Shown here one piece after another: positions 1-64,000 of a stretch of 64,000 nt of DNA. A program made the translations under genes and the position numbers. The DNA comes from Octopus sinensis (taxonomy: Eukaryota), in the NCBI RefSeq assembly GCF_006345805.1, contig NC_043023.1, forward strand, positions 10,602,001 to 10,666,000, written 5' to 3'. The notes under the pieces were generated by a model that saw only the letters and a list, made by a program, of their open reading frames with translations, was not told where the DNA came from and made no database searches. The number at the start of each line of letters is the position of its first letter. Within the stretch, counting starts at the first letter, position 1.

Positions 1-2
1 AC

Positions 3-848
3 AGGCGTGTTCATACAGGAGAAAAGCCATATCACTGTGAAATCTGTGGTAAATCTTTCTCTCGAAACGATAACTTAACCAAGCACAGGCGTGTTCATAC
101 AGGAGAAAAACCATATCACTGTGAAATCTGTGGTAAATCTTTCTCTCGATACAAATGCTTAACCAAGCACAAGCGTGTTCATACAGGAGAAAAACCATAT
201 CACTGTGAAATTTGTGGTAAATCCTTTTCTCAAAACGAAAACTTAACCATACATAGGCATGTTCATACAGGAGAAAAACCATATCACTGTGAAATCTGTG
301 GTAAATCTTTCTCTCAAAACAAAACCTTAACCAAGCACAAGGGTGTTCATACAGGTGAAAAACCATATCACTGTGAAATCTGTGGTAAATCCTTTTCTCA
401 AAACGATAACTTAACCATGCACAAGCGTGTTCATACAGGAGAAAAGCCATATCACTGTGAAATCTGTGGTAAATCTTTCTCTCGAAACGATTGCTTAACC
501 AAGCACAGGCGTGTTCATACAGGAGAAAACCCATATCACTGTGATATCTGTGGTAAATCTTTCTCTCTAAATGATACCTTAACCAAGCACAGGCGTGTTC
601 ATACTGGAGAAAACCCATATCACTGTGATATCTGTGATAAATCCTTCTCTCGAAGTGATAGCTTGACTAAGCACATACGCATCCATACAGGTGAGAAGCC
701 ATACTACTGTGATATCTGTGGTAAATCCTTTTCTCAAAGCGATACCTTAAGTAGGCACAAGATTAGTGTTCATACAGGAGAAATACCATATCATTGTGAT
801 ATCTCTGGTAAATCATTTTCTCAAAATAGTCAGCTGCTTAATCACTGA
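3..848 (+). CDS. C2H2 zinc-finger gene, unit A (5'-partial, begins before the window)
   Basis: Open frame from 3 to TGA 846-848. Nine intact fingers (helices RNDN, RYKC, QNEN, QNKT, QNDN, RNDC, LNDT, RSDS, QSDT) with TGEKP-type linkers, then a broken finger [14 protein letters not shown]. Order matches fingers 15-24 of unit G. Confidence 0.9.
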
Positions 849-1389
<541 letters not shown>

Positions 1390-2012
1390 GGAATAGATTC
1401 ATTTCCCAAGTCACAGACATTGTTTATGAGTTTTATTTTTCAAGCACATCCAAATTTTGAAAGTTTCTACTACCATAACAAATGCATCTGTGTCTTACCA
1501 AGAAGTTTATAAAACGCAAAAGAATGCTTTTCAGTAAATAATTCTAGACAAGTTTCTTTGCTTGTGAATCAATGGTCAAGTCTACAAATGATGGTGTCCC
1601 TGAGTCTTTTCAAAGTGATTCAGAAAACAGTTATAATAATAATATTTTATCTATTCTAAATGATCTTGACATTGTTTTTGACTTTACATAAAATATTCTT
1701 TACATTCTACTGTTGTTTTATTGTCATTATTATTAATTTTATTGGTAAAATATTTTTCTAGGAATGAATTACAATTTATAACATTGGTTCTGTGGGAAAT
1801 TATTGCTTTGCTTTATGAGTTTTCACTTTAGGAGTAATCTCCAGAAGAAATTAACTCATATATCAAGGCATTATTGTATCTGACATTATTTTGGCACAAG
1901 GCCAGCGATTTCAGGGGAAGGAGTAAGTTGAATAACCACATGGATCAGCATGTGTGCTTTTTACATGAACTAGCACAAATGCTTCTTACAGGGAGTGGCA
2001 TTGCACGATATA

Positions 2013-2508
2013 TCTATATATATATAAAGCTGAAGTTGTCTGTGTGTGTGGCAGGTTTTGTAGCCTTCAACTAACACTATCTCTACCAACACACTGGCAC
2101 AAGTTGATCAAAATTGAGAGAATGATAAAAGAAGGCTTGCTCTTCCTTCCGTAGAAGAAAAAATTCAAATCGCACCATGTCAACACCAAAAATTATTTAC
2201 ATCAAACAGATGCATTTTATCTACAAAAATCCCTACTTTTTACGATTCTTTGACTGCTGCCTCATCATTTTTCAGAGTATTTCAACCAGAAAAATGTTCA
2301 GAAAGGTGCTTTCTTTTCTAGGAAAATCCCTGATTTTTTATGATTCTTTGGCTGCTGTGTAGTCGTTTTTTGGTGTATTTCAACCAGAAAAATGTTCACT
2401 TAAAGAGTATAACAGGCTACATAATGGAAAATTTTTACTTTTCAAAAATTCCAATTCTAAAGGGTCGAAAAGAAAACAAATCCGAGCAACGCTGGGCGAT
2501 TATTCTAG
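2013..2508 (+). mobile_element. Non-autonomous Helitron-like element (3' flank element shared by six units)
   Basis: Starts A|TCTATATATATAAAGC followed by a GT microsatellite. Ends with a small GC hairpin (CCGAGCAACGCTGGG) and CTAG, the typical Helitron 5'-TC / 3'-hairpin-CTAG architecture. Confidence 0.7.
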
Positions 2509-2709
2509 GTGCTCCAGCATGGCCGCAGTCAAAATGACTGAAACTTAACAAAAAAAAAATGTGTTTAAATAGTCCAATTGCAAAAAGGACATTTGCTAGT
2601 GGCTGCACACAGAAATAAGAACCAAGTCAATTTTCTACCCACACCTACATGGATGAAAATGGCACCCCCTTTCTGAAGCTTGATTATAACGGGTATATGG
2701 GTGGTGCAG

Positions 2710-3314
2710 TGAAGGCGCATGGCTCTGGTTAGAGCGTCGAGTTTACTATCGTGAGGTTGTGAGCTCGAATCCCGGACTGGGCTGCGTGTTGTGTTCTTGA
2801 GCAAGGCACTTTATTTCACGTTGCTCCAGTTCAATCAGCTGTAGATCAATTGTGGAGATCCGTTGTGTGGGGCGGGACCAAACACAGAGATGTCCCCGGG
2901 GGAATGGTTGGCCAAGCGGAAGTGACAGGCAACGGGAGAGTTGGAACTCAGCCGAATATCCCTTAGATGTTCGGTGAACCAGTCGGCCCATCTGTCCTAC
3001 TTAAAGCATCCCACATAGGTTGCATTTTATGCTGTAAATGAGGCCAGATGAAGTGCAGGTAAAAGAATGGTTAATACGTAGTTTGTTGGTTGGAGCTGGT
3101 GGTTGGACATGGGTGAGTTGCGACGTCACTGGTGCCAAGCTGTATCGGCCCCTTTGCCTTTCCCTTGGATAACCCTGGTGGCGTGGAGAGGGGAGGCTGC
3201 TATGCATGGGCGACTGTTGGTCTTCCATAAACAACCTTACCCTGACTTGTGCCTTGGAGGGTAACTTTCTAGGTGCAATCCCATGGTCTGTGTTGTGACC
3301 GAAGGGGGTCTCCG
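2710..3314 (+). mobile_element. tRNA-headed SINE (family B) with 13-bp TSD, interrupted by a Penelope fragment
   Basis: A-box-like TGGCTCTGGTTAG and B-box-like GCTCGAATCCC. TSD ATGGGTGGTGCAG at 2697-2709 and 3315-3327. Uninterrupted family members lie at 43119 and 46967. Confidence 0.8.
2846..3113 (-). mobile_element. Penelope-like element GIY-YIG endonuclease fragment
   Basis: Minus strand reads INHSFTCTSSGLIYSIKCNLCGML*VGQ, then (shifted frame) FTEHLRDIRLSSNSPVACHFRLANHSPGDISVFG, the characteristic PLE GIY-YIG region. It sits where intact SINE-B copies have only AA. Confidence 0.8.
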
Positions 3315-3419
3315 ATGGGTGGTGCAGATTGTTAGAATCAGTTGATGAGTTATTCGTTATGGTTGTGGCAATAGTTTCGCATCTAGGAAATATGAGTATT
3401 GTTTGAGTATTTATACTAT

Positions 3420-3818
3420 ACAAGCAGTAACGCCTGGCGTTGCTCGGGTTTGTAAGGGAAATAACTATATAAGCATTTTTAGAGATGTAAAGTATAATAG
3501 CCATCTCAATATGGCTAACCACAAAGGGGGGGGTGTAACTGTAGCTTTTTACGTTCTGAGATTTAATAATACATTTTTAGAGAGTTACTTCCCTTATATA
3601 AACTGAGCGAAAATGCATTAAAAATACGGAAAAATTATAGTAAATTTTTTTAAAAATCGTACTCATCATAGACGTGCGCTAATACCCAGAAGGGCTCGAT
3701 ATGAATCACGACTATAAGATACCCGGCTTTGGTTAAACTGCACCGCAAAATGTGGGAGTAGTTAGGAATCTAAATCGTAGGAGACAGACACACAACTTGA
3801 CTTTTATATATAAAAATA
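3420..3818 (-). mobile_element. Non-autonomous Helitron-like element
   Basis: Minus strand begins (T)TTTTATATATAAAAGTCAAGTTGTGTGTCTGTCT and ends ACCCGAGCAACGCCAGGCG..GCTTGT, the same terminal hairpin family as 2013-2508 with CTAG decayed to CTTG. Confidence 0.6.
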
Positions 3819-4179
3819 TGAGGGCCTTAAAAGTGATGCGACCATCTCCAGTTCTAAGCAGATGTAAGAACTTCTGTTGAGAACTGGTTTTCCTTAAAAA
3901 AAAAAAAATTGGCGGGGATGTCCCTATCAATTAGATAAAAACGAGAGTCTTTATCATTAAAGAAAAGTTTGCAGTGAACGGGATGAGCGTCCAATGTGAA
4001 TTCTGAAGGCTTATGTTATGCAGAGTGGGGAATTCTGCCAAGGTAGACTTTGCCTTTCATCCTTTCTGGGTTGATAAATTAAGTATCAGTTGTGTACTGG
4101 GGTCAATCTAATCAACTGACCCTCTTCGTTGTTCAACCACCATATCATGCTCAGTCTAGCCAGAATTCCAGTTGTCCTC

Positions 4180-4384
4180 TAGTATAATGCTCAGGAATTG
4201 AAAAAGACTTTTACGTTTCGAGCCTACGCTCTTCTACAGAAAGAAACAAGGAGTGACAAAAAATGTGTGTAGTAGCTACTGATTTCGGTAGCTACTACAC
4301 ACATTTTTTTTTCTGTGTCCCTTTCTGTAGAAGAGCGTAGGCTCGAAACCTAAAAGACTTTTTCAATTCCTGAGCATTATACTA
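4180..4384. repeat. About 205-bp inverted repeat (hairpin) containing two hammerhead-like motifs, probably Penelope pLTR-derived
   Basis: Outer arms 4180-4243 and 4321-4384 are reverse complements with 2 mismatches. The inner palindrome AAAAAATGTGTGTAGTAGCTAC / GTAGCTACTACACACATTTTTT is perfect. Confidence 0.9.
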
Positions 4385-4452
4385 ATACATCTGTTTGTTT
4401 TCTACACCACCTGTCTTCGTCTTTTGTTTTTTTCGTGAATTTTCCTCATGTA

Positions 4453-5018
4453 GGCACAGGAGTGGCTGTATGGTAAGTAGCTTGCTTACAAACCACATGG
4501 TTTCGGGTTCAGTCCCACTGCGTGGCACCTTGGGCAGGTGTCTTCTACTATAGCCTCAGGCCAACAAAAGCCTTGTGAGTGCATTTGGTAGACGGAAACT
4601 AAAAGAAGCCCGTCGAATATATATGTATATATATATATATATACATGTATGTGTGTGTATATGTTTGTCCCCCTAACATTGCTTGACAACCGATGCTGGT
4701 GTGTTTACGTCCCCGTCACTTAGCGGTTCGGCAAAAGGGCCCAATAGAATAAGTACTAGGCTTACAAAGAATAAGTCCCGGGGTCGAGTTGTTCGATTAA
4801 AGGCGGTGCTCCAGCATGGCCGCAGTCAAATGACTGAAACAAGTAAAAGAGTAAACTTAGCGGTTCGGCAAAAGAGACCGATAGAATGAGTACTAGGCTT
4901 ACAAAAGAATAAGTCCCGGGGTCGAGTTGTTCGATTAAAGGCGGTGCTCCAGCATGGCCGCTGTCAAATGACTGAAACAAGTAAAAGAGTAAACTTAGCA
5001 GTTCCGCAAAAGAGACCG
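4453..5018 (+). mobile_element. tRNA-headed SINE (family A) with internal (TA/TG)n and a duplicated 3' tail
   Basis: Head GGCACAGGAGTGGCTGTATGG...GGTTCAGTCCC. The about 138-bp tail module repeats at about 4718, 4856 and (partial) 4994. Family copies recur at 23151, 29120, 30121, 36330 and 61534. Confidence 0.8.
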
Positions 5019-5187
5019 TTTTCTACGCACTTTTTGTAGGTACTACTAGTGAACAGTGGTCCCGGTGCGCTCACACGCACATGGGTCTTTTTAGCAAGCA
5101 CAGCAAACGTTCGCATTTTCTAAAGGTGACATATTACTAATTGGTCATTCATTCGTGGAAGTTGCTTTTGATATAATTGTTTCTTAA

Positions 5188-5400
5188 GGCGGCGAGCTGG
5201 CAGAATCGTTAGCACGCCGGGCGGAATACCTGGCCGTATTTCGTCTGTCTTAACGTTCTGAGTTCAAATTCCGCCGAGGTCGACTTTGCCTTTCATCCTT
5301 GCGGGGTCGATAAATTAAGTACCAGTTGCGTCCTGTGGTCGATCTAATCGACTGCCCCTCTCACCCCAAATTTCTGGCCTTGTGCCTAGAGTAGAAAAGG
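5188..5400 (+). mobile_element. SINE family C (upstream block of unit B)
   Basis: GGCGGCGAGCTGGCAG...GAGTTCAAATTCC...GACTTTGCCTTTCATCC..GGGGTCGATAAATTAAGTACCAG. Paralogous copies at 17395, 38185 and 51776. Confidence 0.75.
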
Positions 5401-5619
5401 ATATAATTGTTACCTCAGTTACCTGCTAGAAGCAAAGTTGTTATTAACAGACTTAATATTGGGGGTGTGGGGGAGATTAGTATCAACCTCTGTTTTCGAT
5501 GGATCTTTATTTTGATTCCGAAGCAATTAAAGGTAAAATTGACATCGGCGGGATTTGAGCTCAGAACGTAAAAAACCACAAGAAATACTGCCTGGCGTAA
5601 ATAGTTGCTGTTAATTTTG

Positions 5620-5836
5620 GTACGACGCTAAGATTTCGTTTCGGTATTTCAAACAAACCATTACATGTTTTATATATTCCCCGTTTACACAATTTTTGTC
5701 ATGGTTCTTTTTAGGGTCAGATATTCTTTGATTTCGTCTAAACTTATCGACTTTTCTCGATGAATTTCTACTTTTGTATCAAAACTGCTGGGGGAAAGAC
5801 TATTCGGAGGATAAGGAGTGATATTAAATGGTGAGT
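5620..5836 (+). promoter_or_regulatory. Putative non-coding exon 1 and splice donor of unit B
   Basis: Consensus donor AAATG|GTGAGT (GT 5831-5832), conserved in D and G. It lies in a relatively CpG-rich non-TE segment. The 5' limit is a guess; no RNA evidence. Confidence 0.5.
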
Positions 5837-6049
5837 AAAGTAATAATTTCATTTTGTTTTTATATTAGACTGATGAAATGAGTTCCAGGCATAAAAAACA
5901 AATAAGTTCTGGGGTCGATCCAGTCTCACTACAGATTCTTCAAGGCGATGCCCCAGCATGATGGCAGTCTAATGACAGAAATAAGTAAAAGATAGTAATA
6001 ATAAGAAGCAGAATTATAATTATATATATATATATACACACACACAGTT

Positions 6050-6805
6050 GCAAAGTGCCCCTCCTCCCCGTCCAAGGACGGTGATGAGTTGTCAAACATT
6101 TAAACCAAACTTTCTCAAGACAACTTGTCCGACCGCTCCATAGGCCTCTCCTTTGAGAAACACTGATTCAACCTAAATTAGGGACACCAGCAAAAGAAGA
6201 AATAAAGATAGACTTTTTTTCTATTCCAAAGAAAAACGATTTTATTCGCAAAAATATGCAACCGAAGAGTTTAAAGTACCAGTAATTATAAGGCTGCTGA
6301 CTGGGAGAACACAAACATGGTTTAAACAGTTCTTTTCATTAAAAAATAATTAAGCATGCCTATATTTCAATAAAACTTTTGGTTTTGTTAAACAAAGTTA
6401 AGGCAAAGAAGAAAAAACTTCTTGAGAAACGAAATAGTCTCTCCTTCCTTCATGCCAAGTTTGAAGAAAATATCTCTTTTGCATCCTACATTTTTGGTCT
6501 CTTAAATATACTGCATTTTGTGGCATTATTTCAAGCCAGCCGGCACAAACTGCATGTGCATTTTTCTTGCGTACGTGTAGTATCGATCACAACAGCTGAT
6601 GTACTTGCGCATATAAATGCACGTTCCCATGGCTTTATCGATCGTATTCTCACCTGGAATCGATTTTTGTAATTTTTTCAAGACTTATACACGTCCTGAT
6701 ACCTTCGGCATCTACATATCGAATTAGGCTGCAATCAGATTGAGGATGCCCGAGATACTAGAGGACACACAGACAGACAGAACAGATTTTATATTATAAA
6801 TATAT
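6050..6805 (-). mobile_element. Putative non-autonomous element with a Helitron-like 5' end (intron 1)
   Basis: Minus strand begins TTTATAATATAAAATCTGTTCTGTCTGTCTGTGTGTC. Hairpin CCGTCC-TT-GGACGG near the other end but no CTAG. Copies at about 17787, 39045 and 52630. Confidence 0.4.
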
Positions 6806-6817
6806 ATACGTATATAC

Positions 6818-6858
<41 letters not shown>

Positions 6859-6866
<8 letters not shown>

Positions 6867-7138
6867 AAAACTACCTTTTATCAATTCAAAATGAACAATT
6901 AAATTACACCATCTAGAAAATTACATATAATAGAAATATTAAAATTAAAATAACCATAAAATATCCATGATTAAGTAAATTGCAAAAAAATAATAAGAAC
7001 ATATATAATGGGTAGAATAACGACACGTCATTGATATTTTATTGTTATTTTAATTTTAATAATTCTATTATATGTAATTTTCTAGATGGTGTAATTTAAT
7101 TGTTCATTTTGAATTGATAAAAGGTGGGTTTTTTCTAA
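6859..7138. mobile_element. AT-rich foldback/MITE-like element flanked by (TA)n
   Basis: About 105-bp arms (6859-6965 and 7033-7138) are near-perfect reverse complements around an about 67-bp spacer. Confidence 0.75.
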
Positions 7139-7354
7139 TTTTTCATATATATATATATATATATTATATTGTGAAATTTGATTTAGTATTTCTAAATTGA
7201 ATTTTTTTCCTTGTGAGTTTGGATTTATATTCCCTCAAATAATTTTTATATGTATGTATATATATATATCATGGTGATCTGTATAAGGGGCATCTATACT
7301 GCTTTGCATAAAAGACACCCATACATGTACCATGTGAGAAGATCTCAACACAGT

Positions 7355-8040
7355 CTCTAAAGTGGTTGGCGTTAAGAAGAGTGTCCAGCTGTAGAAAGCA
7401 ATCTAAATCAAGCAGGAACTGGGGGCAGCACCCCTGTTTGCCAGCACAGGTCAAACCAACCAACCCAGGGAAGCATGGTAAATGGACATTAAATGTAAAA
7501 AGCTGTGCCAAAACTGATCTTGCCACTTAAAATGTACTCAATACACTCTGTGGTATGGTTGGTGTTAGGAAGAGCATCCAGCTGTAAAAGCTGAGCCAAA
7601 ACAGACACACAAGTCTGGGGCAGTCTCCTGACTGACCACCTCCTACCAAACCATCCAACAGATACTGGTATTGAAGGCAGACATTAAATGAAGGGGATCA
7701 GGAAACGAGAATCCTGGCAGTTTGCTGTGTTTGAAAAGACACATCAAGCTAAGTAAAAGCATGGTTGCCCTTGCATACAAGCTTGTCCCTTGCAACCCCC
7801 TCCAGCTGAGCATCCCAAATCCTGCAGGCTCATGGGTGCTGATACCACGTAAAAAGCACCCAGTGGTACTGCGTAATATCACCCAGTACATTGTGTAAAG
7901 GGTTTGTGTTAGAAAGGGCATCCAGCCATAGAAACTATTTTAAGATAGAGATGGGGCCTGATCAGCCCTTCAGCTGGTTAGCTCCTTTCAAATCATCCAA
8001 CCCATGCCAGTGTGTAAAATGGAATTTAAATGATGATGAA
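7355..8040 (+). repeat. Tandem degenerate RTE-type 3' tails
   Basis: Three old copies of GTGGTTGGCGTTA.GAAG.GCATCCAGC...CCAACCCA...GCATGG..AA.GGACATTAAATG, the same terminus as the RTE LINEs in this window. Confidence 0.6.
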
Positions 8041-8077
8041 GTAATAATTTTAAATTTATATATACACCTTATAGTAT

Positions 8078-8345
8078 ACCATTGCCTTTCTGAGCGAACG
8101 ATTTGCCACAGATATCACAGTGATATGGCTTCTCACCTGTATGGACGCGTCTGTGCCTTGACAAGCCTTGATTTCGAGAGAATGATCTACCACAGGTATC
8201 ACAATGATATGGCTTCTCTCCAATATGAATACGTCGGTGAGTGAGTAGGTTAGTTTTCCGAGAGAATAATTTACCACAGGTATCACAATCATATGATGTT
8301 TTGCCCTCTTCATTCTTTACATCATCAGATAAATCAATTATTTTA
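8078..8345 (-). pseudogene. Inverted fragment of a divergent ZNF paralog (leader plus about 2.5 fingers) in predicted intron 1 of unit B
   Basis: Minus strand: [39 protein letters not shown]...[24 protein letters not shown]. It is absent at the equivalent position of units C and D. Confidence 0.9.
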
Positions 8346-8859
8346 GATAGCCTTCTCACTGTATTTGGCTATCTGATGTCATCTACAGTATGGATATAAA
8401 TGACCCTGGATTTATTTGAGGAATTCCTTCATGTCAGTAGAGTTTAAAACATGAGAGAAAGAGAAAGAAAATAGAATTTCCAAGACTAGTATTCACTATG
8501 ATTGTTTCAACCCATCGTGCATCTGTGCCTCGCAGGTGAGATTCTGTACGAACAGTTGTGGGGCATCCTTTGATGCAGACATGTCCCATCAGGTGACTTA
8601 TCAAATGGTTCCTCGTATTTAAATTTCTGTTTTGCTTATTTCGATTAGAATTCATTTTGGTATTTGGGACATGTCAAGCTTCTTTCAGTTTCCATCAACA
8701 TGTCTTTTATTGGCCACTCTGGGACTGAACCCAGGACCATGTGGTTGGGAAGCCAACTTCTTACCACACAACCATCCCTGCACTTCTACAGCCATGTCTA
8801 TATAAAAATGTAGTAAAACTTTCACTGTTTTAATCTCTCTAATTCCTAATTATCTTGTA

Positions 8860-8995
8860 TGTTTTACACTGTTGTTTCTCTTTCGTTTCAGATTATCAGA
8901 TGACATCTGCTTCACAGGATTTTTACATAAGCAACGTCATTAGAATGGAAAGTCTTTTGAAGACTGAGCAAAGATGTTATACAAAACACGTATAA
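8860..8995 (+). other. Putative 3' splice site and 31-codon short ORF (unit B)
   Basis: Polypyrimidine tract CTGTTGTTTCTCTTTCGTTTCAG| (AG 8890-8891) with an upstream CTAAT. ATG 8900 to TAA 8995 encodes MTSASQDFYISNVIRMESLLKTEQRCYTKHV. Confidence 0.55.
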
Positions 8996-9643
8996 CCCTG
9001 TTTCTATGAATATTTACTGAATTACTGCAAAATATATCTTCTGAACTCTGACATATATGTAGCAAAATTTCTCTTCTTTATTGTCTGGAATACACAGAAA
9101 ATTATATTTGCATCTTAATTAATCATTTAGCATTTAAACTAGCACAAATATTCTGACCTTTCACACTCACCCTGCAGTGTCAATTTAAACATAAACAATC
9201 AAATCACTGAAGTCTCAGAGCTATGAGATAATCCATGATTAATTCAAAACAATATGAATAAATAAGCATTACATTTCACAAAGGAATCTCAATGCTAAAC
9301 GGTTAAACTGGCCATATTTTTGTGTGTTTTATATTCATACTAGCCTGATCCCACCCCTCACACCCTGCCTACAAGGTCATTCTAAAAATAAACAATCACA
9401 ACATTGAAATCTGAACATGATAACATAATGAATAATTAATTCAGAAGAATTTCAATAAACATTCTATTTGACAGAGTAATCTGAATGTTAATGAGTTAAA
9501 GCAATTAAGAAGGCAGTTTGCAGCATCTTCAGATATTAACAAAGATCACTTTTGATGGAGATATATCAGTAGAAATATTTGTTCAGAGCAATATACGAGA
9601 AGAAGGAAAACCTTTGTGAACTGTGACAAGAGAAAGGAACATT

Positions 9644-10729
9644 ATGGAAAACGAATTATTTAGGAGTGAAGTTGAATGTAAAAGAGAGTCTGAAGAAATT
9701 GATTTTTCTGATGAGGAAAAGAATGAAAAGGGCAAAACAGCATTTGATTGTCATATCTGTGGCAAGTCGTTCTCTCGGAAAGCTAAGTTAGTCATTCACG
9801 AACGTACTCATACAGGAGAAAAACCATATCACTGTGAAATATGTGACAAATCTTTTTCTGAAAACGATCACGTAACTATGCACAGGCGTGTTCATACAGG
9901 AGAAAAACCATATCACTGTGAAATCTGTGGTAAATCCTTTTCTCAAAACAATCACTTAACTAGGCACAAGAGTTGTGTTCATACAGGAGAAAAACCATAT
10001 CACTGTGAAATCTGTGACAAATCTTTTTCTCAAAACGATCACTTAACCATGCACAAGCGTGCTCATACAGGAGAAAAACCATATCACTGTGAAATCTGTG
10101 GTAAATCTTTCTCTCAAAACGGTACCTTAACCAAGCACAGGCATGTTCATACAGGAGAAAAACCACATCACTGTGAAATCTGTGGTAAATCTTTCTCTCG
10201 AAACAATAACTTAACCAAGCACAGGCATGTTCATACAGGAGAAAAACCACATCACTGTGAAATCTGTGGTAAATCCTTTTCTCGAAACGATCACTTAACC
10301 AAGCACAAGCGTGTTCATACAGGAGAAAAGCCATATCACTGTGAAATCTGTGGTAAATCTTTTTCTCAAAACGATACCTTAACCAAGCACAAGCGTGTTC
10401 ATACAGGAGAAAAGCCATATCACTGTGAAATCTGTGGTAAATCTTTTTCTCAAAACGATCACTTAACCAAGCACAAGCGTGTTCATACAGGAGAAAAGCC
10501 ATATCACTGTGAAATCTGTGGTAAATCTTTTTCTCAAAACGATCACTTAACTATGCACAGGCGTGTTCATACAGGAGAAAAACCATATCACTGTGAAATC
10601 TGTGGTAAATCCTTTTCTAAAAACGATACCTTAACCAAGCACAAGCGTGTTCATACAGGAGAAAAACTATATCATTGTGATACCTCTGGTAAATCATTTT
10701 CTCAAAATAGTCAGCTGCTTAATCACTGA
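9644..10729 (+). CDS. C2H2 zinc-finger protein, unit B (361 aa, 11 intact fingers)
   Basis: First in-frame ATG after TGA 9617-9619. Acidic leader [25 protein letters not shown], 11 fingers, then the broken QNSQLLNH* finger. Confidence 0.9.
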
Positions 10730-11270
<541 letters not shown>

Positions 11271-11903
11271 GGAATAGATTCATTTCCCAAGTTACAGACA
11301 TTGTTTATGAGTTTTATTTTTCAAGCACAACATCCAAATTTTGAAAGTTTCTACTACCATAACAAATGCATCTGTGTCTCACCAAGAAGTTTATAAAGAG
11401 CAAAGAAATGCTTCTCAGTAAACAACTCTAGACTTGTTTCTTGTGAATAAGTGGTCATGTCTACAAATGATGGTGTCCCTGAGTCTTTTCAAAGCGATTC
11501 AGAAAACAATTATAATAATAATATTTTATCTATTCTAAATGATCTTGACATTGTTTTTGACTTTACATAAAATATTCTTTACATTCTACTGTTGTTTTAT
11601 TGTCATTTATTTACAAGTATTATAAATTTTATTGGTAAAATATTTTTGTAGGAATGAATTACAATTTATTACATTGCTTCTATGGGAAATTATTGCTTTG
11701 CTTTATGAGTTTTCCCTTTAGGAGCAATCTCCAGGAAGAAATTAACTCATATATCAAAGCATTATTGTCTCTGACATTATTTTGGCACAAGGCCAGCAAT
11801 TTCAGGGGAAGGAGTAAGTTGAATAACCACATGGATCAGCATGTGTGCTTTTTACATGAACTAGGACAAATGCTTCTTACAGGGAGTGGCATTGCACGAT
11901 ATA

Positions 11904-12301
11904 TCTATATATATAAAGCTGAAGTTGTCTGTGTGTGTGGCAGGTTTTGCAGCCTTCAACTAACACTATCTCTACCGAGACACTTTAGCGCAAGTTGACC
12001 AAAATTGAGAGGATGATAAAAGAAGGCTTGCTCTTCCTTCCGTAGAAGAAAAAATTCAAATCGCACCATGTCATCACCAAACATTATTTATATCAATCAG
12101 ATGCTTTTTATCTACGAAAATCCCTACTTTTTACGATTCTTTGACTGCTGTCTCGTCATTTTTCAGTGTATTTCAACCAGAAAAATGTTCACTTAAAGAG
12201 AATAACAAGCTACATAATGCAAAACTTTTACTTTTCTAAAATTCCAATTCTAAAGGGTCGAAAAGAAAACAAACTCGAGCAACACTGGGTGATACTTCTC
12301 G
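11904..12301 (+). mobile_element. Non-autonomous Helitron-like element (unit B copy)
   Basis: Paralog of 2013-2508 with the terminal CTAG decayed to CTCG. It is followed directly by another TCTCTATTTATAAAAC Helitron-like 5' end at about 12304. Confidence 0.65.
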
Positions 12302-12955
12302 TATATCTCTATTTATAAAACTGAAAAAAAGTTTGTTTGACTCGACCACTTGGATCACTTTCAAGGCCACTACAACCCGTCAGATTAACTCCAAAAATTA
12401 CAGGGACATATAAAATGAAGTGACGATGCCCGTGGGTTACGTTAGAAATCCCTATCTTAAAAGGTGTCGTTGCTAGGACCAAAAACCCACTTTGACAAGT
12501 CTACTCCCATTCTTTTACGTATCTGTCTTTCTCACTCACGCTATTTCCTCCCTTTCCTGTCTAACTCCCCTTCACATACCCTTTATAACTATGTCTGCAC
12601 TCATAGAGAGAATTATCATCGCCACCACCAATACAATCATGAGAACAAATATGAATCAGATATTTATTGTGTTCATTTATATATGTGTGTGTTCGATATA
12701 TAAATATGTATATATAATGTATATATCTGTATTTATGTATATTAAACTTTTTAATACTTTTTGATAGTTATATTTTTAAACAAATTATAAATATAATTTA
12801 ATAATTTTTATTTTAAATTTTAATAGTTTAAATTTTTAAATTTTATATTTTCTATATTTTCTATATTATATTTTTATTTTCATGTTTTTGTTTTGGGTTT
12901 TTCACTGTTTCATTTGCCTATTAGTGGTTTTTTATCTAATTTAATTTATATATAT

Positions 12956-15472
12956 CGTCATCATCATCATCATTTAGCGTCCGTTTTCCATGCTAGCATG
13001 GGTTGGACGGTTTAACTGGGGCCTGTGAAGCCGGAAGGCTTCATCAGGCCCAGTCAGATTTGGCAGTGTTTCTACGGCTGGATGCCCTTCCTGACGCCAA
13101 CCACTCCGTGAGTGTTGTGGGTGCTTTTTACGTGCCACCTGCACAGGTGCCAGACAGAGCTGGCAAACGACCACGAACGGATGGTGCTTTTACGTGCCAC
13201 CGGCACGGGGCCCCGGCGACGCTGGCAACGGACACGAACGGATGGTGCTTTTACGTGCATGGGGTCCAGGCGAAGCTGGCAACGGACACGAACGGATGGT
13301 GCTTTTACGTGCATGGGGTCCAGGCGAAGCTGGCAACGGACACGAGTGGATGGTGCTTTTACGTGCCAACGGCATGGGGGCCAGGTGAGGCTGGCAATGG
13401 ACAAACGATTGGATGGTTCGCTTAACCACAGCTGCAATTTCCACTGATGTTAATTTGGTTTGATTTTGACTGTCCTCACTGGTCTTGCCGGGTCTTCTCA
13501 TCCACAGCATACTTCCATAGGTCTTGGTCTCTAGACATTTCCTTGGTGAGACCTAAAGTTCGAAGGTTGTGCTTCACCACCTCGTCCCAGGTTTTCCTGG
13601 GTCTACCTCTTCCACAGGTTCCCTCAAATGCTAGAGTGTGGCACATTTGCACACAACTATCTTCACCCATACTCGTCACATGCCCATACCAGCGCAGACG
13701 TCTCTCTTGCACACCACAACTGATGCTTCTTAGGTCCAACTTTTCTCTCAAGGTACTTACACTCTGTCGATTATGAACACTGACATTACACATCCATCGG
13801 AGCATACTGGCTTCATTTCTTGCGAGCTTACGCATATCCTCAGCAGTCACAGCCCATGTTTCACTACCATGTAGCATGGCTGTACATACACATACAGTCT
13901 GCCTTTAACTCTGAGCGAGAGGCCTTTTGTCACTAGCAGGGGTAAGAGCTCTCTAAACTTTGCCCAGGCTATTCTTACTCTAGCAGTTACACTTTCAGCA
14001 CACCCACCCCCGCTACTGACTTGGACACTTAGGTAGCGGAAGCTATCAACTACTTCTAGTTTTTCTCCCTGGAACTAGGTAGACGTTGGTCTCTGCACAT
14101 TTTCAGTGTTTATTGCTCCTGAGCATCTGCCACAGACAAAAACTATTTACCTAGTTAGCCTTCCTTTGACATTGCTACACCTCTTATGTGTCCATAGCTT
14201 GCACTTGGTGCACCTTATAGAGTTTCTACCTACACCTTTTTTACAGATCGAGCAGGGCCATCTACCTGAAGGCGTTTGTGACTTGTCTACTTTCCTACTT
14301 ATTAGGACTTTGGTTTTGGCTAGATTGATTCTGAGGCCCTTCGATTCTAGACCTTGCTTCCACACCTGAAACTTCTCCTCCAGTTCTGATAGTGACTCAG
14401 CAATTAGAGCAAGGTCATCAGCATAGAGGAGCTCCCAGGGGTATCCTGTCTTGAATTCCTCCTTTATTGCCTGGAGGACTATGATAAATAGGAGGGGACT
14501 GAGGACTGAACCTTGGTGGACCCCAACCTCTACCCGGAATTCTTCACTGTACTCGTTGCCAACCCTCACCTTACTAGCAGCGTCTCTGTACAGCTCTAAC
14601 TAACCATTCATCTATCCCTACTTTCCTCATTGACCACCAGATAAGGGATCGGGGGACCCTGTCAAAGGCTTTCTCCATGTCAACAAAAGCCAGGTACAGG
14701 GGCTTATCTTTGGCTAGGTATTTCTCCTGCAGCTGTCTTACCAGGAATATAGCATCAGTAGTACTTCTCCCTGGCACAAACCCAAACTGCATCTCATCTA
14801 AGCTAATTCTCTCTCTAATTAGTTGGGCTATAACCCTCTCCGTAACCTTCATTACCTGATCCAGCAGCTTGATACCCCTGTAGTTATTTGTATCTAGGGC
14901 GTCACCTTTACCTTTGTAGTAGTTGACTAGTATGCTGCTACACCAGTCATTGGGTATGACTCCTTCGTGTATCACCTAGTTAACTATACAGGTGAGTAGG
15001 CTATAGCCGACACTACCAGATATTTTGAGCATCTCTGCAGTAATACCTGATGGGCCTGGGGCTTTCTCTGTTTTCATGCTTGTAATTGCCAAAACTACTA
15101 AGGAACTGTCAACTCGGATTGCTGGTCCCTCTGTTGGGTCGACATTCGGCAGACTCTCTTTATCCCATTCATTTTCCTCATTCAGCAATCTTTCATAGTA
15201 GCGTCTCCAAACCTCTCTCTTTGCATCCACATTTAGCGCAAGTGAACCGTCATCCTTGCGAACGCATTTCTCTCCTACCACGTCACGATTCTCTCTCACA
15301 CACTGTCTTGCAACACGAAATACCTCAAGTCTTTCATCCTCCCGGCGCAGGACATTGCCAAATTTTTTCTTATCTGCTTCCCCTCTGGCTAAATACACCT
15401 GCCTCCTAGCTTCCCTTCTGGCAGTCTGATACACTTCCCTGCTACCACCGTTCTTCCAGTCCTTCCAAGCCT
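12956..15472 (-). mobile_element. 5'-truncated, decayed RTE-clade LINE
   Basis: RT motifs in four broken ORFs: NYRGIKLL, QFGFVPGRSTTDAIF, AFVDMEKAFDRVP, GVHQGSVLSPLLF, LLYADDL, FRYL, then RGRPRKTW. The 3' UTR has a 40-60 bp VNTR and a (GAT)n tail. Both ends abut TA repeats. Confidence 0.92.
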
Positions 15473-16336
15473 TATATATATATAATTTGTATATATAATG
15501 CATGCACACACACATATATATACATATATATATATATATAATGTGTGCATTATGTGGTCGGTCGGTTGAGCTGAAAATATGCACACCTATGTTAAAAGTG
15601 CTGGCAAGTTTGCATGACAAATATTCTTTTCCTCAAATGAAAGGCGTGACCTCTAGGACAAAATTCCTCATCTTATAAAATGTGGCCCCAGTAGACCCGA
15701 ATGAAATCAGGTTATATTAACCAAAATGTGAAAAGGGGTCTAAATGGGGCTGAAAGGGGATTAAAATTTAAAGGAGCGGGTGTTTAGGAATTCTCTGTTA
15801 CATCAAGCTAAAAAATTTGTGCCAGCCTTTTAATCGTCAATGTGTTGCCGTCCACGATGAAGAAGTTTTGAATGCTTGCCATAGTGAGTCTACTGTCATG
15901 AGAAAGAATCACTTAAAAAATTGGTGTTTACCAATCTTCTTTTGCATGAAGTCCAAAATTTTACGCCAGCCTTTAAACTGTCAATATGTTGCTGTCCGTC
16001 GTTAAGAAATGCCAGCCATGGTGACTCTACTATCCTCAGATTCTATCCCTTCAAACTTTGGTTTCCAATATTTTATTATTTTTATTCAGCTCGCAAGTTC
16101 GTCTGTCCCTTTTAAATGTTAGTGTTTTGCTGTCTGCCTTGAAGCAGACCTTTCCGTTGCCACTGCCTGATATTTATGATTGATCTTTCTAAATATTTTA
16201 TTTCTCAACTTACTCAAGATCTTTTGTTGTTTATAAATGGGAGAGAGATAGATAGAGAGTAAGAGAAAGCGAGGGAGAGTCCAAGAGAAAAGAAATATAA
16301 GAGAGTGGGAAAATGAGAGAGAAACAAAGAGGGAGA

Positions 16337-16642
16337 ATCATCATCATGGTTTAACGTCCGTTTTCCGTGCTAGCACGGGTTGGACAGTTTGCCCGGGGTC
16401 TAGGAAGCCAGGAGGCTACACCAGGCTCCAGTTTGATCTGGCAGTGTTTCTACTGGTGGATGACCTTCCTAACGCCAATCACTCTGTGAATGTGGTGAGT
16501 GCTTTTTTCGTGCCGCCAGCAGAGGTGCCAGGGGGGCTCGCTGCGGCAACAGTCGGTTGGTGCTTTTTTCGTGCCACCGGCACAGAAGCTAGTCAAGGCG
16601 GCGCTACAATGCGCCACGTTCGGATGGTGCTTTTTACGTGCT
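16337..16642 (-). mobile_element. RTE-type 3' tail fragment
   Basis: Reverse complement of the ...CCAACCCGTGCTAGCACGGAAAACGGACGTTAAA(CC)ATGATGATG terminus plus VNTR units. Confidence 0.7.
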
Positions 16643-17394
16643 GAAAGGAAGCAACAGAAAGTAACAAATATATATATGAAGCTATTATGTTACTTCTCAT
16701 ATATATTTGAAGGTGCATGGCTCAATCGTGAGTTCAATTCCCGTCATCTTCATAACATTGAACAATGTTAAAGGTTAAAGGGTCAAAGCGAAATGCAGAC
16801 ACATTTTCTCTACAAAACTACTTTAAAACGTTTTCCAATGGATGAATGACGAAACGTATTAATCTGGTTTCTGCCCTAAATATTCTGGTAAAGTAAGGAT
16901 GCATCTTGTACACCAGCAAATACTCAGTGAAGTGCAAGTAAATCAGTTGGCCAAAAGATTGACTCCTCGTTGTGAAAGAACGGAGATCCACCACCGTTAT
17001 AAGCCTATGAAGCCATCTAAAGATCGAATGCTTCTTTTTCCCGTAATTAGGCTCATGCCCTTGCTTATCTCCCTTTACTCACTAATTTTCCTTATCGTCT
17101 TTCAATGAATTAATACCAACACAAATTTCTCTCAGATCTAATCCCTTCCTCTAATCAATGCTGGAATTTTTTTTAGTAACAATCTTCCTCTGAATATTAT
17201 ATGGAGCTGTTTTCTTTTCATTTCGTTTTCTACGCACTTTTTATAGGTACTACTAGCGAACAGTGGTCCCGGTGCGCTCACACGCACATGGGTCTTTTTA
17301 GCAAGCACAGCAAACGTTCGCATTTTCCAAAGGTGACATATTACTAATTGGTCAGTCATTCGTGGAAGTTGCTTTTGATATAATTGTTTCTTAA

Positions 17395-17608
17395 GGCGGC
17401 GAGCTGGCAGAATCGTTAGCACGCCGGGCGGAATACCTGGCCGTATTTCGTCTGTTTTTTATGTTCTGAGTTCAAATTCCGCCGAGGTCGACTTTGCCTT
17501 TCATCCTTGCGGGGTCGATAATTTAAGTACCAGTTGCGTACTGTGATCGATCTAATCGACTGCCCCTCTTACCCCAAATTTCTGGCCATGTGCCTAGAGT
17601 AGAAAAGG
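17395..17608 (+). mobile_element. SINE family C (unit C upstream block)
   Basis: Near-identical to 5188-5400. Confidence 0.75.
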
Positions 17609-18581
17609 ATATAATTGTTACCTCAGTTACCTGCTAGAAGCAAAGTTGTTATTAATAGACTTAATATTGGGGGTGTGGGGGAGATTAGTATCAACCTCTC
17701 TTTTCGATGGATTTTTATTTTTATTCCGAAGCAATGAAAGGTAAAATTGACAGAATTATAATTATATATATATATATATACACACAGGAGCAAAATGCCC
17801 TCCCTCCCCGTCCAAGGACGGTGATGAGTTGTCAAACATTTAAACCAAATTTTCTCAAGACAACTTGTCCGACCGCTCCATAGGCCTCCCCTTTGAGAAA
17901 CACTGATTTAACCTAAATTAGGGACACCAGCAAAAGAAGAAATAAAGATAGACTTTTTTTCTATTCCAAAGAAAAAACGATTTTATTCGCAAAAATATGC
18001 AACCGAAGAGTTTAAAGTACCAGTAATTATAAGGCTGTTGACTGGGAGAACACAAACATGGTTTAAACAGTTCTTTTCATTAAAAAATAATTAAGCATGC
18101 CTATATTTTAATAAAACTTTTGGTTTTGTTAAACAAAGTTAAGGCAAAGAAAAAAAAACTTCTTCAGAAACCAAATAGTCTCTCCTTCCTTCATGCCAAG
18201 TTTGAAGAAAATATCTCTTTTGCATCTTACATTTTTGGTCTCTTAGATATACTGCATTTTGTGGCATTATTTCAAGCCAGCCGGCACAAACTGCATGTGC
18301 ATTTTTCTTGCGTACGTGTAGTATCGATCACAACAGATGATGTACTTGCGCATATAAATGCACGTTCCCATCGCTTTATCGATCGTATTCTCACCTGGAA
18401 TCGATTTTTGTAATTTTTTCAAGACTTATACACGTCCTGATACCTTCGGCATCTACATATCGAATTAGGCTGCAATCAGATTGAGGATGCCCGAGATCCT
18501 AGAGGACACACAGACAGACAGAACAGATTTTATATTATAAATATATATACGTATATACGTATGTATATATATATATATATA

Positions 18582-18858
18582 TTAGAAAAACTACCTTTTA
18601 TCAATTCAAAATGAACAATTAAATTACACCATCTAGAAAATTACATATAATAGAAATATTAAAATTAAAATAACCATAAAATATCCATGATTAAGTAAAT
18701 TGCAAAAAAATAATAAGAACATATATAATGGGTAGAATAACGACACGTCATTGATATTTTATTGTTATTTTAATTTTAATAATTCTATTATATGTAATTT
18801 TCTAGATGGTGTAATTTAATTGTTCATTTTGAATTGATAAAAGGTGGTTTTTTTCTAA
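18582..18858. mobile_element. Foldback/MITE-like element (unit C copy)
   Basis: Same inverted arms and TA flanks as 6859-7138. Confidence 0.75.
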
Positions 18859-20289
18859 TTTTTCATATATATATATATATATATATTATATTGTGAAATT
18901 TGATTTAGTATTTCTAAATTGAATTTTTTTCCTTGTGAGTTTGGATTTATATTCCCTCAAATAATTTTTATATGTATGTATATATATATATCATGGTGAT
19001 CTGTATAAGGGGCATCTATACTGCTTTGCATAAAAGACACCCATACATGTACCATGTGAGAATATCTCAACACAGTCTCTAAAGTGGTTGGCGTTAAGAA
19101 GAGTGTCCAGCTGTAGAAAGCAATCTAAATCAGGCAGGAACTGGGGGCAGCACCCCTGTTTGCCAGCCCAGGTCAAACCAACCAACCCAGGGAAGCATGG
19201 TAAATGGACATTAAATGTAAAAAGCTGTGCCAAAACTGACCTTGCCTGTGATCTTGCCACTTAAAATGTAGTCAATACACTCTGTAGTATGGTTGGTGTT
19301 AGGAAGAGCATCCAGCTGTAAAAGCTGAGCCAAAACAGACACACAAGTCTGGGGCAGTCTTCTGACTGACCACCTCCTACCAAACCATCCAACAGATACT
19401 GGTATTGAAGGCAGACATTAAATGAAGGGGATCAGGAAACGAGAATCCTGGCAGTTTGCTGTGTTTGAAAAGACACATCAAGCTAAGTAAAAGCATGGTT
19501 GCCCTTGCATACAAGCTTGTCCCTTGCGACCCCCTCCAGCTGAGCATCCCTAATCCTGCAGGCTCATGGGTGCTGATACCACGTAAAAAGCACCCAGTAC
19601 ATTGTGTGAAGGGTTTGTGTTAGAAAGGGCATCCAGCAATAGAAACTATTTTAAGATAGAGATGGGGCCTGATCAGCCCTTCAGCTGGTTAGCTCCTTTC
19701 AAACCATTCAACCCATGCCAGTGTCTAAAATGGAATTTAAATGATGATGAAGTAATAATTTTAAATTTGTATATAGACATTGCAGTATGCCATTTAAAGC
19801 CTGCTCACTGTATTTGGCTATCTGATGTCATCAACAATATGGATTTAAATGACAATGGATTTACTGTAGGAATTCCTTCATGTCCATAGAGTTTAAACAA
19901 TGAAAGGAAAGGAAATAGAATTTACAAGTCTATGATACTCTGTGATCATTGCAACCCATCATGCATCATTGCCTTGCAGGTGTGTCTTGTCAGGTGTGCT
20001 TTGTCAGGTGACTTGTCAAAAGGTACCACATAATTTAATTTCTGTTTTCCGTTTTTGGATTAGAATTCTTTCGGGTAGTTCGAATGTGTCAAGCATTTTT
20101 CAGTTCCCATCTACCACATCCTCTCACAAGGCTTTGTTTGGCCACTCTGGGACTGAACCCAGGACCATGTGGTTGGGAAGCCAACATCTTACCACACAAC
20201 CATCCCTGCACTTCTATAGCCATGTCTATATAAAAATGTAGTAAAACTCTCACTGTTTTAATCTCTCTAATTCCGAATTATCTTGTATG

Positions 20290-20423
20290 TTTTACACTGT
20301 TGTTTCTCTTTCGTTTCAGATTATCAGATGACATCTGCTTCACAAGAGTATTATATAAGCAACGTCATTAGAATGGAAAGTCTTTTGAAGACTGAGCAAA
20401 GATGTTATACAAAACACGTATAA
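20290..20423 (+). other. Putative 3' splice site and 31-codon short ORF (unit C)
   Basis: AG 20318-20319. ATG 20328 to TAA 20423 encodes MTSASQEYYISNVIRMESLLKTEQRCYTKHV. Confidence 0.55.
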
Positions 20424-20910
20424 CCCTGTTTCTATAAATATTTACTGAATTACTGCAAAATATATCTTCTGAACTGACATATGTTATGAAATTTCTCTTC
20501 TTTATTGTCTGGAGTACACAGAAAATTATATTTGTATTTGAATTAATCCTTTAGCATTTGAACTGGCCGTATCAGTCCCAAACGTTCAAGCTATTTTATG
20601 TTAAAACTGCCCACATCTGGCCTCTTATACTCACCTGGCAATGTCATATAAACATAAAGAATAACATCGTTGAAATCTTAAAGCAATAAGATAATGAATG
20701 ATTAATTCAGAAGAATTTGAATAAATAATCATTACATTCGACAGAGTAATCTGCGTGTTAATGAGAAGTAATTAAGAAGGCAGTTTGCAGCATCTTCAGA
20801 TATTAACAAAGATCACTATTGATGGAGATATATCAGTAGAAATATTTGTTCAGAGCAATATACGAGAAGAAGGAAAACCTTTGTGTACTGTGACGAGAGA
20901 AAGGAAAATT

Positions 20911-22788
20911 ATGGAAAATGAATTATATCGGAGTGAAGTTGAATGTAAAAGAGAGTCTGAAGAAATTGATTTTTCTGATGAGGAGAAGAATGAAAAGGGC
21001 AAAACAGCATTTGATTGTGATATCTGTGGCAAGTCGTTCTCTCGGAAAGCTAAGTTAGTCATTCACGAACGTACTCATACAGGAGAAAAACCATATCACT
21101 GTGAAATCTGTGGTAAATCTTTCTCTCGAAACGAAAACTTAACTAGGCACAAGAGTGGTGTTCACACTGGAGAAGCACCATATCACTGTGAAATCTGTGA
21201 CAAATCGTTTTCTCAAAACGAAACCTTAACCAAGCACAGGCGTGTTCATACAGGAGAAAAACCATATAACTGTGAAATCTGTGGTAAATCTTTCTCTCGA
21301 AACGATACCTTAACCAAGCACAAGCGTGTTCATACAGGAGAAAAACTATATCACTGTGATATCTGTGGTAAAATATTATCTCAGAAAGGTAGCTTAGTCA
21401 CTCACCGACGTATTCATACAGGAGAAAGGTCATATCACTGTGATATCTGTGGTAAAATATTATCTCAGAAAGGTAGCTTAGTCACTCACCGACGTATTCA
21501 TACAGGAGAGAAGTCATATCACTGTGACGTTTGTGGTAAATCATTTTTTGATATTCATCATTTAACTACTCACAAACGCATTCATACAGGTGAGAAGCCA
21601 TATCGCTGTGATATCTGTGATATATCATTCTCTCAAAGTTATAACTTAACTAGGCACAAATACATTCATACAGGAGAAAAACCATATCACTGTGATATCT
21701 GTGGTAAATCCTTCTCTGAAATTAGTAAAGTAACTATTCACAAGCGTGTTCATACAGGAGAAAAACCATGTCACTGTGATATCTGTGGTAAATCATTCTT
21801 TGATAATAGTTACTTAACTAGACACATACGTATTCACACTGGTGAAAAGCCATATCAGTGTGATATCTGTGGTAAATCTTTCTCTGAAACTAGTACGTTA
21901 ACAATGCACAAGCGTACTGTTCACACAGGAGAGAAACCATATCACTGTGATATCTGTGGTGTATCATTCTCTCAAAACGATCACTTGACTATTCATAAAT
22001 GCATTCACACAGGAGAGAAACCATATCACTGTGAAGTCTGTGGTAAATCCTTTTCTCGAAACGATCACTTAACCATGCACAGGCGTGTTCATACAGGAGA
22101 AAAACCATATCACTGTGAAATCTGTGACAAATCTTTCTCTCAAAATGATCACTTAACCATGCACAAGCGTGTTCATACAGGAGAAAAACGATATCACTGT
22201 GATATCTGTGGTAAAATATTATCTCAGAAAGGTAGCTTAGTCACTCACCGACGTATTCATACAGGAGAGAAGTCATATCACTGTGATGTTTGTGGTAAAT
22301 CATTTTTTGATATTCATCATTTAACTACTCACAAACGCATTCTTACAGGTGAGAAGCCATATCGCTGTGATATCTGTGATATATCATTCTCTCAAAGGTA
22401 TAACTTAACTAGGCACAAATACATTCATACAGGAGAAAAACCATATCACTGTGATATCTGTGGTAAATCCTTTTCTCTAAACGATCACTTAACCAAGCAC
22501 AAGCGTGATCATACAGGAGAAAAACCATATCACTGTGAAATCTATGGTAAATCTTTTTCTCAAAACGATACCTTAACTATGCACAGGCGTGTTCATACAG
22601 GAGAAAAACCATATCACTGTGAAATCTGTGGTAAGTCTTTCTCTCGAAATGATACCTTAACCAAGCACAAGCATGTTCATACAGGAGAAAAACCATATCA
22701 TTGTGAAATCTGTGGTAAGTCTTTCTCTCGAAACGATACCTTAACCAAGCACAAGCATGTTCATACAGACAGAGAACACATTTCATGA
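20911..22788 (+). CDS. C2H2 zinc-finger protein, unit C (625 aa from ATG, 21 finger repeats)
   Basis: Uninterrupted ORF from [12 protein letters not shown] to HTDREHIS*. Fingers 16 (last His to Leu) and 19 (second Cys to Tyr) are degenerate. The frame is also open 126 nt upstream of the ATG. Confidence 0.93.
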   Translation: MENELYRSEVECKRESEEIDFSDEEKNEKGKTAFDCDICGKSFSRKAKLVIHERTHTGEKPYHCEICGKSFSRNENLTRHKSGVHTGEAPYHCEICDKSFSQNETLTKHRRVHTGEKPYNCEICGKSFSRNDTLTKHKRVHTGEKLYHCDICGKILSQKGSLVTHRRIHTGERSYHCDICGKILSQKGSLVTHRRIHTGEKSYHCDVCGKSFFDIHHLTTHKRIHTGEKPYRCDICDISFSQSYNLTRHKYIHTGEKPYHCDICGKSFSEISKVTIHKRVHTGEKPCHCDICGKSFFDNSYLTRHIRIHTGEKPYQCDICGKSFSETSTLTMHKRTVHTGEKPYHCDICGVSFSQNDHLTIHKCIHTGEKPYHCEVCGKSFSRNDHLTMHRRVHTGEKPYHCEICDKSFSQNDHLTMHKRVHTGEKRYHCDICGKILSQKGSLVTHRRIHTGEKSYHCDVCGKSFFDIHHLTTHKRILTGEKPYRCDICDISFSQRYNLTRHKYIHTGEKPYHCDICGKSFSLNDHLTKHKRDHTGEKPYHCEIYGKSFSQNDTLTMHRRVHTGEKPYHCEICGKSFSRNDTLTKHKHVHTGEKPYHCEICGKSFSRNDTLTKHKHVHTDREHIS

Positions 22789-23150
22789 GGAATAGATTCA
22801 TTTCCCAAGTTACAGACATTGTTTATGAGTTTTATTTTTCAAGCACAACATCCAAATTTTGAAAGACTCTACTACCATAACAAATGCATCTGTGTCTTAC
22901 CAAGAAGTTTATAAAGAGCAAAGGAATGCTTCTCAGTAAAATGCTCTAGACTTGTTTCTTGTGAATCAGTGGTCACGTCTACAAATGATGGTGTCCCTGA
23001 GTCTTTTCAAAGCGATTCAGAAAACAATTATAATAATAATATTTTATCTATTCTAAATGATCTTGACATTGTTTTTGACTTTACATAAAATATTCTTTAC
23101 ATTCTACTGTTGTTTTATAGTCATTTATTTACAAGTATTATAAATTTTAT

Positions 23151-23521
23151 ACTCTTTACTCTTTGACTTGTTTTAGTCATTTGACTGTGGCCATGCTAGA
23201 GCACTGCCTTTAGTCGACCCTAGGACTTATTGTATCAGTCTCCTTTGCCGAACTGCTAGGTTACAGGGACGTAAACACACCAGCATCGGTTGTCAAGCAA
23301 TGTTGGGTGGACAAACACAGACACACAAACATACACACACATACATATACATATATACGACGGGCTTCTTTCAGTTTCCATCTACCAAATCCACTCACAA
23401 GGCTTTGGTCGACCTGGGGCTATAGTAGAAGACACTTGCCCAAGGTGCCACGCAGTGGGACTGAACCTGGAACCATGTCGTTGATAAACAAGCTACTTAC
23501 CACACAGCCACTCCTATGCCT
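23151..23521 (-). mobile_element. SINE family A, insertion specific to unit C 3' flank
   Basis: Reverse-complement copy interrupting TATAAATTTTAT|TGGTAAAATATT, which is continuous in the other units. Confidence 0.8.
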
Positions 23522-24199
23522 ATAGGTAAAATATTTTTCTAGGAATGGATTACAATTTATAACATTGCTTCTATGGGAAATGATTGCTTTGCTTTATGAG
23601 TTTTCACTTCAGGAGCAGTCTCCAGGGAGAAATTAGCTCAAATATCAAGGCATTATTGTATCTGCCATACATGGCTCAGTGGTTAGAGCGTTAAGCCCAC
23701 AATCGTGAGTTCAGTTTCTGAACCTCACTGGTTCAGCATGGCTTAGCAGATGGGTGCAGGTTTATAATTTTACCGAAGAGTAGGTTAGTCGATTCCATTG
23801 AACGCCATTGTTCAACAGGTATTTATTTTGTTGGCACCCAAAAGGATGAAAGGCAATCTCAACCTTGGCAGAATATGATCTCAGAATATAAAAACAGATG
23901 AAGTTCCACTATTTGATGTGATATCTGATCTCTGTGAATTTGCTAAGATTTTTTCTTCCCCCACTTCATTTTTTTCAACCTCATTGTTTTGAAAATCTTT
24001 AATACTGATGCGAGATGAATATCTGTTTTTAGTTGATGAGTAGTGAATCAGAATTTGTTGCTCGAAGACATAGAAAAAGAATCACTACATTCAGCAAAAG
24101 CAAAATCAACATAGTGTTTGTGCCAAGGAATTGCGTATTTCTGTTTCTGAAAGTGAAAGTGATTCACACAATAACTCTAATGGTGACAAGATAAATTTT

Positions 24200-25060
24200 T
24201 ATCCAACTGGAACAAAAGCTTGTATACTGTTTTTGTGAAGAGACTGGACCCAGTCAGAGTCTTTTCCAGAATATAAGCAATTCTATAGAAATAACTGTTA
24301 TTGGCCTCCCACATGCTCAGATGAAATCCAAGCATTTTCTGCTATAAATATATTAATGAGAATAAGCAAGTTACCCAGAATAGCAAACGATTGGAGCAGC
24401 AAAGAAGCTTTTGGAGACCTGCATGTTTCCAGTATCAAGATAGAGACAGGATTTTAAAAACTGTCACAATACCTACACTGAAGACACTAGTAGTGGGCCA
24501 GTAGGTGGAGAACCAAACTGGTCCCTTATTTAAAATAAGACCTTCATCATAATGCTTACAAATGAGTCTCTAACCAAAAGATACTTTTATCTTGTTTCAC
24601 TTTCATTTTCAAAGAGTACTCATTTGTTTTTGTTTATATGTTAATATAATAGTTTTAGCCATTATTTTCTATACTTTTTATGTGTTCTTAAGCAATACTA
24701 TTACCAAAAACCATATTCTGATATTCCCTCATAAATGCCTATCCATCTATGAGGGTAGGGTGAGGTACAAAGGCAGAGTATGTTTCCCACAGTACATGCT
24801 TGGCAAAATAGCAAATGGGGGATCAAAGTTTGCAAGATCTGTGAAGTCAATGCTCTATACTGCTGTGGGTTCAATTTCTAAAGAGGGAAAAGGGGACACT
24901 ACTGTAAGCTAAATAGCCCTTAAAACATGCACCAATTTTGTTTCTTTACTTGTATAATCATAATCATACAATTTGCAAATGAAAAAACAAATTCGCAAAA
25001 CTTTTCCAGGCAATCCTGAAAATAAAGAAGATATGAGGGGTTAAAAACTACTTGAAAATG
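24200..25060 (+). mobile_element. piggyBac transposase remnant (N-terminal to central region)
   Basis: Fragments translate to WPPTCSDEIQAFSAINILMRISKLPRIANDWSS, QYLH, FKIRP, LSIYEGRVRYKGRVCFPQYMLGK, WGIKVCKICE and RKTFPGN, in piggyBac motif order. The first catalytic Asp is decayed (YE for DE). Confidence 0.8.
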
Positions 25061-25227
25061 TCTTCCAATGGTTGTATGATGAAACATCTTAACCATCTGG
25101 TGGTGCAGTTCTGTATTTTTCATGGTTTAGCTATTTTTAGTACATTTTATTACTTTAAATGTGTTTTAAAGCAATAATATTACCAAAAACTGTAATCTGA
25201 TATAATGTATTTATTTAACATGTAAAT

Positions 25228-26110
25228 GATGTCAAACTGGTCGCTCCTCGCGGTGATATAGATGATCTTCGTCAATGCCTCCACCAAGTTTGGAGATGGT
25301 CTAACGAATGGGACCTGTGTCTGAACGTGTCAAAGTGCTGTCATCTGCCTGTTGGCTCTTCTCCTGCAACTCAACTTGATTTCGAGCCGGGTCGTCTGCT
25401 GCTGGAGAGGACCGACCAGATAAAGGACCTGGGTATCTTGGTGGATTCTTCCTTTTCACCTTCAGCCCAGTGCGTCCATGCTGCCAACAATGCACGTGGA
25501 GTTCTCTTTTTGATTTGACGGATATTCGGAATGCTCACAGCAGCCATATTCCTACCGCTCTATGTCACGCTGGTGAGACCCATATTAGAGTGCGGGATTC
25601 AAGCCTTTTCTTCTTATCTCCTCAAAGAAATACATCATTTCAAAAGAGTCCAGAAGCTGGCTACCCGCATGGTTCTTGGTCTCAAGCATTTGTTTTATGA
25701 AGAAAGGCTGAAGACACTCAACCTTTATTCTCTAGAAAAACGCTGCTGCCATGGTGATCTCATTCTCGCTCACATCATAAGTGGAAAGTGTAACCTCTCG
25801 AAAGAGCTGTTCTTCACTCCTGCTCCAGAGCGTCGGCTGTGGGGTCACTCCGAAAAGCTCTATCTATGATGATTTCATCTCAATCGAAAGAGAGGGGCTT
25901 TCTCCGACCGGGTTGTGGATCCGTTGAATAAGCTGCCGGAAGAGATAGTGAAGATGCCCACGACCACTCTGTTCAAAGTCTCCCTTGACCAGAAATGGCC
26001 TGAACTCTTTGCATGAACACCCTCCCTGTACATAACTCCATGTCCCCCTACATGGCCTTGCTTTTTGCTTTTTGAGCCAAAAAATTAACTTAACCTAACT
26101 TAACTTAACT
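25228..26110 (+). mobile_element. 5'-truncated CR1-clade LINE
   Basis: DVKL...WRWSNEWDLCLNVSKC, IKDLGILVD, LYVTLVRPILE, RVQKLATRMV, YSLEKR..GDLI, WGHSEKL. Ends in a (TAACT)n tail. Confidence 0.88.
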
Positions 26111-26127
26111 ATCTCTCTTACTAAAAA

Positions 26128-26321
26128 TCTCTTCTAAAGGCACAACGCCTGAAATGTGCGGAGTTGGCTAGTCGATTACATTGAGTCCAGTGTTTAACTG
26201 GTAACCATTTTATCAACCCCGAAAATATAAAAAGCAAAGTCGATCTTGACAGAATTTGAACTCAGAACGTCGCAAAACATTTTGTCCAGTGCGCTAACGA
26301 TTCTGCCAGTTCACTGCCTTA
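26128..26321 (-). mobile_element. Degenerate SINE family C
   Basis: Minus strand: AAGGCAGTGAACTGGCAGAATCGTTAGC...GTTCTGAGTTCAAATTC...GGGGTTGATAAAATGGTTACCAG. Confidence 0.65.
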
Positions 26322-26335
26322 GAAATGTGAGTGAG

Positions 26336-26448
26336 ATGCTTTCATCATGTACGCTTCCCAAGTGGTCACCCATCTAAGTACTTGGTAGGCTCGACATTGC
26401 TTAACTTCGATGATCGCACGAAAACCGGTGCATTCTACTTGATATGGC
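26336..26448 (-). pseudogene. 5S rRNA-derived copy (pseudogene or SINE3-like head)
   Basis: Minus strand GCCATATCAAGTAGAATGCACCGGTTTTCGTGCGATCATCGAAGTTAAGCAATGTCGAGCC..AGTACTTAGATGGGTGACCACTTGGGAA matches the metazoan 5S consensus including Box A and Box C regions. The first about 7 nt do not match. Confidence 0.85.
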
Positions 26449-26452
26449 TTTA

Positions 26453-26851
26453 ATGGCCGTTGCCAGCGCCGCCCCGACTGGCCTCCATGCCGGTGGCACG
26501 TAAGAAGCACCATCCAATCGTGGCCGTTTGCCAGCCTCGCCTGGCACGTAAAAAGCACCATCCGATTGTGGCCGTTGCCAGCCTCGTCTGGCCTCCGTGC
26601 CGGTGGCACATAAAAAGCTCCATCTGATCATGGCCGTTTGCCCGCCTCGTCTGGCACCTGTGCCGGTGGCACGTAAAAGCACCCACTACACTCACAGAGT
26701 GGTTGGCGTTAGAAAGGGCATCCAGCTGTAGAAACACTGTCAGATCAGACTGGAGCCTGGCGCAGCCTTCTGGCTTCACAACCCCAATTGAATCGTCTAA
26801 CCCATGCTAGCATGGAAAACGGACGTTAAACGATGATGATGATGATGATGA
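26453..26851 (+). mobile_element. RTE 3' UTR and tail fragment
   Basis: TGGCCGTT(T)GCCAGCCTCG..TGGCAC VNTR units, then the GAGTGGTTGGCGTTAGAAAGGGCATCCAGC terminus and (GAT)n. Confidence 0.8.
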
Positions 26852-26908
26852 ATCATAACAGTTTTAAAACATTTTTCGTATTTTCTAAAGGTGGTATATT
26901 AGTTCGTG

Positions 26909-27135
26909 TCGAGCTGGCAGAAACGTTAGCACGACGGGCGAAATGCTTAGCAGTATTTCGTCTGCCGTTATGTTGTGAGTTCAAATTCCGCCGAGGTCGA
27001 CTTTACCTTTCATCCTTTCGGGGTCGATAAATTAAGTACCAGTTACGCACTGGGGTCGATGTAATCGACTTAATACCTATGTCTGTCCTTGTTTGTCCCT
27101 TCTACGTTTAGCCCCCTGTGGGTTTTAAAGAAATG
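26909..27135 (+). mobile_element. SINE family C with 16-bp TSD
   Basis: TSD GGTATATTAGTTCGTG at 26893-26908 and 27136-27151. Confidence 0.85.
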
Positions 27136-27369
27136 GGTATATTAGTTCGTGGCAGTTATTCACCTTGATATAATTGTTTCTTTAGTTATCCGCTAGGGGC
27201 AAAATCGATCGACCTAATGTTAGGGTTGTAGGGTGATTATTACCTGTCATCGATTTCTGTTTTTGATAGATCTTTATTTTATTGATTCTGAAGCATCTGA
27301 AGCAATGACAGGTAAAATTTGACATCGGCAGGAGTTGACCTCAGAACATAAAAGAAACATAAGAAACAC

Positions 27370-27584
27370 TGCATTACCTAATTTCGTTTCGGGATTTAAT
27401 GAAAACCATTACGTATTTTATATATTCCCCGTTTACACAATTTTTGTCATGGTTCATTTTAGGGTCAGATATTCTTTGACCTCGTCTAAAAGTATCGACT
27501 TTTCTCGATGAATTTCTACTTTTGTATCTAAACTGCTGGGGAAAGGACTTTATGGAAGATAACGAGTGATATTAAATGGTGAGT
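27370..27584 (+). promoter_or_regulatory. Putative exon 1 and splice donor of unit D
   Basis: Homologous to 5620-5836, with AAATG|GTGAGT (GT 27579-27580). Confidence 0.5.
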
Positions 27585-27873
27585 AAAGTAATAATTTCAT
27601 TTTGTTTTTATATTAAATTTCGTTTTCTCTTTGTACAAACCTGTTTTAGTGGGAAATCTTAACAATATTCAAGATTTCTTTACATTTTCCCGATCATAAA
27701 TGCTATTTGTAAACCTGCTGAAATTATGAAAATTAAGTTATTTACAGAAAAATGTATATGTATTAATGAGATTTGCTACAAATACCATCCAGAATGTTTA
27801 TATTACAATTCTATCGGAATTTAATGTGAAAATATAAATTTGTTGGGTTCGTCCTCATTCATTACTGACATAT

Positions 27874-28288
27874 AGTTAAGTTAAGTTAATTTTTGGCTCA
27901 AAAAGCAAAAAGCAAGGCCATGTAGGGGGACATGGAGTTATGTACAGGGAGGGTGTTCCTGCAAAGAGTTCAGGCCATTTGTGGTCAAGAGAGACTTTGA
28001 ACCGAGCGGTCGTCGGCATCTTCACTATCCACGGATCCGCAACCCGGACGGAGAAAGCCCCTCCCCTTCGATTGAGATGAAATCGTCGCAGGTAGAGCTT
28101 TTCGGAGTGACCCCACAGCCTACGCTCTGGAGCAGGAGTGAAGAACAGCTCTTTCGAGAGGTTACACTTTCCGCTTATGATGTTGTGAGCAAGAATGAGA
28201 TCACCACGGTGTCGTCGTTTTTCTAGAGAATAAAGGTCGAGTGTCTTCAGCCTTTCTTCATAAGACAAATGCTTGAGACCAAGAACCA
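27874..28288 (-). mobile_element. CR1 3' fragment, inverted relative to 25670-26110
   Basis: LDLYSLEKRRHRGDLILAHNIISG...WGHSEKLYLRRFHLNRRGGAFSVRVADPW with the same 3' UTR and (TAACT)n tail. Confidence 0.88.
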
Positions 28289-29119
28289 CATGTATCGACA
28301 AAATAAAAGTTGGAATTTTTTAAAGCGAATTCTTAGTTTGTGTCAGAATGTATATTCGTGTGTGCAGTTTGGTCTCAGTGTTTCCACCTCTTCTATTTCC
28401 ACTTAACAAATGGAGATGGTTAATTTACATTCCCGTAACTTAGCATTTTGGCAATAAACGGAGATTGAATGAGTTTCAGACAGAAAGGGGAAAATGAATA
28501 GATGACGGCGAATGTAAAGAAGACGGATCGCACCGCCTTTCGGTTATTATTTTCCTTTTTTGTTTGGGTATTTTCTACCCACATTTTCGACTGCGGAGAT
28601 ACCGAATCTGCGAAAAAAAAATGGGCATTTCAGAATTTTAATTCCTCCCCCACCCCCACCTCTTTTTCACTTTTTTTGGATTTTTTTTTTTTTTTTTTTT
28701 GCGAAATACGTTGTAAAACACAGAAATTGTGATTCTGAAAAAAAAAATTTGTAAAATTTCAATTTTACAAAGAAAAATAAAACAAATTAAGAACCCTTCC
28801 CTCCTACTAAAATAGTAAACGTATCTAAAGAGAAAACTCGACATGCTAGAAACAGCAGCTAAACAACGAATCACTAATTCAAATTTTTATCCCACCCTTC
28901 TCCACATGCTAGAAATAGAAGCTAAACAACGAATCACTAATTCAAATTCCACCCCCCTCTTTTTTTCATTGCTAGAGAGGTGGGGAGAAGTCTGGTGCAG
29001 TCTTCTGACTGGCCACCCCCTGCCAAAGTATCCAGCCCATACTGGCATTGAAGACAGACATTAAATTATGAGGATCAAAAAACAAGGCTCCTGGCATTTT
29101 GCTGTGCTTGAAAAGACAC

Positions 29120-29520
29120 GGCTGTGTGGTAAGTACCTTGCTAACCAACCACATGGTTCCGGGTTCAGTCCCACTGTGTGGCATCTTGGGCAAGTGTCTT
29201 CTGCTATAGCCACGGGCCGACCAATGCCTTGTGAGTGGATTTGGTAGACGGAAACTGAAAGAAGCCTGTCGTATATATGTATACATATATGTGTGTGTGT
29301 ATATGTTTGTGTGTTTGTGTTTGTCCCACTAGCTTTGCTTGACAACCGATGCTGGTGTGTTTATGTCCCTGTCACTTAGCGGTTCGGCAAAAGAGACCGA
29401 TAGAATAAGTACTGGGCTTACAAAGAATAAGTCCCGGGGTCGATTTGCTCGACTAAAGGCGGTGCTCCAGCATGGCCGCAGTCAAATGACTGAAACAAGT
29501 AAAAGAGTAAAAGAGAGAGT
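29120..29520 (+). mobile_element. SINE family A
   Basis: Same head, internal microsatellite and tail as 4453. Confidence 0.8.
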
Positions 29521-30120
29521 ATCACGCTAAGTAAAAGTATGGTTGCCCTTGCATGCAAGCTAATCTCTTGCAACTCTTTCCCTAACCTTTTAGGCTCATG
29601 GCTGCTGGTGTGCCATGTGGAAAGCTCCAATGTAAACTGTGTAAAGTGGTCGTGTCAGGAAGGGCATACGGCCACAAAAACCAGGCTAAAATAGAGATGG
29701 AGCCTGAACAGCCCTTCAGCTCGTTAGCTCTTTTCAAATCATCCAACCCATGCCAGTGTGTAAAATGGAATTTAAATGATGATGAAGTAATAGTTTTAAA
29801 TTTGCATAGACATCTTGTAGTATGCTGTTCAAAGCCTGCTCACTGTATTTGGCTATCTGATGTCATACCCTTGCATACAAGCTTGTCCCTTGCAACCTTC
29901 TCCAGCTGAGCATCCCTAATCTTCCAGGCTCATAGGGGCTGCATAAGAGCATCCAGCACACCCTATAAAGTGGTTGCATTATGAAGGGCATCCAGCCATA
30001 GAAACTATACCAAATCAGAAATGAACCCTGAACAGCCCTCAGCTGGTTAGCACCTTTCTAACCATCCAAGCCATGCCAGTATGTAAAATGGACTTTAAAT
30101 GATGATGAAGTAATAATTCT

Positions 30121-30503
30121 GAGTGGCTGTGTGGTAGGTAGCTTGTTTACCAACCACATGGTTCCAGTTTCAGTCCCACTGCGTGGCACCTTGAGCAAGT
30201 GTCTTCTGCTATAGCCTCGGGCCGACCAATGCCTTGTGAGTGGATTTGGTAGACGGAAACTGAAAAGAAAACCGTTGTATATATGTATATGTATATGTGT
30301 GTGTGTGTCTGTGTTTGTCCCCCTAACATTGCTTGACAACCGATGCTGGTGTGTTTATGTCCCTGTCACTTAGCGGTTCGGCAAAAGAGACTGATAGAAT
30401 AAGTACTGGGCTCACAAAGAATAAGTCCCGGGGTCGAGTTGCTCGATTAAAGGCAGTGCTGCAGCATGGCCACAGTCAAATGACTGAAACAAGTAAAAGA
30501 GTA
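30121..30503 (+). mobile_element. SINE family A
   Basis: Same head, internal microsatellite and tail as 4453. Confidence 0.8.
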
Positions 30504-30984
30504 TATACACATTGTGTGCTGTTTAAAGCCTGGTCACTGTATTTGGCTATCTGATGTCATCAATAGTAAGGATTTAAATGACACTGGACTTACTTGAGGC
30601 ATTCTTTCATCTCAGTCGAGACAAGAATATGAGAAAAAGAGAAAAGAAATAGAATTTACAAACTACTATTTAGTATGATTGCTTCAACACATCATGCATT
30701 AGTGACTTGTCAAAAGGTACCTCATATTTAAAGTTTCTGTTTTGCTTAATCCAATTAGAATTCATTTTCGTATTTGGTTTATCTCAAGCTTCTTTGAGTT
30801 TCCATCTACCAAATCCTCTCCCAAGGCTTTGATTGGCCACTCTGGGACTGAACCCAGAACCATGTGATAGGGAAACCATCTTCTTACCACACAACCATCC
30901 CTGCACTTCTACAGCCATGTCTATATAAAAATGTAGTAAAACTTTCACTGCTTTAATCTCTCTAATTCCTAATTATCTTGTATG

Positions 30985-31118
30985 TTTTACACTGTTGTTT
31001 CTCTTTCGTTTCAGATTATCAGATGGCATCTGCTTCACAGGATTTTTACATAAGCAACGTCATTAGAATGGAAAGTCTTTTGAAGACCGAGCAAAGATGT
31101 TATACAAAACACGTATAA
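30985..31118 (+). other. Putative 3' splice site and 31-codon short ORF (unit D)
   Basis: AG 31013-31014. ATG 31023 to TAA 31118 encodes MASASQDFYISNVIRMESLLKTEQRCYTKHV. Confidence 0.55.
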
Positions 31119-31766
31119 CCCTGTTTCTATGAATATTTACTGAATTACTGCAAAATATATCTTCTGAACTCTGACATATATGTAGCAAAATTTCTCTTCT
31201 TTATTGTCTGGAATACACAGAAAATTATATTTGCATCTTAATTAATCATTTAGCATTTAAACTAGCACAAATATTCTGACCTCTCACACTCACCTTGCAG
31301 TGTCAGTTTAAACATAAACAATCAAATCACTGAAGTCTCAGAGCTATGAGATAATCCATGATTAATTCAAAACAATATGAATAAATAAGCGTTACATTTC
31401 ACAAAGGAATCTCAATGCTAAACGGTTAATTTGGCCATATTTTTGTGTGTTTTATATTCATACTAGCCAGATCCCACCCCTCACACCCACCCTACAAGGC
31501 CATTCTAAAAATAAACAATCACAACATTGAAATCTGAACATGATAACATAATGAATGATTAATTCAGAAGAATTTCAATAAACATTCTATTTGACAGAGT
31601 AATCTGAATGTTAATGAGTTAAAGCAATTAAGAAGGCAGTTTGCAGCATCTTCAGATATTAACAAAGATCACTTTTGATGGAGATATATCAGTAGAAGTA
31701 TTTGTTCAGATCAATATACAAGAAGAAGGAAAACCTTTGTGTACTGTGACGAGAGAAAGGAAAATT

Positions 31767-32915
31767 ATGGAAAATGAATTACGTAGGAGTGAAGTTGAAT
31801 GTAAAAGAGAGTCTGAAGAACTTGATTTTTCTGATGAGGAAAAGAATGAAAAGAGCAAAACATCATTTGATTGTGATATCTGTGGCAAGTCGTTCTCTTG
31901 GAAAGCTAAGTTAGTCATTCACGAACGTACTCATACAGGAGAGAAGCCATATCACTGTGAAATCTGTGACAAATCGTTTTCTCAAAACAATTCCTTAACC
32001 AAGCACAAGCATGTTCATACAGGAGAAAAACCATATCACTGTGGTATCTGTGGTAAGTCTTTCTCTCAAAGCGAACACTTAACTAGGCACAGGCGTGTTC
32101 ATACAGGAGAAAAACCATATCACTGTGATATCTGTGGTAAGTCTTTCTCTCGAAGCGAAAACTTCACTATGCACAAGAGTTGTGTTCATACAGGAGAGAA
32201 ACCATATCACTGTGAAATCTGTGGTAAATCTTTCTCTCGAAACGAAAGCTTAACTAGGCACAAGAGTTGTGTTCATACAGGAGAGAAACCATATCACTGT
32301 GAAATCTGTGGTGAATCCTTTTCTCAAAACGATCACTTAACCAATCACAAGCGTGTTCATACGGGAGAAAAACCATATCACTGTGAAATCTGTGGTAAAT
32401 CTTTCTCTCGAAACGAAAGCTTAACGAGGCACAAGAGTGGTGTTCACACAGGAGAAGCACCATATCACTGTGAAATCTGTGACAAATCTTTTTCTCAAAA
32501 CGATCACTTCACTATGCACAGGCGTGTTCATACAGGAGAAAAACCATATCACTGTGAAATCTGTGGTAAATCTTTCTCTCGAAACGAAAGCTTAACTAGG
32601 CACAGGCGTGTTCATACAGGAGAAAAACCATATCACTGTGAAATCTGTGGTAAATTTTTCTCTGAAAACGGTACCTTAACCAAGCACAAGCGTGTTCATA
32701 CAGGAGAAGAACCATATCACTGTGAAATCTGTGGTAAATCTTTCTCTCGAAACGATCACTTAACCATGCACAGGCGTGTTCATACAGGAGAAAAACCATA
32801 TCACTGTGAAATCTGTGGTAAATCTTTCTCTCGAAACGATACCTTAACCAAGCACAAGTGTGTTCATACAGGGGAGAAGCCATATTGTGATATCTCTGGT
32901 AAATCATTTTCTTAA
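31767..32915 (+). CDS. C2H2 zinc-finger protein, unit D (382 aa from ATG, 12 intact fingers)
   Basis: MENELRRSEVEC leader, 12 fingers, then [10 protein letters not shown] (CAA to TAA at 32913). Confidence 0.88.
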   Translation: MENELRRSEVECKRESEELDFSDEEKNEKSKTSFDCDICGKSFSWKAKLVIHERTHTGEKPYHCEICDKSFSQNNSLTKHKHVHTGEKPYHCGICGKSFSQSEHLTRHRRVHTGEKPYHCDICGKSFSRSENFTMHKSCVHTGEKPYHCEICGKSFSRNESLTRHKSCVHTGEKPYHCEICGESFSQNDHLTNHKRVHTGEKPYHCEICGKSFSRNESLTRHKSGVHTGEAPYHCEICDKSFSQNDHFTMHRRVHTGEKPYHCEICGKSFSRNESLTRHRRVHTGEKPYHCEICGKFFSENGTLTKHKRVHTGEEPYHCEICGKSFSRNDHLTMHRRVHTGEKPYHCEICGKSFSRNDTLTKHKCVHTGEKPYCDISGKSFS

Positions 32916-33899
<984 letters not shown>

Positions 33900-34516
33900 G
33901 GAATAGATTCATTTCCCAAGTTACAGACATTGTTTATGAGTTTTATTTTTCAAGCATAACATCCAAATTTTGAAAGTTTCTACTACCATAACAAATGCAT
34001 CTGTGTCTTACCAAGAAGTTTATAAAAAGCAAAGGAATGCTTCTCAGTAAACAACTCTAGACTTGTTTCTTGTGAATCAGTGGTCACGTCTACAAATGAT
34101 GGTGTCCCTGAGTCTTTTCAAAGTGATTCAGAAAACAGTTATAATAATAATATTTTGTCTATTCTAAATGATATTGACATTGTTTTTGACTTTACATAAA
34201 ATATTCTTTACATTCTACTGTTGTTTTATTGTCATTTATTTACAAGTATTATAAATTTTATTGGTAAAATATTTTTCTAGCAATGAATTACAATTTATAA
34301 CATTGCTTCTATGGGAAATTATTGCTTTGCTTTATGAGTTTTCACTTTAGGAGCAATCTCCAGAAGAAATTAACTCACATATCAAGGCATTATTTTGGCG
34401 GAAGGCCAGCAATTTCAGGGGAAGGAGTAAGTTGAATAACCACATGGATCAGCATGTGTGCTTTTTACATGAACTAGCACAAATGCTTCTTACAGGGAGT
34501 GGCATTGCATGATATA

Positions 34517-34915
34517 TCTATATAAAATAAAGCTGAAGTTGTCTGTGTGTGTGTGTGTGGCAGGTTTTGTAGCCTTCAACTAACACCATCTCCTAAGAGA
34601 CCCTGCTGTGCAAGTTGATCAAGTTTGAGAGTATCATAGATAAAGGCTTGCTCTTCCTTACGTAGAAGAAAAAATTCAAATCGGCCCATGTTAACCCCAA
34701 AAATTATTTACATCGAAAAGGTGCTTTTTTACTATGAAAATCCCTATTTTTTACGAATTTTTGACTAATGTGTTGCCACTTTTCTGTGTATTTCAACCAG
34801 AAGAATCTTCACTTAAAGAGAATAACAAGCTACATAATGCAAAATTATTACTTTTCAAACATTCCAATTCTAAAGGGTCGAAACAAACTCGAGCAACGCT
34901 GGGCGATATTGCTAG
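34517..34915 (+). mobile_element. Non-autonomous Helitron-like element (unit D copy)
   Basis: A|TC start; ends GAGCAACGCTGGGCGATATTGCTAG|T. Confidence 0.75.
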
Positions 34916-34918
34916 TAA

Positions 34919-35378
34919 TCTCTCTATATATAAAATTGAGATCTTTCCGGTTTGAACGGCAGTTTTTTAAAATAATTTCCACCTAACTAAACACTTTCAA
35001 ACTTCGTATACTGGTAGAATATGTTTATAAAATGTCTTTTTCTCTTGGCTTTATTGAGAAAATTCTATGGTTTGTAAAATATTTGTTGTTTTTTTTCTGC
35101 AATTTCAACCAATCAATGACGTCTATTGAGGTAAAAAAAAAACATTCTGTGCCGTATGAATATGTCCCTCGTTTAAGAAACAGATTGGGTTTATTTACAT
35201 TTCTGAAGAAAAAAAGATACCCTAACCCTAAAACAGATTGAAATGCAATAGATCGATACAAGGGTCATGATTATGGGTGACTTTTTCATATAACACTGCC
35301 GTTCATACCGAAAAGATCTCAAAATTCTAATTCTAAATGATCGAAACAAACCCGAGCAACGCCGGGCGATATTGCTAG
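34919..35378 (+). mobile_element. Second, different non-autonomous Helitron-like element in tandem
   Basis: A|TCTCTCTATATATAAAATTGAG start; ends ACCCGAGCAACGCCGGGCGATATTGCTAG|T. Confidence 0.8.
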
Positions 35379-35509
35379 TAAGCATATAAAGCTATAAAAA
35401 AATCGAAAGGGTTTTTATATTTACTGGACTTCGGTTTATGTACTTGCTTATCTCCCTTTACTCGTCTAATTAGCCTATTGTGTTCCCACTGTTGTAATAA
35501 GCAACACGT

Positions 35510-35824
35510 ACTTCTGTCCGATCTAATTACTTCTTCTCATTAATGTTGTAATTATTGTGGTAACAACGTTCCTTCGTATATCACATACTTTTGTCCGATC
35601 TAATTACTTCTGTTAATTAATGTTATAATTATTGTGGTAACAACGTTCCTTCGTATATCACATACTTCTGTCTGATCTAATTACTTCTTTTAATTAATGT
35701 TGTAATTATTGTGGTAACAACGTTCCTTCGTATATCACATACTTCTGTCCGATCTAATTACTTCTTCTCATTAATGTTGTAATTATTGTGGTAACAACGT
35801 TCCTTCGTATATCACATACTTCTG
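35510..35824. repeat. 77-bp minisatellite, 4 copies
   Basis: Unit ACTTCTGTCCGATCTAATTAC...CGTATATCACAT starts at 35510, 35587, 35664 and 35741, with a partial copy at 35818. Confidence 0.92.
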
Positions 35825-36329
35825 ATGGCTGATACCCCTTACGTTGTCGAGCGGTTACTGTTTATATCTCGTTCAGAGATTTATTATTGTTTTCAGACAG
35901 TTTTTCTACATCAGTGACAGTGGTTACTGTGAAAAACATTATATATTACTTGCGAGGGGGCTCCTTCATCGAAGACCAGTGCTTACCATGCGTTGACGAG
36001 AGGCAATTACCTTGAAACTATAGTCCGTATGTAGTACTCGGGTCTTCGAGGGAGGATGACCTCCCTTTGCAAGTAACACAAGGACACTGATATAGTGTCT
36101 AAAGTCCTTTTGGTGACGTTGATCGCCTGGGGCTAAAAGCATCAGTAACACCCCACCCCACCCCAGTGGCTAGCCACATTCAGATGGCTGATACCCCTTA
36201 CTTTCAATATAGTAACCCTCACAGCACATACACAAGGCACACAGAGCTGCGCTCGGTAGTGAAGTGAAAGCACGCTATAAAAACAAAACTACTGAATATT
36301 ATTAATAATAATAATAATAATAATAATAA

Positions 36330-36512
36330 GGCGCAGGAGTGACTGTGTGGTAAGTAGCTTGTTTACCAACTGCATGGTTCCGGGTTCAGTCCCACTGCGT
36401 GGCACCTTGGGCAAGTGTCTTATACTATAGCCTTGGGCCGACCAGAGCCTTGTGAGTGGATTTAGTAGACGGAAACTGAAAGAAGCACGTCGAATATATA
36501 TGTATATATATA

Positions 36513-36571
<59 letters not shown>

Positions 36572-36995
36572 ATGTTTGTGTTTCTGTGTTTGTCCCCCTA
36601 GCATTGCTTGACAACTGATGCTGGTGTGTTTATGTCCCCGTAACCTAACGTTTCGGCAAAAGTCACCGATAGAATAAGTACCAGGCTTACAAAGAATAAG
36701 TCCTGGTGTCGAGTTGCTCGATTAAAGGCGGTGCTCCAGCATGGCCGCAGTCAAATGACTGAAATAACTAAAAAAAGAAAAAGAGGAAAAACGCAAAGTA
36801 AATAAATTTTTAAACTAAGTAATCTTTTACTTGTTTCGGTCATTTGACTGTGGCCATGCTGGAGCACCGCCTTTAATCGAGCAACTCGACCCCGGGACTT
36901 ATTCTTTGTAAGCCCAGTACTTATTCTATCGGTCGCTATTTCCGAACCGCTAAGTGATGGGGACATAAACACACCAGCATCGGTTGTCAAGCAAT
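36330..36995. mobile_element. SINE family A (+, 36330-36775) and an inverted SINE-A tail (-, 36826-36995)
   Basis: Full copy follows an (AAT)n run. The second segment is the reverse complement of about 36602-36770. Confidence 0.8.
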
Positions 36996-38184
36996 GTAAT
37001 TTAATTGTTCATTTTGAATTGATAAAATGTGTTTTTTTTCTAATTTTTTAGATATATATATATTATATTGTGAAATTTGATTTAGTATTTCTAAATTGAA
37101 TTTTTTTCCTTGTGAGTTTGGATTTATATTCCCTCAAATAATTATTATATGTATGTATATATATATATCATGGTGATCTATGTACAGGGCATCTATACTG
37201 CTTTGCATAAAAAACACCCATACATGTACCCTGTGAGAAGATCTCAACACATTCTCTAAATTTGGATGCTTATAATTGTCGTAAGCAACGGTGTATCAGT
37301 TTTTTATGTGTGTATGTGCGTATATAAAGATATAATTAAAACAAAACGTATACACCCACGTATATACATATATATATGTACATAAATATATATACTAATT
37401 ATTTACGTTTTTATTATTACTTTTTGACTTTTTATTGTTATTTTAATTTTAATATTTCTATTATATGTAATTTTCTAGATGGTGTAATTTAATTGTTCAT
37501 TTTGAATTAATAAAAGGTGGTGTTTTTTTCTGTATATTTATTATATTGTGTGAAATTTGATTTAGTAATTCTAAATTGAATTTTTTTCCTTGTAAGTTTT
37601 CTCTACAAAACTACTTTAAAACGTTTTCCGATGGCTGAATGACGAAACGTATTAATCTGGTTTCTGCCCTAAATATTCTGGTAAAGTAAGGATGCATCTT
37701 GTACACCAGCAAATACTCAGTGAAGTGCAAGTAAATCAGTTGTCCATAAGATTGACTCCTCGTTATGAAACGACGGAGATCCACCACCGTTAAAAGCCTA
37801 TGAAGCCATCTAAAGATCGAATGCTTCTTTTTCCCGTAATTAGGCTCATGCCCTTGCTTATCTCCCTTTACTCACTAATTTTCCTTATCGTCTTTCAATG
37901 AATTAATACCAACACAAATTTCTCTCAGATCTAATCCCTTCCTCTAATCAATGCTGGAATTTTTTTGGTAACAATCTTCCTCTGAATATTATATGAGCTG
38001 CTGTATTCTTTTCATTTTCGTTTCTACGCACTTTTTGTAGGTACTACTAGTGAACAGTGGTCCCGGTGCGCTCACACGCACATGGGTCTTTTTAGCAAGC
38101 ACGGCAAACGTTCGCATTTTCTAAAGGTGACATATACTAATTGGTCAGTCATTCGTGAAGTTGCTTTGATATAATTGTTTTTAA

Positions 38185-38398
38185 GGCGGCGAGCTGGCAG
38201 AATCGTTAGCACGCCGGGCGGAATACCTGGCCGTATTTCGTCTGTCTTAACGTTCTGAGTTCAAATTCCGCCGAGGTCGACTGTGCCTTTCATCCTTGCG
38301 GGGTCGATAAATTAAGTACCAGTTGCGTACTGTGGTCGATCTAATCGACTGCCCCTCTCACTCCAAATTTCTGGCCTTGTGCCTAGAGTAGAAAAGGA
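38185..38398 (+). mobile_element. SINE family C (unit E upstream block)
   Basis: Paralog of 5188-5400. Confidence 0.75.
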
Positions 38399-39835
38399 TA
38401 TAATTGTTACCTCAGTTACCTGCTAGAAGCAAAGTTGTTATTAACAGACTTAATATTGGGGGTGTGAGGGAGATTAGTATCAACCTCTGTTTTCGATGGA
38501 TCTTTATTTTGATTCCGAAGCAATGAAAAGTAAAATCGACATCACCGAGATTTGAGCTCAGAACGTAAAAAAACCACAAGAAATACTGCCTGGCGTAAAT
38601 AGTTACTGTTCTGTTTGATACAATGCTACGAATTCGTTTCGGTATTTCAAGCAAACCATTACATGTTTTGTATATTCCCCGTTTCCACACTTTTTGTCAT
38701 GGTTCTTTTTAGGGTCAGATATTCTTTGATTTCGTCTAAACTTATCGACTTTTCTCGATGAATTTCTACTTTTGTATCAAAACTGCTGGGGGAAAGACTC
38801 TACGGAGGATAAGGAGTAGTGAATTAAATGGTCAGAAGTAATAATTTCATTGTGTTTTATTATTAGGACTGATGAAATGAGTTCCAGGCCTAAAAAACAA
38901 ATAAGTTCTGGGGTCGATCCAGTCTCACTACAGATTCTTCAAGGCGATGCCCCAGCATGATGGCAGTCTAATGACAGAAATAAGTAAAACATAGTAATAA
39001 TAAGAAGCAGAATTATAATTATATATATATACATATATATACACAGTTGCAAAGTGCCCCTCCTCCCCGTCCAAGGACGGTGATGTCAAACATTTAAACC
39101 AAATTTTCTCAAGGCAACTTCTCCGACCGCTCCATAGGCCTCCCCTTTGAGAAACACTGATTTAACCTAAATTAGGGACACCAGCAAAAAGAAGAATAAA
39201 GATAGACTTTTTTTTTATTCCAAAGAAAAAACGATTTTATTCACAAAATATGCAACCGAAGAGTTTAAAGTACCAGTAATTATAAGGCTGTTGACTGGGA
39301 GAACACCAAACATGGTTTAAACAGTTCTTTTCATTAAAAAATAATTAAGCATGCCTATATTTCAATAAAACTTTTGGTTTTGTTAAACAAAGTTAAGGCA
39401 AAGAAAAAACTTCTTGAGAAACGAAATAGTCTCTCCTTCCTTCATGCCAAGTTTGAAGAAATATCCTCTTTGCATCTTATTTTTTTGGTCTCTTAAATAA
39501 CTGCATTTTGTGGCATTATTTCACAGCCAGCCAGCACAAACTGCATGTGCATTTTTCTTGCGTACGTGTAGTATCGATCACAACAACAGAATGTACTTGC
39601 GCTATAAATGCACGTTCCCATGGCTTTATCGATCGCCATTCTCACCTGGAATCGATTTTTGTAATTTTTCAAGACTTATACACGTCCTGATACCTTCGGC
39701 ATCTACATATCAAATTTGGCTGCAATCAGATGAGGATGCCCGAGATCCTAGAAGACACACAGACAGAATAGTTTTATTATTATATAAAATATATATGTAT
39801 ATATTATATATATATATATATATTATATATATATA

Positions 39836-39866
<31 letters not shown>

Positions 39867-41128
39867 TATGAGAAATTAGAAAGTACAACCTTATCAATTC
39901 AAAATGAACAATAAATTACAACATCATAGAAAAATTACGTATAATAAAAATATTAAAATTAAAATAACACATAAAAGATCAATGACGTGTCATTCATTTA
40001 CCAATTATGTAGTTTTTATTATTTTTTTGCAAGTTACTTAATCTTGGATATTTTATGGTTATTTTAATTTAATATTTATATTTTATGTAATTTCGAGATG
40101 GTGTATTTAATTGTCATTTTGAATTGATTTAAAAGGTGGGGGTTTTTTTAATGTATGTATATATATATATATATATGATATATATTTATCCTGGTGATCT
40201 ATGTAAAGGGCATCTATACTGCTCTGCATAGAAAGCTCCCATACAAGGACCATGTGAGAAGATCTCAACACAGTGTCTAAAGTGGTTGGCATTAAGAAGA
40301 GTGTCCAGCTGTAGAAAACAATCTAAATCAGGCAGGAACTGGGGCAGCACCCTGTTTGTAGCACAGGTCAAACCAACCAACCCCAGGGAAGCATCTACAA
40401 CCATAACAAATGCATCTGTGTCTTACCAAGAATTTATAAAAAGCAAAGGAATGCTTCTCAGTAAACAAATCTAGACTTGTTTCTTGTGAATCAGTGGTCA
40501 CGTCTACAAATGAGGTTGTTTGTCCCTGAGTCTTTTCAAAGTGATTCAGAATACAATAGTAATAATAATATTTTGTCTATTCTAAATAATCTTGACATTG
40601 TTTTTGACTTTACATAAAATATTCTTACATTCTACTGTGTTTTATTGTCATTTATTTACAAGTATTATAACATAATAACAACAACAAATCACTGAAGTCT
40701 CAGAGCTATGAGATAATCCATGGTTAATTCAAAACAATATGAATAAATAAGCATTACATTTCACAAAGGAATCTCAATGCTAAACGGTTAAAAACTGGCC
40801 ATATTTTTGTGTGTTTATATTCATACTAGCCAGATCCCACCCCTCACACCCACCTACAAGGTCATTCTAAAACTAAAACAATCACACATTGAAATCTGAA
40901 CATGATAACATAATGAATGATTAATTCAGAAGAATTTCAATAAACATCTATTTGACTGATAATTGAATGATGTTAATGAGTTAAAGCAATTAAGAAGGCA
41001 GTTTGCAGCATCTTCAGATATTAATAAAGAACACTTTTGATGGAGATATATCAGTAGAAATATTTGTTCAGAGCAATATACGAGAAGAAGGAAAACCTTT
41101 GTGTACTGTGACGAGAGAAAGGAAAATT

Positions 41129-41404
41129 ATGGAAAATGAATTACGTAGGAGTGAAGTTGAATGTAAAAGAGAGTCTGAAGAAATTGATTTTTCTGACGAG
41201 GAGAAGAACAGAAAGGGCAAAACATCATTTGATTGTGATATCTGTGACAAGTCGTTCTCTCAGAAAGCTAAGTTAGTCATTCACGAACGTACTCATACAG
41301 GAGAAAAACCATATCACTGTGAAATCTGTGGTAAATCTTTCTCTCGAAACGATCACTTAACTAGGCACAAGCATGTTCATACAGACAGGGAACACATTTC
41401 ATGA
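41129..41404 (+). CDS. Minimal two-finger ZNF ORF, unit E (91 aa)
   Basis: Leader plus first finger (QKAKLVIH) plus last finger ending HTDREHIS*. The flanks carry many 1-bp indels relative to sister units, so function and assembly accuracy are doubtful. Confidence 0.55.
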   Translation: MENELRRSEVECKRESEEIDFSDEEKNRKGKTSFDCDICDKSFSQKAKLVIHERTHTGEKPYHCEICGKSFSRNDHLTRHKHVHTDREHIS

Positions 41405-42057
41405 GGAATAGATTCATTTCCCAAGTTACAGACATTGTTTATGAGTTTTATTTTTCAAGAACAAATCCAAATTTGTGAAAGTTTCTACTACCATTAACAA
41501 GGATCTGTTTGTCTACCAAGAAGTTTATAAAAAGCAAAGGAATGCTTCTCAGAGTACAACAACTTTAGACTTTTTTCTTGCTTGTGAATCAGTGGGTCAC
41601 GTCTCACAAATGATGGTGTCCTGAGTCTTTTCACGAGTGATTCAGAAAACAATTAGAATGATCATATTTTAGTATTCTAAATGATCTTGACATTGTTTTT
41701 GACTTTACATAAATATTCTTTACATTCTACTGTTGTTTTATTGTCATTTATTTACAAGTATTATAAATTTTATTGGTTTAAAACATTTTTGTAGGAATGA
41801 ATTACAATTTATAACATTTCTTCTATTGGAAAATTTATGCTTTGCTTTATGTGTTTTCACTTAGAAGCAATGCCAGTTAAGACACTAACTCATATATCAA
41901 GGCATTATTATGTATCTGACATTATTTTGGCACAAGGCCAAGCAATTTCAGGGGGAAGAGTAAGTTGAATAACCACTGGATCAGCATGATCAGCATGTGT
42001 GCTTTTTACATGAACTAGGACAAATGCTTCTTACAGGGAGTGGAATTACACGATATA

Positions 42058-42442
42058 TCTATATATATAAAGACTGAAGTTGTCTGTGTGTGTGTGTTGT
42101 GGCAGGTTTTGCAGCCTTCAACAAACACTATCTCCTCTGCAGACCCTGCGGTGCAGTTGAACAACTGAGAGGTTTGATTAAAAGAAGGCTTGCTCTTCCG
42201 TACTTAGAAGAAAAAATTAAAAAATCAAATAGGACTAAGTTAACACCAAAATTATTTCCATCAAAAAGGGCTTTTTCTTCTATGAAAATCCCCTATATAT
42301 TATGATTCTTTGACTGCTGTGTTGGCATTTTGTTTGGTGTATTTCAACCAGAAAAATGTTCACTTTCCTAGATAATGCAAAATTTTCAAAACTTCCAATT
42401 CTAAAGGGTCAGAAAAAAACAACACCCGAAGCAATGCCGGTC
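42058..42442 (+). mobile_element. Helitron-like element (unit E copy), 3' end running into (TA)n
   Basis: Paralog of 45057-45437 with shared diagnostic variants. Confidence 0.6.
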
Positions 42443-42444
42443 GT

Positions 42445-42813
42445 CGTATATGTATATATATAATAAATATATATATATATATATACATCAGATATATATA
42501 TATATATAATACATATAATTATATATATATATATTATATAGATATATACATATTTATATATAAACATATTATATATTATATCTTACAATTATATATCTAT
42601 ATACATATAGATATATCTATACATATATAATATACATAAATATACATTATATAATTATACATATATATACATATATATATCTATATAATATATATATAGA
42701 TATATATATATACATTATACATATTTATATTATAAATTATATATATAAAATATACATATATATTTATAGATACATTATACATATCTACATATATAATATA
42801 TACACAATATATT

Positions 42814-42844
<31 letters not shown>

Positions 42845-43118
42845 TATATAATATATACATATATATATATATACATATATATTTATATATACATAATATA
42901 TCATATACATATATGTATATATATATATGTATATATATGTATATATGTATATATAACATAATATGTATATATATATGTGTATATATACTATATACATATA
43001 TGTATTGATATATCTATGTTTATAGATGTATATATGTATACTATACATATATGTTATATATATATGTGATATATTGTATCATATATATAATATATACATA
43101 CATCAATCTATATATATA
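42445..43118. repeat. Imperfect (TA)n microsatellite tract
   Basis: Almost pure alternating A/T with scattered C/G. Confidence 0.95.
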
Positions 43119-43443
43119 TAGCTCAGTGGTTAGAGCGTCTAGCTACGATCGTGAGGTTGTGAGCTCGAATCCCGGACCGGGCTGCGTGTTGTGTTCATGA
43201 GCAAGACACTTTATTTCACGTTGCTCCAGTTCACTCAGCTGTAGAAATGAGTTGTGCGACGTACAGGTGCCAAGCGTATCGGCCCCTTTGCCTTTCCCTT
43301 GGACACATCGGGACGTGGAGAGGGAGGCTGGTATGCATGGGATACTGCTGGTCTTCAATAAAACAACCTTGCCGGACTTGTGTCTAGAAGAGGGTAACTT
43401 TCTAGGTGCAATCCCATGGTCATCATGACGAAGGGGGGTCTTT
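43119..43443 (+). mobile_element. SINE family B
   Basis: TAGCTCAGTGGTTAGAGCG...GCTCGAATCCCGG...GAAGGGGGGTC. Confidence 0.8.
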
Positions 43444-43454
43444 ACCCTGGTTAC

Positions 43455-43750
43455 TTATATACATATCTATTCATTTATACTATATATACATGTACCATAT
43501 ATATATATAGACATATATATTTATATATGCATATATTATTTATATATACATTATATTGTACATATCCTATTTAATATACATTATATATATACACATATAA
43601 TATATATACAGATAAGATACATATATATTATATATATATATTAGACATGTATATTATATATATAAGATACATGTATATATATATATATATGTATAGCTAT
43701 ATATATATACTACACTATATTTATATAGTATGTATATATATAATAATATC

Positions 43751-43801
<51 letters not shown>

Positions 43802-44012
43802 ATATATAGATATATATATATATATACATATATATTATATATGTACATATATGTATATATATGTATATATATATATATATGTATATATTATATATATGTA
43901 TAGCTATATATATGTCATATTATATATATAGTATATTATATCTATATATTATGTATATATATATAATTATATGTATATATTATATATGTATTATGATATA
44001 TATATATATATG
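43455..44012. repeat. Imperfect (TA)n tract ending at the assembly gap
   Basis: Direct reading. Confidence 0.95.
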
Positions 44013-44013
44013 G

Positions 44014-44113
44014 NNNNNNNNNNNNNNNNNNNNNNNNNNNNNNNNNNNNNNNNNNNNNNNNNNNNNNNNNNNNNNNNNNNNNNNNNNNNNNNNNNNNNNN
44101 NNNNNNNNNNNNN
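44014..44113. other. Assembly gap (100 N)
   Basis: Exactly 100 N, usually a placeholder for a join of unknown size. Confidence 0.98.
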
Positions 44114-44423
44114 ATGGACCCAGGTTAATTGTTCGCAAATACATTCATTCAAGTGTGAAACCATATCACTGTGAAATCTGTGTAAATCCTTCTCTGAAAA
44201 TGGTCGCGTAACTATTCACATACGCATTCATACAGGAGAGAAGCCATATCACTGTGATATCTGTGGTAAATCATTCTCTACATGGAGTGCCTTATTTAAA
44301 CAAAAATACATTCATGCAGGAGAAAAGCCATATCATTGTGAAATCTGTGGTAAATCTTTCTCTCGAAACGATCACTTAACCAAGCACAAGCATGTTCATA
44401 CAGACAGAGAACACATTTCATGA
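44114..44423 (+). pseudogene. Relic finger tail of unit F (rest of gene missing in the gap)
   Basis: Matches the last about 3.5 relic fingers of A/B/D/G, ending [11 protein letters not shown] at 44421-44423. Confidence 0.85.
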
Positions 44424-45056
44424 GGAATAGATTCATTTCCCAAGTTACAGACATTGTTTATGAGTTTTATTTTCCAAGCACAACATCCAAATTTTGAAAG
44501 TTTCTACTACCATAACAAATGCATCTGTGTCTTACCAAGAAGTTTATAAAGAGCAAAGGAATGCTTCTTAGTAAACAACTCTAGACTTGTTTCTTGTGAA
44601 TCAGTGGTCACGTCTACAAATGATGGTGTCCCTGAGTCTTTTCAAAGTGATTCAGAAAACAATTATAATAATAATATTTTATCTATTCTAAATGATCTTG
44701 ACATTGTTTTTGACTTTACATAAAATATTCTTTACATTCTACTGTTGTTTTATTGTCATTTATTTACAAGTATTATAAATTTTATTGGTAAAATATTTTT
44801 CTAGCAATGAATTACAATTTATAACATTGCTTCTATGGGAAATTATTGCTTTGCTTTATGAGTTTTCACTTTAGGAGCAATCTCCAGTAAGAAATTAACT
44901 CATATATCAAGGCATTATTGTATCTGACATTATTTTTGCACAAGGCCAGCAATTTCAGGGGAAGGAGTAAGTTGAATAACCACATGGATCAGCATGTGTG
45001 CTTTTTACATGAACTAGGATAAATGCTTCTTACAGGGAGTGGCATTACACGATATA

Positions 45057-46030
<974 letters not shown>

Positions 46031-46033
46031 GTA

Positions 46034-46870
46034 TCAGTTGTGGTGTGCAAGAGAGACGTTTGCGCTGGTATGGTCATGTGGCGAGAATGGATGAAGATAG
46101 TTGTGTGAAAAAGTGCCACACCCTAACGGTTGAGGGAACCTGTGGAAGAGGCAGACCCAGGAAAACCTGGGACGAGGTGGTGAAGCACGACCTTCGAACT
46201 TTAGGTCTCACTGAGGAAGGACTAGAGACCGAGACCTCTGGAAGTGTGCTGTGCGCGAGAAGACCCGGCAGGACAAGTGAGTCCACAACCCGTGGCCTTC
46301 TACATGGGATGGAGCCAGCCTACGTATGCATACCTTCCCTTCTTGGGACACAAAACTCTACTTGTGAAGACGTGTTGAGGCAAGTGAGGATCAGAATCGA
46401 AATCGATCAATGGAAATTGCGGATGTGCTACCAGTGCCGGTGGCATGTCGAAACTCTGCTTGTGAAGACCCATTGAGGCAAGTGAGGATCAGAATCGAAA
46501 TCGATCAATGGAATTGCAGATGTGTTACCAGTGCCGGTGGCATGTAAGAGAACTTTCCGTTTCGCGACCGTTGCCAGCACCGCCCCGTTTCGTGTCCGTT
46601 GCCAGCCTCGCCTGCCCTCGTGCCGGTGGCACATAAAAAGCACCATCCGTTCGTGGCCGTTTGCCAGCTCTGTCTGGCACCAGTGCGGGTGGCACATAAA
46701 AAGCACCCACTACACTCACGGAGTGGTTGGCGTTAGGAAGGGCATCCAGCCGTAGAAACACTGCCAGATTTGACTGGGCCTGATGAAGCCTTCTGGCTTC
46801 ACAGACCCCAGTAGAACCGTCCAACCCATGCTAGCATGGAAAACGGACGCTAAATGATGATGATGATGAT
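46034..46870 (+). mobile_element. RTE LINE 3' fragment inserted in (TA)n
   Basis: [18 protein letters not shown]...[13 protein letters not shown], 3' UTR VNTR and (GAT)n tail. Confidence 0.88.
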
Positions 46871-46909
46871 ATATATGTATATATATATATATATATATAT
46901 ACATATATG

Positions 46910-46941
<32 letters not shown>

Positions 46942-46966
46942 TACATACATCAATCTATATATATAT

Positions 46967-47290
46967 AGCTCAGTGGTTAGAGCGTCTAGCTTACGATCGT
47001 GAGGTTGTGAGCTTGAATCCCGGACCGGGCTGCGTGTTGTGTTCTTGAGCAAGACACTTTATTTCCCTTTGCTCCAGTTCACTCAGCTGTAGAAATGAGT
47101 TGCGACGTCACTGGTACCAAGCTGTTTCGACCTTTGTCTTTCTCTTGGATAACACTGGTGACGTGGAGAGGGGAGGCTGGTATGCATGGGCGACTGCTGG
47201 TCTTCCATAAACAACCTTGCCCGGACTTGTGTCTAGGAGGGTAACTTTCTAGGTGCAATCCCACGGTCAGTCATGACCGAAGGGGGTCTT
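46967..47290 (+). mobile_element. SINE family B
   Basis: Same as 43119, with the same CATACATCAATC(TA)n upstream context. Confidence 0.8.
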
Positions 47291-47309
47291 TACACTTTTA
47301 CTTTATATA

Positions 47310-47479
47310 CATATATATTTATATATATATACATACATAAATCTATATATATATATATATATATATACATATATATTTATATATGCATATATATTTATAT
47401 ATACATATATATGTACATATATTTATATATACATATATATATATACACATATATATATATATACACATATATATATATA

Positions 47480-47514
<35 letters not shown>

Positions 47515-47537
47515 ATATATATATATATATACATGTA

Positions 47538-47588
<51 letters not shown>

Positions 47589-47591
47589 ATG

Positions 47592-47624
<33 letters not shown>

Positions 47625-47787
47625 GTATTATATATATATATATATATATACATATATGTATATATATATGTATATATAATATATATGTATACATATATAT
47701 ATATATGTATATAATAATATATATATATACATATATGTATATATATATGTATATATATATATATTATGTATAATATATATATATATG

Positions 47788-47834
<47 letters not shown>

Positions 47835-47912
47835 GATGTATATATATATATACATATATGTATATATATATATATATATACATATATGTATATATATATA
47901 TACATACATATA

Positions 47913-47948
<36 letters not shown>

Positions 47949-48068
47949 TGTATATATATATATACATATATGTATTATATATTATATATATATAATATTA
48001 TATACATATATGTATATAATATATATATATAATATATATATTATATATATATATATATATATATTACA

Positions 48069-48143
<75 letters not shown>

Positions 48144-48219
48144 ACATATATGTATATATATATATATATACATATATGTATAATATATATATATATATAT
48201 ACATACATAAATCTATGTA

Positions 48220-48261
<42 letters not shown>

Positions 48262-48339
48262 CATAAATCTATATATATATATATATACATACATAAATCT
48301 ATATATATTATAATCATACATAAATCTATATATATATAC

Positions 48340-48370
<31 letters not shown>
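47310..48370. repeat. About 1 kb imperfect (TA)n tract
   Basis: Direct reading. Confidence 0.95.
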
Positions 48371-50530
48371 CATAAGAGGTGCAGCAATGTCAAAAGAAGG
48401 CTAACTAGGAAAATAGTTTGTCTGTGGCAGATGCTCAGGAGCAATAAACACTGGAAATGTGCAGAGACCAACTTCTATCACGTTCCAGGGAGACAAACTA
48501 GAAGTAGTTGATAGCTTCCGCTACCTGGGAGACCAAGTCAGTAGCGGGGGTGGGGGTGCTGAAAGTGTAACTGCTAGAGTAAGAATAGCCTGGGCAAAGT
48601 TTAGAGAGCTCTTACTCCTACTGGTGACAAAAGGCTTCTCGCTCAGAGTAAAAGGCAGACTGTATGATGCATGTGTACGTACAGGCATGCTACATGGTAG
48701 TGAAACATGGGCTGTGACTGCTGAGGATATGCGTAAGCTCGCAAGAAATGAAGCCAGTTTGCTCCGATGGATGTGTAATGTCAGTGTTCATAATCGTCAG
48801 AGTGTAAGTGCCTTGAGAGAAAAGTTGAACCTAAGAAGCGTCAGTTGTGGTGTGCAAGAGAGACGGCTGCGCTGGTATGGTCATGTGACGAGAATGGCTG
48901 AAGGTAGTTGTTTGCAAAATTGCTACACCCTAGCAGTTGAGGGAACCTGTGGAAGAGGTAGACCCAGGAAAACCTGGGACGAGGTGGTGAAGCACGACCT
49001 TCGAACTTTAGGTCTCACCAAGGAAATGACTAGAGACCGAGACCTATGGAAGTATGCTGTACGTGAGAAGACCCGGCAAGACTAGTCAGGCCATAACCCG
49101 TGGCCCCTACCTGGAACGTAGTCAGTCCACCTGTGCATACCTTCCTTCTTGTGACACTTGTGAAGACCTGCTGAGGCAAGTGAAAATCAAATCAAATAGA
49201 TGAACATCAATGGAATTTGTATCTTTGTGGTACCAGTGCCGGTGGCACACAAGAAAACCATCCGAACGTGGCCGTAGCCTGTACCGCATCGACTGGCCTC
49301 CGTGCTGTGGGCACGTAACAAACACCATCCGATCGTGGCCGTTCGCCAGCCTCATCTGGCACCTGTGTCGGTGGCACATAAAAACACCTTCCGAAGACCC
49401 GGCAAGACTAGTCAGGCCATAACCCGTGGCCCCTACCTGTGACGTAGTCAGTCCACCTGTGCATACCTTCCTTCTCGTGACACTTGTGAAGACCTGTTGA
49501 GGCAAGTGAAAATCAAATCAAATCAAATCAAATCAAAACAAATCAAAATAGATGAACATCAATGGAATTTGTATCTTTCTGGTACCAGTGCCGGTGGCAC
49601 ACAAGAAAACCATCCGAACGTGGCCGTAGCCAGTACCGCATCGACTGGCCTCCGTGCTGTGGGCACGTAACAAACACCATCCGAAGACCCGGCAAGACTA
49701 GTCAGGCCATAACCCGTGGCCCCTACCTGGGACGTAGTCAGTCCACCTGTGCATACCTTCCTTCTTGTGACACTTGTGAAGACCTGTTGAGGCAAGTGAA
49801 AATCAAAACAAATCAAAATAGATGAACATCAATGGAATTTGTATCTTTGTGGTACCAGTGCCGGTGGCACACAAGAAAACCATCCGAACGTGGCCGTAGC
49901 CAGTACCGCATCGACTAGCCTCCGTGCTGTGGGCACGTAACAAACAACATGCGACCGTGGCCGTTCGCCAGCCTCATCTGGCACCTGTGTCGGTGGCACA
50001 GAAAAACACCATCCGAAGACCCGGCAAGACTAGTCAGTCCACCTGTGCATACCTTCCTTCTTGTGACACTTGTGAAGACCTGTTGAGGCAAGTGAAAATC
50101 AAAACAAATCAAAATAAATGAACATCAATGGAATTTGTATCTTTGTGGTACCAGTGCCGGTGGCACACAAGAAAACCATCCGAACGTGGCCGTAGCCAGT
50201 ACCGCATCGACTGGCCTCCGAGCTGTGGGCACGTAACAAACACCATCCGATCGTGGTCGTTCGCCAGCCTCATCTGGCACCTGTGTCGGTGGCACATAAA
50301 AATACCATCCAAGCGTGGCCGTCTGCCAGCCTCGTCTGGCACCTGTGTCGGTGGCACATAAAATCACCCACTACACTCTCGGAGTGGTTGGCGTTAGGAA
50401 GGGCATCCAGCTGTAGATACACTGCCAGATCTGACTGGCCTGGTGCAGCCTTCGGGCTCCCCAAACCCCAGTTGATGTGTCCAACCCATGCTAGCATGGA
50501 AAGCGGACGTTAAATGATGATGATGATGAT
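48371..50530 (+). mobile_element. 5'-truncated RTE LINE with tandemly reiterated 3' UTR
   Basis: Begins at HKRC of the Cys-rich insert. ORF 48459-49085 has DSFRYLG, MLHGSETW and RGRPRKTW. About 300-bp units restart at 49067, 49393, 49683 and 50015, followed by a (GAT)n tail. Confidence 0.92.
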
Positions 50531-50539
50531 ACAAAAATC

Positions 50540-50551
50540 TATATATATATA

Positions 50552-50604
<53 letters not shown>

Positions 50605-50890
50605 TTATATGTGTATGTATATAATATATATATATATATATATTATACTTATATGTATATGATATATATATATATAATATATATTATAATATATATATAT
50701 ATAATATATATATATATATATACTTATACATATATTTATATATCTATATATATACATATATATATATATAATATATACATATATATATATATATATACAT
50801 ATATAGATATATATATACATATATAGATATATATATATACATATATAGATATATATATAGATATATATATATATATAGATATATATATAT

Positions 50891-50929
<39 letters not shown>

Positions 50930-50985
50930 TACATATATATATATACATATATATTGATATATATATACATATATATATATATATA
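50540..50985. repeat. (TA)n tract
   Basis: Direct reading. Confidence 0.95.
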
Positions 50986-51775
50986 AAGTTATCCAAACAA
51001 GAAAACCAAAAAAAAACACAACGCGAGGACGTGGAATAAATATAGTATTATTTGACGGAAGCTATTATGTAACTTCTCATATATATTTGAAGGTGCATGG
51101 CTCAGTCGTGAGTTCAATTCCCGTCATCTTCATCACATTGAACAATGTTAAAGGTTAAAGGGTCAAAGCGAAATGCAGACACATTTTCTCTACAAAACTA
51201 CTTTAAAACGTTTTCCAATGGCTGAATGACGAAACGTATTAATCTGGTTTCTGTCCTAAATATTCTGCTAAAGTAAGGATGCATCTTGTACACCAGCAAA
51301 TACTCAGTGAAGTGCAAGTAAATCAGTTGACCAAAAGATTGACTCCTCGTTGTGAAACGACGGAGATCCACCACCGTTATAAGCCTATGAAGCCATCTAA
51401 AGATCGAATGCTTCTTTTTCCCGTAATTAGGCTCATGCCCTTGCTTATCTCCCTTTACTCACTAATTTTCCTTATCGTCTTTCAATGAATTAATACCAAC
51501 ACAAATTTCTCTCAGATCTAATCCCTTCCTCTTATCAATGCTGGAATTATTTTTGGTAACAATCTTCCTCTGAATATTATATGGAGCTGTATTCTTTTCA
51601 TTTTCGTTTCCTACGCACTTTTTGTAGGTACTACTAGTGAACTGTGGTCCCGGTGCGCTCACACGCACATGGGTCTTTTTAGCAAGCACAGCAAACGTTC
51701 GCATTTTCTAAAGGTGACATATTACTAATTGGTCAGTCATTTGTGGAAGTTGCTTTTGATATAATTGTTTCTTAA

Positions 51776-51987
51776 GGCGGCGAGCTGGCAGAATCGTTAG
51801 CACGCCGGGCGGAATACCTGGCCGTATTTCGTCTGTCTTAACGTTCTGAGTTCAAATTCCACCGAGCTACACTTTGCCTTTCGTCCTTTCGGGGTCGATA
51901 AATTAAGTACCAGTTACGTACTGGAGTCGATCTAATTGACTGCCACTCTTACCCCAAATTTCTGGCCTTGTGCCTACAGTAGAAAAG
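51776..51987 (+). mobile_element. SINE family C (unit G upstream block)
   Basis: Paralog of 5188-5400. Confidence 0.75.
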
Positions 51988-52209
51988 CATATAATTGTTA
52001 CCTCAGTTAACTGCCAGAGGCAAAGTTGTTATTAATAGACTTAATATTGGGGGTGTGCGGGAGATTAGTATCAACCTCTGTTTTCGATGGATCTTTATTT
52101 TGATTCCGAAGCAATGAAAGGTAAAATTGACATCGGCGGGATTTGAGATCAGAACATAAAAAAACCACAAAAAATACTGCATGGCGTAATTAGTTGCTGT
52201 TAATTTTGG

Positions 52210-52425
52210 TACAATGCTATGAATTCGTTTCGGTATTTCAATCAAACCATTACATGTTTTGTATATTCCCCGTTTACACAATTTTTGTCATGGTTCTTTT
52301 TAGGGTCAGATATTCTTTGATCTCGTCTAAAATTATCGACTTTTCTCGATGAATTTCTACTTTTGTATGAAAACTGCTGGGGGAAAGACTATACGGAGGA
52401 TAAGGAGTGATATTAAATGGTGAGT
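52210..52425 (+). promoter_or_regulatory. Putative exon 1 and splice donor of unit G
   Basis: AAATG|GTGAGT (GT 52420-52421), homologous to 5620-5836. Confidence 0.5.
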
Positions 52426-53399
52426 AAAGTAATAATTTCATTTTGTTTTTATATTAGACTGATGAAATGAGTTCCAGGCATAAAAAACAAATAAGTTCTG
52501 CGGTCGATCCAGTCTCACTACAGATTCTTCAAGGCGATGCCCCAGCATGATGGCAGTCTAATGACAGAAATAAGTAAAACATAGTAATAATAAGAAGCAG
52601 AATTATAATTGTATATATATATATATACACACAGTTGCAAAGTGCCCCTCCTCCCCGTCCAAGGACGGTGATGAGTTGTCAAACATTTAAACCAAATTTT
52701 CTCAAGGCAACTTCTCCGACCGCTCCATAGGCCTCCCCTTTGAGAAACACTGATTTACCCTAAATTAGGGACACCAGCAAAAGAAGAAATAAAGATAGAC
52801 TTTTTTTCTATTCCAAAGAAAAACGATTTTATTCACAAAAATATGCAACCGAAGAGTTTAAAGTACCAGTAATTATAAGGCTGTTGACTGGGAGAACACA
52901 AACATGGTTTAAACAGTTCTTTTCATTAAAAAAATAATTAAGCATGCCTATATTTCAATAAAACTTTTGGTTTTGTTAAACAAAGTTAAGGCAAAGAAAA
53001 AACTTCTTGAGAAACGAAATAGTCTTTCCTTCCTTCATGCCAAGTTTGAAGAAAATATCTCTTTTGCATCTTACTTTTTTGGTCTCTTAGATATACTGCA
53101 TTTTGTGGCATTATTTCATGCCAGCCGGCACAAACTGCATGTGCATTTTTCTTGCGTACGTGTATCGATCACAACAGATGATGTACTTGCGCATATAAAT
53201 GCACGTTCCCATCGCTTTATCGATCGTATTCTCACCTGGAATCGATTTTTGTAATTTTTTCAAGACTTATACACGTCCTGATACCTTCGGCATCTACATA
53301 TCGAATTAGGCTGCAATCAGATTGAGGATGCCCGAGATCCTAGAGGACACACAGACGGACAGAACAGATTTTATATTATAAATATATATACGTATATAC

Positions 53400-53442
<43 letters not shown>

Positions 53443-53450
<8 letters not shown>

Positions 53451-53722
53451 AAAACTACCTTTTATCAATTCAAAATGAACAATTAAATTACACCATCTAG
53501 AAAATTACATATAATAGAATTATTAAAATTAAAATAACAATAAAATATCCATGATTAAGTAAATTGCAAAAAAATAATAAGAACATATGTAATGGGTAGA
53601 ATAACGACACGTCATTGATATTTTATTGTTATTTTAATTTTAATAATTCTATTATATGTAATTTTCTAGATGGTGTAATTTAATTGTTCATTTTGAATTG
53701 ATAAAAGGTGGGTTTTTTCTAA
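53443..53722. mobile_element. Foldback/MITE-like element (unit G copy)
   Basis: Same inverted arms as 6859-7138. Confidence 0.75.
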
Positions 53723-54669
53723 TTTTTCATATATATATATATATATATTATATTGTGAAATTTGATTTAGTATTTCTAAATTGAATTTTTTTCCTTGTGA
53801 GTTTGGATTTATATTCCCTCAAATAATTTTTATATGTATGTATATATATATATATCATGGTGATCTGTATAAGGGGCATCTATACTGCTTTGCATAAAAG
53901 ACACCCATACATGTACCATGTGAGAAGATCTCAACAGAGTCTCTTAAGTGGTTGGCGTTAAGAAGAGTGTCCAGTTGTAGAAAGCAATCTAAATCAGGCA
54001 GGAACTGGGTGCCGCACTCCTGTTTGCCAGCCCAGGTCAAACCAACCAACCCAGGGAAGCATGGTAAATGGACATTAAATGTAAAAAGCTGTGCCAAAAC
54101 TGACCTTGCCTGTGATCTTGCCACTTAAAATGTACTCAATACACTCTGTAGTATGGTTGGTGTTAGGAAGAGCATCCAGCTGTAAAAGCTGAGCCAAAAC
54201 AGACACACAAGTTTGGGGCAGTCTTCTGACTGACCACTTCCTACCAAACCATCCAACAGATACTGGTATTGAAGGCGGACATTAAATTAAGGGGATCAGG
54301 AAACGAGAATCCTGGCAGTTTGCTGTGTTTGAAAAGACACATCAAGCTAAGTAAAAGCATGGTTGCCCTTGCATACAAGCTTGTCCCTTGCGACCCCCTC
54401 CAGCTGAGCATCCCTGATCCTGCAGGCTCATGGGTGCTGATAACACGTAAAAAGCACCCAGTGGTACTGCGTAATATCACCCAGTACATTCTGTAAAGGG
54501 TTTGTGTTAGAAAGGGCATCCAGCCATAGAAGCTATTTTAAGATAGAGATGGGGCCTGATCAGCCCTTCAGCTGGTTAGCTCCTTTCAAACCATTCAACC
54601 CATGCCAGTGTGTAAAATGGAATTTAAATGATGATGAAGTAATAATTTTAAATTTATATATACACCTTA

Positions 54670-54788
<119 letters not shown>

Positions 54789-55397
54789 CTTCAGCTGGTT
54801 AGCTCCTTTCAAACCATTCAACCCATGCCAGTGTCTAAAATGGAATTTAAATGATGATGAAGTAATAATTTTAAATTTGTATATAGACATTGCAGTATGC
54901 CATTTAAAGCCTGCTCACTGTATTTGGCTATCTGATGTCATCAACAATATGGATTTAAATGACAATGGATTTACTGTAGGAATTCCTTCATGTCCCTAGA
55001 GTTTAAACAATGAAAGGAAAGGAAATAGAATTTACAAGTCTATGATACTCTGTGATCATTTCAACCCATCATGCATCATTGCCTTGCAGGTGTCTTGTCA
55101 GGTGTGCTTTGTCAGATGACTTGTCGAAAGGTACCACATAATTTAATTTCTGTTTTCCTTTTTTGGATTAGAATTCTTTCGGGTAGTTCGAATGTGTCAA
55201 GCATTTTTCAGTCCCATCATCTACACATCCTCTCACAAGGCTTTGTTTGGCCACTCTGGGACTGAACCCAGGACCATGTGGTTGGAAGCCAACATCTTAC
55301 CACACAACCATCCCTGCACTTCTATAGCCATGTCTATATAAAAATGTAGTAAAACTCTCACTGTTTTAATCTCTCTAATTCCGAATTATCTTGTATG

Positions 55398-55531
55398 TTT
55401 TACACTGTTGTTTCTCTTTCGTTTCAGATTATCAGATGACATCTGCTTCACCAGAGTTTTATATAAGCAACGTCATTAGAATGGAAAGTCTTTTGAAGAC
55501 TGAGCAAAGATGTTATACAAAACACGTATAA
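55398..55531 (+). other. Putative 3' splice site and 31-codon short ORF (unit G)
   Basis: AG 55426-55427. ATG 55436 to TAA 55531 encodes MTSASPEFYISNVIRMESLLKTEQRCYTKHV. Confidence 0.55.
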
Positions 55532-56016
55532 CCCTGTTTCTATAAATATTTACTGAATTACTGCAAAATATATCTTCTGAACTGACATATGTTATGAAAT
55601 TTCTCTTCTTTATTGTCTGGAGTACACAGAAAATTATATTTGTATTTGAATTAATCCTTTAGCATTTGTACTGGCCGTATCAGTCCCAAACGTTCAAGCT
55701 ATTTTATGTTAAAACTGCCCACATCTGGCCTCTTATACTCACCTGGCTATGTCATATAAACATAAAGAATCACATCGTTGAAATCTTAAAGCAATAAGAT
55801 AATGAATGATTAATTCAGAAGAATTTGAATAAATAATCATTACATTCGACAGAGTAATCTGCGTGTTAATGAGAAGTAATTAAGAAGGCAGTTTGCAGCA
55901 TCTTCAGATATTAACAAAGATCACTATTGATGGAGATATATCAGTAGAAATATTTGTTCAGAGCAATATACGAGAAGAAAAACCCTTTGTGTACTGTGAC
56001 GAGAGAAAGGAAAATT

Positions 56017-58118
56017 ATGGAAAATGAATTATATCGGAGTGAAGTTAAATGTAAAAGAGAGTCTGAAGAAATTGATTTTTCTGATGAGGAAAAGAATGAA
56101 AAGGGCAAAACAGCATTTGATTGTGATATCTGTGGCAAGTCGTTCTCTCGGAAAGCTAAGTTAGTCATTCACGAACGTACTCATACAGGAGAAAAACCAT
56201 ATCACTGTGAAATCTGTGGTAAATCTTTCTCTCGAAACGAAAACTTAACTAGGCACAAGAATGGTGTTCACACTGGAGAAGCACCATATCACTGTGAAAT
56301 CTGTGACAAATCGTTTTCTCAAAACGATCATTTAACTATGCACAGGCGTGTTCATACAGGAGAAAAACCATATCACTGTGAAATCTGTGGTAAATCTTTC
56401 TCTCGAAATGATACCTTAACCAAGCACAAGCGTGTTCATACAGGAGAAAAACCATATCACTGTGATATCTGTGGTAAAATATTATCTCAGAAAGGTAGCT
56501 TAGTCACTCACCAACGTATTCATACAGGAGAAAAACCATATCACTGTGACGTTTGTAGTAAATCATTTCTTGATATTCATCATTTAACTATTCACAAACG
56601 CATTCATACAGGAGAGAAGCCATATCGCTGTGAAATCTGTGATAAATCATTCTCTCAAAGGTATAACTTAACTAGGCACAAATACATTCATACAGGAGAA
56701 AAACCATATCACTGTGATATCTGTGGTAAATCCTTCTGTGAAATTAGTAAAGTAACTATTCACAAGCGTGTTCATACAGGAGAAAAACCATGTCACTGTG
56801 ATATCTGTGGTAAATCATTCTTTGATAAAAGTTACTTAACTAGACACATACGTATTCACACAGGTGAAAAGCCATATCAGTTTGATATCTGTGGTAAATC
56901 TTTCTCTGAAACTAGTACCTTAACAATGCACAAGCGTACTGTTCACACAGGAGAGAAACCATATCACTGTGATATCTGTGGTATATCATTCTCTCAAAAC
57001 GATCACTTGACTATTCATAAATGCATTCACACAGGAGAAAAACCATATCACTGTGAAATCTGTGGTAAATCTTTCTCTCGAAAAAATTGCTTAACCAGGC
57101 ACAAGCATGTTCATACAGGAGAAGAACCATATCACTGTGAAATCTGTGGTAAATCTTTCTCTCGAAACGAAAGCTTAACTAGGCACAAGAGTGGTGTTCA
57201 CACAGGAGAAGGACCATATCACTGTGAAATCTGTGACAAATCTTTCTCTCGAAACGATCACTTAACTATGCACAGGCGTGTTCATACAGGAGAAAAGCCA
57301 TATCACTGTGAAATCTGTGGTAAATCTTTCTCTCGAAACGATAACTTAACCAAGCACAAACGTGTTCATACAGGAGAAAAACCATATCACTGTGAAATCT
57401 GTGGTAAATCTTTCTCTCGAAACGAATGCTTAACCAAGCCAAGCGTGTTCATACAGGAGAAAAACCATATCACTGTGAAATTTGTGGTAAATCCTTTTCT
57501 CAAAACGAAAACTTAACCATACACAGGCATGTTCATACAGGAGAAAAACCATATCACTGTGAAATCTGTGGTAAATCTTTCTCTCAAAACAAAACCTTAA
57601 CCAAGCACAAGCAGGTTCATACAGGTGAAAAACCATATCACTGTGAAATCTGTGGTAAATCCTTTTCTCAAAATGATCACTTAACTATGCACAAGCGTGT
57701 TCATACAGGAGAAAAACCATATCATTGTGAAATCTGTGGTAAATCTTTCTCTCGAAACGATTGCTTAACCATGCACAAGCGTGTTCATACAGGAGAAAAC
57801 CCATATCACTGTGATATCTGTGGTAAATCTTTCTCTCTAAATGATACCTTAACCAAGCACAGGCGTGTTCATACTGGAGAAAACCCATATCACTGTGATA
57901 TCTGTGATAAATCCTTCTCTCGAAGTGATAGCTTGACTAAGCACATACGCATCCATACAGGTGAGAAGCCATACTACTGTGATATCTGTGGTAAATCCTT
58001 TTCTCAAAGCGATACCTTAAGTAGGCACAAGATTAGTGTTCATACAGGAGAAAAACCATATCACTGTGATATCTCTGGTAAATCATTTTCTCAAAATAGT
58101 CAGCTGCTTAATCACTGA
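56017..58118 (+). CDS. C2H2 zinc-finger gene, unit G (24 finger repeats, 1-bp frameshift near 57439)
   Basis: ORFs 55954-57516 and 57426-58118 join if ACCAAGCCAAG is restored to ACCAAGCACAAG, giving about 700 aa. Fingers 1-11 resemble C and fingers 15-24 resemble A. Confidence 0.8.
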
Positions 58119-58658
58119 TACATTCATACAGGGTAAAAAAACCATATCACTGCGAAATCTGTGGTAAATCATTCTTTCAAAATAAAGGCGTGACTAATCA
58201 CAGAAGCATTCATATAGGAGAGAAGCTGTAGCAATGTCATATCTGTGGTAAAATATTTTAGGAAAATAGAATCTTAACTAATCAGATACATATTCACACA
58301 GGAGAGAAGTCATATCATTGCGGTGTCTGTGGTAAGTCATTCTCTGATGGACCCAGGTTAACTGTTCGCAAATACATTCATTGAAGTGTGAAAACCATAT
58401 CACTGTGAAATCTGTGGTAAATCCTTCTCTCAAAATGGTCGTGTAACTATTCACATACGCATTCATACAAGACAGAAGCCATATCACTGTGATATCTGTG
58501 GTAAATCATTCTCTACATGGAGTGCCTTATTTAAACACAAATACATTCATGCAGGAGAAAAGCCATATCATTGTGAAATCTGTGGTAAATCCTGTTCTCA
58601 AAACGATCACTTAACCAAACACAAGCATGTTCATACAGACAGAGAACACATTTCATGA
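58119..58658 (+). pseudogene. Relic finger tail of unit G
   Basis: As in A, ending TGA 58656-58658. Confidence 0.85.
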
Positions 58659-59296
58659 GGAATAGATTCATTTCCCAAGTTACAGACATTGTTTATGAGT
58701 TTTATTTTTCAAGCGCAACATCCAAATTTTGAAAGTTTCTACTACCATAACAAATGCATCTGTGTCTTACCAAGAAGTTTATAAAACGCAAAAGAATGCT
58801 TTTCAGTAAATAATTCTAGACATGTTTCTTTGCTTGTGAATCAGTGGTCACGTCTACAAATGATGGTGTCCCTGAGTCTTTTCAAAGTAATTCAGAAAAC
58901 AATTATAATAATCATATTTTATGTATTCTAAATGATCTTGACATTGTTTTTGACTTTACATAAAATATTCTTTACATTCTACTGTTGTTTTATTGTCATT
59001 TATTTACAAGTATTATAAATTTTATTGGTAAAATATTTTTCTAGGAATGAATTACAATTTATAACATTGCTAATATGGGAAATTATTGCTTTGCTTTATG
59101 AGTTTTCACTTTAGGAGCAATCTCCAGGAAGAAATTAACTCATATATCAAAGCATTATTGTCTCTGACATTATTTTGGCACAAGGGCAGCAATTTCAGGG
59201 GAAGGAGTAAGTTGAATAACCACATGGATCAGCATGTGTGCTTTTTACATGAACTAGCACAAATGCTTCTTACAGGGAGTGGCATTGCACGATATA

Positions 59297-59694
59297 TCTA
59301 TATATATAAAGCTGAAGTTGTCTGTGTGTGTGGCAGATTTTGCAGCCTTCAACTAACACTATCTCTACCAACACACTGGCACAAGTTGATCAAAATTGAG
59401 AGAATGATAAAAGAAGGCTTGCTCTTCCTTCCGTAGAAGAAAAAATTCAAATCGCACCATGTCAACACCAAAAATTATTTAGATCAGAAAGGTGCTTTTT
59501 TTTCTAGGAAAATCCCTGATTTTTTATGATTCTTTGGCTGCTGTGTAGTCATTTTTTGGTGTATTTCAACCAGAAAAATGTTCACTTAAAGAGAATAACA
59601 GGCTACATAATGGAAAATTTTTACTTTTCAAAAATTCCAATTCTAAAGGGTCGAAAAGAAAACAAATCCGAGCAACGCTGGGCGATTATTCTAG
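59297..59694 (+). mobile_element. Helitron-like element (unit G copy)
   Basis: A|TC start, hairpin plus CTAG end. An internal about 100 bp is shorter than in A. Confidence 0.7.
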
Positions 59695-59754
59695 GTGCTC
59701 CAGCATGGCCGCAGTCAAAATGACTGAAACGAAACAAAAAAAAAATGTGTTTAA

Positions 59755-60555
59755 ATAGTCCAATTGCAAAAAGGACATTTGCTAGTGGCTGCACACACAA
59801 ATAAGAACCAAGTCAATTTTCTACCCACACCTACATGGATGAAAATGGCACCCCCTTTCTGAAGCTTGATTATAACGGGTATATGGGTGGTGCAGTGAAG
59901 GCGCATGGCTCAGTGGTTAGAGCGTCGAGCTTACTATCGTGAGGTTGTGAGCTCGAATCCCGGACTGGGCTGCATGTTGTGTTCTTGAGCAAGGCACTTT
60001 ATTTCACGTTGCTCCAGTTCAATCAGCTGTAGATCAATTGTGGAGATCCGTTGTGTGGGGCGGGACCAAACACAGAGATGTCACCGGGGGAATGGTTGGC
60101 CAAGCGGAAGTGACAGGCAACGGGAGAGTTGTAACTCAGCCGAATATCCCTTAGATGTTCGGTGAACCAGTCGGCCCATCTGTCCTACTTAAAGCATCCC
60201 ACATAGGTTGCATTTTATGCTGTAAATGAGGCCAGATGAAGTGCACGTAAAAGAATGGTTAATACGTAGTTTGTTGGTTGGAGCCGGTGGTTGGACATGG
60301 GTGAGTTGCGACGTCACTGGTGCCAAGCTGTATCGGCCCCTTTGCCTTTCCCTTGGATAACCCTGGTGGCGTGGAGAGGGGAGGCTGCTATGCATGGGCG
60401 ACTGTTGGTCTTCCATAAACAACCTTACCCTGACTTGTGCCTTGGAGGGTAACTTTCTAGGTGCAATCCCATGGTCTGTGTCGTGACCGAAGGGGGTCTC
60501 CGATGGGTGGTGCAGATTGTTAGAATCAGTTGATGAGTTATTCGTTATGGTTGTT
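59755..60555. mobile_element. Second copy of the piggyBac / SINE-B / Penelope nest
   Basis: TSD at 59883-59895 and 60503-60515, SINE-B 59896-60502, PLE fragment 60034-60301 (-). Confidence 0.8.
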
Positions 60556-60895
60556 AGAGATGTAAAGTATAATAGCCATCTCAATATGGCTAACCACAAA
60601 GGGGGGGGGGTGTTACTGTAGCTTTTTACCTTCTGAGATTTAATAATACATTTTTAGAGAGTTACTTCCCTTATATAAACTGAGCGAAAATGCATTAAAA
60701 ATACGGAAAAATTATAGTAAATTTTTTTTTAAATCGTACTCATCATAGACGCGCGCTAATACCCAGAAGGGCTCGATATGAATCACGACTATAAGATACC
60801 CGGCTTTGGTTAAACTGCACCGCAAAATGTGGGAGTAGTTAGGAATCTAAATCGTAGGAGACAGACACACAACTTGACTTTTATATATAAAAATA
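60556..60895 (-). mobile_element. Helitron-like element lacking its 3' end
   Basis: Paralog of 3480-3818. The segment equivalent to about 3366-3479 is deleted. Confidence 0.55.
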
Positions 60896-61261
60896 TGAGG
60901 GCCTTAAAAGTGATGCGACCATCTCCAGTTCTAAGCAGATGTAAGAACTTCTGTTGAGAACTGGTTTTCCTTAAAAAAAAAAAAAAAATTGGCGGGGATG
61001 CCCCTATCAATTAGATAAAAACGAGAGTCTTTATCATTAAAGAAAAGTTTGCAGTGAACAGGGGATGAGCGTCCAATGTGAATTCTGAAGGCTTATGTTA
61101 TGCAGAGTGGGGAATTCTGCCAAGGTAGACTTTGCCTTTCATCCTTTCTGGGTTGATAAATTAAGTATCAGTTGTGTACTGGGGTCAATCTAATCAACTG
61201 ACCCTCTTCGTTGTTCAACCACCATATCATGCTCAGTCTAGCCAGAATTCCAGTTGTCCTC

Positions 61262-61465
61262 TAGTATAATGCTCAGGAATTGAAAAAGACTTTTACGTTT
61301 CGAGCCTACGCTCTTCTACAGAAAGAAACAAGGAGAGACAACAAATGTGTGTAGTAGCTACTGATTTCGGTAGCTACTACACACATTTTTTTTCTGTGTC
61401 CCTTTCTGTAGAAGAGCGTAGGCTCGAAACCTAAAAGACTTTTTCAATTCCTGAGCATTATACTA
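61262..61465. repeat. Second copy of the hammerhead-like hairpin
   Basis: Near-identical to 4180-4384. Confidence 0.9.
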
Positions 61466-61533
61466 ATACATCTGTTTGTTTTCTACACCACCTGTCTTCG
61501 TCTTTTGTTTTTTTCGTGAATTTTCCTCATGTA

Positions 61534-62112
61534 GGCACAGGAGTGGCTGTATGGTAAGTAGCTTGCTTACCAACCACATGGTTTCGGGTTCAGTCCCACT
61601 GCGTGGCACCTTGGGCAAGTGTCTTCTACTATAGCCTCAGGCCAACCAAAGCCTTGTGAGTGGATTTGGTAGACGGAAACTAAAAGAAGCCCGTCGAATA
61701 TATATGTATATATATATATATACATGTATGTGTGTGTGTATATGTTTGTCCCCCTAGCATTGCTTGACAACTGATGCTGGTGTGTTTACGTCCCCGTCAC
61801 TTAGCGGTTCGGCAAAAGGGACCAATAGAATAAGTACTAGGCTTACAAAGAATAAGTCCCGGGGTCGAGTTGTTCGATTAAAGGCGGTGCTCCAGCATGG
61901 CCGCAGTCAAATGACTGAAACAAGTAAACTTAGCAGTTCCGCAAAAGAGACCGATAGAATGAGTACTAGGCTTACAAAGAATAAGTCTCGGGGTCGAGTT
62001 GTTTGATTAAAGGCGGTGCTCCAGCATGGCCGCAGTCAAATGACTGAAACAAGTAAAAGAGTAAACTTAGCAATTCCGCAAAAGAGACCGATAGAATGAG
62101 TACTAGGCTTAC
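61534..62112 (+). mobile_element. SINE family A with reiterated tail
   Basis: Paralog of 4453-5018; the third tail copy extends further here. Confidence 0.8.
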
Positions 62113-62249
62113 TCAATGGCAACATTGAGAGGTAAACAGACATTAATAGATAGTCACTTCATACATTCATTATCAGATATCTTCTTTTGGCTTTGGTTCC
62201 GATGTCAAAAGTTCCAGTTGAGCCAATCAACAGAAAAGCTTTCTCATAA

Positions 62250-62878
62250 GGCGGCAAGCTGGCAGAAATGTTAGCATGTCGGACGAAATGCCGCCACGTT
62301 CTGAGTTCAAATTCCGCCGAGGTCAACTTTGCCTTTTATCCCTTCAGGGTCGATTAAATAAGTACCTATTTCTTTATTACCCACAAGGGGCTAAACACAG
62401 AGGGGACAAACAAGGACAGACATAGGTATTAAGTCGATTACATCGACCCCAGTTCGTAACTGGTACTTAATTTATCAACCCCGAAAGGATGAAAGGCAAA
62501 GTCGACCTCGGCGGAATTTGAACTCACAACGTAACGCAGACGAAAAACCACTAAGCATTTCGCCCGGCGTGCTAACATTTCTGCCAGCTCGCCGATTAAC
62601 TAAGTACCAGTTACGCACTGGGGTCGATATAATCGACTTAATACCTATGTCTGTCCTTGTTTGCCCCCTCTGTGTTTAGCCCCTTGTGGGTAGTAAAGAA
62701 ATAGGTTTTTCGCCTGCCGCTTTGTTCTGAGTTCAAATTCTGCCGAAGTCAACTTTGCCTTTCATCCTTTCAGGGTCGATAAATTAAGTACCAGTTACGC
62801 ACTGGAGTCGATATAATCGACTTGAACCATCTGTCTGTCCTTGTTTGTCTCCTCTGTGTTTAGTCCCTTGTGGGTCAG
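62250..62878. mobile_element. Nested cluster of SINE family C copies in both orientations
   Basis: + 62250-62366, - 62367-62593, + tail 62601-62705, + 62712-62878. Confidence 0.75.
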
Positions 62879-63637
62879 GTTGTGTGCATTTTATTGTGTA
62901 CACACGTGTGCTTGAGTATGTGGTTGTGTGTATGTTTATGTGTGTGCGTGGGGTTGGGTGGGATAGGTTTCTGTGCATTCCTCTGTGTGTGAACGTTTGT
63001 GTACACACATGGGTGTGGGGAAGTATGTGTGTGGTGTGTGGGAGGTATATGTGTTCGTGTATAAAAACAATTTATAAAAATTATAAAAACAATAAAATAT
63101 CCAATAAAAGTTTATTCCAGAAACTACCAGTCAGGAACAAAACGCAACCTTAAAAATATATATGACTCTTTATTTTCTTATTTACAAAAGAAGTACGTTG
63201 GCATATTGGTATCCACTTGGTTCGATATAGCAAGGCTGAATATTAACATTTGTAAGATAAACCTCACAACCAATTCAGCAGCAACAGAGCAGGTCAAATC
63301 CCAAGCGTCTGGGACAGGAGAATAGGCTAATCACACATTTAACATGTCCTTTCGCTTCAATAGTCGTGTCTCAAGTCAACGACGCTATTAAGTAATGTGA
63401 TAGAATTTTCTTCCCCAGTCTCTAGCGCATATGCATGAGGGAACTTCCTTAGGCCTTCCCAGAAGGTTCCAGCCCCACACACGCACACTGAAGAATGATG
63501 TTGCGTGTCCGCACACTGGAAAATGACGTCACTACACATGCATCCATTTTTGTGTCTCCTTGTCTTCACATTGTGACAGTTGTAAACCAGTGTCACCATC
63601 ATACATGTGGTGCGATTTTATTTCCAGTCTCCCATGA

Positions 63638-64000
63638 AAAACATGTCTGACTATAGGGAAACAGTTGGCCAATTCTTTCAAGGCCTCATCATTTTCTTCA
63701 CATTCCAAGAAAGTAGCAGCTGCTGAATGTGGATTTGTTGCTGAGGATAATCGCCCAATTTCTATTTGGGACCACTTACCGGGCCTTCTTGCAAACGCCT
63801 GTCCTGATTCTAAAATCACCCAGGATGCAAAGTGTGCCCAAACAAAAAGCACATACATTTTTCTGAACGCCATTGGACCCTACGGCTTCAATGCTTTATT
63901 AAAAAAAAAAGGCATTCATCAAAATTCTCTCGTTATTAATGAAACTGATGTTTCAACACTAAAACAACGAATCCTGGTTTCCAGATATTACGATGTTGAA
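63638..64000 (+). mobile_element. hAT-like transposase remnant (runs off the window)
   Basis: Stop-free frame not in the ORF track: KKVAAAECGFVAEDNRPISIWDHLPGLLANACPDSKITQDAKCAQTKSTYIFLNAIGP...SLVINETDVSTLKQRILVSRYYD. It resembles the hAT AEHN.PF..DHL..PDS..C.RTK..FSL..DE.TD..KQL..VRY region. Confidence 0.65.

Follow-up and report, generated by a model that had tools for sequence, protein, structure and literature searches.

Introduction

The editing-complementary sequences (ECSs) of site-specific ADAR targets, such as the intronic one that serves the GRIA2 Q/R site, are short, locally near-perfect and evolutionarily conserved, and they direct editing to the site. Pseudogene-derived endo-siRNA loci are known from mouse oocytes. 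Metazoan editing, that of Octopus bimaculoides included, mainly hits double-stranded RNA (dsRNA) that arises from neighbouring inverted copies of young repeats (PMC9989829), and in Drosophila hairpin-RNA (hpRNA) loci are known that arose from inverted gene fragments (PMC10317233). At the DNA level, class-2 templated sequence insertions (73–414 bp, median 191) are often transcript-copied patches captured at double-strand breaks; they come with microdeletion and microhomology, and with neither a target-site duplication (TSD) nor poly(A) (PMC5110952).

Here we analyse an antisense piece of a C2H2 zinc-finger (ZNF) gene that lies upstream of another ZNF gene, gene B, within the window, that is, the whole stretch of 64,000 nucleotides under study. 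An earlier reading, made from the sequence alone, had taken this piece for a candidate built-in dsRNA partner of the B coding exon, with a geometry like that of an ECS. In our analysis the piece is, with a probability of roughly 0.75, a recent and neutral templated insertion of part of a paralog, which was later caught in a second rearrangement.

Results

The zinc-finger cluster and its antisense fragment

According to the ORF listing, C2H2 ZNF genes form a tandem cluster in the window that repeats every ~11 kb, and every gene lies on the plus strand (Table 1). A six-frame scan of the window recovered 98 fingers, 96 on the plus strand and two on the minus strand, the latter both belonging to the fragment upstream of gene B. 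This fragment and its truncated copy in unit G, where the trace is that of a linker, are the only antisense ZNF sequence in the window. LINE reverse-transcriptase remnants also occur, and for the transposon reverse-transcriptase remnants the best matches bearing a name come from Octopus vulgaris (87% identity) and O. bimaculoides (~70%), which makes it reasonable to assume an octopod source and, with it, the coleoid setting of the earlier reading. When the proteins of B, C and D, and the 96-aa ORF that covers the fragment, were looked up as exact sequences, the protein database returned no record, and no representative of the window's ZNF family was found in the database searched.

Table 1 Features of the window referred to in the text; a slash marks a junction or insertion point.
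Feature	Position	Strand	Description	Evidence
Inverted ZNF gene fragment, inserted	8084..8348	-	88 codons: leader (18 protein letters not shown), C2H2 fingers 1 and 2 intact, half of finger 3	blastn, repeat search, translation, empty-site alignment
Incidental 96-aa ORF over fragment	8069..8359	-	GTG start in flank DNA, stop just beyond fragment	ORF listing
Left flank	7743..8083	+	SINE-like dispersed repeat, A/T-rich end is the insertion point	paralog alignment
Complementary arm	9689..9948	+	leader and fingers 1-3 of gene B coding exon	inverted-repeat search, cofolding
Gene A, tail	1-848	+		
Gene B	9623-10729	+	coding sequence 9644..10729 (MENELF..., 361 aa, ~11 fingers)	ORFs, alignment of paralog 5' regions
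Gene C	20785-22788	+		
Gene D	31641-33359	+		
Gene E, short	41003-41404	+		
Remnant F	near 44100	+		
Gene G	55954-58118	+		
Empty insertion site, unit C	19794..19798	.	ccattt/aaagcc	alignment
Empty insertion site, unit D	30522..30527	.	gctgtttaaagcc	alignment
Empty insertion site, second position in G	54904-54908	.		alignment
Truncated fragment copy in G	54682..54789	-	equivalent to 8084-8191	blastn, alignment
Second, C-like copy of left flank	54790..54908	+	last 115 bp of the flank, then empty site	alignment

Alignment to the empty sites gives the fragment a length of 265 bp and shifts its limits, previously drawn at 8078–8345, to those given in Table 1. The sequence-only reading had described an antisense piece of a divergent paralog, and this is borne out both by the leader and finger ORF on the minus strand and by blastn alignments in reverse orientation. 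Positions 8088–8347 match the leader and fingers 1–3, on the opposite strand, of G (79.2% identity), C (78.5%), D (78.5%) and B (76.9%, 9689–9948), with E-values from 1e-53 to 1e-59. Identity to B, put earlier at ~80% across the first ~150 nt, measures 80.7% there and 77% over the whole length, which is below the value for each of the other three full-length paralogs compared (C, D and G). By blastn, the remaining finger registers are essentially all matched as well, at 72–80%. The frame is open through all 88 codons, as had been claimed, and all eight zinc ligands of fingers 1 and 2 are present.

Elsewhere in the cluster, the reading frames of G and D are each split into two overlapping or adjacent ORFs by a frameshift or stop, while E stops after two fingers and ends in a tail (10 protein letters not shown) identical to that of C; among the members of the cluster, several may represent pseudogenes or chimeras from unequal crossover. 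Past the stop codon of B, finger-homologous DNA runs ~540 bp further (10729–11268), with equivalent stretches after the stops of A, D and G. These stretches are fossil fingers, and the one at 11086 carries a 28-nt exact complement to the fragment. A 100-N assembly gap (44014–44113) adjoins long (TA)/(TATG)-type microsatellite tracts at 42000–48000, and the assembly around it may be locally unreliable. A full-length 5S rRNA match on the minus strand (26338–26455; 60 bits, E = 4e-10), lying within a repeat also present at 12954–13342, probably represents either a SINE derived from 5S or a 5S pseudogene; at the fragment locus, Rfam and ARAGORN gave no hits.

Empty sites and junctions of the insertion

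The two flanks of the fragment are contiguous in paralogous units: by blastn, 8001–8083 corresponds to C 19712–19794 and 8349–8448 to C 19798–19897. The absence of the fragment from C and D, already observed in the earlier reading, takes the form of clean empty sites, and a further empty site lies at a second position in G, all three being paralogous and not orthologous loci. Because of these sites, and because the flanks align base for base, the fragment is an insertion and not ancestral sequence. The opposite account, namely that a minus-strand ZNF gene or inverted unit was ancestral, decayed in place and was deleted from C, D and G, could appeal to the fact that both gene orientations are common in ZNF clusters. 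We nevertheless regard it as extremely improbable, as it would have to accommodate three empty sites that are precise within 3 bp across both right-flank lineages (C/G and D), an abrupt end of ZNF homology on both sides with both flanks colinear with other units, and a CpG content in the fragment that is still exon-like.

An assembly artefact was also considered, and is ruled out by the left junction, which is identical in both B and G.

The insertion point coincides with the A/T-rich end of a repeat that forms the final part of a 3-kb block, 95–99% identical among B, C and G. The B junctions read ccatt/GCCTTTCTGAG … TTTTAGAT/agcc (ccatt/GCC...AGAT/agcc), compared with ccatttaaagcc at the empty site, with a target loss of ~3 bp (taa) and a junction microhomology of at most 4 bp. 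The whole of 8088–8347 is ZNF coding homology, which starts mid-leader and ends mid-finger, with neither end at an exon border. Inspection of the junctions and the insert revealed no TSD, no poly(A), no transposon terminus and no transposon sequence inside. LINE reverse-transcriptase remnants in the window might suggest a LINE-mediated processed retrocopy, or else capture by a transposon, but we hold this to be highly improbable: the supposed retrocopy would be one without poly(A), TSD or an mRNA 3′ end, consisting of the 5′ part of a coding exon, and the supposed capture would have to explain an insert devoid of transposon sequence and a flanking repeat that exists in C without the insert. 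Features that mark class-2 templated insertions were found instead, namely foreign homology with ends off exon and transposable-element borders, empty sites at homologous (here paralogous) loci, and microdeletion and microhomology with neither TSD nor poly(A).

Divergence, donor and age

Compared with B and D, the fragment shows a dS of 0.63–0.78 and a dN/dS of 0.27–0.34, whereas dS among the paralogs in the window is 0.02–0.36. These values indicate that most of the 21–23% divergence arose in a functional donor under purifying selection and not through decay after insertion; the donor would presumably be a distant, functional ZNF paralog outside the window. A search for homologous proteins with the B protein listed, among its matches, only generic vertebrate and insect poly-ZNFs, and the family-specific leader alone found no protein. 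When the 88-aa fragment was run with HMMER against 1.84 billion representatives, long poly-ZNF proteins of at most 55% identity dominated the matches and the donor was not traced. Since the protein searches did not find the donor, we infer both the age of the fragment and the origin of its template in RNA or DNA. The insertion appears to be recent, because B and C are 97–100% identical in most 100-bp windows of the left flank (2 kb) and because the CpG o/e of the fragment (0.76, against 0.28–0.45 in the flanks) is still exon-like.

The truncated copy in G

A truncated copy had been reported in G at 54676–54788, and we recovered it with slightly different limits (Table 1). It closes a segment, G 51605–54789, that is a 96% copy of B 5017–8191 and comprises the upstream block together with the first 108 bp of the fragment. 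G is colinear with C (from 19678) starting at 54788, at 90% identity overall and 99% in the leader and first fingers. At the junction, GATCTACC/TTCAGCTGG, the middle of the fragment is joined to the second copy of the left flank (its last 115 bp) at a TGATC..CC microhomology. The junction and the arrangement of B-like and C-like blocks point to the truncated copy being a by-product of illegitimate, microhomology-mediated recombination between a B-type and a C-type unit, and not an independent event.

Between the G and B copies, 7 of 108 positions differ. Four of these differences are transitions at three CpG sites; one of the seven is a CGA>TGA change, which places a stop in the ZNF frame, and two others are missense. 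The 117 bp of flank adjoining the G copy carry only two differences from B. A pattern of this kind marks decay that is unconstrained and driven by methylation. That the frame is open in B was weighed as a sign of function and rejected, given the stop in the G copy and the expectation that a young copy should still be open.

C, D and G had been put forward as natural controls for an effect of the fragment on B. C and D are indeed empty, but G, in which a B-like upstream block is fused to a C-like unit, is not independent. The proper control is D, rather than C or G, because its site is empty, its right flank matches that of B at 94.8% identity and its exon region is the most B-like.

The upstream region and transcript context of gene B

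When the 5′ regions of B, C, D, E and G are aligned, strong conservation begins ~250 bp upstream of the ATG (9644), and farther upstream no alignment between the B/D/E and C/G lineages can be made across the stretch equivalent to B 9136–9335. A candidate 3′ splice site (TTTGTTCAG/AG, at ~9575) with a branch-like TTGAT motif lies upstream of the B ATG, and the stretch before the ATG is untranslated, since a TGA in B and a 2-bp deletion in G break its frame. This pattern fits a short 5′UTR plus proximal promoter and an upstream non-coding exon equally well. As the sequence conserved among paralogs starts only ~250 bp before the ATG, the transcription start site (TSS) of B may lie downstream of the fragment, and we consider co-transcription of the fragment with the B exon somewhat doubtful. 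The location that the earlier reading gave for the fragment, a predicted intron 1 of B, is putative. The published accounts of cephalopod C2H2 genes examined here report neither exon structure nor editing for these genes.

The same region has a complex history in its own right. Comparison of 8349–9650 with 19798–20917 gives a mosaic, with B/C identity of 55–87% at 8351–8735 and 95–99% at 8736–9035, a pattern that points to repeated gene conversion and recombination. The part of B that is not alignable to C or G (9136–9335) overlaps a ~145-bp tandem duplication of the B/D lineage (9161–9307 and 9358–9500). A sequence on the minus strand at 8700–8800 (…GGTTCAGTCCCAGAGTGGCC…) looks by eye like a tRNA-derived SINE head, and units B, C, D and G all conserve it at this position; ARAGORN calls no tRNA there.

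Predicted pairing with the coding exon of gene B

The inverted arms (8088–8347 and 9689–9948) extend over 260 nt, are 77% complementary and lie 1341 nt apart. Cofolding of the plus-strand fragment with B 9680–9960 in ViennaRNA predicted a duplex of 212 intermolecular pairs, whose longest helix measures 21 bp, and a ddG of −165 kcal/mol, compared with −9 ± 4 for 30 shuffled fragments and −373 kcal/mol for a perfect complement. The long-range duplex is also present in the MFE fold of 8000–10900, where 226 of the 265 fragment bases pair to 9688–10540. The sequence-only reading had stated that a failure to predict any duplex would count against it; in silico, folding of the region does predict one. 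It had also proposed that the fragment could pair with any finger, and this stands in graded form: pairing is strongest with the leader and fingers 1–3 and weaker with the other fingers (72–80% complementarity to the other registers of B in the repeat search). The longest exact complementary runs between the fragment and family members, of 28–29 nt, fall in the linker-coding region.

Since inverted repeat copies close to each other are the main metazoan ADAR substrates (PMC9989829), incidental editing is plausible if both arms share a transcript. The fragment within the B transcript would then fold on the exon, and the leader, fingers 1–3 and the fragment itself would undergo promiscuous, unselected editing. 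Several observations are consistent with such a substrate, including the predicted 260-nt duplex with its 212–226 paired bases and 1341-nt loop, the octopus-like transposon proteins in the window, and the plausible 3′ splice site (TTTGTTCAG/AG with its branch-like motif) before the ATG. Among the 93 adenosines of the exon arm, 69 are paired in the predicted duplex, and 52 of these would recode if edited. However, the onset of conservation so close to the ATG suits a proximal promoter equally well, and 77% identity lies at the low end for inverted-repeat substrates, which makes this alternative an unlikely one.

The same putative intron contains a further potential source of dsRNA, ~1 kb upstream of the ZNF fragment. 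This is a near-perfect MITE-like foldback at 6858–7165, (TA)n-flanked and with arms of ~125 nt, which is also present at C 18560–18891, E 39850–40188 and G 53412–53753. Its RNA MFE is −167 kcal/mol (z = −23), and by this prediction it would be a far better dsRNA former than the ZNF fragment.

The likeness to an ECS did not hold up. A classical ECS is short, conserved and site-specific, and the fragment instead resembles a 77% inverted-repeat pair: a duplex with the exon is predicted in silico, but the pairing is neither conserved nor co-evolving, the fragment being absent from C and D, and truncated and decaying in G. It is accordingly very improbable that the fragment is a selected regulator, whether a built-in ECS or a source of hairpin RNA and siRNA, that diversifies or silences B and, in trans, the rest of the family. 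The predicted duplex with the B exon would serve such a regulator equally well, the 28–29-nt exact runs would give it targets among family members, and the Drosophila hpRNA loci set a precedent for an origin from inverted gene fragments. Against this, the G copy was truncated by rearrangement and carries a stop and CpG decay, and the fragment is very young, with essentially no conservation. The fragment pairs better with the C, D and G leaders (ddG −183 to −185 kcal/mol) than with its own gene (−165 kcal/mol), and therefore shows no sign of tuning to B. Its identity is also far under that of hpRNA arms, which are long and near-perfect, compared with 77% over 260 nt and a longest exact run of 28–29 nt here.

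Discussion

Under our preferred reading of a recent, neutral insertion, the DNA would have broken where the repeat ends in A/T-rich sequence, ~1.55 kb upstream of the B start codon, and been healed by end joining that captured a 265-nt patch. This patch would have been copied from the coding exon (or from the mRNA or cDNA) of a distant functional ZNF paralog outside the window, and inserted backwards. At a later time, the B-type upstream block with the first 108 bp of the fragment would have been joined to a C-type unit via microhomology, giving rise to the truncated G copy. The fragment would have evolved neutrally since its insertion. If the B primary transcript begins upstream, the fragment and the 5′ part of the B coding exon would fold into a long imperfect hairpin, as an incidental and not a selected property.

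The fragment is probably not under constraint, in view of the decay of the G copy, the weaker pairing with B and its standing as the sole antisense ZNF sequence among 98 fingers, although this judgement of neutrality rests on very few substitutions. Two points can be set against a reading as neutral debris. The open frame and the two intact fingers in B are one, though these are to be expected of a young copy; the strong predicted duplex with the B exon is the other, so that the fragment may have an effect on B RNA.

Where ZNF clusters are prone to rearrangement, break repair and unequal recombination are expected to leave scraps of family members behind, and as such the fragment matters little. 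Its value lies in being a tidy, datable templated insertion whose empty sites are kept in neighbouring tandem units, and whose G copy records a second, microhomology-mediated rearrangement. A more far-reaching scenario, which we consider distinctly unlikely, starts from an octopod with very active ADARs, in which a break-repair accident placed an antisense ZNF piece inside the primary transcript of another ZNF. The resulting exon hairpin could cause clustered recoding (hyper-editing) or yield siRNA for B and possibly, through the 28–29-nt linker matches, for other members. The fragment would then be a newborn hpRNA- or ECS-like element caught within ~1–3% divergence of its birth, with D (empty) and G (truncated) as comparisons. 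Were it true that accidental inverted fragments seed exon-recoding hairpins in coleoids, this would be one route to new coding-sequence ADAR substrates.

Among known dsRNA systems, IRAlus, which are Alu-type inverted-repeat pairs that ADAR edits promiscuously, resemble the present pair in consisting of two inverted copies of ~260–300 nt, 1–2 kb apart on one strand and ~75–90% identical, that form a long imperfect duplex (predicted in our case). Unlike in IRAlus, one arm of the fragment duplex is a protein-coding exon, so that editing would recode; in addition, 77% is at the low end of identity and co-transcription is putative. The fragment is like an ECS in being a sequence outside the coding exon that is complementary to the B exon, with membership of the same gene putative, and unlike one in being long, 77% identical, newly inserted, unconserved and without tuning to the gene beside it. 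With hpRNA and endo-siRNA loci, as described in Drosophila (PMC10317233), it shares the make-up of an inverted gene fragment able to pair with its parent family and a de novo origin in a fast-evolving family. The arms of an hpRNA, however, are adjacent and near-identical, whereas those formed by the fragment and B are 77% identical and one of them is the target exon itself.

The remaining comparison is with class-2 templated insertions (Onozawa et al. 2014, reviewed in PMC5110952). The fragment differs from their usual examples in being a germline event of a cephalopod-type genome, fixed or at least present in the assembly, located within the cluster of its own gene family, and in having a donor whose distance is deduced from dS. 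It agrees with them in its size of 265 bp, in content that derives from a transcribed exon elsewhere, in the lack of TSD and poly(A), and in target microdeletion, short microhomology and arbitrary orientation. Taken together, these comparisons depict an ordinary gene-fragment insertion, probably unselected, with a latent potential, as predicted by folding, to form dsRNA.
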